From Myxococcota bacterium (GTDB lineage: Bacteria > Myxococcota_A > UBA796 > GCA-2862545), in NCBI GenBank assembly GCA_039208735.1, contig JBCCQY010000018.1, positions 19,702-83,701 on the forward strand: a stretch of DNA of 64,000 bases, written 5' to 3'. Shown one piece after another: positions 1 to 64,000 of the stretch. The notes under the pieces were generated by a model that was given only the letters and a program-made list of their open reading frames with translations, had not been told where the DNA came from and made no database searches. Position 1 is the stretch's first letter. The number at the start of each line of letters is the position of its first letter. Made by a program: the position numbers and the translations under genes.

Positions 1-393
1 TGAGATTTCGACCGTGCCCGAAAGCGATTCGGGTCCGGCGTCAGACTCACCTTGATTGGTCTTTTGGTCGAGCCGCACGAGCCCTCCTTGGTTGGGCAGC
101 GAGGATTCATGAACGGTGGTGGCGATCAAGCCTTCCGAAGTGGAAACCGCTTTCATCCGGCGACTAACATTCGAGGACGCAAACATCACGATGGTGTTCA
201 AGTGGGGGTGTGAAAAGCAAGACGGCGACTCGCCGGGGGGCTTTCGCCCCACGGACTGCCTCCGATTCATGACGCACAGACTCCCAGAAATCCGCTACAG
301 AAACGCATCTTCGCAGGCAAGCCGCTGCGAAGCGCGTGACTTAGCCACCAAGGCTACTGAGCACAGCGATGCGGATGCGCGCTGTGGGGTCTT

Positions 394-3072
394 ATGCCTG
401 CTTATCAATCACCAAACGATGCCTTTGTCGGACGCGAAGCTGAACTTCAGGCCCTTGATGAGGCGGTGGAGTTGCAAACTCGACTGGTCGCGATCGTTGG
501 GATGGGAGGCATCGGCAAGACACGACTCGTCTACGAATCCCTGCGAACCAGCGTGAATGTTCGAGTGGTAGAACTTGCCGCTTGTGCAACAGAGGAGGGA
601 CTGCTGGCTGCGGTAGCGGCGGTTCTGAATCCACGCGGTTCGACAACAGGCTTCGATCTGGTGGCGACGATGGAGCGCCTCGGGACGTTCACCCTGGTGC
701 TCGACGCCGTTGAGAGTGTCTTGGACCACCTGTTGTCGCCCCTCGAGCAATGGTTGCGGGACGCCCCCAATGTGCGGTTTGTACTGACATCGCGCCTGCC
801 GATTCACATTCGTGGGAGCCACACCCTCCTTTTGGGGCCGTTGTTGCCTGACGACTCGTTCGAACTCCTCGTCCGTCGGGCAAAGGAAAGCGATATCCGG
901 TTCGATCCCACCTCCCAAGCCGATGAACTCAGAGGCGTGGTCGCTCGCCTGGACGGCATTCCCCTCGCAATCGAGCTTGCATCTGCGCGTTTGCACGTGT
1001 TGTCGCCCCGACAGCTCTTGAAACGGCTTCATGACCGGCTTTCCATCCTTCGTACCGACCGCAGCGACGTGTCCCCTCGACACACCGGCCTAAGGGCCAC
1101 GCTGGACGATGCGTGGAACACCCTGAGTCCGACCGATCGCACATCGCTGTCGGCCTTGTCGATTTTCACTCATCCCTTCGAGGTGTCGGCAGCCACCACC
1201 GTACTTGGACTCGAAGATGACGCCGCGCTCGATTGCATCCAGCGCTTGGTCGGCCGGGGATTTATCCACGTTTCGCCAAACGATCCGGAGCGCTATCTTC
1301 GAATGGTGGACGTGTTGCGCGAGTACGCCGCGCATGAGTTGCCGGAAGCTCGTAGTCTAGAGGTTCAGCGCCGTCATGCGCAGCACTACAGGGATCAGTT
1401 CGCGGAGCTTCTTACGGCGCGGGGCATGAATCAACTGCTTGCGCAGCGGCTCTCGTTCGACAATCTCGACCAAACGATACCCCACCTCGACGCAATGTTG
1501 GACCGACCGGGCCTCGATTCCGACCTACGCCGAGACGTAGGAATCGTGCTGGCCGCCCTGCTCATTACCCACAGACCGGTCACGAGCCTTCATCGTGCGC
1601 TTCAGGTTGCCCGAGAGGAGGCCATTCAGACGTCTCGACGCCGGCTTGCGATCGTGGTCTTCCTCGAATCCATCTCGAGGGACTTTTTGGACACGAACGT
1701 TGCAGAGCTCGACGATGTGATCGATGCCTTCCGGTTCATGGAAAGCATCGGCGATGAGCCAGGTTGGGCCGCACTATTGGCCGGAGACATTAGCGCAAGA
1801 GTACGGTTTTCAGACTTCGAATCTGCACTTCAATGGGCGGACACCGCCCAGGTTCATGCCGACGCCTCTGGGAATGCCGACATCAGGTTCTACGTCAAGA
1901 ACCTTCAGGCGTCTTATCGCTTGTTCGAGCAGTCGCTGCCTGAATCGTATCGTATGCTGAGCAAGCTTCTCGACGATCCGTCGATGAGCCGCGATGCAGC
2001 GTTCAACTGGTTGATGAATCGCGCATGGTTGTTGTACGAGCTTGGCACACTCGATGAGGCGATCGCGGATATCGAACGCGCGTTGGACATCGGGTCAGAC
2101 CGGACCGAGCCCATCGCCCGCGTTGGTGCCTTGACCCGTGCCGCAATCCTCTACTTTGCCGCGGGTCGTCGAGAACTCGCCTACGCAAGCTTGGGGGAAG
2201 CCTGCTCCCTGGGCGACCGCTACGGCGTTCGAGATGATGGTGCCTACGGCCGAGTTCACGTTCGAGGACTATTCTCGCTGGCTGAAGGGCGAGATTCCGA
2301 CGCTGCGGCGGCCATGGAATTGAGCGAACCGGTGGGAACCCCTCGCTCGACCCGGGGGCTGGTGGCGCTGTTCTCGGGCGATTTGGGAGCTGCTCATGCC
2401 CATCTGAAGGCGGCCCTACAGACCGCACGGGCATCGACAGGTCAAGGTCTGCGTACGGCGTTCTACGCCATTGCGCTTGGGCGCCTTGGCCAATCACAAG
2501 AAGCTTTGCAAACGATGGAGCAAGCCTGGTCGCAAACCACGCGTTGGCAGAGTCGTCGCGTCGACGCCGTTCTCGATGTGCTGGACTTGGCGCTTACGCT
2601 CCATCAGGGTCGTCCAAACACCATCTCCGAGGCCTGGGCACGGCTCAATGCACAACAGCGTTCAACCGAACCCCAATTTCCGATGTTGTTGATCGCAACT
2701 CGCCTTTTGCGAGCGGCACTAGAACACGTGGGTTCACCGATCGTCGTCCACGTGGGGCCTGATGTCGCATGGGTTCAAGTCAACGATGCTAAGCCGATGG
2801 AACTCACGCGCCGACCGGTCTGGCGATCCCTTCTGCATAGGCTCGTCGAGGAATATCGCGCGGCGCCCGGGAGACCGATTCCGGCCCAAACGATGTTGGA
2901 CGCAGCATGGCCTGCGGATCGCTCCCGACGGGAAACGCTTGAAAACCGACTGTGGTCGGCATTGTCGAAAATGCGGCGAGCAGGCTTGGGGGAGGTCATT
3001 CGGCGTGTTGAAGGCGGGTATCTGATTCCTGAGGCGGTTCTCGTCTTCTCTCGTGAAACGCCACTGGGCTAA
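394..3072 (+). CDS. STAND/NB-ARC-type ATPase with TPR-like region and C-terminal winged-helix domain (AfsR-like regulator)
   Basis: FVGREAEL, Walker A GMGGIGKT, LVLDAVE, LTSR, LDGIPLAIELA; helical repeats; C-terminal LDAAWP...NRLWSALSKMRR...GGY resembles an OmpR-type wHTH. Confidence 0.85.
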   Translation: MPAYQSPNDAFVGREAELQALDEAVELQTRLVAIVGMGGIGKTRLVYESLRTSVNVRVVELAACATEEGLLAAVAAVLNPRGSTTGFDLVATMERLGTFTLVLDAVESVLDHLLSPLEQWLRDAPNVRFVLTSRLPIHIRGSHTLLLGPLLPDDSFELLVRRAKESDIRFDPTSQADELRGVVARLDGIPLAIELASARLHVLSPRQLLKRLHDRLSILRTDRSDVSPRHTGLRATLDDAWNTLSPTDRTSLSALSIFTHPFEVSAATTVLGLEDDAALDCIQRLVGRGFIHVSPNDPERYLRMVDVLREYAAHELPEARSLEVQRRHAQHYRDQFAELLTARGMNQLLAQRLSFDNLDQTIPHLDAMLDRPGLDSDLRRDVGIVLAALLITHRPVTSLHRALQVAREEAIQTSRRRLAIVVFLESISRDFLDTNVAELDDVIDAFRFMESIGDEPGWAALLAGDISARVRFSDFESALQWADTAQVHADASGNADIRFYVKNLQASYRLFEQSLPESYRMLSKLLDDPSMSRDAAFNWLMNRAWLLYELGTLDEAIADIERALDIGSDRTEPIARVGALTRAAILYFAAGRRELAYASLGEACSLGDRYGVRDDGAYGRVHVRGLFSLAEGRDSDAAAAMELSEPVGTPRSTRGLVALFSGDLGAAHAHLKAALQTARASTGQGLRTAFYAIALGRLGQSQEALQTMEQAWSQTTRWQSRRVDAVLDVLDLALTLHQGRPNTISEAWARLNAQQRSTEPQFPMLLIATRLLRAALEHVGSPIVVHVGPDVAWVQVNDAKPMELTRRPVWRSLLHRLVEEYRAAPGRPIPAQTMLDAAWPADRSRRETLENRLWSALSKMRRAGLGEVIRRVEGGYLIPEAVLVFSRETPLG

Positions 3073-3074
3073 AG

Positions 3075-4844
3075 ATGGGACCAGGAGACGGAATTGAAAG
3101 GACACTCGTGATGGACGCCGCGTCTCCCCGAGGACCCGTCGCCGCCAATCCGACGGTGCGGAAGCTCGCTTCATCTCGCCAGAGATTCGCCGCATGCCTT
3201 AACGATGTGGCGCGTGCGATGTGCGCCGGGCGTCCTGAACGGACTCCCGTCCATCTCTCCGAGGTTCCCAGGAGGCTCGAGACGGAATTGGCAACGTTGA
3301 TTCGTTGGTTCCATCACGAGACGAGCACCCAGTATCCCGAGGCCAACTGGTCGGATTCTGATCTTGCGGCGGTTCGATCACGTGTCGTCGCTGCGTTTCG
3401 CTTGGTCGTAGGTGACACCTATCGTGTGTTGCGAGAAGAGACGTTTCGCACCCGATTGGACAAACTAGTGAACGAAGCGCGCTGGCCTGATGTCGCCATC
3501 ATCCTCGAACGCCAATTGGTGTTTGTATTCGATGATGTCCAACTGCACATCAGTGAGGGGTTTGCCGACCTCGATCAGCTTCTTCTACCCACCACAACAC
3601 GAGGCACGATGAGAACCGAGTGGGCTTCATCCGGCCTTGTCGAACGCTCCGTCACCATGAAGGCCACCGAACTTTCCGAGACGCCCATCATCATTGCCGA
3701 CCGTTACGTCGTCGACAGTGTGGTCGCTCGACGCCCTCATGCCACGGTGTATGAAGCTCATCGCGAGGACATCGGCCTGAAGGTCGCCATCAAGGTTCTC
3801 GTCGAGCAGCTGCACCTTCAGCAGTCCAAGAAATGGGCGCGATTCAGGCGTGAAGCCAAGCTGCTTGCCAGAGTGACCAGTCCTCACGTGGTCTCGCTCT
3901 ACGATTATGGATTGCATCAGGACAACCTGTTCCTCGCCATGGAGTGGCTGCCCGGACGCACATTGTACGACATTGTACAGAATGAGGGGAGCCTCCCGAT
4001 CGGTCGTGCGATCGATCTCGTCGAGCAGCTCGTCACCGGGCTCGCGTCGATCCATAGCCAAGGCATCGTTCACCGTGACATCAAGCCGTCGAATGTCATG
4101 GTTACGCGCGGACCAGATGGCGAAGAGCACCTCCAGATTTTCGACTTTGGGATTGGCAAAGATCTACTTGAACCTGGTTCGCTCACCAGCATGGGAACCC
4201 TGGTGGGGAGTCCTCGGTACCTCGCCCCCGAACAGGTCCAAGGTCTCGAAGTTGGCTCATGGACGGACCAGTATGCGGTTGGCGTGACCTTGTTTCACCT
4301 CCTGACGGGCGACTACCCTCATCCGTCCAAAACCATTCCCGAGATGCTCTTTGCGACGGTGCATCGAGCTCCTCGAGAACTCGGCGAGCTGCTGGATGCC
4401 TCCATCGACCAACACCGAGCCGCTGCGGATGTGATTCGGCGGTGCCTCCAGAAACGGCCGGAAGACCGATACCGTGACACATTGGAGCTTCGAGAAGCAC
4501 TTCGAGCGGTTCGACGACAGCCTCGGGAGCCCCTGCCGGCGTTCGTAAGGAGCGTTCCTGCGCGCCGACCGAGGTTCAACCCCAGCGTGACCCTGACCGT
4601 TAGAAGGTTGAGTGAGTTCGCCATTCCTACGCCGCTCACGATTCCTGCGGGCCCTCCGTTTCGCAGATGGAGGGCCTTGCCCGGCTTCTTGGCCGTTGTC
4701 GCCCCGGTCGCGACCGTGTCCATGGGGCTAACCATCATCGTGTTGGCAGACCGGGTGAACTCCATCGAGTTCATCGTCTTGCTTCAGTTGGTGAGAACCG
4801 TCACCCGAGGGGTGATTCCCCAGCTGGGTTTGATCATCGGGTGA
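3075..4844 (+). CDS. Ser/Thr protein kinase with unknown N-terminal domain and C-terminal hydrophobic segment
   Basis: VAIK, HRDIKPSN, DFG, YLAPE, DQYAVG; starts 2 nt after the STAND stop. Confidence 0.9.
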   Translation: MGPGDGIERTLVMDAASPRGPVAANPTVRKLASSRQRFAACLNDVARAMCAGRPERTPVHLSEVPRRLETELATLIRWFHHETSTQYPEANWSDSDLAAVRSRVVAAFRLVVGDTYRVLREETFRTRLDKLVNEARWPDVAIILERQLVFVFDDVQLHISEGFADLDQLLLPTTTRGTMRTEWASSGLVERSVTMKATELSETPIIIADRYVVDSVVARRPHATVYEAHREDIGLKVAIKVLVEQLHLQQSKKWARFRREAKLLARVTSPHVVSLYDYGLHQDNLFLAMEWLPGRTLYDIVQNEGSLPIGRAIDLVEQLVTGLASIHSQGIVHRDIKPSNVMVTRGPDGEEHLQIFDFGIGKDLLEPGSLTSMGTLVGSPRYLAPEQVQGLEVGSWTDQYAVGVTLFHLLTGDYPHPSKTIPEMLFATVHRAPRELGELLDASIDQHRAAADVIRRCLQKRPEDRYRDTLELREALRAVRRQPREPLPAFVRSVPARRPRFNPSVTLTVRRLSEFAIPTPLTIPAGPPFRRWRALPGFLAVVAPVATVSMGLTIIVLADRVNSIEFIVLLQLVRTVTRGVIPQLGLIIG

Positions 4845-4992
4845 CCTGAGGCGGTGGTGGCGCGGCCTTTCCGAGATGGAGGCTTATTCCTTGCCCGTTC
4901 TAGCGTGGTAAGGTCGCGCGTAGAGAAGCAAGGTCGACCAAGGTCCATGGAATCCCGCCCCGAGCTAGTCACACGGCCGGGCTGGAGGATCC

Positions 4993-6687
4993 GTGTCGCG
5001 CTTCGAGCTGGGACGAAGCAAATCTCCCCGCCGACTGACCGTCTCTGTAAGGCGCTCTGATCTACGTTTTCGCGCGTTCCATCGCGCCATGGTCCTTCGA
5101 TTCTCTAGGTCTGCAGAAGTGTTTGCCGATGAACCTCTACCCACAGCACCTCATACGCCACAGCCCCTCGTCGACGCACAGCGGTTCATCGGGCGAGAGT
5201 TGCCAAGACTCATGAAGGTCGTACTCGCGGAGGCGGCCCGGGAGTTTCCGGAACAGGTCACGAGTCGTTCCTTTAAACGGCTTCAAGAAGAACTCGAGCG
5301 GTGCGTCGAGAGCATCATGGTATCAGCCAGGTCCGTGCTTCTTCACCCTTCCCTCGCCGACGAGGTGGTTCAGTTGCGAAGGTCGGCGAGGCCTTTCAGC
5401 GAGATATCGACGCGCATTTCCGATGCCACGAGCGAGGTGGTGCAGCAGATCCAAGCCATGCTCGAGTCGTGGCAAACTTCGGTCGAACATGAGTTTGTAG
5501 AGGATGGCGCCGTTCCCACGGTCTTGATGTGGCGTGAAGGACGACCGTCGGTTTCGAGGATAGAACACGAATTTGCCTCTGTCTCGTTTCTCCCTGGCAT
5601 TCCCAGGGGTCAAGACGGAAGGGTCGGAACGGTCATCGGCGAACGGTACCGAATCAAGCGGCTTGTGGCACGAAGCACCCTCAGCACCGTGTACGAAGCA
5701 CGACACCTTCAGACCGGCGCGCCCGTAGCATTGAAGCTTCTCACCCATGACGCACGGAGTGCGGATGCCCTTCAGTCCGCATCGCGGTTCAAGCGAGAGG
5801 CCCGTTTGCTCGGGCGCCTCTCGACGCCTCGAGTGGTACGTGTGTTTGACTGTGGAGAAGACGCCTTGGGGTTGTACCTCGCCATGGAGTGGGTTCTTGG
5901 GCAAACCTTGCAATCGCGACTCTCTGCAAGCGGCCCACTTTCGATGTCTGAGGCGGTGGCGTTGGGGGTGCAGATCGCCCGAGGACTCGCCGAAGCCCAC
6001 GAACTCGGCATCATCCATCGTGACGTTAAACCATCCAACATCATGCTCCTCCCACGAAAGGACCAATTCGAGATCAAGCTGATCGATTTTGGTGTCGGGA
6101 AGGAAATCGCGGATACGGCCCAGCTGACGATTCAGAATGTGTTGGTCGGAAGCCCCCAGTTCATGGCGCCCGAACAGATTCGGGGTCGAGCGGTCGACGG
6201 ACGCACCGACCAATATGCATTTGGCGTCACCCTGTTCAACCTTCTCACAGCCGAATTCCCGTTTCCTCAGATGCCATTCAACAGCATGCTGTTGGCCCAT
6301 CTCTCACGGACCCCTCGATCGCTTGTCGAGGCCCTTGGCGATTCAGACGATGCGACCGCCCGGTGTTCCCAGATCATCGCTCGTTGCATGGAAAAGGAAC
6401 CCGCCTCACGATTCCGAGATATGTCAGAGTTGATCGATGCCCTCGCCCGTGTTCCGAAATCTAGGTCTCATCACAGTACGGTGTCGCAACATGACCAATG
6501 GTCCGGCGAGGGGGGCGCCTCACGAGCCTCACGAAGCAGGGCCTCGCAACGTAGACGACGGATGCGGCTGCTGTGGCGATGGTCGTTTCTGGTTGTTGTG
6601 GGTGGCTTGGCCTGGGCTTTGGGGGCAGGGCTCGTCATCATGGGTCTCTTCGCGGGCATGCGGATGCAACATGTTTTCGGTCAGTAG
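4993..6687 (+). CDS. Ser/Thr protein kinase (paralog of upstream gene) with C-terminal TM helix
   Basis: VALK, HRDVKPSN, DFG, FMAPE; GGAGG upstream of the GTG start; start uncertain. Confidence 0.9.
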   Translation: MSRFELGRSKSPRRLTVSVRRSDLRFRAFHRAMVLRFSRSAEVFADEPLPTAPHTPQPLVDAQRFIGRELPRLMKVVLAEAAREFPEQVTSRSFKRLQEELERCVESIMVSARSVLLHPSLADEVVQLRRSARPFSEISTRISDATSEVVQQIQAMLESWQTSVEHEFVEDGAVPTVLMWREGRPSVSRIEHEFASVSFLPGIPRGQDGRVGTVIGERYRIKRLVARSTLSTVYEARHLQTGAPVALKLLTHDARSADALQSASRFKREARLLGRLSTPRVVRVFDCGEDALGLYLAMEWVLGQTLQSRLSASGPLSMSEAVALGVQIARGLAEAHELGIIHRDVKPSNIMLLPRKDQFEIKLIDFGVGKEIADTAQLTIQNVLVGSPQFMAPEQIRGRAVDGRTDQYAFGVTLFNLLTAEFPFPQMPFNSMLLAHLSRTPRSLVEALGDSDDATARCSQIIARCMEKEPASRFRDMSELIDALARVPKSRSHHSTVSQHDQWSGEGGASRASRSRASQRRRRMRLLWRWSFLVVVGGLAWALGAGLVIMGLFAGMRMQHVFGQ

Positions 6688-6737
6688 TCCTCCGGGGTTT
6701 CCAGCGGAAGCCCCACTCCTGCTGGAAAGGAGCGATC

Positions 6738-8516
6738 ATGATTCTGTGGAGCCTGTGTGCCGTTGCGATGGGTGTGGACCTCGTTGTGGGACCATCCCCC
6801 ATGGGAGTCTACGCGAGCGTGACCGATGCCCTCCGTGATGCAAACGATGGCGACCGTATCCTGCTTCTATCGGGAACCTACGTCGGTTCATTCGTCGTAG
6901 CGGACCTCGACGTCGTTATCGAGAGCGTCGAGCCTCGAGGCGCGATTCTGCAACCGGACGATGAGTTTGGCCATGTCGTGGAGGGGTCGGGGGCATTCGT
7001 GACCCTACGCGGCGTGGTCATTGACGGTCGGGGGACCTACCCTGGCTTTTGGGTCCAGAATCGAGGGCATCTCCAGCTCTCTCGCGTTGAAGTACGCGAT
7101 GTGAAACGAGCTTCATTTGTATTGGATGGAGCCGCTGTCGCCGTATCGGCGAATAGCTCGCTTTCAGTCGTTGACTCCGAATTCGAGTCCGGACATGCCG
7201 CCGATGATGGAGGATTCATCGCAATGCGAACGGATTCGGGCGCATTGACGGTGTCCCGCAGCCGGTTTCGCTTGGGCATAGCGGAACAAAACGGTGGGGC
7301 AATCTATTGTAATGGCAGTGCGGAATGTCGGATTTCGGAGTCCACATTCGAGTTCAACATTGCCGGGGTTGGTGACGAAGGTGGGGGAGGAGCCTTGTGG
7401 GTCGCGGGTACGCGAACCCGGGTCGAGCGCTCGCGTTTCTGTGACTCTGCAGCGCACCAGGGAGGCGCAACCTACGCCGTAAACAGTGAGGTCGAGATTA
7501 TTGCCACCCTCTTTGACGGGAATCGTGCAATTCTTCAGGGTGGAGGTTTGTTTGCAGGTCAAACGAACGGGCTCGCTACACAGGGAAACGCCGTGGTTCG
7601 GTCACTTGGCAACGTGTGGCGCGGCAATCTGGCGGATCGGGGAGGGGGCGGTTTCTTTCGCGGCGATGCAGACTGGATTGGACACGGCGACATCTATGCG
7701 AACAATGCGTCGTCGGTGCCCACTCCTTGGTCGGCCCTAGAGGCTGAGCCCTACAACAATGGGAATCCATCGGCGTTGCTGGACTGGAATCTACTTTTTG
7801 ATTTCTCGGGTGGAACGCCGTCGACGCTTGAGGACGCGCCGCCATCAACCGTGGTTTCGAACCTGATTCTGGCAGATCCTCAGTTTCTCGGTGATGGTCC
7901 GTGTGATCCTCGTGCTGCCCAGTTTGCGGCCGGATCTCCAGCCATTGACGTCTACTCGGCGGCGCCCGACCCGAGGAATCCGCCTACGCTGGTCTATCCC
8001 GATGTTCTGTTGGTGGATCGAGATGGAACAGTGGCCGACCTTGGACTCTGGAGTACTCAAGTCGGGATGGCCGATGCGGATGAGGATGGGTTCATCGCGG
8101 GGATTGAAGATTGCGATGATGCAAATCCCAACATTCATCCGGGCGCTACCGAGACCGTCGCAAACGGGACCGACGAAGATTGTGATGGAGGAGATCTGTG
8201 CTTTGCAGACCCGGATGGGGATGGCGTCGGGAAGGTGGGGATGGTGCAAGCCAGCACCAACCTCTCGTGTGCCGAACCTGGTGAGGCGTCCGTCGCGGTC
8301 GGTGAGTCGGTTGGGCCTGACGATGAGCCTGCAACGCCCCCCGACTCCGTTGATGAAACCATGTCCCCTCAACCCGACGAAGCCATCGACGCACCAGCGT
8401 TCTGGTTTTGCCAAACCGCCCGACCGCCAGCAGGTTCGCTAGTGGGACTCGGGCTCTTGATGCTCACCGTTGGCCTTCGGCGCTACTCGCCTGCAGGCTC
8501 GCGAGGTGTCGAGTAG
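6738..8516 (+). CDS. Secreted beta-helix (polymorphic-membrane-repeat-like) protein with MopE-type metal-binding motif and C-terminal sorting tail
   Basis: AAGGAG before ATG 6738; signal peptide; repeated GGAI/GGAL..F..N; DCDDANPNIHPGATE..NGTDEDCDG; C-terminal FC..TM..RR. Confidence 0.75.
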   Translation: MILWSLCAVAMGVDLVVGPSPMGVYASVTDALRDANDGDRILLLSGTYVGSFVVADLDVVIESVEPRGAILQPDDEFGHVVEGSGAFVTLRGVVIDGRGTYPGFWVQNRGHLQLSRVEVRDVKRASFVLDGAAVAVSANSSLSVVDSEFESGHAADDGGFIAMRTDSGALTVSRSRFRLGIAEQNGGAIYCNGSAECRISESTFEFNIAGVGDEGGGGALWVAGTRTRVERSRFCDSAAHQGGATYAVNSEVEIIATLFDGNRAILQGGGLFAGQTNGLATQGNAVVRSLGNVWRGNLADRGGGGFFRGDADWIGHGDIYANNASSVPTPWSALEAEPYNNGNPSALLDWNLLFDFSGGTPSTLEDAPPSTVVSNLILADPQFLGDGPCDPRAAQFAAGSPAIDVYSAAPDPRNPPTLVYPDVLLVDRDGTVADLGLWSTQVGMADADEDGFIAGIEDCDDANPNIHPGATETVANGTDEDCDGGDLCFADPDGDGVGKVGMVQASTNLSCAEPGEASVAVGESVGPDDEPATPPDSVDETMSPQPDEAIDAPAFWFCQTARPPAGSLVGLGLLMLTVGLRRYSPAGSRGVE

Positions 8517-8865
8517 CGGGGACGGTGCACGGCGGCGTCGTGGCTCGGTGCCCAGGTTGGCGCTTCCAGTGATGCAGCACGATCAGGCGCAAGCTTTGCT
8601 TGCTCGAAATCAGAACAGCAGCAAGCAAAGCGTGCAGGCACTACGCGGTCAGCTTTCGTCGCTTCGCTCTTGCAAGCTGATCAGGCTGCAGGAGCCGCAG
8701 GCGACGAAGCCTGAAGCGCGTAGGGCTGCAGGAACAAATGAACAAATGTCCTGGCACCTTGGTTCTGTGACGAAGCCCAGCGCTGATCACCGCTGGCCTT
8801 CGGCGCTACGCGCCTGCAGGCACTACGCGGTCAGCTTTCGTCGCTTCGCTCCTGCAAGCTGATCA
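8464..8865. repeat. Cluster of palindromic REP/BIME-like repeats
   Basis: 35-nt unit at 8464-8498 and 8787-8821 (2 mismatches); 51-nt unit at 8633-8683 and 8815-8865 (1 mismatch); degenerate inverted copy at 8678-8730; perfect 12-bp IR at 8593-8604/8620-8631. Confidence 0.8.
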
Positions 8866-9004
8866 CCGTCAGGGTTCTGCAAGGTGGACCCCCTAGGTTC
8901 CCTTAGCTGCCGCGAACGGTCCGGCAGCCCAGTCACGCTCTAGGGCGACTGGATCTTCCCGATCCACAACCGAACCCGAGATCGGCAAACGCAGAGGAGA
9001 GCGC

Positions 9005-10084
9005 ATGAAGGACATTGCAAAGTTGGTTGGGTTGTTCGCCATCGCGTGCGTGGGGACTGCACCGGATGAGCCCATCACGCCCACCTACGGAGCGAATGCA
9101 TTCGCCTATGAGGCGATGGGCTTCGATGAGATGCTGGCCGATGGATTGACCGGTTCAGGCGTTTCCGTATGCGTCGTCGACACGGGAATCGACGATGCCC
9201 ATCCTGCTTTTGCACACGTGCTCGACCGGGACCGCTTGGCATGGGCCGATTTCACGACCGAAGCATCGCCTGTCCCAATCGACACAAACGGTCACGGCAC
9301 GCACGTCGCGGGGATCATTGCCATGAACGAGTCACTCACGGGAGGTGCCCCGTTCATGAACCTGCAGATCGCTAGAGTCTTTACCGAGTCGGGCGGTACA
9401 GACAACCAAACCATTGCCAACGCGGTGGACTGGTGCCGCGAACAAGAAGCGGACCTCATCTCGATGTCGCTTGGCGGGTTGACACTACCGGCGATCGACG
9501 GGTTGCTTAACCAAGATGCGAGCGTAAGCGAGGCCGCGGTCGAGCGAGCCCTTGATGCGGGAATCTACGTGATTGCAGCGGCGGGCAACACGGAAATCAC
9601 ACGAGATGTTGCAACCCCTGCCAACATTCCCGGGGTCATCGCAGTGGGAGCGCTCAACGAGGACGTCGCCACCAAAGCCCCCTTCAGCCAAAGCGGACTG
9701 AACGACGGGATTGTCGTCGTCGCTCGCACAGACCCCAACAAAAAGCCGGAAGTCTCCGCCCCTGGTGTGACCATCACCTCGGCGATGGCCGCAATGTCCC
9801 AGATCGCCAACGACGTCGATGAGTGCCAAGGCACGTTGTACTGCCCCCTCAACGGAACCTCGCAAGCCACGCCGTTCGTGGCCGCCGCGCTGGCGTTGGT
9901 TCTCGAGGCAGTTCCTGAACTGCAGGCCGACCAGGCCGAAGCCGCGAACCCCAGGGACAACGTCTTTGCCGTGAAACAGGCGCTATCGCAGACGGCGGCG
10001 TCGTTGCCAATGCAGGATGAGCCCCATGACGACGGGGTCGGGTATGGGCTCATGGACACACCAAGGCTCTTAGACCGACTCTGA
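9005..10084 (+). CDS. Subtilisin-like S8 serine peptidase, probable lipoprotein
   Basis: VVDTG, HGTHVAG, AAGN, GTSQATP; lipobox-like AIAC. Confidence 0.92.
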   Translation: MKDIAKLVGLFAIACVGTAPDEPITPTYGANAFAYEAMGFDEMLADGLTGSGVSVCVVDTGIDDAHPAFAHVLDRDRLAWADFTTEASPVPIDTNGHGTHVAGIIAMNESLTGGAPFMNLQIARVFTESGGTDNQTIANAVDWCREQEADLISMSLGGLTLPAIDGLLNQDASVSEAAVERALDAGIYVIAAAGNTEITRDVATPANIPGVIAVGALNEDVATKAPFSQSGLNDGIVVVARTDPNKKPEVSAPGVTITSAMAAMSQIANDVDECQGTLYCPLNGTSQATPFVAAALALVLEAVPELQADQAEAANPRDNVFAVKQALSQTAASLPMQDEPHDDGVGYGLMDTPRLLDRL

Positions 10085-10086
10085 CC

Positions 10087-10629
10087 TCACTCTGCCTCTA
10101 GAAGACGCTGGCAAAGCGTATGTGCATCGTCGAACGCCAGGGGATGGCTCTTCATCGTCCACCCCTGGCAGGACCTACCGCGATGGGAAGAATCGTGGAG
10201 GTACGGTCGCTGTTCAATGATAATCTGGCTCACCGCCCGATCACAAGGCCGCCAAGCCCTCGGGAGAAGCGGCTCGAACAATTGCTGCGGGCGCCTCAAC
10301 ACAGCGAGCAATCGGTGCTCGATTCCCTCGCGCACGACCACCGCACATGCGCCCTCTAGACAAGTGAGGGGATAGGTTCCACCACATGCGCCGTTGGCCC
10401 GACCAAGGAGTCGCGCCAGATCTTGGTGCCAATCCCCGATGGCCTGACGCTCGGGCATCTCTGCGGTCGCTGGACGTTCCTCACTGAACGTTCGAGACAG
10501 GGGTTGGACCTTCGGCGAGGCCCGCACGAGCTGAGCCGGAGCGTCGGGTGGCGGCAGGAACCACCACAGTGCGCAGCAGGCAAGGGCGATTGTGAGCACG
10601 CTAACGAAAGCAAGAAGGCGGCGAAGCAC
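10087..10629 (-). CDS. Hypothetical membrane-anchored Cys-containing protein
   Basis: N-terminal hydrophobic helix; ORF fills the gap convergent with the peptidase. Confidence 0.55.
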   Translation of the reverse strand: MLRRLLAFVSVLTIALACCALWWFLPPPDAPAQLVRASPKVQPLSRTFSEERPATAEMPERQAIGDWHQDLARLLGRANGACGGTYPLTCLEGACAVVVREGIEHRLLAVLRRPQQLFEPLLPRAWRPCDRAVSQIIIEQRPYLHDSSHRGRSCQGWTMKSHPLAFDDAHTLCQRLLEAE

Positions 10630-10831
10630 GGAATCACGTCACGAAGAGTGGCACGGAGCGGCGAGGTAACTGTTTCGAATCCGACAACGACCAAGACTCA
10701 TCATTTTAGCACGCCGCATGAGGCGTATGCGAGCCTCCCCTCCGCGCGGCGTAAGGGAAGGGTTAGGGAACCGCCTCGATCCACCCCAGTGCCCAAGCTA
10801 GCTCCGCAACAGGGTCAACGAGGAGGAACGG

Positions 10832-11545
10832 GTGACGCAGACGAAGTTGCGAGTGGGCGTGGTCGCCATGGTTGGATTGTTGGCGGCGTGCACTGGGGCC
10901 GACGACGATGCGCCTCGCCAAAGCCCGGAGGTCCGCAATCTGACGGGAACCGCGGCCGCATTGGCCGAGGTCATCGAGAAGGGGCTGCGGCACAACAACG
11001 GCTACATGGACGCCTACGAGCGTGCCCGGAATTCGATGCTTGGCATGGGCGACGATGGCGCCGCCTTTGCCGGAGACAAAACCTCGATCTCGGGCAACAT
11101 CGAGGCCGACCTTGAACAAGACGGCACCAGGGAAACGGCATTGTTCATGACCGTTAGGGGAGAACGCGACACGTTCGGCTCAAAGCTGACCGCATCGGTG
11201 AGCCAGGGGTCGATGCCGGGCGATGACCTCATCTCGATCTTCGCCGACGTACGGATCGACATTGGTAAAATGTCGGTCGAAGCCGAAAACATCTCGGGCT
11301 CCTACGAAGGTGAAGAAGCCAGCGTGTTCCTCTCCGACGGGCAGCTTTCGTACCCCATCATGGGCCCCTCGACGGGAGATGTCATCGGCACGGTGCAGTA
11401 CTCGGCCTACGATGACTCCTTCGCGGAGTTCTTGGTGGGGGAGATGGCGGCTGAGGTCGCAGATGACGGCTTCAACGTTCGCGTGACCATCGACGACGAT
11501 CCAAAGACCCCCGAAGATGAGTCGGACTCCTTCGTGGTGCTGTAG
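10832..11545 (+). CDS. Hypothetical lipoprotein
   Basis: GAGGAGG RBS, lipobox LLAAC, acidic mature region. Confidence 0.7.
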   Translation: MTQTKLRVGVVAMVGLLAACTGADDDAPRQSPEVRNLTGTAAALAEVIEKGLRHNNGYMDAYERARNSMLGMGDDGAAFAGDKTSISGNIEADLEQDGTRETALFMTVRGERDTFGSKLTASVSQGSMPGDDLISIFADVRIDIGKMSVEAENISGSYEGEEASVFLSDGQLSYPIMGPSTGDVIGTVQYSAYDDSFAEFLVGEMAAEVADDGFNVRVTIDDDPKTPEDESDSFVVL

Positions 11546-11628
11546 GCACATCGACACGCCTCGTTCGTTGTCGATGGGCTCGGTCGACGATGCCTAAGAC
11601 AAACGGCCGTCAAAGCGACCTCACACGG

Positions 11629-11659
11629 ACTTGACCAAGAGAAAGGGTCCAAGTAGAGG
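11629..11659 (+). promoter_or_regulatory. Putative promoter/autorepression operator of the TA operon
   Basis: TTGACC (11631) followed 17 nt later by TAGAGG; imperfect IR ACTTGACC...GGTCCAAGT overlaps it. Confidence 0.4.
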
Positions 11660-11664
11660 AGGGC

Positions 11665-11889
11665 ATGAAGACGGCCAACATCCATGAAGCCAAGGCGCAC
11701 CTTTCCGAACTCGTCGAACGAGCATTGAAAGGGGAGGAAGTCATCATTGCAAAGCGCGGTGTGCCCATGGTTCGGCTGGTCGCCGTGACCCCTCCGAGTA
11801 GCCGTCGGTTCCTCGGATCTCGCAAGGGTCAAATCCGCGTGGCCGAGGACTTTGACGCCCCCCTCGACGACTTCGCCGATTACCGATGA
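11665..11889 (+). CDS. Phd/YefM family antitoxin
   Basis: NIHEAKAHLSELVERALKGEEVIIAKRGVPMVRLV; C-terminal DFDAPL. Confidence 0.92.
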   Translation: MKTANIHEAKAHLSELVERALKGEEVIIAKRGVPMVRLVAVTPPSSRRFLGSRKGQIRVAEDFDAPLDDFADYR

Positions 11890-12275
11890 GACCCTTGCTC
11901 CTGGACACCCACGCCCTGCTGTGGCTCCTCACCGACGATCCAAAGTTCGGCTCGAAAGCCAAAACCGCCTTTCTCGATCCCTCCCGGCCCGTGCGGCTGA
12001 GCATTGCAAGCCTGTGGGAAATGGCCATCAAAATCAGTATTGGGAAGCTTTCGGTTGACTTTTCGCTGCACGATCTGGTGCAGCATGACCTTCCCGCCCA
12101 GTCGATCGATCTGCTAAACATCGAGCCGCGACACATCGAGCGCGTGGTGAGCTTACCGTTTCACCATCGCGACCCCTTCGATCGGGTGCTGGTTGCGCAG
12201 GCCCACGCGGACGGGCTCCTCATTGCAAGCGGGGACGTGACTCTCGACGCTTATGGGGTGACCCGCATTTGGTAG
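11886..12275 (+). CDS. vapC: PIN-domain VapC toxin
   Basis: LLDTHALLW, SIASLWEMAIK, HRDPFDR; ATGA overlap with the antitoxin. Confidence 0.92.
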   Translation: MRPLLLDTHALLWLLTDDPKFGSKAKTAFLDPSRPVRLSIASLWEMAIKISIGKLSVDFSLHDLVQHDLPAQSIDLLNIEPRHIERVVSLPFHHRDPFDRVLVAQAHADGLLIASGDVTLDAYGVTRIW

Positions 12276-12397
12276 ATTCACGAGCTGGACAAGACACCGA
12301 CCCAGCGCGTTCCTTCCCGATTGAGCGCAACGTTTGGTGGCAAAGTGTCCGGCTCCCGTTTTGCCATGGTGTAGAACCCTGGAAAAGGGAGCAGAGC

Positions 12398-14179
12398 ATG
12401 ATTTGGCTTGTGGTGGGGTTCTTGGCCTGCGGAAAGTCCGTTCCTGTCTATGGTGTGGAGCCTACCGCGCCATCAGCCGCCACGGTCACCTTTGGCTTTG
12501 CCCCCGAAGCGGGCCCCGTCGCGCGCACGCGGATGGTGCGGTCGATCATCGAGGCTCCGGGACCGGTTCGAGGAACCGTGGTGTCCTGGAACGAGCAGGT
12601 GCAAGCCGAACGAGACGGAGCAGGATTTCGCCTGCGCATTCAACGGGAGGCGCCGGAGGTTCAGAGCGTTGGGCTGCCCAACGGAGACCAAATGCAAGCC
12701 GCCCTCTTCCAGCATCGGTTGCTTCCCCGAGACCAGACGATGCGGATTTCGGGCGGAGGGGCCTTCGAACGCCTCACGTTTAAGGATGTCGAAGCAACCC
12801 TTCAGGGGGTTCGCGATGACCTGTCTGGTGCAGTGCTGGAAGGGGAGCAGGCCGATGACGTCCTGGCGGCGTTCCATGGGATGGTCACCTCGGAGAACCT
12901 AAACGCACTCGCAAACAACGAATGGTCGTTGGGGTCAGGATTCTTTGCCGGAAATCCCACGCTGGAATTCGGCGAGACGTATGCATTAAAGAGTGCCTCT
13001 CCGCTGCCCCTGATGGGGCCGCAGCCGGTGTCGTCCAACGTGAACTTCGTGGTCCTCAGACCGGTCGCCTGCCATGCGGAAGCTTCGAGCTTCGATTGTG
13101 TTGAGTTGGTCGTGTACACCGAACTCGACGGGGAGGCGGTCGCCGAGCGGATTTCGGCCCTGATGGCGACCGCCGGCCCCGGTCCGAAGATTGAGTCGAT
13201 CGAAAGTCTGGAACGGGCCGAGGTTATCATCAACCCTGCAACCCTTTCGATCTGGCGCTCCGTGAAGGAACGAACCGTTCAGATGCGGATCGGCGACGAG
13301 GACATTCGCCGGCGGTTCGTCACCGTCGACGAACGGATTCATGAAGGACGGGCCTCCAGTCGGCCATCCACATCCCTGGTCGACGCACGATCGCAACGGA
13401 CCACCAATGTCACCCCAAGCCCAAGTGCATCACCGCCTGCGACCCCCGAGGCACCCTTCGCGTTGGTTCAGTATCCATCCCCGGTGGGCTCTCTTGCTGC
13501 CTATGTGACGGAGGACCCCCAAGATGGAAAGCGTCATCCCGCCATTGTTTGGATCACTGGTGGGGACTGCAACACCATCAGTGACGTTTGGACCCCGCAG
13601 CCGAGAGAAAACGACCAGAGTGCAGCAGCCTACCGCGAACGCGGAATGGTGATATTGTTCCCCTCGCTTCGGGGTGGCAACGACAATCCCGGAAAGCGAG
13701 AGGGGTTCTTGGGCGAAGTCGATGACGTGCTCGCTGCCACCACCTTCCTTGCCTCGCTGCCCTACGTCGACCCCGACCGCATTTACCTAGGAGGCCACAG
13801 CACCGGTGGTACGCTTGCGCTCTTGGTGGCCGCCTCGACGGACCGCTACCGGGGTGTTTTCGCCTTTGGGCCGGTGGGAACGCCGCTTGGCTACGGAGGC
13901 GAGTTTACGTACGCGGACATGTCTGATCCTTGGGAGCGCCGTTTGCGGGAGCCTCGAAACTGGATCCATGCCATCACGTCACCGACGTGGATCTTTGAGG
14001 GGCGTGACGGAAACATCGACGCCTTGTGGTCGTTGAAGACCTGGGCGGGTGAGGCGCCCATCACGTTCGTTGAGCTGCCTGGTGATCACTTTGACGGCTT
14101 GGCGCCGACCAACGAGGGGCTTGCCGCTGCGATCCTGGACGGCACCATTGGTCCGGCTCCGACGGGCGCGACCCCGTAG
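12398..14179 (+). CDS. Lipoprotein: unknown N-terminal domain fused to an alpha/beta-hydrolase (S9-like)
   Basis: MIWLVVGFLAC lipobox; Pro/Ser linker; LRGGNDNPG, VDPDRIYLGGHSTGG, GDHF. Confidence 0.8.
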   Translation: MIWLVVGFLACGKSVPVYGVEPTAPSAATVTFGFAPEAGPVARTRMVRSIIEAPGPVRGTVVSWNEQVQAERDGAGFRLRIQREAPEVQSVGLPNGDQMQAALFQHRLLPRDQTMRISGGGAFERLTFKDVEATLQGVRDDLSGAVLEGEQADDVLAAFHGMVTSENLNALANNEWSLGSGFFAGNPTLEFGETYALKSASPLPLMGPQPVSSNVNFVVLRPVACHAEASSFDCVELVVYTELDGEAVAERISALMATAGPGPKIESIESLERAEVIINPATLSIWRSVKERTVQMRIGDEDIRRRFVTVDERIHEGRASSRPSTSLVDARSQRTTNVTPSPSASPPATPEAPFALVQYPSPVGSLAAYVTEDPQDGKRHPAIVWITGGDCNTISDVWTPQPRENDQSAAAYRERGMVILFPSLRGGNDNPGKREGFLGEVDDVLAATTFLASLPYVDPDRIYLGGHSTGGTLALLVAASTDRYRGVFAFGPVGTPLGYGGEFTYADMSDPWERRLREPRNWIHAITSPTWIFEGRDGNIDALWSLKTWAGEAPITFVELPGDHFDGLAPTNEGLAAAILDGTIGPAPTGATP

Positions 14180-14384
14180 CCGACGGGAGCCGGCAACCTG
14201 GCGAGAAGCTGCGGTCGTAGCCACGATGCGCCGCCGGGACCTTCACGGCCAGTGCGTCCACGACGAAATCTGGGATCTCCCCGTTCCCGCAGCTCCCCTC
14301 GTCGTCGAGGTCGAACTCACCCGTTGAGGGTGGGCTTTCCCATTTCGGAGACCACAGCTAAAGCTCGACCTGCAGGAGGTCGAC

Positions 14385-15356
14385 GTGGCCAAGCGGTTGG
14401 AGACTCTGATCGACGGCACCCCAGAGGCGGATGGGGTCATCGCGATGCTGAATTCGGAGTCGACAACGTTCGACCTCCTTGACGGGGAGGTCGGGTTGGA
14501 CCGCAGGGCCGCCCAGAACCTGGTAGCGCGCCGTGAAGGGCCGCAAGGGCGGTTTCAGACGGTTCATGATCTCGACGCGGTTCCGTGGGTCGGTGAAGCG
14601 GCCCTCCAGCGGCTGCTCGATTACGCCCGTAGAGCAGGATGGGTACGGATTCAGTTTCGCTACGGGCGTGTCGAAGGGGTGGATTTCACGACGTTTCAGG
14701 CGTGGGCGACGGTGCAGCTTGCGAATGAGGGGTCGAGACAGGTCCTCGACGAACAGGTACCGCTCGACCGACGAGCTGCAGGTGCCCTCGTCAATGGTCG
14801 CCCATTCGCCACCGTCGAGGAGGTTGCACAGGCGTTCTATGTCGGCCCGGCCGGCCTTGCCGCACTTCGGGATTTCGCGGAACGGTGGAGTGGACCAGGA
14901 CTTTTGTCCACGGACGCAGCCCAAGCTGTGTTGGGCGACGCGACGGTCGGCCTGGTCCACGTCAGCGACATTGACGAGCGACTCACCGTGGTCACCATCC
15001 GCGGTGTGGCTTCGATCAATTCGGATTCCGCCGAGCAGGTTCTCGCGGGGGTGTATGTGCCGAGGGCGGGCGAGGCGACCCTTGCCGATCGCGTCGTCGA
15101 GGAGGTGACCCTTGCTCGCTACTTCGACGGCTACACGGTCGAAGACCCGTTTTGGGATGACGACCACCGAGCCGCGGCCCGGCGATGGCGACTGCTTAGG
15201 GCCATCGTCGAGGAGCAACTCATCGCTTCGACCGTGCTTCGGCTCGGCGAATACGCCGTGGGCCCAGGAGTCGGGGGGGGCATCGACATCTTCGTGCTTG
15301 GAACCACGACAGACGGCGACCTGACCGGTTTCGCAACCATCTCTGTCGAGCCTTAA
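14385..15356 (+). CDS. Helix-hairpin-helix repeats fused to a nuclease A inhibitor (NuiA)-like domain
   Basis: Two LDRRAA...F.TV..L/V...VG.A units; C-terminal GLVHVSDID...VEEVTL..YF...IDIFVLGTTTDGDLTG..T.SVE. Confidence 0.7.
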   Translation: MAKRLETLIDGTPEADGVIAMLNSESTTFDLLDGEVGLDRRAAQNLVARREGPQGRFQTVHDLDAVPWVGEAALQRLLDYARRAGWVRIQFRYGRVEGVDFTTFQAWATVQLANEGSRQVLDEQVPLDRRAAGALVNGRPFATVEEVAQAFYVGPAGLAALRDFAERWSGPGLLSTDAAQAVLGDATVGLVHVSDIDERLTVVTIRGVASINSDSAEQVLAGVYVPRAGEATLADRVVEEVTLARYFDGYTVEDPFWDDDHRAAARRWRLLRAIVEEQLIASTVLRLGEYAVGPGVGGGIDIFVLGTTTDGDLTGFATISVEP

Positions 15357-15375
15357 GCAAACGCCGCTACCTGGG

Positions 15376-16248
15376 TCAGCGTGCGCGCCCAATACCTAGG
15401 GTTTCTGCAATATTGGCCTGCGGCACCAACTTGGGCACCAAGGTGCCATCCGTGGCGGTGAGCAGGCTTGTGACGCCCGGGCCGTGCCCCCCTTTGAAAC
15501 TATCGCCGTGGATAATGATGCCAATGATCACGCCGCCCTTCTTGGTTGTCCAGCCATGGGTGGCGTGGTGGTCTGTGATGGCCACGAAGTCACCGAGTCG
15601 CAACGTGGCCAGTCCGTGCTCGGCAAGAAGATCGTTGTCGGCCGTCTGAATGTCGTAGTCGCCAGCGAACGGCATGCTGCTACCAATGCCCGAACCCATC
15701 AGGCCTCCCGGAACAATGGCAACAACCGGCACATGCAGCTTGCCGCCGACCTCCTCGATCCCCATCTTTACGAGCAGTCCGGGGTCCAAGTTCCAGGGCT
15801 TCACCGTTGGGTAATCGAGGAGTTCAAGCCCCGGGCCAACCGAGCGAACGAGGAGTTTGTCCTCGTAGGACATTCGTTCCAACACCTCGTCAGCGAAATC
15901 GACCATCACCGTCTCGATCCCGCCGTGCTTGCCGGTGACCACCCCTTCTTCGCCCTTTGCATCGCCACTCATGATGCGTACGCGATTGCCGACACACGCA
16001 AAACCCTGCAACGCAAAGTTCGGATCCTTTCGTCCTCCCTGGCCTGCGATCATAGAAACGCAGGGCTCAAGATGATCAGCCGGCCAACCGTAGACCGAAT
16101 CGCCAACCTTCACATTGTAAAGAATGCCGCCGGTTCGATGACTAAAGAATGGCTCCCCTTCATGAGAGACCTGCCACGAACTGCCGGTAGGGTGGCGAGG
16201 CTTGCCGGGAACAGCCATGTGCGGAAGACGGTCTTCGTTTGTGCGCAT
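15376..16248 (-). CDS. DUF4438-family protein
   Basis: GGILYNVKVGDS, DHLEP, ACVGN, VTGKHGGIE, MGSGIG, DYDI, GHGPGVT; likely start MRTN at 16248. Confidence 0.8.
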   Translation of the reverse strand: MRTNEDRLPHMAVPGKPRHPTGSSWQVSHEGEPFFSHRTGGILYNVKVGDSVYGWPADHLEPCVSMIAGQGGRKDPNFALQGFACVGNRVRIMSGDAKGEEGVVTGKHGGIETVMVDFADEVLERMSYEDKLLVRSVGPGLELLDYPTVKPWNLDPGLLVKMGIEEVGGKLHVPVVAIVPGGLMGSGIGSSMPFAGDYDIQTADNDLLAEHGLATLRLGDFVAITDHHATHGWTTKKGGVIIGIIIHGDSFKGGHGPGVTSLLTATDGTLVPKLVPQANIAETLGIGRAR

Positions 16249-16306
16249 GGGGCCTGTTATCCAACTCCGCGACAGACCGGCTGGATGTGACGCATCTGAC
16301 GGCACT

Positions 16307-16612
16307 CTAATCAGCGGGTGGAACATCGCCTGTGAGTGGAGCTTCATCGGACGGACGGTCTTGCTTCACCGCCAGTTTCGCTGCCTCGTGAGCGGCAAGG
16401 ATGCGCCGGGCATGTGGCAGGAATGCACGACCTGCCTCCGTGAGTTTGACCCCCCGAGCGCGTCGCTCGAACAACGTCGCACCGAGCTCCGCCTCTAGGG
16501 CCTGGATCCGACGCGTAAGCGGCGGCTGGGTCACGTGAAGTCGAGGTGCGGCCCGAACAAAGGCCCCTTCCTCAGCTAGCACAACAAAACTGCGGATGTG
16601 GACGTCGGACAT
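16307..16612 (-). CDS. LysR-type HTH-only regulator (no substrate-binding domain)
   Basis: FVRAAPRLHVTQPPLTRRIQALEAELGATLFERRARGVKLTEAG; stop after about 101 aa. Confidence 0.8.
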   Translation of the reverse strand: MSDVHIRSFVVLAEEGAFVRAAPRLHVTQPPLTRRIQALEAELGATLFERRARGVKLTEAGRAFLPHARRILAAHEAAKLAVKQDRPSDEAPLTGDVPPAD

Positions 16613-16658
16613 CGGACCAGCCCCGTCGCTCCGTATCGCGGTCCAACGCGGACGGCAT

Positions 16659-16673
16659 ATGCGACCTTGGTAT
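16659..16673. promoter_or_regulatory. LysR-type T-N11-A box (ATGC-N7-GTAT)
   Basis: ATGCGACCTTGGTAT lies between the divergent LysR-HTH and map genes. Confidence 0.5.
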
Positions 16674-16707
16674 GGGTCGCGTGGCGCCATTCGAGCGAAG
16701 AAGTGCC

Positions 16708-17496
16708 ATGGAACTCGTCAATCTCTCTGGTATGCGCCGGGCTGGCCGCTCGGCCGCCGCCACCCTCGCCAATGCGGCTCGCATCCTACGTCCTGGCCTC
16801 GCGACCGCTGCCATCGACCGGCTCGTCCGCACGGACACCAAGCGGCGAGGAGGCCGCCCCAGCCAACTCGGCTATCACGGCTTTCCAGCCTCCGTTTGTG
16901 TGAGCCGCAACCACGTGGTCTGCCACGGGATTCCCAAGGACAGCGAAATCCTGGAAGACGGCGACATCGTGAACATCGACGTCACCACCGAGCTGGACGG
17001 CTGGAACGGCGACTGTTCCGCCACCTTCTTCGTGGGCCGACCTTCCCCCGAGGCCACACACGTGGTCGACGTGGCCCGCCGCTGTCGAGACGTCGGCATC
17101 GCGGCCGTTCAGCCGGGAGCAACGATCGGAGATATCGCCGCGGTGATCATGGAGCTCGCCGCCAGCGAAGGCTGTTCGATCGTCGAGGAGTACGGCGGTC
17201 ACGGCATCGGCCGTAAGATGCATCAGCCTCCCTCGGTGATGTACGTGGGCGAACGTGGAGATGGGATGGTGCTTCGCCCGGGCATGGCGATCACCATCGA
17301 GCCCATGATCAACCTGGGGAGTTCGACGGTCCGAGTGTTGGATGATGGCTGGACCGTCGTCACGGCCGATGGCCAGCTTTCCGCCCAGTTCGAGCACACC
17401 GTCGTGGTGACCGAAGAGGGCGCGGTCGTCACCACCCGCGGCCCCGTGTCGGCAGGTGGCACGGCGGGGCGCCGGTCGGGACGTCGCCGTCGCTAA
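16708..17496 (+). CDS. map: Type I methionine aminopeptidase
   Basis: SVCVSRNHVVCHGIP, GDIVNIDVT, GHGIG, ITIEPM, SAQFEHT; alternative start at 16672. Confidence 0.93.
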   Translation: MELVNLSGMRRAGRSAAATLANAARILRPGLATAAIDRLVRTDTKRRGGRPSQLGYHGFPASVCVSRNHVVCHGIPKDSEILEDGDIVNIDVTTELDGWNGDCSATFFVGRPSPEATHVVDVARRCRDVGIAAVQPGATIGDIAAVIMELAASEGCSIVEEYGGHGIGRKMHQPPSVMYVGERGDGMVLRPGMAITIEPMINLGSSTVRVLDDGWTVVTADGQLSAQFEHTVVVTEEGAVVTTRGPVSAGGTAGRRSGRRRR

Positions 17497-17504
17497 AGCC
17501 AATT

Positions 17505-18914
17505 CTAAAGGTCTGACCTCCAAATCAGAACCATTCCCAGGGCCCATGCCGCGAGAGCCCACATCCCGAGCGACCGAAGGGGAGTTCCAATCCGGACTGC
17601 GTCCGGCACAAAGGGCATGGAAGACTCCCGCAACAGCGCCTCGAAGTCGGCCACGCCAAGCTCACGCTGAGACCCCGTTTCCTCCAACAACCAGGTGATT
17701 CGCTGACGCGTGGAGCGGATCACGTGTCCCCGAAACGCCACCGCCACTTCCTGGCCCACCCCGGCGAGTCCCTCGAACCCCTGCGCCAACGCAATGGCGG
17801 GCGATGCCCACACCGTCCAGGCGATAGCTCGAGCGGTTTCAGCCTCCCGCGCCATCTGGGCCTCATGGCTCTCCTCAACCAGCGCGAAGGTGAGCCCTGC
17901 AAAGATTGGATCACGGATCGGCCGGGGAAGATCATCGGCTTGAAAAGCGGGCAACCCGGCCGCGGCGGGAAACGTTCCCCGCAGCCTGGCTCTCAACTCG
18001 TCAGGCTCCAACTTGAAGATTGCGTACTGTTGCGTCCGCACCGACATGGACCGATCGACCGCGTACTCCGCACTCACCTGCGCGAGCGCCCACTCCGACA
18101 TCGCTGCCGGCAAGACGACACACAACAGCGCCCAGACCAGTCCGTACGAAAACGCGCCATCCTGTAGGCGAGATGCGGTGGCCCCCGTCGCCAGCGACAC
18201 GCCGCCCCAGAACACGGTGTAGAGCACCGCCAAGCCCACCAGGCCCGCCGTAGACTCAAGGTCCGGACGCGCTCCTCCCACGCAGGCCCCACAGACCGCA
18301 ACGACCACCGTGGCCGCGATTCCTGTCACCACCACCGTTCGGGCGACAAACCAGAACCCAGCCCGCCCGGCCTGTACCGCAACGGCGCGGTCCACCGCGT
18401 GTTCGCGCTCCCACGAGCCAATGCCCAGGCCCAAGATGCCCACCAGGATGGGGATGAAGAGAACGAAGACGAACACGAGGTCGAGGGACGCGGCCCGCGA
18501 AAACTCAGGGTTCTCGATTCGAACCCCCTCGGCGTTGGAGGGGTTGGCCCAGCGATCGAGCTTGATGGCTACCGGAGCCTCGTCCACTGCACCCGCGGCA
18601 ATCCCTGCCAGCGGCGCGGGATGGCGCACCAGCCTCGTACCCGCACGAACGTCCTGCCAGGCCGGCTGGGTAATGTCGATCCAATCCTGGTCCTCAGGCC
18701 CCTTCTGACCCCGCTCGAACCAGCCTCTGACCTCCGCTACGGCCTTGGCCTCTTCTTGTTTCGCGGACTGGACGGCGGCGACCCATTCCCCATGGGAACG
18801 TTGCCCCACGGCCAGTGCGTAGAGGCTCGCCCCCACGAACAACCCGATGATCAGGAGGACCGCCGGCGAACGCCTCGTCATCCGGAGCTGATGCTGAAAC
18901 GCTGCACCGATCAC
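17505..18914 (-). CDS. ABC transporter permease, DUF3526-type
   Basis: Multiple TM helices, IENP..LDLVFV, SPA motif; GTGA overlap with the upstream permease. Confidence 0.8.
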   Translation of the reverse strand: MIGAAFQHQLRMTRRSPAVLLIIGLFVGASLYALAVGQRSHGEWVAAVQSAKQEEAKAVAEVRGWFERGQKGPEDQDWIDITQPAWQDVRAGTRLVRHPAPLAGIAAGAVDEAPVAIKLDRWANPSNAEGVRIENPEFSRAASLDLVFVFVLFIPILVGILGLGIGSWEREHAVDRAVAVQAGRAGFWFVARTVVVTGIAATVVVAVCGACVGGARPDLESTAGLVGLAVLYTVFWGGVSLATGATASRLQDGAFSYGLVWALLCVVLPAAMSEWALAQVSAEYAVDRSMSVRTQQYAIFKLEPDELRARLRGTFPAAAGLPAFQADDLPRPIRDPIFAGLTFALVEESHEAQMAREAETARAIAWTVWASPAIALAQGFEGLAGVGQEVAVAFRGHVIRSTRQRITWLLEETGSQRELGVADFEALLRESSMPFVPDAVRIGTPLRSLGMWALAAWALGMVLIWRSDL

Positions 18915-20332
18915 GCCGCCTCCTGGGTCTCGAGACGACGAGCCTGCAGCCCTAGGAGGGCCAGTCCGACCATAAACCAACCCACAAGCGCCAGGATCTC
19001 AATGCTTCGACCGCCCAGTACGGACGTCAGCGGTGGCACTCGGTGTTCGTAGGCCCCAAGATCGGCCAGAAACGCCGCATCAGCCTTCCAAGACCAATCT
19101 CCGGACTTCGAGCCTCCATAGGCATGTTCGTGGTTCAGCGCCTCCACCCAGGCTCGGCGATAGTCCTCCACCGCGCGTTGAAACGCAAGATCATGAGCCA
19201 AGTCGGTTCCGGCCAGGCTCATCGAGAGGCCATCGATGGCTTGGTAAGGATTGACCAATGCCGCGATGCGCCCGACCTGGGCCTGCCGGTCGAAGGTGGC
19301 GTGCAGGCGCCCGTAGTGTTCGTCCCAGACCGGGTTTCCATATTCCTCGTCGAGCTGCATCACGATGCCGGTGAAGTTGATTGGCAAGTCCTCGGTCTTC
19401 TCGACGCTGTACTCGGCCAGGACCTGCTCGCGAATCTCGTCGATCCGCTTGTCCAAGGGGTTGTGCCCGTCGATTTTCTTGCCCTTGTCCTCGAACATTG
19501 CGGACCGGAACGCATCCCGCGTAGGCAGTGTCGCCACCTGCGAAGCCATCGTGGTCGTCACCCTCGGAAGGACCGCCGTTCCCGCCACCCAACTCAGGAG
19601 GACGACCAGCAGTGCCATACCTGGAGACCGAGTGGCATAGGAGACCCCGACGGTGGTCGCCGAGATGACCCCGTAGAACAGAGCGTAGAACGCCCCCATG
19701 CCCACAAGGCGGTCCACCGCCACCGACGCGATGGTCTGGGGATCCGCGGCGATGGCGGCGACCGCGACCGTAGCCATCAGCAACAGGCCCACCGACCACA
19801 GGGCGAGGAACCGTCCCACGACCCAGGCACGGGGGGACGCGCCGTGGGCGAGCGCCCACCGGAATCGGCCCGAGGCACGGTCAGATGCAGTGGCCGTCGC
19901 CCCCATCAACAGAACGAGCAACGGCCCAACAACCTGCAGCAGGAAAGCCGGATCGAACCTTCCGAAACGAGTGATGGACCCTGCGTTGGCCGACGCGGTG
20001 TGGATCGGGATGCCCTGCGCATGGCCCTCGACCCGAAGCACCCGCCCGAGCGAAGCCTGGACCCCTCCGTCAATACGAGCCAGGGGGCCGCTGGGTCGGA
20101 ACACGAAGTCCCCGAAATGGGCCATCCCATGAGGATTGGCGGCCCCCTGCGCGAGCCAATCTGCCCGCGCCTGCGCCGACGCCGCCCGCTGGGCTTCCAC
20201 TTGGCGCCGATCCAACGATGCCGACCACCACGAGGCAGCTCCCAACACGAGGAGCACTGCGAAGAGAGCCCCCACGATCCGGGGCGACCTTAGGGTGCGC
20301 ATCCACTCGAGGCGGAACAAGACCAGGGCCAT
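18911..20332 (-). CDS. ABC transporter permease, DUF3526 family
   Basis: NPHGMAHFG, EGHAQ, RFGRFDPAFLLQ, DGHNP, SMSLAGTD. Confidence 0.85.
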   Translation of the reverse strand: MALVLFRLEWMRTLRSPRIVGALFAVLLVLGAASWWSASLDRRQVEAQRAASAQARADWLAQGAANPHGMAHFGDFVFRPSGPLARIDGGVQASLGRVLRVEGHAQGIPIHTASANAGSITRFGRFDPAFLLQVVGPLLVLLMGATATASDRASGRFRWALAHGASPRAWVVGRFLALWSVGLLLMATVAVAAIAADPQTIASVAVDRLVGMGAFYALFYGVISATTVGVSYATRSPGMALLVVLLSWVAGTAVLPRVTTTMASQVATLPTRDAFRSAMFEDKGKKIDGHNPLDKRIDEIREQVLAEYSVEKTEDLPINFTGIVMQLDEEYGNPVWDEHYGRLHATFDRQAQVGRIAALVNPYQAIDGLSMSLAGTDLAHDLAFQRAVEDYRRAWVEALNHEHAYGGSKSGDWSWKADAAFLADLGAYEHRVPPLTSVLGGRSIEILALVGWFMVGLALLGLQARRLETQEAA

Positions 20333-20346
20333 GGCGAAAGCCTCCT

Positions 20347-21057
20347 TCAGGACGCGGCGCGCATGTGGTGCAGATAGAGACGTTGGACCTCGGCCGCATC
20401 GACCGCTTGGGCATCGATCGATTCCACCAAGGCCCCGCTGCGCAGGATGCTGATGTGGGTGGCGACCTCTTGGGCCCGAAAAATGTCATGGGTCGTCATG
20501 AGGATGGCGCGGCCGGCGTCCCGCTGTCGAAGCAGCGACGCGGCAAACTCGTTGGCCGCGAGGGGGTCAAGGCCCGACATCGGCTCGTCAAGCAGCAGGA
20601 CCTGGGCATTACGGATACTGGCAATCGCCAAACCCACCTTCTGACGCATGCCCTTCGAGTACCCCTGCACCCGCTGATGCACCTGCTCGGCGACCAACCC
20701 GTGATCCACCAGAGCTTGTTCGAGGGCGTCTCGCCGCGGACGCCGGCCCGCCATCCGCTCAAAGAGGTCCAGGTTCTCGAACCCTGTCAGCTCTGGATAG
20801 AGGCTGACATTCTCGGGGATGTAAGCCAACTGGGCCCGCGCCTTACGCGGCTCGGCGCCAGGGTCGATGCCGTTCACCGTAATCGAGCCCTCATCCGGAC
20901 GAAGAAACCCAAGAAAAAGCTGAATGGTCGTTGTCTTTCCCGCTCCGTTGGCACCAAGAAGACACCGGATTTCGCCGGGTTCAACGCGAAGCGTCAACCC
21001 TTCCACGGCGATGACGGTCCCAAAGCGTTTCGTGATGGCAGTGGCATCGAGCATCAA
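20347..21057 (-). CDS. ABC transporter ATP-binding protein
   Basis: GANGAGKTT, YSKGMRQK, LLLDEP, THD. Confidence 0.95.
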   Translation of the reverse strand: MMLDATAITKRFGTVIAVEGLTLRVEPGEIRCLLGANGAGKTTTIQLFLGFLRPDEGSITVNGIDPGAEPRKARAQLAYIPENVSLYPELTGFENLDLFERMAGRRPRRDALEQALVDHGLVAEQVHQRVQGYSKGMRQKVGLAIASIRNAQVLLLDEPMSGLDPLAANEFAASLLRQRDAGRAILMTTHDIFRAQEVATHISILRSGALVESIDAQAVDAAEVQRLYLHHMRAAS

Positions 21058-21069
21058 ACGACCTCGCTA

Positions 21070-21105
21070 ATCAGCGGTAAGCGGAGCTTTCGCGAGTCTG
21101 ATCAG
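21070..21105. repeat. Single REP-like unit
   Basis: ATCAGCGGTAAGCGGAGCTTTCGCGAGTCTGATCAG matches both ends of the reverse complement of 30734-30801. Confidence 0.6.
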
Positions 21106-21146
21106 CCCGCTCGGCCGGGCTCAGCTTAGAGACAACGGGCCCGTTC

Positions 21147-21161
21147 TGCAACTCGGTTGCA
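21147..21161. promoter_or_regulatory. Palindromic operator TGCAAC-N3-GTTGCA (candidate Fur/Zur-family box)
   Basis: Perfect 6-3-6 palindrome 90 nt upstream of the ABC operon. Confidence 0.5.
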
Positions 21162-21233
21162 ATAACGATCGCCTGAGTGCCGTCGACGATGGGGAGGCCA
21201 TGCTCGACGAGATGTCCTGCCATAGGAGGAAGC

Positions 21234-22142
21234 ATGGACGTTCCTACGGACTGGCAGGCGTTGACTCCGGAAGCTGACGAGGCCCTCACCAAAGTGGCCA
21301 CTCTGGCGCGCGACCAGGTCCTCGCCACGAAACATGACGTCGAAAGCGTTCGAAGTGCGCTGGCGGACTTCCTCGAGGGGTGGAAGTCGGTAGGGAGCCT
21401 ATTTCCAGGCGTCGAAGACACCGATGTACGCGAATGCATCGCGGACTTCTTCGACGAACTCGTCCGGGAATCCGGTGCCGACCTCGATCCCGAGGTGCTC
21501 TGGGAGGAGTGCGCGTTCGGGCTCGTGGGTACGCCTGACCCGCCTACCCTCACAGATGCGTTGGGGGCAAACGACCCACCGTGGGCCCTCGGATTGGCGA
21601 CGGCGTTGCGAAACGGACTCATGGCCTCGATCCAAGATGACGTCGGGCGCATCCATCTCCCCGCCATCGGGGCCCTCCAGGTCCGATATCGGCCGGGCCG
21701 TCCCGGGATGCCGATGCCACGGCGTCCCGTGGACCGATTGCAAGCCGCTGCGGCTGGCGCCCAGCTCGCCATCCCGTCGCGAACCTGGATCACCTGGCGC
21801 ACGCATCCCGACGTACTCACCGTCCTTCAGGACCCCGGTGCTTGGACCCCCAAAGGGACGGGTCCGCTGGCCGAAACCTTTGCGGAGGTTCTTGGCTCCA
21901 TGGACGCAGCCGAGGCCTACACGACAACCCTGCGAGCCTTGGCGGCGACACTCGGCGAGGACCGTGCGATGGTCGAGGTTGGGCGCGCTTGGGTGTTCCG
22001 ACGTGTCGATCGCCCCACCGTGACCGGCCGAAATCCGGATGCCGGAGAGACCTTCACGATCCCCAGCCGCACTCAACTGCAGCTGCACGTCCGGCGTAAA
22101 ACGCGCGACCTCATCACAGTCGCGTTCGAACGTCCGTCGTGA
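21234..22142 (+). CDS. Protein with HU/IHF-like DNA-binding domain(s)
   Basis: AGGAGG RBS; C-terminal GRNPDAGETFTIPSR; a second degenerate unit IGALQVRYRPGR...IPSRTWITWR. Confidence 0.65.
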   Translation: MDVPTDWQALTPEADEALTKVATLARDQVLATKHDVESVRSALADFLEGWKSVGSLFPGVEDTDVRECIADFFDELVRESGADLDPEVLWEECAFGLVGTPDPPTLTDALGANDPPWALGLATALRNGLMASIQDDVGRIHLPAIGALQVRYRPGRPGMPMPRRPVDRLQAAAAGAQLAIPSRTWITWRTHPDVLTVLQDPGAWTPKGTGPLAETFAEVLGSMDAAEAYTTTLRALAATLGEDRAMVEVGRAWVFRRVDRPTVTGRNPDAGETFTIPSRTQLQLHVRRKTRDLITVAFERPS

Positions 22143-22143
22143 A

Positions 22144-22620
22144 TCAGGCTACCGGGTCCCAGTCCAGCGCGACGTATTCCTCGACGGCGTTGTCCACATC
22201 GAGCTTCCTCGTAAAGCCGAGCGACGCATAAAGCGCCTGCGCAACCGCGTTGTTGCGGTGGTAGCTGGTGGCGATCCGTCGCACCTGGGGCACAGCTTTC
22301 AACTGCCGCACCACTTCGCGCATTGCGGCCCGGCCATAGCCTTTGCCCTGCTGATCGGCGGCCACCATGAGGCGCTTGATGAAGCCGATCTCGTCCCAAA
22401 CCTGGTACATCACGAAGCCGCGGACTGGGTCGGACGCATTGGCCACGCGACCGACCAACGAGCCGTCGTAAATGGCAAGCGGGGTCAGCCGCGGGTTGAC
22501 GGAGGCTTCCGCCAACGACTCCACATTCGGGGCAACAAACGGCTCCTGGTCAGGGGCAACACGACAGCGCAACACCGGCCGGAGGGTCGTCATCGTGACT
22601 TCTCGAAGGGTGATATCCAT
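22144..22620 (-). CDS. GNAT acetyltransferase (spermine/spermidine acetyltransferase-like)
   Basis: FVAPNVESLAEA, RLMV..QQGKGYG, N.VAQALYASLGF; GAGGAG RBS. Confidence 0.85.
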   Translation of the reverse strand: MDITLREVTMTTLRPVLRCRVAPDQEPFVAPNVESLAEASVNPRLTPLAIYDGSLVGRVANASDPVRGFVMYQVWDEIGFIKRLMVAADQQGKGYGRAAMREVVRQLKAVPQVRRIATSYHRNNAVAQALYASLGFTRKLDVDNAVEEYVALDWDPVA

Positions 22621-23000
22621 GGGAACTCCTCGGCAACGGAAAGGAGCGACGTAGCACGTGGCGTGCGCCGTCGTGCCGAACCCACAGATGCCCCTCCGAA
22701 ACGCAGCGCCTACCGGCGTCGGCGCGTGGCCAGAAGTCGGCCTCACCGCCATCTCCGTTGTCGACACCGGTGTCAATGCGGGCTCCTCCATTGGGACAGT
22801 TGGCACCCGCAGGCTCAGCCTCGACCGCAACGAGAGCCGCCAGTCCATTGGCTCCATCCTCGCCGTCGGTTCCCGCCTCACCTCGGCACCGTTGCAGACA
22901 CCCCCCATGAACTTTGCTAGACCGGCCATCGAGGGTCGAGACGAAGTACAAGACTTGGCGTGCCATTGGACGAAAGAGGTTTCACCATGACCCTCGAAAC

Positions 23001-24743
23001 ATGAACCCCGAACTGCTCGAGCGCCTCCGTTCCGACCTCGCAGTGTTCTGGCCCGATCGCTTTCGGCTTGACCGCGTTTCCCACCCCGAAGATTGGCTTG
23101 TGTTTGCCGACGCGCTGCAGGAGTCCGGCGATCAACGTGGAGAACTCATCGATCTCGAGCGCCGCTTCGCGGAGACCGGCAACCGGGCGTTCGACCATCA
23201 GCGCGCCCTACTGGCCCAGGCGCTGCACCTTCAAGGGGGCGCCATTCCCGAACCGTTCATCGGCCCAGGCAACCCGCTGCGCCCCCACGGCTTCATCTCG
23301 TCGGTCCGCCTGAAGCCGGGTGATCTCGCCACGCTCGCCAAGGTGGTTGCGCACCCAGATGCTCGCCTCCTCTCGGTGCTCCATCTCGAACCCGACCCAC
23401 CACGCTTGCCCGAACTCGCCAACGCCCTCGCTATCCATCCCGAGTTCGCGCAACTCCGCGGTCTGGCGATCACCTCAACCCTAGACGCCAAGGCGATGGC
23501 GGACCTACTCGCCATCCCCCACCTAGGGGGACTGACCGCCCTCACCCTGGCGGTCGATGAAGCATCGCTGGCGGCGTTGGTCCGAGGACCCTGGCGTCCG
23601 AGAAGAGCGGTGTTGTCCTGGACCCCGTCGATGGACGCGCAAGTCTTCACCGAAGCCCCAGCCTTTGCCCAGCTCGAAGAACTGGTGCTGCGTGGCCCCC
23701 TGTCGGACAAGGCGGCCGAGGCGCTTGTTCCCCAACTCGGAGCCCTGCGACGGTTGACGTTGATGGGGCACGGACCACAGGGCACAGGGCCGTTTGCCAC
23801 AATGCCAGGGTTGCCGAACCTCGAAACGGTGGACGTTCTACGGCTCGCCACGACCACCCGCGATGTGGCCGCCTTCGTAGCGGGAGCGCACCGACCCTCG
23901 CTTGAACGCGTTCGGATTCGATGCAGTCGCCTCGGTGACGCCAAACCCCACGTCGGCAACCTTACCGGGCCAGCCACCATCGAAGTGGACCTCGATGACG
24001 AACGATGCGGCCAAGCCATGGCGACCCTCTCCCCCGCTGGGGTCTTTGGTCGGACGCGGGCGATTCGGCTGGGTCAAGCCGGCGCCATGGGGTTTCGCGC
24101 CTTGCTCCAAGCGCCCGATCTCTCCGGCCTCGAACGATTGGACGGCCGGCGCTGTGACCTCAATTCCGCACGGCTTCGAGCCTTGTTCAACCGCGAATGC
24201 CCTCGGCTCACGCAGCTGTGGCTCGACGACAATCCACTGGGCGACCGTGGGGTGGGTGAACTTGCGGCCTGGCCCGGACTCAGTTCACTCGTGGACTTGC
24301 GTTTGCTGGGCACCGAGATGACGCTGGATGGGCTGATGACCCTGATGAATTCGCCTCACCTGAACGATCTGCGGGTGCTTCATCTCGATCCTGAACTTCC
24401 CAATGGCGACCTCTCCGCCCTCGCCGCAGCGCAGGCCCTTCGCCCTCAGGAACTCGTATTCGTGCCACAAGGTCCCCAGGGTCTCCCCCCTCTGGCCCGC
24501 TCTTCCGTCCTCTCCCAGGTCCGTCGACTGACGCTGTCGGGTCCGGATCTACAGCCTGCCGATCTTGCCGCCTTACTCGAGAGCCCTCACCTCACCCAAC
24601 TCGAAGTGCTTGACCTGCGGCCCCGACCCCACCTCGCGGCCCAGGTTCCCGAGGCAACAACGCGGTTGTTGCGAGAGGCGCAACATGCATGGCCCAAGCT
24701 CAAAGACATCCGTGGCGTGTCTCCTGAAGCGTGGCTTGGGTAG
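23001..24743 (+). CDS. Leucine-rich-repeat protein with TIGR02996-like N-terminal domain
   Basis: WLVFADALQESGDQRGELI; LRR units LTQLWLDDNPLGDRG and SPHLTQLEVLDL. Confidence 0.75.
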   Translation: MNPELLERLRSDLAVFWPDRFRLDRVSHPEDWLVFADALQESGDQRGELIDLERRFAETGNRAFDHQRALLAQALHLQGGAIPEPFIGPGNPLRPHGFISSVRLKPGDLATLAKVVAHPDARLLSVLHLEPDPPRLPELANALAIHPEFAQLRGLAITSTLDAKAMADLLAIPHLGGLTALTLAVDEASLAALVRGPWRPRRAVLSWTPSMDAQVFTEAPAFAQLEELVLRGPLSDKAAEALVPQLGALRRLTLMGHGPQGTGPFATMPGLPNLETVDVLRLATTTRDVAAFVAGAHRPSLERVRIRCSRLGDAKPHVGNLTGPATIEVDLDDERCGQAMATLSPAGVFGRTRAIRLGQAGAMGFRALLQAPDLSGLERLDGRRCDLNSARLRALFNRECPRLTQLWLDDNPLGDRGVGELAAWPGLSSLVDLRLLGTEMTLDGLMTLMNSPHLNDLRVLHLDPELPNGDLSALAAAQALRPQELVFVPQGPQGLPPLARSSVLSQVRRLTLSGPDLQPADLAALLESPHLTQLEVLDLRPRPHLAAQVPEATTRLLREAQHAWPKLKDIRGVSPEAWLG

Positions 24744-24746
24744 GCC

Positions 24747-25136
24747 TTACGGTAGCAGCAGGACTTCGAACAGTCGGTGGTCTTCGGCCAATTCGATGAA
24801 CAGAACCCCTCCGTACGACAATGGGCCGTCGGACTGGCTTGCCATTAACCGTAGCTCGTACGAACCTGCTTCGAGCGCCGTAGCGGTAAACTGCGTTTGC
24901 TCGCAATCCGCCAACACGGGAAATCCATCGACCGGTGCACTCATCGGCATTTCCGTCAGGTTGATCTGAACCAGCTCGACCCCATTGTCGTCGCACGAGC
25001 CGTTGAACACGAAGTCCCAATACACGGTGAAACTTGCCTGTGGACCCGTGGCCCCGAGCGACGGCGCTTCGACCACGGCGACGTCTCCATCAGGAATGCA
25101 CGCCACCAGCCAGCACAGCAGTAGCGCCCTCACCAT
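24747..25136 (-). CDS. Hypothetical lipoprotein
   Basis: Lipobox LVAC; two Cys in a beta-rich mature region. Confidence 0.6.
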   Translation of the reverse strand: MVRALLLCWLVACIPDGDVAVVEAPSLGATGPQASFTVYWDFVFNGSCDDNGVELVQINLTEMPMSAPVDGFPVLADCEQTQFTATALEAGSYELRLMASQSDGPLSYGGVLFIELAEDHRLFEVLLLP

Positions 25137-25612
25137 CGGACCGTCCATCGGGCCGCAAGGCCCGTCCCAGAACGCGTGGGCTCGATCACCATCATGCTTG
25201 AGCCGATGGCCACGGTCCCGATTCCGGCGGCAAGAATGGCTTGCCCCGCCTTCTGGGCCCGGCGTCGTTGGCGTAGTTCGTCGGCGGCATCATCATTGGC
25301 GGCGACAATAACGCCATCTCGCACCACGAAGAGTCCCCGCTGACGGGACTCAAGCCACCACGACCCATTCACCGCCGTCAGGCTCCCTCCCACCGCCACT
25401 GCAGCCGTTCCCACGGTGACCGTTGCGAGGCCAAGCACCCACAGCACCGGCCGACCCTTCCGCTTTGAGGTACGAGCCAACGTGCGGCCGGGTACGTGCA
25501 GATGCACACGGTGCGGCACCGGCGAATGGCGGTTGAACACCAGTTCGTCGTGCACCGGGCCGTGCGCTGTCGCAACCTGGCTTCCTAGTACGGCCGACAA
25601 TGTGATCCACAT
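25130..25612 (-). CDS. Hypothetical membrane protein
   Basis: Signal-like N-terminus and two Gly/Ala-rich hydrophobic segments; start uncertain. Confidence 0.5.
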   Translation of the reverse strand: MWITLSAVLGSQVATAHGPVHDELVFNRHSPVPHRVHLHVPGRTLARTSKRKGRPVLWVLGLATVTVGTAAVAVGGSLTAVNGSWWLESRQRGLFVVRDGVIVAANDDAADELRQRRRAQKAGQAILAAGIGTVAIGSSMMVIEPTRSGTGLAARWTVRW

Positions 25613-25682
25613 CGAATTGTCCCCCAAACCCGTGAGGAGTATGCCGGATTGCCGAACTGTCGAACAGGTGCGTACCGGTTCT

Positions 25683-28469
25683 TCACGACCTCTCTTTTGG
25701 CACCGAGCGCACACACAGGCGCTTCAAGAAGGTGCTGAACACATCAGGAGTCGGCAGATCGGTAAGGCGTCGAAGGGCCGATGCGCGGGCCCGTCGTGGC
25801 GTTCGACCCATCACTTCAATCATGGCGGACGCCACGGCGAGTGGGCTCTGAACGGACTGAAGGAGCGCGGGTTCAGTACGGTTCTGCAAGGTCTCAAGGC
25901 AGTCGGAAGCGCAGTCAGCCGACTCCACAATCGACAATAGGCAAGCCAGGAGAACCGTGAAGTAGACGCCTGTGAACGTATCGGCCAGCGTCTGCGACGC
26001 CTCCCGGAGTCGAGGTTCTGCCTCCTCGAAGCGCCCCTCGGCCCAGTAGAGCGAGCCAAGGTTCCCATCGGCAATGGCGACGTACGTAGGGACCCCGAGC
26101 GCGGCCAGTCGACCCCGAGCATCGCACAGCAGCGGTTCTGCCCCCCTCAAGCGGCCACGATGGAGCCGAACCACCCCGAGGTTCAGTCGAACGAGCCCTT
26201 GGTACTCGACAATGCCGTGCGCATCAACCTGATGCAAAACCTCCTGGTACGCCGCTTCAGCCTCTGCGAGTCGATTACAGTTATGCAAAGACGCAGCATG
26301 ATCCGCCGAGAACCTCGCAACGCGTTCTCTCGACCCAACATGGCGTTGGACCGCCAAAGCCTCTGCAAAGGCGTCCACCGCAATGTCATGACGGCCCCGC
26401 TGCCAGGCCAGCCCCCCCCGAATCGATGCCAGACGAGCCAGTTGCATGTGGGCTTGCGCACGTTCCAGGATGATGCGACTGTCGTGGAGCATCGTAGCCG
26501 CCGCTTCCGATTGTCCATCGTGACCAAGCGCACAAGCTAGAAACCCTCGAGTCACCGCCCAACTGACCTCGGGGCCGTGTATCCTACGGAGTTCGGTCGC
26601 TTCTCGCAGCAATGCAATCCCTTTGTCTACCTGACCGCGCAGCACCAACTGACGTCCTTGTGCATCCAATCCCCTCGCCAACAGCCGAGGGACGGCAATC
26701 TGTCGTAGCGCTTGGACCGCATCCCTCATCCAACCGATTCGTTCATCGGGAGACGCCGCCTTCGCAGTCTCCGCCAGCCGACACTGCGCAATGGCCCAGA
26801 GGGCTGAACCCGGCGTTGCCTTACGAACCGCTTGCTCCCCCCAGCGCTGTGCCTCGTCGCCCAAGGTCAGCCACGCCCGCATGAGGCAGTACCGACATTG
26901 GCCGTCGGAATCCAACTGGTCGAAGTGTCCTCCAAGCACATCCAGCAACTCCGCCAACCGTTCGGCAGGGCCGCATGTCCACACCACATGGGCCTCTGCC
27001 CAGGCCAAACGAACGGCCAGCGCGATTCGATCCGCACGAATCGCCACGTCAAACCCAGCGCGAATGTTGGAAAGATCATCTTGTAGGGGCTGCAGCTCCT
27101 CAATGAGCAACCCATCCCCCAAGCGCGCGTAGTGCTCTGCAGCTCGGAGTTCAGCCATCGGATCAGGCCCTACGTTCCTTGCAAACGCCCGTACCGTGTC
27201 GAGCAACTGTAGCCGAACGCCCCGCGGGCCTCTGCTCGTGGAGAGCAATGAATGTCGCCACAGCGACTCCACCGCATCCGCTACAGACGTCGACTTGCAG
27301 GGAAGACGCAACACCGCCTCCGCGGCTTCCATAGAGAAGCTTCCCACGAAGGCCGCGCACTGGTTCAAAGCCGATGCCTCGACCGCGTTCAACAACGCCG
27401 CCGTCCATCCGACTGCTTCGGTGAGGGACGCCTGACGGGGCGGGCGCCGTGGGTCGCGGAGCACCGAGGAACCTCGAGCAACGCGCTCGGTGAGTTCCGT
27501 CGGACTCATGAGGGGCGCACGAGCCGCGGCAAGTTCGATGGCCAATGGCAACCCATCGAGGATGCGAGCCAGTTCCTGAACCGCTGGATCGGCAGCGTCG
27601 CCCCACCGGGGCAGCAGCGCATTGGCCCTCGTGACGATGAGGTTCGACGCGTCCGACAGATCCAATGGGGGAACCGTCAGGACGCAGGCCGCGTCGATCG
27701 ATGGCAAGACCCGAGACGTGAAGAGCCAACGCATGCTGGGGGCCTGTTCCTCCCACCGGCGCATGAGCTCGGGAAGCAGGTCCGTCAGCCCCTCCACACC
27801 ATCCCCAATGATCAAGGCTGGTCCCCGCGCCTCAAGCACCATTCCCATGGACGAGGTAGGATCCGACTCTTGGACCCCAGGGCCCGCATGAAGACAAGAG
27901 GCCAATTGGGCAATGCAACCGTCAACCGTGACGCATTCCGAGAGGTCACACCACCACACGCCGCCCGGCGACCAACTCTCGAGGTATTGATAGGCATACG
28001 CCAAGGCGAGTGACGTTTTCCCGATGCCCCCGGTGCCGTGCAGCACCACGACGGACGCATCGGAGTAGCTGTGGTGTAGCTTCTCCAGGAGGTCAGCCCG
28101 CCCGATCAGCGTCCTGGCCTCTCCCGGTAGCGCGTGCGAGGGTCGTTCCACGCCCGTGGGCATCGGGTCCAGCAGCTCGAATCGATACCCGGCCCCGTAC
28201 GCCGTCAACAGATGCCTGGGCCGTTTGGGATCGCGCTCGATCTTGGCCCGCACGCGGTGCACGGTCGACGTCACGGTTCGCGAACGGACGCTGGGGTTGT
28301 AGCCCCAAACCTCACGTAGCAGCTCTTGATGAGAAACCACTCGACTCGAATTGGCAAAAAGGTAGGCGAGCAGTCGACATTCGGTTGGCGAAAGGCGGTA
28401 GCTGGTGCCGGATTGCCGAACCGAACGCCTTTCGAGGTCGACCACACAGTCAAGCAAGCGGATGGTCAT
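25683..28469 (-). CDS. OmpR-type wHTH + STAND ATPase + TPR transcriptional regulator
   Basis: LSPTE..LL, LLREVWGY, RAKIERDP, GAGYRF; GTGGIGKT; LDGLPLAIELAA; TPR-like repeats. Confidence 0.9.
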   Translation of the reverse strand: MTIRLLDCVVDLERRSVRQSGTSYRLSPTECRLLAYLFANSSRVVSHQELLREVWGYNPSVRSRTVTSTVHRVRAKIERDPKRPRHLLTAYGAGYRFELLDPMPTGVERPSHALPGEARTLIGRADLLEKLHHSYSDASVVVLHGTGGIGKTSLALAYAYQYLESWSPGGVWWCDLSECVTVDGCIAQLASCLHAGPGVQESDPTSSMGMVLEARGPALIIGDGVEGLTDLLPELMRRWEEQAPSMRWLFTSRVLPSIDAACVLTVPPLDLSDASNLIVTRANALLPRWGDAADPAVQELARILDGLPLAIELAAARAPLMSPTELTERVARGSSVLRDPRRPPRQASLTEAVGWTAALLNAVEASALNQCAAFVGSFSMEAAEAVLRLPCKSTSVADAVESLWRHSLLSTSRGPRGVRLQLLDTVRAFARNVGPDPMAELRAAEHYARLGDGLLIEELQPLQDDLSNIRAGFDVAIRADRIALAVRLAWAEAHVVWTCGPAERLAELLDVLGGHFDQLDSDGQCRYCLMRAWLTLGDEAQRWGEQAVRKATPGSALWAIAQCRLAETAKAASPDERIGWMRDAVQALRQIAVPRLLARGLDAQGRQLVLRGQVDKGIALLREATELRRIHGPEVSWAVTRGFLACALGHDGQSEAAATMLHDSRIILERAQAHMQLARLASIRGGLAWQRGRHDIAVDAFAEALAVQRHVGSRERVARFSADHAASLHNCNRLAEAEAAYQEVLHQVDAHGIVEYQGLVRLNLGVVRLHRGRLRGAEPLLCDARGRLAALGVPTYVAIADGNLGSLYWAEGRFEEAEPRLREASQTLADTFTGVYFTVLLACLLSIVESADCASDCLETLQNRTEPALLQSVQSPLAVASAMIEVMGRTPRRARASALRRLTDLPTPDVFSTFLKRLCVRSVPKERS

Positions 28470-28659
28470 CCGGCGCCTCCCCCTTCCGTTGTGATGATCC
28501 TGAGAGATTCGGTTTGCCCATCCCGCCGTAGATTCGGTTTGTTCAACGGCCCTTCGGGCGGCGCTTTCGTTGCTCTTCTGATTGCCTGCGACGCACTCGG
28601 CAACCAAATGTTGAACGTTGAAGCCCCCTCAAGACCTGGTACCAACAAAGGAACAAAGC

Positions 28660-29079
28660 ATGACCATGATTGCGTTAGCGCTAGCCGGAATGGCTTCAGC
28701 TTCAGAGTCGACCGACATCTCTGACTGCATCGTTTTAATCAACCCTGGATTCGATCTCACTACGCTGATGAACCCCGACGGCGATCTTGAGATCCACGCA
28801 TCGTCAGGAGGAGCCGGTTCCGGTGGGGGAGGACTCGAACCTCAATTCAACAACTCCGCGGGTCCGTGCCCAGACACGGGCCGTACCGAAATGACGTTTA
28901 GCGAACCCTTGCAAACCGGAGGATCCGACACGATCGAGGTCTGCACACGAAGCTGTGTGACCACCTATAAGCCAATGTACGCAATGGATGAGCAGGGCAA
29001 TTGGCACTACTTCTGTATTTTGGAAACCGACACCTGTAGCGAATGGGAATGCGGACCGGTGCTTACCGACTCGAACTGA
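28660..29079 (+). CDS. Small secreted Cys-rich protein
   Basis: Signal peptide MTMIALALAGMASA; Gly linker; 7 Cys. Confidence 0.65.
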   Translation: MTMIALALAGMASASESTDISDCIVLINPGFDLTTLMNPDGDLEIHASSGGAGSGGGGLEPQFNNSAGPCPDTGRTEMTFSEPLQTGGSDTIEVCTRSCVTTYKPMYAMDEQGNWHYFCILETDTCSEWECGPVLTDSN

Positions 29080-29120
29080 CGAAGCTCAGCGCAACTGTCC
29101 TCCATCGAACTGCCATGCTA

Positions 29121-30620
29121 GTGCGCGTGCCCGATAGTTCGTTGCCATCATCGGCCTGCTGAGTGATCAGGTTCCTCCGTAGATGGAGGAGCCCGTCGTG
29201 GATGTAGGTGCTCGGCGAGCCGAGCTGGAAGCGGTGATGCGCCAGGGGCGCGCAGAGCATCGCAGCGTGCAACGAGCGGAGATTGTGTTGCGGCACGTCT
29301 TCATGGGGATGTCGGTGAGCGAAACGGCTCGGCGGTGCGGCGTCAGCCGGCCGACGGTTCGCAAGTGGGCGTCGCGTTTTCGGGACAGTCCTGGTCTGAA
29401 GGCGCTGCGCGATGCCCAGCGCACGGGCCGTCCTCGGCGACGAACCGCTCGCGACGAGGCCGTAGTCATCAGCCTCGGTTGCCAACAGCCGGACCAACAC
29501 GACCGTCGCGACGTGCGGATGACTCAAACGCTGATCGTCGAGCTGGCTGCGCTTCAGGGCACGGTGATGAGCCGCTCCACGGTGCAGCGCATCCTGGCGA
29601 CGGCCGAGGTGCAGCCGCATCGGGAGCGCTACTACCTGTTCACGCCAACGGACCGGCCCGACTACATCCCGCGTCGCGACGCCATCTGCGACCTGTACAT
29701 GCGAGACCTTCCCGCGGACGAAGTGGTGGTCTGCTTCGACGAGAAGACAAACATCCAGGCCCTCGGCTCGCCCTACCCCGGGCGACCGACCGCGCCGGGC
29801 AAGGTGCGACGGGTCGAGCACAACTACATCCGCCACGGCACCCGCAACCTGGTGGCGGCCATCCGGCCCGACACCGGTGAGGTGGTTGCCGCCGAGGTCT
29901 TCCCGAGCCGGGGCTTCGCTACGGCCGAGGCGATCGCGATGCTCGAGTCCGTAGTCCAGGCCCTTCCGGGCATGCGCCGGATCCACCTGGTCTGGGACAA
30001 CGGTCCCACACACATCTCCCGGGAGATGCGGAACTTCCTGAACAGCGAGGCCGGTGCGCGGTTCCGGGTCTACGACACTCCGACCCACGCCTCCTGGCTG
30101 AATCTCGCGGAGAACTTCTTCTCTCGCTTCACGACGCGCTACCTCGCGGGCCGTCGCTACGGCGCGCTCATCGAGCTCGACGACCACCTGTACGCGTCGC
30201 TCGACGACTACGGGGCACGCCACGCGAAGCCCATGTCGTGGACGTACAATCCCCGCCTGGCCGCATAGGGAGCGCACCATGGCAAACGAAGCTCGATACT
30301 TCGGTGAGAAGGTCCTCCGGCTCCTCCACGAAGAGTCCGAATTGGCTCGACGTTGGCTCCGTGCGCGCCCTCGGGGCAAGACCTGCACGTTGGGCCTCGA
30401 GGAGGACGACGAGTGGACGCCACTGCTGCGCTTTGCCAACGGCTCTGGCGCCTTCAACGTCATGGATCTACAGGTTCGCGACAAGAAGAGCTGGGCCTAC
30501 ACCGGCGTTCGCGGCATTCCCGACGTTGTTGCAAAGGAACTCCTTGAATCCCTTCGATTCACGTGGGAGTTCCCGGCTCAGGCGGCCGAAACCTGGAAAC
30601 GAACTTCCGATCAACCGCAC
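29121..30620 (+). mobile_element. IS630-family insertion sequence (1500 bp) with passenger ORF
   Basis: Imperfect terminal IRs (cta)GTGCG-N10-AGTTCGTT at both ends; TA at 29119-29120 and 30621-30622, each within CTAG. Confidence 0.85.
29183..30268 (+). CDS. IS630-family transposase
   Basis: HTH TARRCGVSRPTVRKW..RF, GRP; DDE motifs VCFDEK, LVWDN..TH, SWLNLAENFF. Confidence 0.95.
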   Translation: MEEPVVDVGARRAELEAVMRQGRAEHRSVQRAEIVLRHVFMGMSVSETARRCGVSRPTVRKWASRFRDSPGLKALRDAQRTGRPRRRTARDEAVVISLGCQQPDQHDRRDVRMTQTLIVELAALQGTVMSRSTVQRILATAEVQPHRERYYLFTPTDRPDYIPRRDAICDLYMRDLPADEVVVCFDEKTNIQALGSPYPGRPTAPGKVRRVEHNYIRHGTRNLVAAIRPDTGEVVAAEVFPSRGFATAEAIAMLESVVQALPGMRRIHLVWDNGPTHISREMRNFLNSEAGARFRVYDTPTHASWLNLAENFFSRFTTRYLAGRRYGALIELDDHLYASLDDYGARHAKPMSWTYNPRLAA

Positions 30621-30623
30621 TAG
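30279..30623 (+). CDS. Hypothetical 114-aa passenger protein inside the IS
   Basis: AGGGAG RBS, starts 10 nt after the transposase stop; its TAG stop coincides with the IS right junction. Confidence 0.7.
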   Translation: MANEARYFGEKVLRLLHEESELARRWLRARPRGKTCTLGLEEDDEWTPLLRFANGSGAFNVMDLQVRDKKSWAYTGVRGIPDVVAKELLESLRFTWEFPAQAAETWKRTSDQPH

Positions 30624-30733
30624 GCTCCGCATGCGCCGCCTGGCACGAGGTATCGATGAGCGAAACGTCAGGAACAAGCATCGTGACGGCCCGTGGGCGC
30701 TCGCTCACCGTGACCTCGGGGTTGCTCCTCGCC

Positions 30734-30803
30734 CTGATCAGACTCGCGCAAGCTTTGCTTGCTGCTGTTCTGATTTCGCGCAAGCTCCGCTTGCCGCTGA
30801 TCA
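30734..30803. repeat. REP-like doublet
   Basis: 30752-30778 is the exact reverse complement of 8605-8631; bounded by TGATCA palindromes. Confidence 0.7.
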
Positions 30804-30897
30804 CGATGAGGGCCGTGGGCTTCCCCGATGCCACGGAGATGCTGTTCTGCTGCGGGCCGTTTGTCATGTCGAAGTGGCTGTGGGGGGGGCCCGGGCG

Positions 30898-31434
30898 ATG
30901 GCACACGATTTCGCAAGGTTGACAACGATCGCGCGCAAACTCGAGTACCTGTCGCGAACCGACCTCATTGGGCGCACGGTTTACGTGACAGGTTCTGCTC
31001 ACCGTTGGTCCTCGGTTCGGGAACAGCTGCCCGTCGGTGAGGTTGCATCCTCCATCGACCCTTCCATCAACCCACTGGCGTTGGCCAAGTATGGCATCTT
31101 GGAGTTTCAGTGGCCTGTGACCGCCGAAGCTGCGGACCATGAGACAGCGGTACGCGTCCCCTGGCGTACCCTGCTCGGACGCGGAGACGGCAGTGAGGAG
31201 TTTGAACCCGAAGTGGCGCTGTGGCTAGATGATGTCGTCACCGAGGTGACATCGGGTCAGCTTTGGTTCAAACTCATCCTCGATGCCCTTGCCGATGGCC
31301 GAGACTCAAAGACACGTCTCAAGCACACATCCACCCAATTGCCCGGCAGTTACTGGCCAAGGTCGTTCAAAGTACGGGATGCCTGCATCACCAATGCGCC
31401 GACCTTGTGGCTTTTCAAGCACTTCTACCTTTAG
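30898..31434 (+). CDS. Hypothetical protein
   Basis: Protein-like 3' part of ORF 30238-31434; no motif recognised; start uncertain. Confidence 0.4.
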   Translation: MAHDFARLTTIARKLEYLSRTDLIGRTVYVTGSAHRWSSVREQLPVGEVASSIDPSINPLALAKYGILEFQWPVTAEAADHETAVRVPWRTLLGRGDGSEEFEPEVALWLDDVVTEVTSGQLWFKLILDALADGRDSKTRLKHTSTQLPGSYWPRSFKVRDACITNAPTLWLFKHFYL

Positions 31435-31645
31435 CTGCGGTGCGCTCGACGCTCGAGATGACGCCCGCTGGATTGGACCTTTCGGTACTCCACCGGCGCG
31501 ATGGGCAAACGACTACTTCGCGGGACGCTTGGCAAGCGAACAGCATTCCACGTAGACGCCAACCACAACACACGCTCTAAGCTGCGATCAGCACTACTGA
31601 ATGAACGAGCATCTTCAGCAGCATGAGATGTCGCCATCGGGGTTG

Positions 31646-32338
31646 TCACGAGAATACGAGAACCGACGCCACGGCTTCAAGACCCGCACGCTGCAAGTTT
31701 CGTTCGCTAATGCTGTCTGGCTCAGTGCGTGCGCCAAGGGTGGTCAGACCAAGGTTCTGAGCCACCTTTCGTCTGGCCGAAATCAGGGCCCTTTGGACCC
31801 CTCGGCCTCGAAACTCGGGCCGGGTCGCAGCCGACGCCAGGTAGCCAAGCCCTCCATGCGCAAACAGAATTGCGGTACCGACGGCTTCTGGACCCATGCG
31901 CGCGAGGAACAAATGCCAGCCTTCGAGGTCGACCCAATGCCGAAAGGCTTGGGCCGTCCGGACCTCTGGGTTGCCACCCGCTGCGATATCGGTCGCATAG
32001 AACCTGTCAAAGCTACTCGCATGGATTCGTTCAACGACGATGTCGGAGGGCAAGGGCTCCCCCGGAGCGACTTGTCCTCGAAGCAGCGTGCGGCGGCCGC
32101 GAGGTTCCAATCCACGGACCTGAAACCGGCGCTCGAGTGAAGGGGTGAGGTCGCGCTCGAGGACCTCGAAACGGGGGGTGACGTCAATCGCCGCAAAGCG
32201 AGCCAGGGCGCGATCGATTTGCGCATCCTCATCCCTGACCCCAAAGGCCGCATTGAACAACCCAAAGGTGGCTCCTCGCATCAAACACTGCACCATCGCC
32301 CCTTCGCGCTCGATGGTCCCAAACGGTTGAACCCGCAT
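31646..32338 (-). CDS. GNAT acetyltransferase
   Basis: LASAATRPEFRGRGVQRALI, S.RNLQRAG. Confidence 0.85.
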   Translation of the reverse strand: MRVQPFGTIEREGAMVQCLMRGATFGLFNAAFGVRDEDAQIDRALARFAAIDVTPRFEVLERDLTPSLERRFQVRGLEPRGRRTLLRGQVAPGEPLPSDIVVERIHASSFDRFYATDIAAGGNPEVRTAQAFRHWVDLEGWHLFLARMGPEAVGTAILFAHGGLGYLASAATRPEFRGRGVQRALISARRKVAQNLGLTTLGARTEPDSISERNLQRAGLEAVASVLVFS

Positions 32339-32459
32339 GGTGGTGAAGGCAACGCAAGCGTCGTTGACGTCGATGAGAACCTCCTGTCAGTGCAGGCCGC
32401 GGCCACCAAGTGACAGCCACCTCGCCACTCGGTGTCAGACGAATGACCTTGAGGTGCCC

Positions 32460-33788
32460 ATGCTCCGCATCCTAACTCTCGTGTTGGCGACGGGTTGTGT
32501 CACGGCATTCGTTCCCCTCTCCGATGACGTTTCGAACGTGCCGCCAACCCAAGCGATCGAACTCGGGATGGATCAGCTCGCCCACGCGTACGCCTTCACT
32601 GCACACAAAGCCATCGATTGGCCAAGCCTGCGCAAGCTGCGGCGGTCTGAGATGGAGGCTGCCCAGTCCAACGTTGAGATCGATCAGGTGTTTCGAAGGC
32701 TCGTCACGGACCTGCCGGATGGTCACGTCGAACTGTGGAACGATGACCCCGCGCGAGATGCCTGTCCCGAGGTAGCGGCCACGTTTGGGTTCGTCGCGAG
32801 AGACCTCGACGATGGAACGGTGATGGTGGTGAGCCTCGATCCCGACGGGCCGGGCTTCGATGCGGGCATCGAGATCGGCGACCGGATCCTTGCCGTTGAC
32901 GAGCGTCCCATCGAAATGGTGGTCCCAGAACAACCCTTGCATTGCGTTCCGATCGGGCTCGCCACCTTGGAGCGTCGCCGGGCGGCCCGGGTACGGCTCC
33001 TCAGCCACGCTCTGCTTGACACAACACGTAGCTTCGAACTCGCTCGAAATGGAAAAGCCCGGGTGGTTCAGGTCGTGGCCGAACCCGAGACCCGAGCGCT
33101 GCGAGACATCGTCGATATGCCCATTCCGGAGGCCCGGGTGACCGCCCGGATTGAACGCGACGACGTGGGCCACATCGCGATTGGTTGGGAAGCAACTGCC
33201 CAAAGTGATCGTGAGGTTCGCCAAGCCCTGAAACGACTGTGGCGCGAGGGAGCGAGATACCTCGTCGTTGACCTCCGCGACAATCAAGGTGGCACCGACC
33301 AAACCGCGGCCAATATTGTGGGTATGTTTACCGACCAAACCCTGTTCTACGACGCCATCAGCATGTACGACCGCCGCATCGAAGGCCAACGCATCGTGTC
33401 GACCGTGTTCGTCGAACCCCAGGAGGTGCGGTGGGACGCGCCTGTGGTGGTGCTAGTCAATGGCAACACGGTGTCGTCGGGCGATGGGATGGCCCGAATG
33501 TTCAAGCAGCTCGGCATTCCCATTGTAGGTTTTGAAGCCACCGCAGCGAGCTTTGGCTCCGGCGGATCGACCATTCGATTTCCCGGCGGGTGGACGCTGC
33601 TCTACCCCGCCGGTCGGGGGCTCGACGAAGACGGTTCGATCCTCATTGACAGTGACGCCACTTTGCAAGGCGGCATCACGCCCACTCACCGCATTCCGTG
33701 GACGGCAGACCACCAAATCGGTCGGGCCCAAGACCGTCATGGCTTCGCCCTTGCGTACGCCATCGACCACGTGTTGGAGGAACGATGA
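32460..33788 (+). CDS. S41-family peptidase with PDZ domain, lipoprotein
   Basis: LATGC lipobox, LPDGH, AGIEIGDRILAVD, VVDLRDNQGG, VVLVNGNTVSSGD. Confidence 0.88.
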   Translation: MLRILTLVLATGCVTAFVPLSDDVSNVPPTQAIELGMDQLAHAYAFTAHKAIDWPSLRKLRRSEMEAAQSNVEIDQVFRRLVTDLPDGHVELWNDDPARDACPEVAATFGFVARDLDDGTVMVVSLDPDGPGFDAGIEIGDRILAVDERPIEMVVPEQPLHCVPIGLATLERRRAARVRLLSHALLDTTRSFELARNGKARVVQVVAEPETRALRDIVDMPIPEARVTARIERDDVGHIAIGWEATAQSDREVRQALKRLWREGARYLVVDLRDNQGGTDQTAANIVGMFTDQTLFYDAISMYDRRIEGQRIVSTVFVEPQEVRWDAPVVVLVNGNTVSSGDGMARMFKQLGIPIVGFEATAASFGSGGSTIRFPGGWTLLYPAGRGLDEDGSILIDSDATLQGGITPTHRIPWTADHQIGRAQDRHGFALAYAIDHVLEER

Positions 33789-34459
33789 TCGCACTTACGA
33801 CTCTCGCACTCGCCGCTCCTTCTTCTTCGGGACTCCGTGACACCGCCGGAACCCTCGAGGCAGGCGAAGTGGTCGTCCGTCTGCCCACTGGCCGATCTGC
33901 GGTGGGGCTCACGTCGACCACCGAAGCGTGGGTGACCCCTTTCGACGTCGGTCTTGGCGGCACCCGCATCGGACTGGAACAGACCCTGGTGGAACGCCGT
34001 GCAGTAGGCTGGTCGGTCACACCCTCAATTGGCCAAAAGTGGTCGTTGGGGCGTACGTCGCTCCGACTGAGTTCCACGCTCTCGCTCACGCAGCCATCCT
34101 CACGAATCAACCTGACCGTGGCACCCGAACTTGGGATTCTTCGCGAGACCATCCTGGACCAAACTTCCTCGCAACGCCTCGAGCTGTCGCGATTTCATCT
34201 GCCCGTCGAGGTCGCCTACGATCACCTGTGGGACCGAGCCCTGGTTCGAGGCGCGGTCCGAGTGTGGACCCTCGACGAAGGCGAACCCCTCACCTACGGC
34301 ACCGCCACCGCAAGCTGGATTCATCAATGGGGCAGGCTGTTCACCGAGGTCGGAGCGGGTTTGCTCATCGGACGCCCCTCCGAACACCACTTCTTAGGTC
34401 GCTACCAGACTACCCTCGTACTGGGGTTTCCACGCGTGGACATGTGGCTTCAATTCTGA
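33785..34459 (+). CDS. Hypothetical exported beta-strand-rich protein
   Basis: ATGA overlap with the peptidase; signal peptide; ends in MWLQF like outer-membrane beta-barrels. Confidence 0.6.
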   Translation: MIALTTLALAAPSSSGLRDTAGTLEAGEVVVRLPTGRSAVGLTSTTEAWVTPFDVGLGGTRIGLEQTLVERRAVGWSVTPSIGQKWSLGRTSLRLSSTLSLTQPSSRINLTVAPELGILRETILDQTSSQRLELSRFHLPVEVAYDHLWDRALVRGAVRVWTLDEGEPLTYGTATASWIHQWGRLFTEVGAGLLIGRPSEHHFLGRYQTTLVLGFPRVDMWLQF

Positions 34460-34505
34460 CGACGATAATGGAGGCCAACCCAACTTCGCCGATTCGATAG
34501 CGGGA

Positions 34506-35576
34506 GTGAAGATGTCGCCCGAGGAAAAGGGCAAGCGGCTGAAGCAGTATGTGCGGTCTGAGCAGTTGGTGGACGACCTCGACTCCAGCGAGGCCGACCT
34601 CGCAGGGGCCTACCTCATCAAAGCCAACCTCTTCGGAGCCTGGTTGACCGAAGCCAATCTGCAGGGGGCTCAACTCGATTGGTCCAACCTCAATGGGGCC
34701 GACCTGACCAGAGCCAACCTCCAAGGAGCCAACCTCACCGGCGCCGACCTTCGCGATGCCTGCCTCAAAGAGGCCAACCTGCGGAAAGCCAATCTCCAAG
34801 CGGCTCAACTCGATGGGGCAAACCTCGAGGAGGCCGACCTCACAGGCGCCCAACTCCGTTCGGCAAGCCTGATAAACCTCCAGGTCATCCCACCGTCCAT
34901 CGTCGATGCCGAAGACCTCACGGGTGCGTCGCCAAACTGGCAGACGGTCGCGCGCATGTTGACCCTGCGAGACCCTGACCACCTGCTGTGCCGCACGGGC
35001 ATGCCGAGTGTCGCCGCGACCTACCTCGTCGACGCTCTGCGTTCGATCGATGCGGCTGACCTGTTCACGATGCTGCAATCGGTATTCTTGTCGTTTGGAA
35101 CGCCCGATCAGGCGTTTGCGGAACGGCTCCGCGCCGACCTGACGGAAAACGGGGTGAAAACATGGTTCTACCCGGAAGACGCTGAGCCCGGCCGGCGTCA
35201 TCATCGGCACATCCACAACAAGATCTGGGAGTACGACCGGTTGGTGCTCTGCTGCTCTCGGGATTCAATCCTGCGATCCGGGGTCCTCCACGAGGTGGAG
35301 GAAGTCTTGCAGCGAGAACAACAAGAAGGCAGCTCGAACCGACTTATCCCCATCTTCTTCGATGAGGACCTCTTCGAAACCGGGGCGTCGCCCCCTGAAT
35401 GGTGGCATCCAGAGCGGCGTCACATCTACCGCCAACTCCAAGGCCGAGTGTGTGCTCGGTTCACGACCGAACCCAACTCCCCCCAGTGGAACCAGGCCCT
35501 AAGGAAGCTTCTGAAGGTGCTTCACAAGCCGCCCCACGTCGAGGGTTCAACAGGGTCCGAATCGGACTTAGTCTAG
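34506..35576 (+). CDS. Pentapeptide-repeat protein with C-terminal TIR domain
   Basis: About 18 A(D/N)Lxx repeats; VFLSF..PDQAFAERLRADL..NGVKTWF, LCCSRDS, VLHEVE, LIPI. Confidence 0.88.
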   Translation: MKMSPEEKGKRLKQYVRSEQLVDDLDSSEADLAGAYLIKANLFGAWLTEANLQGAQLDWSNLNGADLTRANLQGANLTGADLRDACLKEANLRKANLQAAQLDGANLEEADLTGAQLRSASLINLQVIPPSIVDAEDLTGASPNWQTVARMLTLRDPDHLLCRTGMPSVAATYLVDALRSIDAADLFTMLQSVFLSFGTPDQAFAERLRADLTENGVKTWFYPEDAEPGRRHHRHIHNKIWEYDRLVLCCSRDSILRSGVLHEVEEVLQREQQEGSSNRLIPIFFDEDLFETGASPPEWWHPERRHIYRQLQGRVCARFTTEPNSPQWNQALRKLLKVLHKPPHVEGSTGSESDLV

Positions 35577-35656
35577 GTCGGATTTGGCCATGTTCTGGCC
35601 TAATCGCGCGCCCTATGGACTCTCTAGTTCCACCCCGACGGTGGGAAGGAGGGAAG

Positions 35657-36745
35657 ATGGTCCGCTATGCATGGGCAGCGCTGGCGTTGATGGCGTGCAC
35701 CGACGACGTGCCGACCGAGGAAACAGGTGCGCCGGTCGACACCGAAGCGCCCCAGGACACCTCACCACCCCCCAACGATGATCCAGGACTTGCCGAGTGG
35801 CCCCAGGCCTACCAGGATTTCGTCACCTCCTTCGGAGGATCGAACTTCGTCGAAGTCGAAGGAATCAACCTCCACTACGTACAATCGGGCCCCGCAGACG
35901 CGAGCGAAGCGGTGCTGTTGGTGCACGGCATTCCTGTACATGCGTACTTGTGGCGCAATGTTCTGGGCCAACTGGGAGATCGGAGGGTCATCGCCTTTGA
36001 TCTCGTAGGCTACGGCCGTTCGGATCGTCCCGACACCTTTGCCTACACGCCGGCAAGCCAGGTTCCGATCATGGAGGGCCTGGTTGAAGCCCTGAACCTC
36101 GATGAGGTCCACCTCGTCGTGCAAGACCTTGGGGGGTTGGTCGGCCTTCGCTGGGCCGCGGATCACCCTGACGAGGTGCAGAGCATCACGATGTTCGAAA
36201 CCCTATGGAGCACCATTCCAGACGGCATCGACGCGGTACCCGCGCCGTTTGGCGGGGTCGGGGGGCTACTGGATCAAATGCGAGACCCGGTGACCGGTCC
36301 TGTGTTGGTCGGCGAAAAGAACATCTTTCTTGCAACGTTGCCCTCGTTCACCGTGAATGGGCTGTCCAAGGAGGTCCAAGAGGTCTACCAGCACCCGTGG
36401 CCACTGGCCGAGGAACGGGCCCGGGTGTTGCGGACGTCAGGCCCCATCCAGTTCCCATTCCCCGCAGATCCCGCAGCCGAGGCGTTCGTGCGCGTGGCCC
36501 AAGACTACCTCGAGGCGTCCCCTACCCCCAAGCTCGTGATCGACGTGACACCGGGTGCGCTAAGTGCCGTCATGGTGCCGGAAGATGGCGGGGACGGGAA
36601 ACGGGTGAGACAGCCCGAATACGCGGCGGCCGCCTTCCCGAATGTGACCTCGGCAACGCTGACCCCGGGTGGCCATTTTGTACAAGAGGACTTGCCCAAT
36701 TCGCTTAGCGAAACCATCTCGTCGTTCCTAAACGGTCTCGACTGA
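35657..36745 (+). CDS. Haloalkane-dehalogenase-like alpha/beta hydrolase, lipoprotein
   Basis: LMAC lipobox, VHGIP..YLWRN, DLVGYGRSD, VQDLGG, GHFVQED. Confidence 0.85.
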   Translation: MVRYAWAALALMACTDDVPTEETGAPVDTEAPQDTSPPPNDDPGLAEWPQAYQDFVTSFGGSNFVEVEGINLHYVQSGPADASEAVLLVHGIPVHAYLWRNVLGQLGDRRVIAFDLVGYGRSDRPDTFAYTPASQVPIMEGLVEALNLDEVHLVVQDLGGLVGLRWAADHPDEVQSITMFETLWSTIPDGIDAVPAPFGGVGGLLDQMRDPVTGPVLVGEKNIFLATLPSFTVNGLSKEVQEVYQHPWPLAEERARVLRTSGPIQFPFPADPAAEAFVRVAQDYLEASPTPKLVIDVTPGALSAVMVPEDGGDGKRVRQPEYAAAAFPNVTSATLTPGGHFVQEDLPNSLSETISSFLNGLD

Positions 36746-36772
36746 GCACCGCTACGCGATAAGCAAGCCTCG

Positions 36773-37585
36773 ATGTACCTGTTCATCCTGCTTGCGTGCA
36801 CGAGTCGGGCTCCAAAAGCCGACGCACCGACCCCGCCACCCCCGAAGACGTCGTTCGAGGCTCTGCGACCGGGCCTCGAAATGGCGACGTTCATCGGAGA
36901 TCCGCCCAGTCCCGTTGGCGATTCTCGCATCGTCGTCGTGCGCATCGATCCGAGCGTCCTCGACATTGTGCTCCTGGCTGCGTCGAGCCTCGGAACGTCT
37001 GCAAAGGCGCCCAAAGCGTGGGTCGAACAGCATGGGCTACTGGCCGCGACAAACGCCGCGCTTTACGAGCCGGATTACCTCACCGCGACCTTTCACATGC
37101 GCCAGGGCGATCACATCAACCAGGCCAAACTGAACCCCGACGCAAACCACTTCCTGCTCCTCGACCCTATCGACGGCACCCTGCCAGCGGTGCAGATTGT
37201 GGATCGCACCTGCGAAACCGTTCCGTTCGAGGCCTATCGAACCGTAGTGCAGGGGTATCGCATCACCGATTGCGAAGGAAATCCCGCCTTCAAGGACCGA
37301 GAGCGTATATGGAGCCATGCCTCGATCGGCATCGACAAATCGGGTCGGATGTTGTGGCTCTTCTCGCGGTCCCCTTGGTCAACCCATGACTTTGCCGAAG
37401 TGCTCACGCGCCTGCCCCTCGATCTTCATCGCGTACAGTACGCTGAAGGGGGTCCTCCCGCCGCATTGGTGCTGCAAAAGGGCAAGGAACAGTGGCTCGG
37501 AAGCTACGAGTCGGGGGCCTTCCAAAACAACGAAAACCAGACCCCGTTTGAACTCCCATTCGTTCTGGGTGTGAGACCCCGTTGA
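36773..37585 (+). CDS. Phosphodiester glycosidase (NAGPA/DUF2233)-like lipoprotein
   Basis: VVRIDP, AATNA, SIGIDKSG, YAEGG. Confidence 0.65.
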   Translation: MYLFILLACTSRAPKADAPTPPPPKTSFEALRPGLEMATFIGDPPSPVGDSRIVVVRIDPSVLDIVLLAASSLGTSAKAPKAWVEQHGLLAATNAALYEPDYLTATFHMRQGDHINQAKLNPDANHFLLLDPIDGTLPAVQIVDRTCETVPFEAYRTVVQGYRITDCEGNPAFKDRERIWSHASIGIDKSGRMLWLFSRSPWSTHDFAEVLTRLPLDLHRVQYAEGGPPAALVLQKGKEQWLGSYESGAFQNNENQTPFELPFVLGVRPR

Positions 37586-37629
37586 CCAAGATCGCAGGTT
37601 AACTCCGTCGACGCAAAACGGATGCGGCG

Positions 37630-38433
37630 ATGGACCTCGAGCACTTTCTGGCGACGGCCTTCACGATTGAGGAGCTTAAGGCCCTGTGTTTACGCGACAA
37701 TGCGCTGACGGCGTTGGTCGTCGATGTGAATTGGAAAGACGCTCCAGCGGCGGTGGCACGTGGGGTTATCAGTGCCTCAGAACGGCATTTTGGAGCTGAC
37801 CAGAGCCGGCTTCGTGACGCACTGTTGCGCGAGCGGCCGGCCCGGCGACGCGAGATTCTTCAGATTTTCGGTGAACCTGACGAGCCCGAGGCCCCACCCA
37901 AGCCCCTCCCTCGCCCGAACCCCGTCCTTCCGGAGCCCGCGCGCACCTCCAGCGTCCTCCAACCGCTCATGGTCGCATTGCTCGTTACGGTCGTGGTTCT
38001 CGCCCTCTTGGGGGGCATCTCCTCGTGGTTTCTGATCGAGGAGCCAACCTCCGTGGAGGTCAAAGCCCCGCACGCAATCACCACCGCCTCGATCTTCGTG
38101 TACGACGAAGCCGACTTTCCTCGGGCCCGACGCATCGAGGCGCTGCTAAACGCCAAGGGCCTTACCGTCCGGCCCCCCGAGAAGTCACGCTGGGAAGGCC
38201 TCCCCGCCAGCCGAGATCAACTCTACGTGTTCCACGAACGCGACCGTCGTCCCTCTGAAGACGTCCGGGAATGGATTGTAGAACGGTCGTTGGGCGAGTT
38301 TCGTGTCGTAGACCGTTCGGATCGAAAGCTGAACGTGCCGGAAGGGAAGGTCGAAGTTTGGCTTGGCCATCCATACGACCCTGCCGATGCCATCGTTCCC
38401 GAGATTCGAGACGGCGACGGCTCCATCGATTGA
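37630..38433 (+). CDS. Bitopic protein: effector-associated-domain-like N-terminus, TM helix, LytR_C-like C-terminus
   Basis: Helical N-domain AFTIEELKAL...LLRERPARRREI; Pro linker; one TM; C-domain ending VEVWLG. Confidence 0.55.
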   Translation: MDLEHFLATAFTIEELKALCLRDNALTALVVDVNWKDAPAAVARGVISASERHFGADQSRLRDALLRERPARRREILQIFGEPDEPEAPPKPLPRPNPVLPEPARTSSVLQPLMVALLVTVVVLALLGGISSWFLIEEPTSVEVKAPHAITTASIFVYDEADFPRARRIEALLNAKGLTVRPPEKSRWEGLPASRDQLYVFHERDRRPSEDVREWIVERSLGEFRVVDRSDRKLNVPEGKVEVWLGHPYDPADAIVPEIRDGDGSID

Positions 38434-38511
38434 AGCGCCGTTGCCCAAACGCGAATGGACTACCGCGTCCAGGGCAACAAACCAGCGCCTAGATAGAGAT
38501 CGGAGGTCATC

Positions 38512-38913
38512 ATGAGTGGAACGGGCACCCCCGAAGATCCTTGGACGCTCACCACCCCCGCTGGAGGGACGTCGTTCGAAATCTGGCGAGACGCCGAGAA
38601 AGGCGTCCTGCACTGTCAGGTCGGTGGCACGTGGCTTCACTACGACCCCCGCGCACTCGACGATGCCTTGGGCATGCTTCGGGCGCACGGGGACTGGATG
38701 GAGTTGGGAAACAAGGACGAGAAGCAAGAAACCAAGCCAGGCACGGTCGAGCACTGGGCGCGTGCGAGCGACAACCCAATCGGGGGCTGGTACGGACTGC
38801 GAAAGGGGTACCGAGGCCGTTTCGCGAATTACATCATGCCGATCCTCGCCGCGCAGGGCCTCGTCGAGTTCGAAAAGAAGGGCCGTAGCTGGTGGGTGCG
38901 CGCTACGGGTTGA
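38512..38913 (+). CDS. Conserved hypothetical protein (DUF6855-like)
   Basis: GTPEDPW.L.TP, CQVG, NPIGGWYGLRKGYRGRF; GGAGG RBS. Confidence 0.75.
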   Translation: MSGTGTPEDPWTLTTPAGGTSFEIWRDAEKGVLHCQVGGTWLHYDPRALDDALGMLRAHGDWMELGNKDEKQETKPGTVEHWARASDNPIGGWYGLRKGYRGRFANYIMPILAAQGLVEFEKKGRSWWVRATG

Positions 38914-39195
38914 CCATGAATACGCTGCACTGCAAGGCGTGTGGACAGCCAGTGAGCCAACCCGTCACGAAGGGCACCAAAGGCTTGCTGCGCACCCCCA
39001 TGTGGAAGGGTCGGGCTGAGGTTTCGTCCGCAAACCCACCCAATTGGCCGTGCCACACTGAACCGGGCTTCGTCGTCGCTCACGATGGGCGTAGCTTAAG
39101 CACGGATCCATTAGACCGAAGAATGGCAAACGGTTCCCTCACGCGGGCGCACGAATGACGAAGCGATCGGTGGTTCCTCGCTGAGCAGCGTGGAC

Positions 39196-41469
39196 CTACG
39201 CAATGCCTCGGGCCAAGGCCACCACGGTCTGCCCCACCGCCAGTCCGCCGTCGCCAGGCGGCACCTCGCGATGCGTCAACACCGTGAAGCCGAGCATTCG
39301 CAGCCGGTGCACCAACGACTCCGTCAACACCCGATTCGCGAACACACCGCCCGACAACGCCACGGTGTCCAACTCGGGCCTCGTCGCTCGGAGGCGTTCC
39401 GCAAACTCGGCGAACGCACGAGACAGTCCGTGGTGGAACCGAGCGGCCACGGTACCCGCCGATGCGCCTTGCCGCACATCCTCGAGCAACTGCGGCCACA
39501 TCGAGGCGGGGTCTAGGACGCCGGATGCGCCAAACGCCAACGGAAACCCGTCGTCCAGCGGTGCATCGAGGGGCACGAGCGATTCAAGGGCCATGGCCGC
39601 TTGCCCCTCGTAGCTGATGCCTTCCGGGTACACGCCCACGGCGGCAGCGACCGCGTCGAACAAGCGTCCGCAGGACGAGGCCTTTGGTGAAGGGTGGGCC
39701 CGCAACGTGTCCAGGGGTCGGTCCACCAGTCGACCAAACACTGGCCCACGGCCGTACTCCGCCTCAAGCGAGGCCCAGTCCGCGGCGTCGAGCTGGGCAA
39801 AGAGATTCCGCCACGGCTGGCGCGCCGCCCGATCGCCACCGGGAAGCACCGTGGGTCGAAGGTGGCCCACCCGTTCGGCGAACGCGTAGTCCGCAACGAA
39901 TACCTCGCCCCCCCACCACTCCTCGTTCGCACCGTAGCCGATACCGTCGAGTGCGATGCCGATGACGGGTCCTGCATCGCGCGGTCGCCCCACTTCCGCC
40001 ATCACCGCGGCAATGTGCGCATGGTGGTGCTGGACCCGATGCACGGGCACGCGCCGTTCGGCCGCGATGTCCTCGCCAAACTGGCTCGCGCGATACTCGG
40101 GGTGCATGTCGACGACGACACATTGAGGCTCATGGTCGTAGACCTCGGTGAGCAGACGCAGCGCATGGTGCCAACTCTCGAGAGTGCGCAGGTCGTCAAG
40201 GTCGCCGAGGTGCTGGCTCGCGACGAGGTCGGCGCCCTTGGTCAGCGCGAAGACGGCCTTGAGGTCACCGCCCATGGCCAACACTTGGGTACCGCCGAAT
40301 CCCGGAGGCAGCCGCAGAGGAGCCGGGGCGTACCCACGCGCTCGACGGAGCACCCGGATGCTGCCGTCGATGAGGCGAACGACACTGTCATCGACACGGT
40401 TCGCAATGGGCCGGTCATGGACCAACCGCGCATCGGCAATCCCACTCAGTCGGGTGCGCGCATCTTCGTCGTCGGTGCATTGCGGCTCCTCGGTGAGGTT
40501 GCCGCTCGTGCAGACGATAGGCCCGTCGAACGCGGCGAGCAGAAGGTGATGCACCGGCGTCGTCGGCAACATGAAGCCCACATTGTCTGTGTCGGGTGCG
40601 ATCTCGTGAGCGAGGGAAGCCCGACCTCTCAACACGACGATGGGTCCCGCAGGGCTTTGGAGTGCGGCCACTTCCTCGGGGCCAACCTCCGCATACCGTT
40701 CGACCATTTCGAGGTCCCGCGCCATGCAAGCCAAGGGCTTATGGGGACGTCGCTTGCGGGTTCGCAGTCGTGCAACCGCCTCGGAGGACGTGGCGTCGCA
40801 GCACAGCTGGTAGCCACCGAGCCCTTTCACAGCAATGATCTCCCCCTTCCGCAACCGATGGGCCGCCTCTACGATGGGGTCAACCGCCGAGCGGGGCTCC
40901 AACCACAGCCGTGGGCCGCAGGTTGGACACGCCACGGGCTGAGCGTGGAACCTGCGGTCGACCTCATCGTGGTACTCAGCGTGACACCTTGCACACAACT
41001 CGAACGATGCCATCGTGGTCTGCGGGCGATCCCAGGGGACCCCGGTCACGATGCTGAAGCGAGGGCCGCAGTGGGTGCAGGTGGTGAAGCCGTAGCGAAA
41101 CCTCGGGTCGTTGGGTTCGAAAACCTCATCGAGGCAAGCCTGACAAACCACCGCATCCGGGCTGACCCCGGTGTTGGTGTCTCCCGCCTGACTCTTCACG
41201 ATCGAGAACCCGTGGTCCTCGAACGCCGCCTCAGTGGGGTCTCGCTCCACCTGGTCCACACGGGCGAGCGGTGGCAATTCGTCCATGAATTCCGTCACGA
41301 ATCGGTCCCGAAGCGCGGTCTCCCCATAGACCGCGACCAGGACACCATCCGCATCGTTGCGGACCCAGCCGCGAACCCCGAGTCGGCGCGCGACCCGGGC
41401 CACCGTGGGGCGAAATCCCACTCCTTGGACGATACCCACAAAGCGAATCAGCTCGCCCGGCGGCGTCAT
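39196..41469 (-). CDS. hypF: Hydrogenase maturation carbamoyltransferase HypF
   Basis: GIVQGVGFRP, CTHCGPRFS, RRFHAQP.ACP.CGP, KGLGG, QHHHAH, GDGGLAVGQ. Confidence 0.97.
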   Translation of the reverse strand: MTPPGELIRFVGIVQGVGFRPTVARVARRLGVRGWVRNDADGVLVAVYGETALRDRFVTEFMDELPPLARVDQVERDPTEAAFEDHGFSIVKSQAGDTNTGVSPDAVVCQACLDEVFEPNDPRFRYGFTTCTHCGPRFSIVTGVPWDRPQTTMASFELCARCHAEYHDEVDRRFHAQPVACPTCGPRLWLEPRSAVDPIVEAAHRLRKGEIIAVKGLGGYQLCCDATSSEAVARLRTRKRRPHKPLACMARDLEMVERYAEVGPEEVAALQSPAGPIVVLRGRASLAHEIAPDTDNVGFMLPTTPVHHLLLAAFDGPIVCTSGNLTEEPQCTDDEDARTRLSGIADARLVHDRPIANRVDDSVVRLIDGSIRVLRRARGYAPAPLRLPPGFGGTQVLAMGGDLKAVFALTKGADLVASQHLGDLDDLRTLESWHHALRLLTEVYDHEPQCVVVDMHPEYRASQFGEDIAAERRVPVHRVQHHHAHIAAVMAEVGRPRDAGPVIGIALDGIGYGANEEWWGGEVFVADYAFAERVGHLRPTVLPGGDRAARQPWRNLFAQLDAADWASLEAEYGRGPVFGRLVDRPLDTLRAHPSPKASSCGRLFDAVAAAVGVYPEGISYEGQAAMALESLVPLDAPLDDGFPLAFGASGVLDPASMWPQLLEDVRQGASAGTVAARFHHGLSRAFAEFAERLRATRPELDTVALSGGVFANRVLTESLVHRLRMLGFTVLTHREVPPGDGGLAVGQTVVALARGIA

Positions 41470-43136
41470 GAGCCTGGCGGGCGGGCTTCGAGCTGCTTGG
41501 ACTGGTGGAGCGACGACGCCAGGTGGCGTGACAACCGCACCCCGAAGCCCAACGTCCGTTGCACATCTTGATCCTGGAGCGCGCCCAGAAGGCCGAACAT
41601 GCCCACCGGCGTAGCAGGTTCCTTGAACGCCGCCGCCGTCGCTTCGTTGGCCGCCCGAAGAAAGCGGAGGGTGTCTTCTTTCACCGGCATCGACCGAACC
41701 ATGTCGAGGAGCCGCGACACATCTTCGGGGTCGATGCCATCGAGCTTGGTCAACAACGGCTTTGCGAACTTGGCGAGGTTCGGCGCAAGCTCGATCACCA
41801 TTTCGAGCGCCTCGAGGGTGTCGGGCTGGGTGGCCTGCTTCAAGAGGCGCAGTCCGGTCATGGTGGGCTTCTCGAGTTCCTCGATGGTGCCAATGCCGCT
41901 TTCTTCCGCGGCCGAATCGAGCATATCGAGGGCCCGTTCAACCTGGTTCACGGTCCGCTCGACCCTCGGCAGACGGTTCACCAACCGTTGCAGCGCTCCT
42001 GAAGTGTCCGGCGTGTCCGAGATCGAGGCAAGGATTGTGGAGACCTGCGCAAGCCCTCGGAGCGTCGGCGGGGTCGACAACGTGGTCAGGGCTTCAAGAC
42101 CGGCTTCCAACCGCTGGTCGACATCGGCCACGTCCTGCCGTCGGGCCCAGGTGCGCACGCCGTCCATGGTCTCTTCGAGAAGCTCGGGGCCTGCAGCAGC
42201 AAAGTACGCAGCGTATTCGAGCTGCGGGGCCAGGGCTGCAATCCGAGTCAGCGCCGAGAGCGTTTCTTCGTCCGACAACTCGAGCAGGACCTCGTAGAGT
42301 CGTGACTCGAGGCTCGCCTCCCCTTCCAGAGCCGCGCGCTGGCCCAACACCTCGGCCGTCGCGCGGAGCACGGGCCTCATGTGGGGTGCACTGCGCCCGA
42401 GTTCGCGTAGGGTCTCGATTTGCTCGGACCCCGTGAACAGCAGCAACAGGTCCGTGGCTTGATTCAGCCGATGGACGATGACATGAGGGTCGATTCCATG
42501 TTCGGAAGCTTTGGAACGCGCAAGCTCCATCGCTTCTTCAAGCAACTCCGGGCCCGCCGCCACAAAACCCGCCGCATATTCGAGTTGGGGGGCCAAGTTG
42601 GCGAGCCGTACCAACGCTTCTTGCGTCTCGGGATCCGAGAGTTCGAGAAACGCCTCGGTCATGCGACGCTGCAAGTCCTCATGACCCTCAAAGTCCCCGC
42701 GTTGCTGTAGCGCTGACGCAGCCGCTTCAGCCAACGGCAAGTAGTGCGGTGCGACCTCGGCGACGCGCTTGACCAGTTCCATTCGACCGCCGCTCGACAG
42801 TTCGATCGCCGTTTCCACCGCCCGGGTGAGCCGCCGCTGGACCTCGAACGCCCCAAGCCCAGAGTCCTCAGCCATCTTGCGAGCGGAGACAAGCGCTTCG
42901 TCGAGCAGCTCGGGGCCTGCTGCCGCAAGGTAGGCCGCGTACTCGAGTTGAGGAGCCAACGCCGCAATGCGCGCCAAGGCATCCAGACTCTCGGGATCCC
43001 CCAACTCCAGCATCAGCTTGGACAGCGAATCCGATGGCGTCGGCGTCGCGACGTGCCGCTGCTCCAACAATGCAGTGAGGCGTTCAAGCGCCGCTTCCAC
43101 CCGATCGAGACGTGCCGAAACATCCGAATCACTCAT
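41466..43136 (-). CDS. All-helical protein with three 121-aa repeats and a C-terminal DUF1641-like motif
   Basis: LAPQLEYAAxxxAAGPELL at aa 60, 181 and 302; C-terminal PVGMFGLLGALQDQDVQRTLGF; overlaps hypB and hypF. Confidence 0.8.
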   Translation of the reverse strand: MSDSDVSARLDRVEAALERLTALLEQRHVATPTPSDSLSKLMLELGDPESLDALARIAALAPQLEYAAYLAAAGPELLDEALVSARKMAEDSGLGAFEVQRRLTRAVETAIELSSGGRMELVKRVAEVAPHYLPLAEAAASALQQRGDFEGHEDLQRRMTEAFLELSDPETQEALVRLANLAPQLEYAAGFVAAGPELLEEAMELARSKASEHGIDPHVIVHRLNQATDLLLLFTGSEQIETLRELGRSAPHMRPVLRATAEVLGQRAALEGEASLESRLYEVLLELSDEETLSALTRIAALAPQLEYAAYFAAAGPELLEETMDGVRTWARRQDVADVDQRLEAGLEALTTLSTPPTLRGLAQVSTILASISDTPDTSGALQRLVNRLPRVERTVNQVERALDMLDSAAEESGIGTIEELEKPTMTGLRLLKQATQPDTLEALEMVIELAPNLAKFAKPLLTKLDGIDPEDVSRLLDMVRSMPVKEDTLRFLRAANEATAAAFKEPATPVGMFGLLGALQDQDVQRTLGFGVRLSRHLASSLHQSKQLEARPPGS

Positions 43137-43969
43137 GACGTTCTCCCGGGCGCACGGTCACGGATCCATTGGTACCAGGCATCCATTCCTTCACCGGTAC
43201 GGGCGGAAACCTGCAGCACAGGCACGGTGGGGTTCACGCTCGCAATGGCATCCAGCGTGCGCGGGACGTCGAAGTCGAGATGCGGGAGCAAATCGACCTT
43301 TGTGAGCAACACGAGGTCGGCCCGGCTGAACATATGGGGGTACTTCTCGGGCTTGTCCTCGCCCTCGGTGACCGAGTACAGCACCACTTTGGCCGCTTCA
43401 CCAAGGTCGAACAACGCGGGGCACACCAGGTTGCCGACATTCTCGATGAATAGCGTTCCGCCAGGCTCCGGCCGCAGGCGTTGAATCCCCTGCCAGACCA
43501 TCTCGGCTTCGAGGTGACAGCCCTTGCCCGTGTTCACCTGCACGACGGGCGCCCCGGTCGCCCGAACGCGTTCGGCGTCGAGCGAGGTCTCTTGGTCTCC
43601 CTCGAGCACGCCGGTAGAACCATCGAATTCCGTCAGGGTGCGCACAAGCAGCGTCGTCTTGCCGGAGCCCGGGGAACTCATGAGGTTCAACGCGGTGACC
43701 TCACGCGCATCGAGCCACGTCCGATTCCGTTCGGCGATGCGTTCGTTGGTGGCCAACACCCGTTGTTCGATTTCCACGAGTTCGTGGGGACCATCGTGGT
43801 GGTGGTGATGATGATCATCGTGGTGATGATGGTCGTGGTCGTGGTCGTGGTGATGGTGGTGACCCGGTTTCGGGTCGAGGACCGCAGCGACGGCAGCCCG
43901 CTCTCCTGTGGTCAGGTCGTGCAAGGAGGCGTCGCTCTCGCCGCCACTACACCCGCAGGTCATACACAT
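43133..43969 (-). CDS. hypB: Hydrogenase nickel-insertion GTPase HypB
   Basis: MCMTCGC, His-rich tract, SSPGSGKTT, GCHL, ENVGNLVCP, KYPHMF. Confidence 0.97.
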   Translation of the reverse strand: MCMTCGCSGGESDASLHDLTTGERAAVAAVLDPKPGHHHHHDHDHDHHHHDDHHHHHHDGPHELVEIEQRVLATNERIAERNRTWLDAREVTALNLMSSPGSGKTTLLVRTLTEFDGSTGVLEGDQETSLDAERVRATGAPVVQVNTGKGCHLEAEMVWQGIQRLRPEPGGTLFIENVGNLVCPALFDLGEAAKVVLYSVTEGEDKPEKYPHMFSRADLVLLTKVDLLPHLDFDVPRTLDAIASVNPTVPVLQVSARTGEGMDAWYQWIRDRAPGRTS

Positions 43970-44298
43970 CAGAGCTCCATCGACTGAATCAAGAGTTCTT
44001 CGCCCGCTACGATGCGCAGGGGCGCTCGGCGTTCGCACTGGCAAAGCGCCACAAGGTGTTGGAGCTGCATCTGCTCCCCGCAACGTTCGCATTCCCCGCG
44101 CCCTTCGACCTCGTGCACCACGAGTTCGGCCCCTTCAAGAGCCGTGCCTTCGGTACACATTCCGAAGCAAAACTCAATGGCGCCAACCTCGATGCCAGCC
44201 AGAGCGCCGATACGGAGATGAATGCGGCGCACGGGTCGTCCTGCCGCACGTTCCGACACGATGGACACAATGTTTCGGGTGATCGACAGTTCGTGCAT
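43969..44298 (-). CDS. hypA: Hydrogenase nickel chaperone HypA
   Basis: MHELSI, CERC, CQC, GEELLI. Confidence 0.95.
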   Translation of the reverse strand: MHELSITRNIVSIVSERAAGRPVRRIHLRIGALAGIEVGAIEFCFGMCTEGTALEGAELVVHEVEGRGECERCGEQMQLQHLVALCQCERRAPLRIVAGEELLIQSMEL

Positions 44299-45377
44299 TA
44301 GCAAATCCTCGGCAGCTGCGTGCCGACCAACATGTCGAGGATGCGCTCTCCCCCGAAGCTCGTCCGAACGGTGACCACGCCCGGCGGCTGCGGACGGCAC
44401 CGCCCCACCAGCGCCGCATGCTCACCCAACGGATGTCGACGCATGACCTCAAGGGCCCGTTCCGCCTGTGCGGCAGGAACCGCCACGGCGACCTTGCCTT
44501 CATTCGCCAGATGAACGGGATCTAGACCCAACAGCTCACAGAAGCCGTGTACTTCTGGTCGCACCGGCAGCGCCGCCTCGTCGACTTGGATGCCCACCTC
44601 ACTTCCCAGAGCGAGCTCGTTGAGCACCGCGGCCAGACCGCCGCGGGTGACATCCCGCATGGCGTGAACCTCAACCTCGTCGAGCAAGGCGCGAATGAGG
44701 TCGTAGAGCGGAGCACAGTCGCTCGGAATGTCGGATTCGAGGTTCAACTCCCCTCGGGCCACGAGGATCGCAGCCCCGTGGTCGCCCAAAAAGCCATTGA
44801 CCAGCACCACATCGTCAGACTGCAATCGGCTCGACGACACCTCGACGTCAGACGGGATCACGCCGATGCCCGAAGTGTTGATGAACAGCTGGTCGGCGGC
44901 CCCGCGTTGCACAACCTTGGTATCGCCCGTCGCAATGTGAACCCCCGCCTCCCGCGCGGCCTCTCCCATGCTGGTGAGCACCTGGCGAAGGGTGTCGATG
45001 GGCAGGCCCTCCTCGATGACAAGCCCCACCGAGAGGTACTTTGGCTGGGCGCCGCCCACTGCCAGGTCGTTGACCGTTCCATTCACGGCGAGCTTGCCGA
45101 TGTCTCCGCCAGGAAAGAACAGCGGGGAGACGACGTAGCTGTCGGTCGTGAAGGCGAGCCGGTCGCCTTGTGCGGACAAATCGGCCAGCGAGAACCGTGC
45201 TTGGTCCTCATCGACTTCAAGGTGTTCACTTCGAAAAGCGCGAATCACCAAATCGTCGATCAGAGCGCGCATCGCCTTGCCGCCGCCGCCGTGTGCCATC
45301 GTCACGACGTCTTCCCGCACCCGACCCGAGCGCCGCCGGAAGCGCTCGATGCGTTGAAACAGCGGATGCTCACTCAT
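44298..45377 (-). CDS. hypE: Hydrogenase maturation dehydratase HypE
   Basis: MAHGGGG, FTTDSYVV, NGTVNDLA, ANEGK, C-terminal PRIC. Confidence 0.97.
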   Translation of the reverse strand: MSEHPLFQRIERFRRRSGRVREDVVTMAHGGGGKAMRALIDDLVIRAFRSEHLEVDEDQARFSLADLSAQGDRLAFTTDSYVVSPLFFPGGDIGKLAVNGTVNDLAVGGAQPKYLSVGLVIEEGLPIDTLRQVLTSMGEAAREAGVHIATGDTKVVQRGAADQLFINTSGIGVIPSDVEVSSSRLQSDDVVLVNGFLGDHGAAILVARGELNLESDIPSDCAPLYDLIRALLDEVEVHAMRDVTRGGLAAVLNELALGSEVGIQVDEAALPVRPEVHGFCELLGLDPVHLANEGKVAVAVPAAQAERALEVMRRHPLGEHAALVGRCRPQPPGVVTVRTSFGGERILDMLVGTQLPRIC

Positions 45378-46500
45378 GAGGCCACCTCGACATGCCGGAC
45401 GGTGGAAAGGCGACCATATTGGTAGTACGCCGCACAGGAACCTTCGGACGAGACCATGCAAGCGCCGATGGGCGTTTCCGGTGTGCAAGCGGTACCAAAC
45501 ACCTTGCACTCCCAAGGCTTGATGCTGCCTTTGAGCACCTCACCGCACTGGCAGGCTTTCGGATCGGCGACCGACAACCCGGGCGTCCCAAACCGGCGTT
45601 CGGCATCGAAGCGTTGGTACCGTTCGGTCAGCTGCAGGCCGCTGTGGTCGATGGAACCGAGTCCACGCCACTCAAAGAAGGGCCGCAACTCGAAGACTTG
45701 CACCAGGGCATCTAGCGCCTGGGGATTGCCCCCGTCGCGTACCAGCCGTCGATATTGATTCTCGATTTCGGCGCGGCCGTCGAGCAACTGCGCCAACACC
45801 ATCTGGATCGACTGGAGAACGTCGAGCGGCTCGAAGCCTGCCACGACGAGCGGCCCTGGTAGCGCTCCGCGATGAAGCGGTATGGCGCGGTTCCAATGAC
45901 CATCGAGACGTGGCCCGGTCCGATGAACCCGTCGAGGCGGTCATCGGGAGAATCCAAGATGGCCTTGATCGTAGGCACAATCGTGATGTGGTTCGAAAAG
46001 ACGTAGAAGTTTTCAATGCCCTCGGCCTCGGCTTGGAGCACCGTGAGGGCGGTGGACGGTGCGGTCGTCTCGAAACCAATGCCAAAGAACACCACGGGCC
46101 GGTCCGGATTGGCCCGCGCAAGCGCCAATGCATCCATCGGGGAGTAGACGGTGCGTACATCCGCGCCATTGGCCTTCGCCTGGAGCAAGCTGTGGGTCGA
46201 TCCGGGCACCCGGACGGCATCGCCGAAGGTTGCGAAGATGACGTCCGGCTGGGTGGCGATCGCCACCGCGTCATCCACTCGGCCCACGGGCAACACGCAC
46301 ACCGGGCACCCGGGTCCGTGGATCAGTTCGATCGCGTCGGGCAGGATTTCTTCAAGGCCAAACTTGAAAATTGCATGGGTGTGTCCTCCACACACCTCCA
46401 TGATGCGGATGGGTCGATCCAAGGCCTTGAGCTGCTGGCGAATGACACCGAGCAGGTGGGCCGCGGCTTCGGGATCGCGAAACTCGTCGACGTACTTCAC
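45374..46500 (-). pseudogene. hypD: hypD with a single frameshift (true lesion or assembly error)
   Basis: N-part has MEVCGGHTH, GPGCPVC and PGHVS; C-part in another frame has VVAGFEP, CGEVL and GACMVSSEGSC; one base missing near 45854-45857. Confidence 0.9.
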
Positions 46501-47150
46501 GGCGCCTCCTCATGGGCCAACAGGGTGTGAACAAGGTCCCAGAGCACATGGTAGGCAACCAAGTGCCCCTCCTGAACGCGGTGCACGCTTGGCGACGGCA
46601 CTCGAACCACGTGCTGAACGTGCTCGCTCGTGGCCATCCGTCCGCCGTCGCCCCCGGTGAACCCCATCGTCACGAGTCCCTGGCTCGAGGCCACGCGAAA
46701 CGCCTCAAGAAGGTTCTCGGAGTTGCCGCTCGTCGAAAGGCCAAGCAGGGCATCCCCTTTGCGACCGTGGGCGAGGAGTTGGCGGGCGAACACCTGGTCA
46801 AACCCGACATCATTGCCCACCGCCGTGATCATCGGCATGTCGGCGAGCTGCAAAGCAGGCAGGGCCCGGCGCCCCACCGTGATGGGATGCATGAATTCCA
46901 CTGCGACGTGGGCGGCATCGCAGGAAGACCCACCATTGCCCATCGTCAGCAGGCGTCCGCCAGCGGCAAACACCTGCGAAAGGGCGCGCGCGGCGGCGAC
47001 CAAGGCCGGCCCCCCGACGTCCAGCGTTTGCCGTTTCGCTTCGATCGACGCTTCGAACTTGGTCTGAATCGAGGTCAGGAGATGCTCGTCGGTAAGCGCC
47101 GCGCGATGCCCCTTCAGGTCGGGGTACAGCTGGGACAATGGGTCGGTCAC
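46497..47150 (-). CDS. gmhA: SIS-domain phosphoheptose-isomerase-like protein
   Basis: GNGGSSCDAAH, TAVGND, STSGNSEN, VQEGH. Confidence 0.85.
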   Translation of the reverse strand: MTDPLSQLYPDLKGHRAALTDEHLLTSIQTKFEASIEAKRQTLDVGGPALVAAARALSQVFAAGGRLLTMGNGGSSCDAAHVAVEFMHPITVGRRALPALQLADMPMITAVGNDVGFDQVFARQLLAHGRKGDALLGLSTSGNSENLLEAFRVASSQGLVTMGFTGGDGGRMATSEHVQHVVRVPSPSVHRVQEGHLVAYHVLWDLVHTLLAHEEAP

Positions 47151-47434
47151 GACGGCAACTCCGGCGTTTGCCGCATGGCCTCGTGGGCCTCGGCCACCTC
47201 GCCAAGCTCGTGCATGAGTTCCAACGTACGCTGCGCTTCCTCGGGATCAATGCGGCTCATCGCAAAGCCCACATGCACGAGCACCCAGTCACCGACGCAG
47301 CTGTCGATCGGATGGTCCTCGTTGATCACGCAGGCCAGGTTGACCGTACGCCGAACGCCGCTGACATCCACGACGCCGAGTCGCTTTTCACGATCGGCAA
47401 TCTCGACGATTTCACCGGGAATTCCGAGGCACAT
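47147..47434 (-). CDS. hypC: Hydrogenase chaperone HypC
   Basis: MCLGIPG, VGDWVLVHVGFA; AAGGAG RBS. Confidence 0.97.
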   Translation of the reverse strand: MCLGIPGEIVEIADREKRLGVVDVSGVRRTVNLACVINEDHPIDSCVGDWVLVHVGFAMSRIDPEEAQRTLELMHELGEVAEAHEAMRQTPELPS

Positions 47435-47996
47435 GGCCACTCCTTGAGTTGAGGCGCTGCCGAAGCTGCCATTTGACGACGCCCATCATGGCTGCCGCAT
47501 CGGGAACGACGCGGGCGATGGGTACGCTGACGCGATGCGCGATCAACAACTCGAGTCCTGTCGCAGGCTCGCCGAGCAACGGCCATTGAGCGCGGGGCAC
47601 CGTCGTGAGCCGTTCGAGCTTCGCCACCGCTGCGTCATCGTGGAGATTGCCGAGCGCCCGTCGACCCTCCACCTCATCCACGATCACAACCTCGCCTCGC
47701 AACAGCAGGGTTCGGGCCGCATCCACATCATCGAGCATGGAGTAGGAAGCAAAGGTGCACGCCCGTCCATCCGTACGAGCGAGTTCCACGGCGGGTCCGC
47801 AGGTGTGGCAAAACGCGGCCGGTTCGCCAAAGCGACGGGCCTCTGGATTGCCGATTTCTTGAGTGCATTCCGGGCACATCGCAATCTTGGGCCGGATCGC
47901 ATCGGGGCCGCATGTCGTGCACCGCGTGAACGGGTAGCGGTAGCGACGGGCGAAGGGGTCCCGAATCTCTTCGGCACAAGCCTCACACAGCGTCAC
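47412..47996 (-). CDS. Mini-HypF: two HypF zinc fingers plus a degenerate YrdC-like fragment
   Basis: CEAC..RRYRYPF..CTTCGP, MCPEC..RRF..CHTCGP; GTGA overlap with the NHL gene; no acylphosphatase or Kae1 domain. Confidence 0.7.
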   Translation of the reverse strand: MTLCEACAEEIRDPFARRYRYPFTRCTTCGPDAIRPKIAMCPECTQEIGNPEARRFGEPAAFCHTCGPAVELARTDGRACTFASYSMLDDVDAARTLLLRGEVVIVDEVEGRRALGNLHDDAAVAKLERLTTVPRAQWPLLGEPATGLELLIAHRVSVPIARVVPDAAAMMGVVKWQLRQRLNSRSGHVPRNSR

Positions 47997-49180
47997 GAGC
48001 CCTCCTCGGCGAGCGACCACACAAGGACGCGGTGATTGCCTGTGTCTGCGACGACCATGGTTTGGCCCACAATCTGGAGCCCATAAGGCCAACACAAGCT
48101 GTCTCGCTCGGCTTCCTTCCAGCGGTTGTCGCCTTTCGCACCGAAATGCGGCTGACCACAAAGCGCTTGAGCGGGAATTCCATCACCAAGGGGAGCGCGC
48201 CACCCCACCAGACGCGAATTCGCCGTGTCCCCGGCGACCAGCCACCCAGACCCCGCCGCGATGGCGTAGGGCATGTTGAGGCACGCTGCGTCCGGCCAAT
48301 AGTTCGATCGGTTGTGGTCCACTGAAGAAAAGTCAGGTTGACCCAACACAGTGGTGGCGGGCTGATTCGTTTCGTCGGGGAGTCCTTCCCAAAGGAGCAC
48401 TCGGTTGTTGCCCGCATCCGTCACGACCAGACGGCCATCGAGCACCGCCAGGTCGTGGGGCCAACGGAGGCTCGATGAACTCGGCGCTTGCCCCCCATTG
48501 TCACTGCGTGATTGCAAATCGGGCTGACCGAGAACCAAGTCAGCCGGCTGACCCGATTGCGTGGGCAGCGTGCGCCAAATGAGCACACGGCGGTTGCCTG
48601 CATCGGCCACATACAGTCGGCCATCGTGCACGAGGACCTGAAACGGCCAGTGCAGCGTGTCAGCGCCCGCCTCGGCCTTCCCACGATTGGGTTCTTGCCC
48701 CGAGAAGTCCGCTTGCCCCAGGACAAGGTCGGCAGGCACCCCGGATTCAGCCGGGCGTTCGAACCACACCAACACTCGATTGTTCCAGCTGTCCGCGACC
48801 ACGAGGCCACCTTCACCGAACGGACCGAGGCCACACGGAACATTCAACGTCGTCGCGGAGGGCTCACCAAGGGCGTTGCGGCCCTCGCGATCGAAGGCGG
48901 GTTGACCCATGACAAAGTCGGCGGGCGTGCCGTCCTCGGTGGGGAGGCGGGCCCAGCCAAGCAGCCGATGGTGCCCGGTGTCAGCCACCCACAGCGGACC
49001 CTCCGGGCCAAACAGGTGGGCTCCCCGTGGGCCAAACAATGCACTCGCATCGGGTGCCACCGGACCCACCAGCGGATCGGCGCCTCCAAGGAGCAACCGC
49101 GGACCGGAGGGAACGAGCAGCGCAGGAGCGGGTGGACCCGAGGGCGGACCCTCGCCGAGCGGAACGTGAAGCGCGTTCAT
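47993..49180 (-). CDS. NHL-repeat beta-propeller protein (hydrogenase accessory)
   Basis: Repeated L.VADxGNxRVL.W...PADxVLGQPDF. Confidence 0.9.
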   Translation of the reverse strand: MNALHVPLGEGPPSGPPAPALLVPSGPRLLLGGADPLVGPVAPDASALFGPRGAHLFGPEGPLWVADTGHHRLLGWARLPTEDGTPADFVMGQPAFDREGRNALGEPSATTLNVPCGLGPFGEGGLVVADSWNNRVLVWFERPAESGVPADLVLGQADFSGQEPNRGKAEAGADTLHWPFQVLVHDGRLYVADAGNRRVLIWRTLPTQSGQPADLVLGQPDLQSRSDNGGQAPSSSSLRWPHDLAVLDGRLVVTDAGNNRVLLWEGLPDETNQPATTVLGQPDFSSVDHNRSNYWPDAACLNMPYAIAAGSGWLVAGDTANSRLVGWRAPLGDGIPAQALCGQPHFGAKGDNRWKEAERDSLCWPYGLQIVGQTMVVADTGNHRVLVWSLAEEGS

Positions 49181-50016
49181 GTGGTCACCCGAACCTGGAC
49201 GCGTTCGCCCGAGACTTGTACTGGAAAGGCCATCAGACCGATCTCAGGGGCGGTAAGGCACTCCCCGGTGGACAGCAAGAAACGAAAGCCGTGGTAGCTG
49301 CAGGTGAGAACCCCATCCGCGATCTCCCCCATTTCAAGGGGCATGCCGAGATGGGCACATGCATTGGGATAGGCTTTGACCTCGCCGTCGACCCGGGTGA
49401 GTAAGACCGAGGCGCGCTCGAGTTCGACGGCGACCACACCGCCATCGGGAACCTCGGAGGCGGCGATGGCATCTTCCCAGGGCACCGCAAACGGCGACCC
49501 TGCGACGTTCGCGGATTGGGCGGGGGCAACGCCTCGCACCACGGTGACCCGTTCTACCTCGGCCACTTGTTCGACCAGTGCCCGCTCGATGCCCAGCTTC
49601 ACCGTGGCATCCGAAAAGGCGCAGCCGTTGCACGACCCCAATAGACGGATCTGGGCTTCGTCAGGCTCGACGAAGGCGACGAGTTCAACGCCCCCCTGAT
49701 GCCCCTCGAGCATGGGCTGCACCGTCTTCAGCGCGGTACGGATGCGGTCTTCGACCGGAGGCTCCGGCGCCGCAAGCAAGCCATGGTACGTCAGCACCGA
49801 GTACACCCAGGGGTCCTCCACTGCCGCGCGCAGCGACGCAAGCCCCTCGGAGGTTTGCTTCACCTCGCGAATGATGCGGCGAAACGCCTCGGCCTGGATC
49901 GCCTCCAGCGTGGTGCGCACCGCCTGAACCGTCGCGCGCTGGGTCTCATCCCAGGTGGCCACAATGTCGTCGAGTCGCTCGAGATCGGCGACCAAGCCTT
50001 GCAGGTCGTCACTCAT
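49177..50016 (-). CDS. NifU-like plus Rieske [2Fe-2S] domain protein
   Basis: HQGGVELV..LGSCNGC; NACAHLG...CSYHG. Confidence 0.9.
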   Translation of the reverse strand: MSDDLQGLVADLERLDDIVATWDETQRATVQAVRTTLEAIQAEAFRRIIREVKQTSEGLASLRAAVEDPWVYSVLTYHGLLAAPEPPVEDRIRTALKTVQPMLEGHQGGVELVAFVEPDEAQIRLLGSCNGCAFSDATVKLGIERALVEQVAEVERVTVVRGVAPAQSANVAGSPFAVPWEDAIAASEVPDGGVVAVELERASVLLTRVDGEVKAYPNACAHLGMPLEMGEIADGVLTCSYHGFRFLLSTGECLTAPEIGLMAFPVQVSGERVQVRVTT

Positions 50017-50972
50017 GAACCGACCAACTCTTGCCGCAGCCGGCCCGCAATTTCCGTCACCGTGGCCGCCCGATCCGCCAGATGGTGTGCCTCGAACAGC
50101 GCACCAGCCTCCTCCAACATCTCCGCGGCCATTTTGAGATGGTTTGGATTGCCCTGCTCTGGATGTTCCAGATCGTCGGGCAAGTTCATCAGCGCATTGG
50201 CCTTGTTGGACAAGGTGTTGGCGTACTCGACGGGCATCGTCCTTGCGGTTCGCACCCGTAATGCCTCGTCGTACGCCTTCACCGCCTCACTGAGGTGCTC
50301 GAAGGGATGGCTGCTCCGGGTGGCCTGCAGGGCGTTTCCGAGGTTGCTCTGCAGCATCGCGTACTCGACCGGGTCCTCCTCGAGCGTGACGCAACGCAGC
50401 GCTTCCTTGAAGGACTGCACGGCTAACGCTTCACGAACCCCGTCTTCCGCGGAAATCGCGGTCGACAGGTAGGCCGTGGCGAGGTTGTTGTGGAGGATGG
50501 CGTACTCGCGGGGAAAACCCGAGGCGTCAAAGAACCGCAACGCGCGGTGGTAAGCCTGGATCGCAAGCGGCAAAGGCGCCCGCTGCGCCCCCGCGAGCGC
50601 CTGCAGGACGAGGCCGTAGTTCATCTCGACCTCCGCCGCCTCCTCCTGGTCTCCGTCCGCATGCAGGATGGGCAACGACGTCTCGAACGCTTCGCGCGCG
50701 TCGAGCAAATGGGTCAAGCCCGCGCCAGGCATGCGCCGCAACGCACTCCCTTTGCCAGAGATCGCCCGGGCATGAGCCAGGGGCGTGTCATGGGCCAACC
50801 GAGCCGCCTGATCGTACAGAAAGATCGCATCGGCCAACGCCTGTGGCTCCTTCGGCTGGCGCTGCAGGTCCATGGCCATCTCGACCAGCGCCTCGGCCTG
50901 GCGAAGGGGCGCGGAATCCGTCGCTTCGATGCGCTTCACAGCGGCGTCAATGTGGGCACTCGGTGCGTTCAT
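50013..50972 (-). CDS. TPR-like protein (hydrogenase accessory)
   Basis: EYAILHNNLATAY, EYAMLQSNLGNALQ, EYANTLSNKANAL. Confidence 0.85.
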   Translation of the reverse strand: MNAPSAHIDAAVKRIEATDSAPLRQAEALVEMAMDLQRQPKEPQALADAIFLYDQAARLAHDTPLAHARAISGKGSALRRMPGAGLTHLLDAREAFETSLPILHADGDQEEAAEVEMNYGLVLQALAGAQRAPLPLAIQAYHRALRFFDASGFPREYAILHNNLATAYLSTAISAEDGVREALAVQSFKEALRCVTLEEDPVEYAMLQSNLGNALQATRSSHPFEHLSEAVKAYDEALRVRTARTMPVEYANTLSNKANALMNLPDDLEHPEQGNPNHLKMAAEMLEEAGALFEAHHLADRAATVTEIAGRLRQELVGS

Positions 50973-51760
50973 GCCATCTCCTGGCGCGTCAGCGAGAGGG
51001 CACCGAGCGTGCTCTCCCAGGTTGCGGTACAGACCATGTCGTCCCAGTCGCTCCAGCCCTGGTTGCGGAGGAACTCGGCCGCATCGATCACGCGGTCACC
51101 TTTCGCATTCCGGATTTTGACGAGGAGGCCCCCGTTGACCTGCTCCACCGGCATGAGGCACAGCGCACCATCCAACACAAAGGGAACCACACCCTCGCGC
51201 CGGTCGAATACGGCGTCGTAGAGCGTCCGAGGGACTTGGATCGACCCTCGCCGAATGGAAATGTCCCACGCCTCAACCGCCGCGTGGCGCGCCACCGCGT
51301 GGTTGGCAATGCGTTCGAGAACCCGGTCGAACACCGTGTCGATGGCCTTCTCCACCGGAGGACTCACTTCCAGGCCGAGACCCGTATCGGACGCTTCGAT
51401 GAGAAAAACGGTCACACTGTCTGGAAAGTCCTCGCCGTAGATCTTTTGGCCTGCGGCGAGGGCGTGATCCCAGCGAAAGTCGTGCAAGTTGAGGGAAGGT
51501 GCGTGATCATTGGCGAGTTCAGATCCGGGCACTTCAAACACCGCTCCGGGTTCGGATCCGCTCACCGAGGCATCGATGAGGATGACGGCATCGCTGCCCC
51601 GCGCCGCGAACATCACGTCGATGCCCCCGGTGCCGCAGTCGAGTGCCCGCACCCCCGGCACCGGGTGCCGGTCGAGGCGTTCGCGCAACCGCCGAGCAAC
51701 GTGCACCCCCGCTGCGTCGTCTCGCCGATTCGCATTGCCACAGCCGATGATCGTAAGCAC
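50969..51760 (-). CDS. hupW: Hydrogenase maturation endopeptidase with about 100-aa C-terminal extra domain
   Basis: IIGCGN..RRDDAAGV, ILIDA, NLHDFRWDHAL; GGAGG RBS. Confidence 0.85.
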   Translation of the reverse strand: MLTIIGCGNANRRDDAAGVHVARRLRERLDRHPVPGVRALDCGTGGIDVMFAARGSDAVILIDASVSGSEPGAVFEVPGSELANDHAPSLNLHDFRWDHALAAGQKIYGEDFPDSVTVFLIEASDTGLGLEVSPPVEKAIDTVFDRVLERIANHAVARHAAVEAWDISIRRGSIQVPRTLYDAVFDRREGVVPFVLDGALCLMPVEQVNGGLLVKIRNAKGDRVIDAAEFLRNQGWSDWDDMVCTATWESTLGALSLTRQEMA

Positions 51761-51773
51761 CTTCCCTCCTCGT

Positions 51774-53378
51774 CTAAGCCGTCCGGAAGCGGGCGAGTTC
51801 CTCACCGGTCTTGGCATCGTGCGCGTGCACCGTGCAGACCAGGCACGAGTCGAACGAACGCGCCACATGCCCCACTTCGACGGGGTCGTGCTTGTTTGCG
51901 ATGGGCGTACCGATCAGCGCTTCTTCGATGGGGCCTCGGTTCGCCGCATCATCGCGGGGTCCCACGTTCCAAGTGGTGGGCGAGATGATCTGGTAGTTCT
52001 CGATCTTCCCGTCCTTGATCTGGATCCAGTGGGCGAGCGCACCGCGAGCCGCCTCCGTGGCCCCCCAGCCTTCCCCATCACGCGGCCGGGGCTTGATGTA
52101 GAAGGGATCGTTGAGGGCGAAGGCCCGCAAGCAGCGCTCCGCTTCGCGGTAGACCTTGACCGCCTCGTGCATCCGCGCCAGCTGACGCAAGTGCAGGCTC
52201 GCCCCGCCCAGTGACTTGAATGCATCGAGAATGAAGGGATCGGAGTGCTGCCATGCATGCCCGTGGCTTCCCCCTGCGACAAGCTGGCGCGACAACGGGC
52301 CCGCCTCGCACCGACCGAGTTCCAAGTCCTTGACCGAGGTGGCCCACGAGTACTGTCCATTGAAGTCGTGGGGGTTCTTGGCCACCGCCACCGTGCGGCG
52401 TTGGAAGGGGTGAACGTCGGCATTGCCTTCGTCGTACCAAGCGTGGGTCGTATTTTCGCGCACACGGCCCTGATCCATCACGATGTGCGTGTCGGTCGTC
52501 CCGTCGTAGATCCCGCTCTTCATGATAACGGCATCGTTGCGGTCGTCGATGGTGGGCTTTTGGTAACGATCTTCGTGGGGCAGGTACCCCCACGTCACGT
52601 AGCGGCCGACCCCCGCGCCGTACTTGTCGAGGCCGTAGTCCAGACCGGCTTTCCAATACAGGGCGAGGTCGGAATTGGCGTGCTCGGGCTTTTCGTCCAT
52701 CCACGCCATGAAGTCGTCGTAGCTACGGATTTCTTCGTAGCGCTCAAGCGAGCAACCGAGCCACGTCGACTCGAGCCAGTTCCGACGGAAGTACTCGAGG
52801 ATCGCCCAGGCACGCGTCACATCAGAGAGCGTGGGGGAGCACATGACGCCGCCAGGCACCATGTACGAGGAGTGCGGCCATTGGCCACCGAACAGGGCGT
52901 AGATCTCGACCGGCTTGCCCGAGATCGTGACGCCAGTTTGGTAGCTCGTTCCCGTGTACGCACTGAAACGCTTGGCGACTTCTTCGTAGTACGAACTCTG
53001 CGAATACTTGGGGTTGGCCATGTCAATGGCGTACAGACCGTAAAAGTAGCGAGGCATGCTCTGCAGACTCTCGACGATCTGTCCCAGATTGCGGGCGATG
53101 ATGGCGTTGCGAGGGACTTCCGCACCGTAGGCGGTGTCGAGCGCCCAGGCCGCGCAGGTCAAGTGGCTTGCGCCGCAGATCCCGCAAGCTCGGGGGGTCA
53201 CCACCAGGCCGGCCTGGGGGTCCTTTCCGCGCAGGATGATCTCGAAGCCGCGGAACATCTCCGCCTGAGTCCAGGCATTGACGACGGTGCCGTTTTCGAT
53301 CTCGACGCGTACATCGAGGTCTCCTTCGACACGGCCGACGGGAGAGATGTCCAGCACCTCGGTGTTGAGCTCGTCCAT
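51774..53378 (-). CDS. hupL: Group 2a [NiFe]-hydrogenase large subunit
   Basis: SPVGRVEGDLD, L1 PRACGICGASH, L2 SFDSCLVCTVH, cleavable tail AHDAKTGEELARFRTA. Confidence 0.95.
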   Translation of the reverse strand: MDELNTEVLDISPVGRVEGDLDVRVEIENGTVVNAWTQAEMFRGFEIILRGKDPQAGLVVTPRACGICGASHLTCAAWALDTAYGAEVPRNAIIARNLGQIVESLQSMPRYFYGLYAIDMANPKYSQSSYYEEVAKRFSAYTGTSYQTGVTISGKPVEIYALFGGQWPHSSYMVPGGVMCSPTLSDVTRAWAILEYFRRNWLESTWLGCSLERYEEIRSYDDFMAWMDEKPEHANSDLALYWKAGLDYGLDKYGAGVGRYVTWGYLPHEDRYQKPTIDDRNDAVIMKSGIYDGTTDTHIVMDQGRVRENTTHAWYDEGNADVHPFQRRTVAVAKNPHDFNGQYSWATSVKDLELGRCEAGPLSRQLVAGGSHGHAWQHSDPFILDAFKSLGGASLHLRQLARMHEAVKVYREAERCLRAFALNDPFYIKPRPRDGEGWGATEAARGALAHWIQIKDGKIENYQIISPTTWNVGPRDDAANRGPIEEALIGTPIANKHDPVEVGHVARSFDSCLVCTVHAHDAKTGEELARFRTA

Positions 53379-53408
53379 GGTTGTGCTCCAGGTCGGTGGC
53401 GAGACGGT

Positions 53409-54371
53409 TCAGACGACGAAGATGTCGTCTTTGGACCACTTCGGGGCCGAGGCCTTTCCGGCGGCGACCATCGTGAGGTAGGTGCGCTTGCTCATGCCCG
53501 GAGGCACTTCATTGGGCATCCCGAGCGTGGTCGGGGTGGCAAACACGGTTCCCGGGGCCAAATCATGATGGGGGAACTCGGGTTCTGTACAGCCGATGCA
53601 CGGATGGCCTGCGCGGGTCTTCGAAGACTGGCGGTTCCACAGAATGCGGTTGCAGGGCGACCGAGTGAACGGTCCCCGACAGCCGAGATCGTAGAACAGG
53701 CAGCCCGTCCGTTGACCGAACTCCGTCGCACTGACCTTGTAGGCGAAGTGCATGTTTCGCGTACATCCGGTCTGGGTGAAGCTCGTGAAGAAGGTCGCGG
53801 GCCGCTGGAGATCATCCAAGGCCAGATCACCGGCGCGTCCCGTCGCAATCGCCACCAAGATCTGGGTGATCCAGTCCGGATGGGCGGGGCAGCCGGGGAT
53901 GTTGATGACGGGAAGCCCCGCCTTCGACCGAAAGTCCGGACCAAGAAAGCCGCCGTGCGCACGCTTGAGGAACTGCAGTCCCGTCGAGTCCGACGGGTTG
54001 GGTGCGGTGGCGGGAATGCCTCCCCACGTCGCGCAGTCCCCGATGGCGACGACGAACTTGGCCGCATGCGCGAGGTCCCAGACCCAGTCCTTCATCGCAC
54101 GACCCGCAAAGCGGTTCCAGTTGCCGGTGCCCTCTGGGGCTTGGATGACCGAGCCCTCGAACACGAAGATGTCCATGTCGAGGTCGCCCGACACACACTT
54201 CTGACAGAGCTCCGTGACTTGGGGTCCCAGTTCCACCCCGAGCGACGGATGCCAAAGAATGTTGAGGCCAAAGTCGAGCACGAGGTCGACGACGCTCGGC
54301 TCCTCGGCGTTGAGGAAGGACATGGTGTTGCCAGAACAGGCACCACCTTGAAGCCAAAGGACGTTTGCCAC
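53409..54371 (-). CDS. hupS: Group 2a [NiFe]-hydrogenase small subunit (no Tat signal)
   Basis: LWLQGGACSGNTMS (Asn variant), GDCA, PGCP, TQTGC (Gln variant), LGCRGP, PCIGCTEP; AGGAGG RBS. Confidence 0.95.
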   Translation of the reverse strand: MANVLWLQGGACSGNTMSFLNAEEPSVVDLVLDFGLNILWHPSLGVELGPQVTELCQKCVSGDLDMDIFVFEGSVIQAPEGTGNWNRFAGRAMKDWVWDLAHAAKFVVAIGDCATWGGIPATAPNPSDSTGLQFLKRAHGGFLGPDFRSKAGLPVINIPGCPAHPDWITQILVAIATGRAGDLALDDLQRPATFFTSFTQTGCTRNMHFAYKVSATEFGQRTGCLFYDLGCRGPFTRSPCNRILWNRQSSKTRAGHPCIGCTEPEFPHHDLAPGTVFATPTTLGMPNEVPPGMSKRTYLTMVAAGKASAPKWSKDDIFVV

Positions 54372-54449
54372 GACACCTCCTCGTCGCCCGGTCAGGGGCC
54401 AAGGTCAGACCCCATGACGATAGACCACGGACGCCTCTGCCTTTGCCCT

Positions 54450-54477
54450 GCGTTGCCCAGCCGGTTCGGGGCAACGC
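54450..54477. promoter_or_regulatory. 9-bp inverted repeat upstream of hupS (operator or hairpin)
   Basis: GCGTTGCCC-N10-GGGCAACGC. Confidence 0.35.
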
Positions 54478-54527
54478 GAGGCAGCGCCATCGAAACGTTG
54501 TGATCCATGCGCGGAGCGCAGGGCGGT

Positions 54528-55415
54528 TTAGACAATCACGATTTGCTCGGGCTGTAGCCCAATACGAGTGCCGTACCAACCGCCAACCCGTCGACTTTCA
54601 AACAACCCATCGACATCGGACAGTCCCTTGCGGGCGAGGAAGGTTTTCGCTTTGCCACGCATCCAGCCCAAGCGCTGAGGTGGACTGCTGGGGTTCCCCC
54701 CAAGCTCAAGCCACCTGGCATGGGCCTCTTCCCTCGAGATCCAAGCGTCTTCGTGGGCATAGTCGTTGACCCGGGCCTCGGCGTAGGGCAGCAACACACG
54801 AACGATCTCGCGCGACAATTCCACACGGAAGGTTCCGAGTTCAATGGCCCCCGTCAGCGTTTCGGCATCCAACTTCAACAGGGTGTCGACATGCAAAATG
54901 GACGAGATGCCACTGCCCGAGGTTGCCTGGACGCGCTGGGGCAGGTGTAGACGCAGGGGACGGCCCTCAATCACGAGCACGACGCCATCGTTGAGGGGTT
55001 CTCCTGTGTGCGTACGCCATTGATGAAACCCGGCATTGCCCAGCATTTCAGCGAGGCTCTGCTTGACGAGGATCTGACCCGACTGCAGATCGACCGCGTA
55101 GGGCTGCGGTGCATCGCCATTGACCAGTTCCACCGCCGCTGCGGCCCGAAGCCGAAGCACACGGTTGGCCTTGCGAGAGACGGTGAGCGAACGCCAACCC
55201 GGTCGGAGCCAGTCACCCGCACCCAGCGTGTCGCCTTCGCGGCTTAGGGCTCGCCAACCCCAACGGCCGCCGAGCCAGCGGATCTCAAGCCAGCGCAGGG
55301 GCACCTCTTCGGCATGGAGCAGGATGTCGCACGACCAATGGCGTCCAATCAACGTCGAAACGGCAAGTGGACGTTCGCTCCAGTGAGATCCGTAGGTGAT
55401 TTTGACCCTACCCAC
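54528..55415 (-). CDS. FHA-like domain protein with possible C-terminal winged helix
   Basis: LIGRHWSCDI.L...VP..WLEIRW..W.WR; C-terminal WISREE..RL..LFE. Confidence 0.55.
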   Translation of the reverse strand: MGRVKITYGSHWSERPLAVSTLIGRHWSCDILLHAEEVPLRWLEIRWLGGRWGWRALSREGDTLGAGDWLRPGWRSLTVSRKANRVLRLRAAAAVELVNGDAPQPYAVDLQSGQILVKQSLAEMLGNAGFHQWRTHTGEPLNDGVVLVIEGRPLRLHLPQRVQATSGSGISSILHVDTLLKLDAETLTGAIELGTFRVELSREIVRVLLPYAEARVNDYAHEDAWISREEAHARWLELGGNPSSPPQRLGWMRGKAKTFLARKGLSDVDGLFESRRVGGWYGTRIGLQPEQIVIV

Positions 55416-55422
55416 GTTCGGC

Positions 55423-56007
55423 TCACGGAAGGCCGGTGGACAGCCAGAACAGGCCTACGACGATGGCGATGAACCCGCTCAACCCCATCGCTCCTCGCAC
55501 AACGCCGGGCCACGAACCCGCCAATCCCCCAAGGAGCCCGCCAAAGGCGGCCATGGCCAGGATGGCCGAGGTCAAGTAGGCCCCCAGATAGAGGACGACC
55601 TGGGCCGGAGGTAGCACCAATGCGGGCAGCAACCCGTAGAGATGGCCGGCTCCGGCCGCCCCGTGCAGCAGTCCCATCCCCACCGCGGCGGATTCGTGTA
55701 CGTGGGTCGCCACCTTCAGGTCGGTTCTCGCAGACCACAACGCCCACACACCAACGCCGATCAACGCGAAGCCGACCAACCACTCGGAGACGGCCGACAA
55801 CCACATGGGGTCGACCAGGTGACGCAGGCCGATGCCTACAAGTCCGATCAGAACGACGCCAAGGCCATGCCCGGCGCCCCACTGCGCACCAACTCGAACT
55901 CCCCTCGCGCGACTTTGGAGGGCAATAGGGGCTAATGCGGCCAGATGGTCCGGCCCCATGACCACATGGAGGGCTCCGGCTGCGAGGCCGGTGATGAACG
56001 TGAGCAT
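55423..56007 (-). CDS. Nickel/cobalt permease (UreH/NiCoT-related)
   Basis: GALH...PDHLAALAP, WGAGH, HVH, GLLHGAAG; about 6 TM helices. Confidence 0.8.
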   Translation of the reverse strand: MLTFITGLAAGALHVVMGPDHLAALAPIALQSRARGVRVGAQWGAGHGLGVVLIGLVGIGLRHLVDPMWLSAVSEWLVGFALIGVGVWALWSARTDLKVATHVHESAAVGMGLLHGAAGAGHLYGLLPALVLPPAQVVLYLGAYLTSAILAMAAFGGLLGGLAGSWPGVVRGAMGLSGFIAIVVGLFWLSTGLP

Positions 56008-56049
56008 TCGCCGATTACAGCACACGCCTCCGGGCGACGCTGAAACGGA

Positions 56050-56817
56050 TCAGAAGTGAGGGTGCGGGTTCGCCGCCTCGGCGAGCGGCAATCGGTCCTG
56101 GCTCGCCATCCACTGGTCGGTGATGCGACCGTCCGTGTCAAACCGGAAGATGTCGTAGACCACCTGTTCCTTGCCCCCCACGGTGACGAGAAGCTGGGCG
56201 AAGACCAGGTCGCCCGACGCAATGGTCTTGCGAACCTCGATTTCCGGCTTGGCTTGCTGGACCCACCCCACAAACCCCGCGCGTCCTCCGTCGGCGGGCA
56301 CATCGGTCCGATGAATGACGAAGTTCGGAGCGAGGATGCTGTCGATGACACCCGTATTGCTATTACGAACCCCCACTTCGAGAAGTCGACGAACCGCGGC
56401 GGTGTTGGCCGCCACCTGGGCGGGAGTCACATCGGCAAAGCCGTCGCCCGGACCGGCGATCCGTTGTTCGGCTTCCGCTTCGGGGGTGGGCATCAGCACA
56501 TCCCAGTGCTCTACGATCTGGTCGCCCTGAACGCGCCAAACGTCGACGCACACGAGCGGATGTTCCCCAAGGGGGTTCGGTGCGGTGTAGAGCCCGTGGT
56601 AGGCGACGAGATCACCCTCGATGGCCCACCGGCTCATCCGTACGCCGAAGTCGAAGTCACACATGGCTTCGACGTGAGCGCCACCATCCTCGGCCCACGG
56701 GTTGTGCTGAACGAAATCGGCATGGAAATACCGACGAACTTCCTCCCGATCGTGACGCACCAAAATCGCGTCCATCGCAGTCTGAACCAAGTCTCGGAGG
56801 GCATTCGGATTGGACAT
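56050..56817 (-). CDS. Tandem SnoaL/NTF2-like domain protein
   Basis: FVQHNP..DG, EGDLVAYH, DVWRV...IVEHWDV; second unit DIFRF..G.ITDQW. Confidence 0.85.
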   Translation of the reverse strand: MSNPNALRDLVQTAMDAILVRHDREEVRRYFHADFVQHNPWAEDGGAHVEAMCDFDFGVRMSRWAIEGDLVAYHGLYTAPNPLGEHPLVCVDVWRVQGDQIVEHWDVLMPTPEAEAEQRIAGPGDGFADVTPAQVAANTAAVRRLLEVGVRNSNTGVIDSILAPNFVIHRTDVPADGGRAGFVGWVQQAKPEIEVRKTIASGDLVFAQLLVTVGGKEQVVYDIFRFDTDGRITDQWMASQDRLPLAEAANPHPHF

Positions 56818-56891
56818 GGGGGACTCCTCGGGTGGCGACGACACCGAGCCTTGGGTCGTCCCACACGAGGAACGTGCGCTCTTCTCAATGT

Positions 56892-56934
56892 TGATTCCAA
56901 CGAAAAGGAATCATATCTATTGAATGTGATTCAA
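56892..56934. promoter_or_regulatory. Candidate LysR operator palindromes in the divergent intergenic region
   Basis: TGATTCC-N8-GGAATCA (56892-56913) and TTGAAT-N3-ATTCAA (56920-56934) in an AT-rich patch. Confidence 0.55.
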
Positions 56935-57852
56935 CTGAAGAATGTCGATCTCAATCTGATGGTCGTGCTGGACGTCCTCCTTCGGACCCAAAGCGTCACC
57001 CGAGCCGCCGAGGAGTTGCATCGAACGCCTTCGGCGATCAGCCATTCGCTGGGTCGCCTGCGTGAGCTGTTTGCAGATGAGCTGCTTGTGCGCGATGGGC
57101 GGCGGATGCGCCCTACCGCCCGGGGAGTGTCGCTCGCGGAGAGTCTTCCGCGCCAACTCGAGCAACTCAGCCGGACCATCACGGCATCGGAAGCGTTTGA
57201 CCCCACCACCACCCATCGAACGTTCCGAGTGGCCGCTCCCGACTTTGTCGCCACGGTTCTCGCGACCCTGATCCAGCGGTTTGCCAGGGACGCACCCGGA
57301 GCCTTGGTCGAACTACGAGAGGTGGGCGACAGCGCGCTCCGCGATCTGGCGGAGGGTCGATTCGACGCCCTGATTTCCCCGTCCAACATGGTCGACGAGG
57401 GGCTGCGGGAACAACCGCTCGGGGCCTCATACTGGAGGGTGTTCGGTCGCAAAGGACATCCCGCATTCGCGGACTGGTCGGTCGAAACCTGGCAGAAGTT
57501 CGGTCATCTGCGAGTCCAAACCACACCGATTCCTAAGGTGGGTCCTGTCGATCGAGCGGTCGATGCGCTGCGACTCAACCGGCACGTGGCCGCGGTCATT
57601 CCAAACTTCGCCATGGCCCCCTCGGTCCTCGCCCGCACCGACCACCTGCTCACCGTCCCCTCGATGGCGATGGACGACCGCATTGTCGACGCCTTGCTGG
57701 ACCGTCGCGATGTGCCATTCGAGTTGCCCGCGATGCCGATGTCACTGTATCGCAGCGCGATATCGGGAAACACTCCGGCCATCCAGTGGTTTCTCGACCA
57801 GATCAACCATGCAATGGAGGATCTCCTTCACGGATCGTTCGACCCTACTTGA
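56926..57852 (+). CDS. LysR family regulator (NodD/MexT-like)
   Basis: DLNLMVVLDVLL..SVTRAA..PSAISHSLGRLR..F.D.L; full substrate-binding domain. Confidence 0.92.
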   Translation: MIQLKNVDLNLMVVLDVLLRTQSVTRAAEELHRTPSAISHSLGRLRELFADELLVRDGRRMRPTARGVSLAESLPRQLEQLSRTITASEAFDPTTTHRTFRVAAPDFVATVLATLIQRFARDAPGALVELREVGDSALRDLAEGRFDALISPSNMVDEGLREQPLGASYWRVFGRKGHPAFADWSVETWQKFGHLRVQTTPIPKVGPVDRAVDALRLNRHVAAVIPNFAMAPSVLARTDHLLTVPSMAMDDRIVDALLDRRDVPFELPAMPMSLYRSAISGNTPAIQWFLDQINHAMEDLLHGSFDPT

Positions 57853-57933
57853 CGACATCCAGCCTTCGCTCATTGACCGAGGATGGGGTGGGAGCGGCGT
57901 TCGCGAAGTCTCGACAGCGAGTTGTGCACCATG

Positions 57934-58962
57934 CTAGGCGGTCGAGACCCCGTGACGGCGCCGCCAGGCCGTCGGGGTGGTCCCGGTCCAACGTCGGAAC
58001 GCCCGGTGGAACGACGTGTCGGTCTGGTAGCCGAGGAGCCAGGCCACCTCGGCGAGCCCAAGAGCGGCGTCGCGAAGGTAAGCCTCGGCGAGGGCTCGTC
58101 GCGTCTCGGTCCGGACGTCGGCAAAGGTGCGACCCCGATCCGCCAGGCGGCGCTGCAGGGTCCGCACGCTCGTGGCGAGATCCCGCGCGATGACCGACCG
58201 TGTTGCGTCGCCCCCCGGCAGGCGCGTCTGGATGGCCACCCGCAACGACCGAAGCCACACATCGTCGGAGTCGGGGGCGGGCGCTGCGCGGCGCAGGACC
58301 TCGCCGAAGTAGGCCGCGAGCTCGGGATCGGCAGAGGCGATCGGAGTCGCCAGCCAGTCAGCGGGGATGCCGATGGCCGGGGTCGCGTGTCCCAGCTCGA
58401 GGCCTGGTCCGAGGCGGTCCTCGAGCACTGCCCGCTCCCCGGCCGGCACGCGACGGCGACGGCTGCGCGCCGCAACCACGGGCACCGATCCGTCGACTAT
58501 CAGCGAGAGCAGTCGCACCGCAACGAGCAGCGTGTAGTCGGACATGACGAGCTTACCCGCCCGGTCGGAACCGAAGCGCTCCTCCTCGAGCCAGAGCACG
58601 TCGCCCTCGAGCCGGGTCTGGTAGCGTGCCGTGCGGTTGGTCAGGTGCTGGAAGCGGGCGTGGCACCGGAGCGCCTCGCCGATCGTGGGCAGCGTCTTGC
58701 AGGCGAGCCCCACTACCCCCAGACTCCCCAGCTTGAAGGCGTCGACGGCATCGACGAGGAACCGATCGAACCCCGGCCGCTGCTGCATCAGCTCGAGGTG
58801 GGCGTAGGTCGCGGCCCCCGTCACCGCAGCGTCGGGATCCGCCATCGCGAACGCCGACAGTCCGAGGCCTGCCAGTTCGCCCCGCGGTACCCCGCACGCC
58901 AGGGACGCGTCGTAGGCCGGCCGAACGTTGACGACCCGGATGTGGTCGGGCTGAAGCGGCAT
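57934..58962 (-). CDS. AraC family regulator
   Basis: SVRTLQRRL..G, EVAWLLGY..SFHRAFRRWTG.TP. Confidence 0.9.
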   Translation of the reverse strand: MPLQPDHIRVVNVRPAYDASLACGVPRGELAGLGLSAFAMADPDAAVTGAATYAHLELMQQRPGFDRFLVDAVDAFKLGSLGVVGLACKTLPTIGEALRCHARFQHLTNRTARYQTRLEGDVLWLEEERFGSDRAGKLVMSDYTLLVAVRLLSLIVDGSVPVVAARSRRRRVPAGERAVLEDRLGPGLELGHATPAIGIPADWLATPIASADPELAAYFGEVLRRAAPAPDSDDVWLRSLRVAIQTRLPGGDATRSVIARDLATSVRTLQRRLADRGRTFADVRTETRRALAEAYLRDAALGLAEVAWLLGYQTDTSFHRAFRRWTGTTPTAWRRRHGVSTA

Positions 58963-59053
58963 CTCACCCCCTATCCACGCAATGGCACGAACGGTCAGTC
59001 GAACGGCTCGTGCGGTCAAGGTCGCCGACCGTGTCGATGCCTAAGTCGTCGAT

Positions 59054-59830
59054 ATGAAACACGTCCTGCTGATAGGTTCTCTGCTCCTGGGCTGCGCACA
59101 CCCCACCGCAGCCCCCCTCCCTGCGGCCACCGAGGCCGAGCTCACCGAGCGCATCGAAGCGCTCGACGTCGACGCCGTCCCAATCTACACGGGCCGGGTA
59201 CAGCCCCGCGGAGACGACGCCGATGCGCTCTTCTCCTACCGGCGCGCGATCTTCGACGACGGCGACGTGCAGGTGTCGAGCCACCTCACCGTCGACGCCG
59301 ACGGCGAGCCAAAGGTGCTCCACGTGGCCCACACCCGCTCCGACGGCCGCCTGCTGCGCTTCGAGGAGTGGCACGGCCAGACCGGGCTCGTGGGCTCCTT
59401 GGCCGTCGATGCGTCCCACACGGCGACGATCGAGGTCACCGTGGGTGGCGAGCGCACCGAGCGCACCGAGGCGGGCGACGTCCCGGTCCACGCCGGGCCC
59501 AGCTTGTTCGGCTTCGTCCTGCAGCACTGGGACGCGCTGGTAAAGGGCGAGGTGCGACCCCTGCGTTTCGCGGTGCTGGCCAAGGCACGAACCTACCGCT
59601 TTGACGTCCGGCTCGCCTCGATCGACGAGGCGCGCGCAGTCTTCGAGATGCGGGCGTCGAGCCCCTTCGTGCGGATCGCGGTGCCCACCCTCGCCATCAC
59701 GTTCGACTCCGTGACACGGACGCCGATCCGGTACGAAGGACCAGTGCCCCCGCTGCGCGAGACCCCGCGCGGCCTGCGGTCGCTCGATGCCCGTGTGGAC
59801 TACACCCTCACCGGAGCCAACTACCGCTGA
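59054..59830 (+). CDS. Hypothetical lipoprotein
   Basis: LLLGC lipobox; divergent from AraC. Confidence 0.7.
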   Translation: MKHVLLIGSLLLGCAHPTAAPLPAATEAELTERIEALDVDAVPIYTGRVQPRGDDADALFSYRRAIFDDGDVQVSSHLTVDADGEPKVLHVAHTRSDGRLLRFEEWHGQTGLVGSLAVDASHTATIEVTVGGERTERTEAGDVPVHAGPSLFGFVLQHWDALVKGEVRPLRFAVLAKARTYRFDVRLASIDEARAVFEMRASSPFVRIAVPTLAITFDSVTRTPIRYEGPVPPLRETPRGLRSLDARVDYTLTGANYR

Positions 59831-60277
59831 GCCGAACTCGATGAAGACCCGTTGCCCCGAACCGGGTCCGACCAAACGGACGAAACCTCTGAGCACCTCG
59901 CGACAGAAGCGGCGCGGCACGAGATGTCGGAGATCGTTCAGGGAGATCCTGTGGTGGCAGACGGGATGCTCGTCTTCACAGCTCCTCTCTCCACAAAGAG
60001 GAGTACTCCGCGCTCCGCGAGCAGTACGACGAGGCAGGCTTGCTCGTGCCAGCGGTCGGCGCCTCGGTTCTTCGATGCTCTAGTGAGTTTTGGTGGGCAG
60101 TCAGCGAGGGCAGTGAGTCCCTTGGACAGCAATACCGGGCACCGTCGGATGCCTCGATGTGGAAGCTGGCAGGGTGACCGACATCACCAGTGCCGCACTA
60201 CTCCGGTGGCAAGCCGAGTAGTGTGGCCAGAAGTGCAAAGAGCAAGCAGATTGCATCGAGACCTTGGGAGGACCCAC

Positions 60278-60817
60278 ATGATTGCACTCTTGCTCGCTGC
60301 TCCATCACTCGCCCAGGATGGCCTTCATGTCCACATTCTGATCGCGGATGTCCATGATGAAACGCTGAAGAAGGCTCTCGAGGTTGTCGAGCCCGAACTT
60401 GCCTCGCTCGTCAGTGTGGCGCTCCGTGAGGATCCGCGAGTGAACCTCGTCTCCGCCCCAACGTTCGTGACGTACCACGACGATCAAGCCGAGCTACGGG
60501 CCGGCGTTGGTGCAAGTTCGCTCGCGATCGATCTGGTGGTGTCCGCGACGGACGAAGGGAACGATGTGGAGCTTCGGGTAGAAGAGCGTGTGCCTACCGA
60601 CAAGGTGGCGTTCACGACCAAAAAACTGCTGACCCATCTCGTCATTCCCGAGGGCGACGTCGGCGTGCTGGTCGCTGGGGATCGATTGGTCCTCGTGCAG
60701 ATCGACCCGCAGGTGCCGCTAACGACGGCCCAGGTCATGTATGAGCGTTTGCTTTGGCATCCCCGCACGGCTCGGCGCGTCAAACGCCTGGATGACTTGC
60801 TAGGGATCAGCGAGTAG
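60278..60817 (+). CDS. Hypothetical exported protein
   Basis: GGAGG RBS, MIALLLAAPSLA signal peptide. Confidence 0.55.
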   Translation: MIALLLAAPSLAQDGLHVHILIADVHDETLKKALEVVEPELASLVSVALREDPRVNLVSAPTFVTYHDDQAELRAGVGASSLAIDLVVSATDEGNDVELRVEERVPTDKVAFTTKKLLTHLVIPEGDVGVLVAGDRLVLVQIDPQVPLTTAQVMYERLLWHPRTARRVKRLDDLLGISE

Positions 60818-60833
60818 CCAAGAGGAGTTCGAG

Positions 60834-61178
60834 GTGACGAAGCCGGACGACGCAAACGAAGACGAATCCGTCACCCCGCCGCGCGCCCTCGACGAGGCGA
60901 CCGAGGCCCTGCGCAAAGCGGCCGCGGCTCGCGGAGTAGCCTATGAGCCACCCCAACCGCGGGCGCCGGTCACCGTCGAAGGCCCTGCCGATCCCGTCGC
61001 TACCGCAGAAGCAGCCCTCGCCAAGGCCGCGGAGGCACGAGCGTACGCCAGCACAAGCCGGGGGGACGCTGAACGCGAGGCGAAAGCCCGCACCGAACTC
61101 GAACGCCTCAAGGGGTCCCCCGCCTGCGATTCCGCCGAACCCGATACAGAGGACACCCCTCCAAAGCGCCGTCTGTAG
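60834..61178 (+). CDS. Hypothetical Ala/Glu-rich protein
   Basis: AGGAG RBS, low-complexity helical ORF. Confidence 0.5.
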   Translation: MTKPDDANEDESVTPPRALDEATEALRKAAAARGVAYEPPQPRAPVTVEGPADPVATAEAALAKAAEARAYASTSRGDAEREAKARTELERLKGSPACDSAEPDTEDTPPKRRL

Positions 61179-61226
61179 TCACCTGAACGGCAACCGCGTC
61201 AAACGAGTCGCAAGGTGCGCCAATCG

Positions 61227-62231
61227 TCACTGGCTGGGCGGAAGCATTTCTCGCAGCGATTTCGGAGTCGTGCCCGTCCAACGGTGAAACGCCCGAAAGA
61301 ACGAAGCCGTCTCCTCAAAGCCAAGCAGATAGGCGATCTCGCTCGACGAAAGTTGCGTCTGGCGTAGATAGTGTCGAGCCAGGTTCTCCCGCAGTTCACG
61401 AACCACCTCTTTGAAGCTGGTCCCTTCGTTCTGCAACCGTCGTTGGAGCGTTCGCGAACTCACCGCAAGCTGTCTTGCGACCACGTCGACCGACACCCGA
61501 CCACTCGGCAGGGCCTCGATGAGGACGGCGCGCGTGCGGGCCTCGAACGAAGCAGAACCCTCGAGCTCGGACAGGCGTCTGCGCAGTTGCGGCTCGAAGA
61601 TTTCCCACATTGTGCTGTTGTCCGTGAGGAAGGGCCGCAGCGCGTCGTCAGCATGAAACGACACAGATGCCTGATCGCCGCGACGAATCGGACACCCGAG
61701 GAATGCTTCGTACTCCTCGTGGGGTTGAGGCACGCGGGGCAGCGTCACTTGGGCGGCCTGTACGTCGTGCCGGGTACCCATGCGAGCCAGCTTCACAATG
61801 ACCAACGGTTCGGAGCCAATGAGGAACGAAGGAGGCCCGTCGGCCGCCGGCAGCCAGTCAAACGTGACCCGAAGGCCCCCCGAATCGTGCGTCACCCCAA
61901 GCCGAACGGGCGCGACGAGCGGTTTGAATCTCGCGAGTCGTGTAACGGCAACCAAGAGATTTGGGCTACACAATGCTGCAAAGACAGGCGGAGAAAACCA
62001 CTCCGCACGCATCCCCTTGGCGAGGTGAAGCGCGAACAGCGGATCGTCAACCGTGTCCTGCAGCACGTTGGCAATGGCAAAGTACTGCTCTGCCCCAACC
62101 CGGACGTTGGGCCGGCTCAACAGGTCTTCGGGCAACCCGGCACGCCTCAGAAGCACGTCATACCGAACTCCTACTGAAGCAAGCAGCCCTTTGAGGCCAG
62201 GATCGAGCGCATAGCCATCGTTTACCGCCAT
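61227..62231 (-). CDS. AraC family regulator
   Basis: FSPPVFAALCSPNL, SRTLQRRL..EGTSF, EIAYLLGF..SFFRAF.RWTG.TP. Confidence 0.92.
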   Translation of the reverse strand: MAVNDGYALDPGLKGLLASVGVRYDVLLRRAGLPEDLLSRPNVRVGAEQYFAIANVLQDTVDDPLFALHLAKGMRAEWFSPPVFAALCSPNLLVAVTRLARFKPLVAPVRLGVTHDSGGLRVTFDWLPAADGPPSFLIGSEPLVIVKLARMGTRHDVQAAQVTLPRVPQPHEEYEAFLGCPIRRGDQASVSFHADDALRPFLTDNSTMWEIFEPQLRRRLSELEGSASFEARTRAVLIEALPSGRVSVDVVARQLAVSSRTLQRRLQNEGTSFKEVVRELRENLARHYLRQTQLSSSEIAYLLGFEETASFFRAFHRWTGTTPKSLREMLPPSQ

Positions 62232-62328
62232 GCAAGCTCCTTGTTTGCGTTCCACGATGGCATGAGGCTCGCGCTGCCGCCTTCGCGAGTCCCCTCCGAA
62301 TGATAGAGTCGGTCCGAACGGAGTTCGT

Positions 62329-62988
62329 ATGCAAGATTGGCCGGCCGCTCATAGCATGGACACCGAGTGGTTCGCGGTTGATGAGCACGGGCACGTCGCT
62401 CGTTTCGACACGGGCGAATCCGGTGCCGTGCTGACGGATCATGACCCGGAGGTCGCCTTTGACGTCGGGGAGGCGGTGCTACGGGCCGCGTTAGCGCGCG
62501 CAGGCGAGACGTTCGACGACACGTTGTACTGGATGGATGTGGAACCGTCGGAACTTGGCATCTTCGCCTACGAAGCGCCTGACTACGGAGTCGAACCGTA
62601 CGAGTGTGATGAACCACCGGAGAATCCGCTGCTCATCGACGACCTTCCCCCTGAAGTGCAGCCCGCGCTTGTGCGACTGCCCATCCGCTTCGCAGACGAG
62701 CCCGAGTTGCCCGTTGGCGCCTACATCCCTGTCCACTTCTGGGTCGATGTGCCCTTCTACGAAGATGTTGATGGAATGGCGCGTCCCATCGTGGGACGAG
62801 AGGCGGAGTTCGCAGCCCTGATCGGCTCCGATATCGACGCTGTCCCTATTGCAGAAGCGTTCGCGGCCTTCGAACAACGCCGGCGAACCGAACCCCATCC
62901 GGAGGGCCAGGGATGCCTCGTCATTGCGATTGGCGTCGGAGCCATCGTGGTGTTCAGTTTGCTGATGCGTTGGCTCCTCTGGATTTGA
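62329..62988 (+). CDS. Hypothetical protein with C-terminal TM helix
   Basis: DWPAAHSMDTEWFAVD..GHVA.FDTGE.GAV motif; acidic; hydrophobic C-terminus. Confidence 0.65.
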   Translation: MQDWPAAHSMDTEWFAVDEHGHVARFDTGESGAVLTDHDPEVAFDVGEAVLRAALARAGETFDDTLYWMDVEPSELGIFAYEAPDYGVEPYECDEPPENPLLIDDLPPEVQPALVRLPIRFADEPELPVGAYIPVHFWVDVPFYEDVDGMARPIVGREAEFAALIGSDIDAVPIAEAFAAFEQRRRTEPHPEGQGCLVIAIGVGAIVVFSLLMRWLLWI

Positions 62989-63008
62989 GGCTCCGGCGAC
63001 CCCTCGAT

Positions 63009-64000
63009 TCATGAAGTCGGCAACACGTTCCGTCGTCGCCCGACCGTCGCACCAAGGAGCCCAGTCAGGAGGAGGAACGGAATCGACGACGGCGCTGTGG
63101 TTCCGCAGGCACACCCAGAAGCGCCATCTGCGGGTGTGGGCGCTGCGTCACTCGTGTCGGCGGAGGGCCGAACGGGCAAGTCAAATCCACGGAGCCGCGG
63201 CTCCAGTCCTTCCCACAACGGTCCACACACATCGGCCGTTTCGGTTCCGGCCGGGCAGTCGATCGGAGCGAGCAGATTGTCGGGGTAAAGAAGAGGCTCA
63301 AACGTCCCATCACTCGATCGCGCGTTGAGCAGCGGCCCATCGATGTAGGCCAGACTCGCCAGGAGGAAGCGTCCATCGCTCCCCAGCGCGGCGCCCACGC
63401 TGGCTGGCGGTTCGCTCTCGGTGTAGGTGCCGTCGTTCGCGAGCAGAAGGGCCCGTTCCCCAAAGTCCACGGGCAACCACACGCCATCGGGTCCGACCGC
63501 AGCATCCAAGATCTCACCCTCATCTTCAATCACAAGGTTGAAGTTGGTGAGTTCTCGGTCCGCCACGTAGAGGAAATCCGGACCGGGCGGGTCGGCGTTG
63601 AGGTACACCGCGTCGTCAGAAACCGCGAGAATGCGGAACAGCACGTTTTTAAGGTCGCCCAGGGCCGGAAGGGGATGGGTGGTCCAACCGCCTTTGGCAT
63701 CTCGATGCCACACGAAGGCTTCGGTCCCGGCGACGTTGGTGCCCGTCGCGTAGACTTCTCCGTCGACGATCTGGACGCCTTGAAGTTCGCGATCCGTCAT
63801 CCCCTGGAGGTCCAGGGCCCAGGTGCGGCCGCCGTCCGTCGAGATGTGAACACTGCCCCCCGCTGCGGTCTCCGTCACCGCGAACGCCCGCATCGCATCA
63901 TCCGGATCGAAGGTCGCGTCATTGACGACAATCCCGTCGAGCCCCTCGACGGCGTTCCACGAACAACCGGCCGGAGAATGAAACAGCGTTTGGCCATCGC
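63009..64000 (-). CDS. Surface protein with BNR/Asp-box and MYXO-CTERM-like tail (5' end outside window)
   Basis: STDGGRTW; GCACG..TM..RRR; frame stays open to the window edge. Confidence 0.75.
   Translation of the reverse strand, partial: DGQTLFHSPAGCSWNAVEGLDGIVVNDATFDPDDAMRAFAVTETAAGGSVHISTDGGRTWALDLQGMTDRELQGVQIVDGEVYATGTNVAGTEAFVWHRDAKGGWTTHPLPALGDLKNVLFRILAVSDDAVYLNADPPGPDFLYVADRELTNFNLVIEDEGEILDAAVGPDGVWLPVDFGERALLLANDGTYTESEPPASVGAALGSDGRFLLASLAYIDGPLLNARSSDGTFEPLLYPDNLLAPIDCPAGTETADVCGPLWEGLEPRLRGFDLPVRPSADTSDAAPTPADGASGCACGTTAPSSIPFLLLTGLLGATVGRRRNVLPTS

Follow-up and report, generated by a model that had tools for sequence, protein, structure and literature searches.

Long-range transport of quinone through protein tubes was described between 2023 and 2026 and has been presented as a Gram-positive strategy. 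In the Huc hydrogenase of M. smegmatis (PDB 7UUS, chain Q), the 188-aa HucM, which has one docking segment, scaffolds the HucS2L2 lobes through its residues 20–79, and Lys212, Tyr229 and Tyr301 of HucS contact quinone (PMC10017518). HucM, ForE and YjlC/Ncp make up one family of quinone tubes, DUF1641/HMP (PMC13524794, PMC13433803). The HucM-type proteins compared here, which have a single docking unit, are 156–214 aa long. The Bacillus subtilis Ndh filament (PDB 9SNK, 9PXK; PMC13433803, PMC13524794) places multiple enzyme tiers on one hydrophobic conduit, built by non-covalent, head-to-tail stacking of 140-aa YjlC/Ncp units to a variable length. ForE/YjgD of ForCE (PDB 8RQZ) is, according to papers that cite its description, a single unit with a formate dehydrogenase partner. 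A further class, the HMPs associated with SQR, has been proposed to be ancestral, while the hydrogenase-linked HMPs of the published tree come from Firmicutes and Actinobacteria only (PMC13433803).

The scaffold gene within its hydrogenase cluster

We analyzed a window of 64,000 nucleotides from a Myxococcota bacterium, in which a group 2a [NiFe]-hydrogenase cluster includes a gene for a repeat-expanded DUF1641/HMP protein, hereafter the scaffold (Table 1). The host is a marine myxobacterium.

Table 1. Features of the scaffold gene and the surrounding cluster, in window positions.
Feature	Position	Strand	Remark
hupS, group 2a small subunit	53409..54371	minus	
hupL, large subunit	51774..53378	minus	
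Maturation protease, TPR-like, NifU-Rieske and NHL-repeat proteins	47993..51868	minus	usual group 2a accessory block
Truncated hypF relic, zinc fingers alone	47412..47996	minus	sits at ancestral hypF position
hypC, SIS-domain gene, hypD, hypE, hypA, hypB	43133..47440	minus	
DUF1641/HMP scaffold gene, repeat-expanded, 556 aa (P0001)	41466..43136	minus	
N-terminal helix, RLDRVE-type, residues 3-27	43056..43130	minus	common to SQR-associated myxobacterial HMPs
Unit 1, 121 aa, residues 38-158	42663..43025	minus	
Unit 1 conserved core, residues 44-88	42873-43007	minus	
Unit 2, 121 aa, residues 159-279	42300..42662	minus	
Unit 2 conserved core, residues 165-209	42510-42644	minus	
Unit 3, core alone, residues 280-333	42138..42299	minus	homologous, by profile alignment, to HucM-type N-terminal docking segment
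Variable helical stalk, residues 334-509	41610..42137	minus	lowest conservation in protein
HMP head, residues 484-550	41487..41687	minus	Pfam DUF1641 inside at 41523-41624
Full-length hypF	39196..41469	minus	3' of scaffold gene in this genome only

The assignment of the enzyme to group 2a, made in the preliminary description, held up: HupS matched HucS with an E-value of 1.6e-158, and the next family followed at 4e-38. HupS retains the equivalents of HucS Lys212, Tyr229 and Tyr301, as read off the HupS–HucS alignment. Its start codon is a GTG with a stop in the same frame 12 codons before it, so that there is no Tat leader, and none of the 30 + 30 ORFs of the window that were scanned matched a cytochrome b anchor family, both as previously described. 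The gene order of the accessory block is repeated in the other group 2a clusters that were compared.

The scaffold gene shares ATGA overlaps with both hypB and hypF. The overlaps noted earlier are thus real, and translational coupling is inferred from them; the proximity to hypF is a strain-specific rearrangement found in this genome only. The region of the hypF relic is spanned without gaps by contigs from runs X1 and X3, and the X1 contig is identical to the window along the whole scaffold gene. (X1 may be the source sample, while X2 belongs to a separate study.) The hypD gene is frameshifted near position 45855, where the X1, X2 and X3 contigs each have one extra base. This is probably an assembly error; a reading of the frameshift as decay of the cluster was rejected because the extra base is present in all three runs.

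Repeat units and the HMP head

The three motif copies at an exact spacing of 121 aa, reported in the preliminary description, begin at residues 44, 165 and 286. When the scaffold was compared with itself, the best ungapped 45-aa window contained 32 identities, while 60 shuffles reached at most 15. The units are alike over their opening 55 aa (31–35 of 55 identical), with 4–17 of 66 identical over the remainder. With the likeness concentrated at the start of the unit, unit 3 amounts to a core that lacks a full spacer. In the alignment of homologues, conservation was 0.69, 0.69 and 0.67 for cores 1, 2 and 3, 0.48–0.50 for the spacers and 0.29–0.31 for the stalk. The P-x-L-E-Y-A and G-P-x-L residues are invariant and occur in every copy of the core. 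Across 103 proteins the number of units ranged from 1 to 5 at a nearly fixed spacing, with three units in 44 and four in 5, and for 106 of 132 cores the closest relative was the corresponding core of another protein. One of the four-unit members (P0009) comes, to judge from its database label, from a host in culture. The 121-aa unit can itself be split into halves of 68 and 53 aa, each resembling an SQR-type HMP unit, a comparison biased towards a match by the use of the core HMM to excise the SQR-unit profile. (The whole-protein and head HMM scores given below are independent of this step.) The 556-aa protein has no cysteine and no metal motif.

A search with the Pfam DUF1641 HMM (PF07849) gave 41.9 bits at residues 505–538, against a cut-off of 21, confirming the C-terminus as DUF1641-type. 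The protein had also been described as all-helical, in agreement with an AlphaFold2 model that contains helices alone (pLDDT 67, pTM 0.41) and with a second monomer model of the same kind (pTM 0.36). Hydrophobicity does not reach transmembrane levels anywhere in the scaffold, the peak 19-residue Kyte–Doolittle value being 0.97. Phe514 aligns with Phe108 of Ncp, the membrane-inserting phenylalanine of GxFG, but the scaffold has Gly and Gln where Ncp has Arg112 and Lys115. Of 44 homologues, 36 have a head of positive net charge, and only 5 of 23 helices were more amphipathic than their shuffles at p <= 0.05. No Foldseek search with the monomer models gave a match at or below E 0.001, although a YjlC-Ndh model came third in one of them, at E 0.63. 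The best hits of the VIA fold search with these models, at Z 6.5 and 7.8, were generic hairpins. ESM Atlas features for residues 150–290 led to DUF1641 clusters at 0.84–0.86, which we treat as a lead only.

Kinship and distribution

When the family profile (A1) was searched against the PDB, HucM and YjlC (E 7.8e-6 each), Ncp (1.8e-5) and ForE (0.009) were the top four of six matches. A single-unit profile could be aligned over its whole length with the HucM-type proteins (hhalign 98%). For the core against the N-terminal segment of the HucM type, the figure was 78% with all such proteins and 91% with the Bacillota/Thermus type; this alignment with the docking segment scored 27, and none of 40 column shuffles scored above 14. 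With mycobacterial HucM alone the figure was 8%, and the repeat-only profile did not match HucM in the PDB, from which we conclude that the homology to the docking segment is real but distant. A PDB search with the scaffold as a single sequence found no DUF1641/HMP family member.

By score, the scaffold is nearer to the SQR-type HMPs than to HucM. The whole protein scored 109 bits with the SQR-type HMM and 33 bits with the HucM-type HMM, and the head alone 55 and 31 bits. A quick tree over 105 columns, with 35 of its 72 inner branches unresolved, placed 31 repeat-type rows together with 2 SQR-neighbor rows, apart from the HucM type. The SQR-associated HMPs of Myxococcota share the N-terminal helix and head with the scaffold, and their units of ~67 aa are likewise variable in number, reaching about five. 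The scaffold differs from them in its unit, which is doubled but shorter in its second half, its hydrogenase neighbor and its core motif, in which the SQR-type motif is replaced by G-P-E, also found in hydrogenase-linked HMPs.

The head and stalk of HucM are homologous to those of the scaffold, and both proteins accompany a Tat-less group 2a hydrogenase with quinone residues kept in the small subunit. However, the scaffold has three docking segments where HucM has one, its gene lies at the hyp end of the cluster while that of HucM precedes hucS, and its host, unlike that of HucM, is Gram-negative. The term “non-HucM” used for it earlier holds in that the scaffold, with its closer scores to the SQR-associated HMPs, is no HucM orthologue, but fails in that HucM is itself a DUF1641/HMP protein and the top PDB match of the profile. 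For the latter reason, the concept of a quinone-tube scaffold is not new. “Length-extended” understates the case, as the repeated piece is homologous, if distantly, to the enzyme-docking segment and is no featureless spacer. YjlC/Ncp shares the head and the GxFG phenylalanine with the scaffold, and its tiers on one conduit are the architecture proposed here; unlike those of Ncp, the tiers of the scaffold would lie within one polypeptide of fixed length and serve a hydrogenase. ForE has the same DUF1641 head, with a weak profile match. HupS groups with scaffold-less enzymes, and this grouping together with the SQR-like scaffold suggests a second recruitment of a scaffold, in Gram-negatives. On balance we favor an origin of the scaffold in an SQR-type HMP of myxobacteria, separate from that of HucM.

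The subfamily tracks the group 2a hydrogenase in Myxococcota. All seven Myxococcota genomes with close HupS/L carry the repeat scaffold, and seven of the eight scaffold genomes carry the enzyme. In one genome without a HupS match, all that is left of the scaffold is a 96-residue relic of the head, with no hyp genes within 20 kb. Among 182 genomes of the window's class, the full repeat protein occurs in 6 and HupL (76–100% identity) in 5, all within those 6. In a second class, scaffold and hydrogenase are again found together, in one and the same pair of genomes (2/401; 2/321). In a further class the scaffold was found in none of 107 genomes, by a search without a positive control. The hydrogenase linkage of homologues was borne out: at 7 of 9 loci the gene has hyp genes as neighbors on its own contig, and the remaining 2 lie at contig ends. 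A metagenome scan recovered at least one locus with the repeat scaffold pattern. The scaffold-bearing genomes with co-occurrence are kin, and the cluster may merely move as a block.

Six group 2a clusters of nearly the same gene order, from Alphaproteobacteria and Bacteroidota, contained no HMP gene by HMM search; group 2a enzymes can thus apparently manage without an adjacent scaffold. The C-terminal helix of HupS differs in charge between alphaproteobacterial enzymes that lack a scaffold and enzymes that have one, a difference set aside as confounded by kinship. The window's genome has a second HMP gene elsewhere. Its candidacy as the true hydrogenase partner was weakened by its relatives, which occur at 9 of 16 retrieved loci, from kin genomes without a close HupL; several adjoin potassium-channel or protease genes.

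Proposed function and alternative readings

We consider it likely that this helical DUF1641/HMP protein with three docking segments is a quinone-tube scaffold that holds HupSL. The link between a soluble hydrogenase and membrane quinone, proposed in the preliminary description, is well supported as a prediction by family membership, gene context, co-occurrence and the quinone residues of HupS. Scaffold chains would assemble into a tetrameric tube with a hydrophobic inside, the C-terminal head would contact the membrane, the conserved cores would hold HupSL, and quinone would move through the tube to the HupS site. We hold this mechanism, from tetramer to HupS binding, with good confidence by analogy with Huc, ForCE and Ndh-YjlC/Ncp.

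That the enzyme occupies more than one core is a real possibility, somewhat short of an even chance. A hydrogenase scaffold might instead bind enzyme at just one core, probably the one nearest the membrane, with the extra units just lengthening the tube or adding room to store lipid and quinone, which we regard as possible but rather doubtful. The three cores are equally conserved whereas the spacers drift, and the invariant residues recur in each copy; retention of a docking motif would be unexpected in a pure spacer, although packing within the tube could conserve it too. Yet the unit number is free to vary, as expected if extra units are dispensable, and the position-specific relatedness of the cores permits position-specific roles. 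The rise of a 121-aa unit, ~75–80 Å when scaled from the 140-aa, 90-Å Ncp unit, may also be tight for stacked HucS2L2.

It is improbable that the scaffold works for some other quinone-reducing flavoprotein, be it SQR or a different one, and only travels with the hydrogenase cluster. The closeness to SQR-associated HMPs is in its favor, as are the SQR-like flavoprotein adjoining 33 of 36 sampled short HMP loci and the inversion of the scaffold gene relative to the hyp genes in one genome (G247). However, an SQR-like gene was not found in the window's genome (93% complete), nor was one identified beside the repeat-type loci whose neighbors were scanned; the core has the G-P-E motif in place of the SQR-type one, and scaffold presence tracks the group 2a genes. 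Slightly more remote is a pseudo-oligomeric cage in which the units of one chain lie side by side and replace the four-chain tiers: the frequent three- and four-unit forms come near the four-fold symmetry of known tubes, but forms with one, two and five units exist, and each chain has a single head while the Ncp opening needs the interlocked heads of four chains. Very improbable, finally, is a maturation or assembly scaffold for the Hyp proteins, outside the working enzyme, as the position behind hypB and away from hupSL might suggest, given the lack of cysteines and metal motifs, the adjacency of hypA/hypB to HucM-type genes in Thermus and Sulfobacillus too, and the role of every characterized DUF1641/HMP member as an enzyme–membrane scaffold.

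Returning to the tube that holds HupSL, we tentatively propose, as a reading that we would not call probable, that the Huc architecture was re-invented in myxobacteria: an SQR-type tube was recruited and its docking segment multiplied within one gene, making the tetramer a covalent “filament” of fixed length with one to five tiers. If so, four HupS2L2 lobes would be possible per tier, or 12 lobes with 24 active sites for the present scaffold, with a single quinone-filled lumen and a single small footprint on the membrane common to all tiers. This would be a genetically tunable counterpart, in a Gram-negative cell, to the self-stacking Ndh-Ncp filament.

What is new is that the repeated core is, by profile comparison, homologous to the enzyme-docking segment of HucM and the most conserved part of the protein, and that the unit number varies at a nearly fixed spacing. 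A hydrogenase-linked subfamily in Gram-negative Myxococcota, probably a separate recruitment, widens the range of quinone-tube scaffolds and suggests that high-affinity H2 oxidation has been wired in a convergent way. Natural members with one to five units make it possible to test over what distance quinone can be carried, how enzyme load per membrane footprint changes with the number of tiers, and how partner specificity arises, and the scaffold offers a modular part for constructing assemblies of soluble hydrogenase and quinone.

Gene cluster and hydrogenase linkage

The preliminary description had reported a repeat motif and a DUF1641-type C-terminus in the scaffold protein, P0001, 4-nt overlaps of its gene with hypB and hypF, and a HupS lacking a Tat signal, all of which were borne out. 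The core motif occurs at residues 44, 165 and 286, and the best 45-residue self-match has 32 identities, compared to at most 15 in 60 shuffles. Residues 505–538 match Pfam DUF1641 at 41.9 bits (cut-off 21) in an HMM search. Both overlaps are ATGA stop/start junctions, and HupS has no leader. As judged from its sequence, P0001 is a real feature and a member of the DUF1641 family of helical quinone-tube proteins (HMPs). The source label of its nearest homologues is Myxococcota, and the best-matching sequencing runs are marine and microbial-mat metagenomes.

The cluster runs in the order hupS, hupL, protease, TPR-like, NifU-Rieske, NHL, hypF relic, hypC, SIS, hypD, hypE, hypA, hypB, scaffold gene, hypF. 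HupS matches mycobacterial HucS with an E value of 1.6e-158 (next family, 4e-38), and in the alignment to HucS it retains the equivalents of Lys212, Tyr229 and Tyr301, the menaquinone-holding residues in Huc (PMC10017518). The split in the window's hypD near 45855 probably reflects an assembly error, as the contigs of three runs have one extra base at that site. Since the hypF relic is closer to the hypF of related genomes (36–50% identity) than to the window's full hypF (30%), the comparison suggests that the full copy is of outside origin. Relatives of the HupE/UreJ-like protein immediately precede the scaffold gene in two related genomes, G705 and G694.

Features of the hydrogenase region and its surroundings, in window positions
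Feature	Position	Strand	Remarks
Transposase gene	29183-30268		presumably IS630-like
Pentapeptide-repeat protein gene	34506-35576		also encodes TIR_2 domain; possible defence gene
Full hypF	39196-41469		after scaffold gene
Scaffold gene (P0001)	41466-43136	minus	ORF of 556 aa
hypF relic	47412-47996		zinc fingers only; ancestral hypF position, between NHL gene and hypC
295-aa ORF	54528-55415		upstream of hupS; no Pfam match; same position in related genomes G439 and G431, 62-71% conserved; possible regulator
HupE/UreJ-like membrane protein	55423-56025		Pfam E 0.015, below cut-off

A survey of homologue neighbourhoods, as proposed earlier, covered nine repeat-type loci, including the window. In seven of these (the window, G431, G490, G247, L037, G705 and G694), hyp genes adjoin the scaffold gene on the same contig, with the scaffold gene inverted in G247. 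In G439, the contig with the hydrogenase cluster ends after hypB, and a different contig begins with the scaffold gene. The G430 contig is shorter than 5 kb and has only a hupE-like fragment upstream of the scaffold gene; neither HupL nor HupS was found in this genome of 1,850 contigs. Within the window's class, the full repeat protein is present in 6 of 182 genomes and HupL (at least 76% identity) in 5 of 182, all five being among the six. In another class, 2 of 401 genomes matched the repeat profile and 2 of 321 had HupS (83% identity), the same two genomes in both cases. G210, in which HupS had no match, retains just the C-terminal 96 residues of a repeat-type scaffold (L109, G210:C12), a head-only relic that is 85% identical to a two-unit member and has no hyp gene within 20 kb. 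Because the genomes are related to one another and many of them are incomplete, these counts show association and do not imply independent events. The repeat type is rare: beyond these, the 400 remaining genomes in the phylum sample yielded one full-length match.

Family membership and the repeated core

Four partners are described for the HMP family (FDH, SQR, [NiFe] hydrogenase and NDH-II), with SQR proposed as the ancestral one and the hydrogenase-linked HMPs forming one group from Firmicutes and Actinobacteria (PMC13433803). With a profile of 44 full-length P0001 homologues, the first four of six PDB matches were HucM, YjlC, Ncp and ForE. The contrast drawn earlier between HucM and DUF1641 proteins thus fails, since the published family and the profile matches place both in one family. 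P0001 itself, by sequence comparison, is not a HucM orthologue. In the same profile alignment, Phe514 aligns with Phe108 of Ncp, a bilayer-inserting residue (PMC13524794). In the papers and supplementary files searched, hydrogenase-linked HMPs that are repeat-expanded or come from myxobacteria were not described, and the PMC13524794 supplements searched had no myxobacterial mention.

Repeat counts, another survey proposed earlier, were taken from 336 stored proteins, a redundant set that may include fragments. Proteins with a Met start, a head and at least one strong core were counted (103 of 336): 23 had one core, 30 two, 44 three, 5 four and 1 five. Core spacing was exactly 121 aa in 86 of 137 cases and 111–122 aa in 136, and each 121-aa unit consists of two halves, of roughly 68 and 53 aa. 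Among 44 homologues, conservation was highest in the cores (0.67–0.69), followed by the head (0.59), the spacers (0.48–0.50) and the stalk (0.29–0.31). The equal conservation of the three cores suggests that all keep the same job.

Single-unit members (about 200 aa) align with HucM-type proteins over their full length (98%), placing the core on the N-terminal segment. Through this same segment, the HucM-type alignment, which was anchored on three plasmid clusters, matches the 60-residue HucM cage chain (PDB 7UTD). The match of the core to the segment was 78% with all HucM-type rows, 91% with the Bacillota/Thermus type and 8% with mycobacterial rows; its score of 27 compares to a maximum of 14 in 40 column shuffles and 16 for a stalk control. 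In Huc, HucM residues 20–79 scaffold the four HucS2L2 lobes (PMC10017518), and HucM 63–78 and HucS 298–311 line the quinone pocket (PMC13433803). Since the core aligns with the segment that does both, it is, on this alignment, a homologue of the docking and quinone-pocket segment. The relationship is distant: the repeat-only profile did not retrieve HucM from the PDB.

Origin of the scaffold

Short HMPs of the phylum adjoin a 395-aa flavoprotein in 28 of 36 loci (Pfam Pyr_redox_2) and in five more by BLAST (53–64% identity). We consider this protein SQR-like because of its conserved P-x-K-C-x-G-A-P motif, which we take to be a mark of SQR, and the published association of HMPs with SQR. These short HMPs share the N-terminal helix of P0001 and have units of about 67 aa, up to roughly five. 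Five short-type HMPs (L013, L036, L042, L043 and L045, four beside an SQR-like gene) have three to five such units, so within this phylum the expansion of units extends across the family.

P0001 scored 109 bits with the HMM of SQR-neighbour HMPs and 33 with that of the HucM type. A quick, poorly resolved tree of the head region set the repeat-type rows, among which two SQR-neighbour rows fell, apart from the HucM-type rows. In an 18-row HupS tree, six myxobacterial and six alphaproteobacterial/Bacteroidota enzymes were joined (SH-aLRT 95), and three HucM-linked enzymes fell outside this group. Four HMMs found no HMP gene in the alphaproteobacterial/Bacteroidota group 2a clusters (L074, L075, L078, L079, L091 and L092), and matched the three controls. 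Most simply, these results would mean that an SQR-type HMP already resident in myxobacteria was taken up by a group 2a cluster that had no scaffold, although the HMP may instead have been lost in the alphaproteobacterial/Bacteroidota lineages. A search of the window's genome turned up no SQR-like gene. HupS of the HMP-less clusters still has the quinone-site tyrosines, and several small hypothetical genes follow hupL in the alphaproteobacterial ones.

The window's genome encodes a second HMP of 236 aa (G000:C198, L035:7998-8705) without an oxidoreductase neighbour, lying between genes for an inward-rectifier potassium channel and a trypsin-PDZ protease. Of 16 kin loci compared, 9 have relatives of it, in some cases beside the same neighbours, and the type occurs in kin without group 2a hydrogenase. 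At five other loci (L093, L094, L101, L103 and L106), HMP heads are fused to a C-terminal domain ending P-K-P-x-G-C-V/I, presumably TusE/DsrC-like, and adjoin divergent SQR-like genes.

Proposed assembly

P0001 most likely works like HucM. By analogy, four chains would lock together at the head, contact the inner membrane via Phe514 and coil to form an apolar tube. The cores would be the docking sites for HupSL, which would bind through the C-terminal helix of HupS, and quinone would diffuse between the membrane and the HupS site, in place of a cytochrome b anchor. AlphaFold2 monomers were helical with low pTM, fold searches with these models returned nothing specific, and amphipathicity exceeded that of shuffles in only 5 of 23 helices. 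The Ncp unit has 140 aa and spans about 90 Å (PMC13524794); scaled from it, the rise per P0001 unit is estimated at about 75–80 Å, a value compatible both with there being space to stack lobes and with there being too little. If the job of the cores is docking, one tetramer would hold three enzyme tiers, resembling the Ndh-Ncp filament but with the tiers encoded in one chain.
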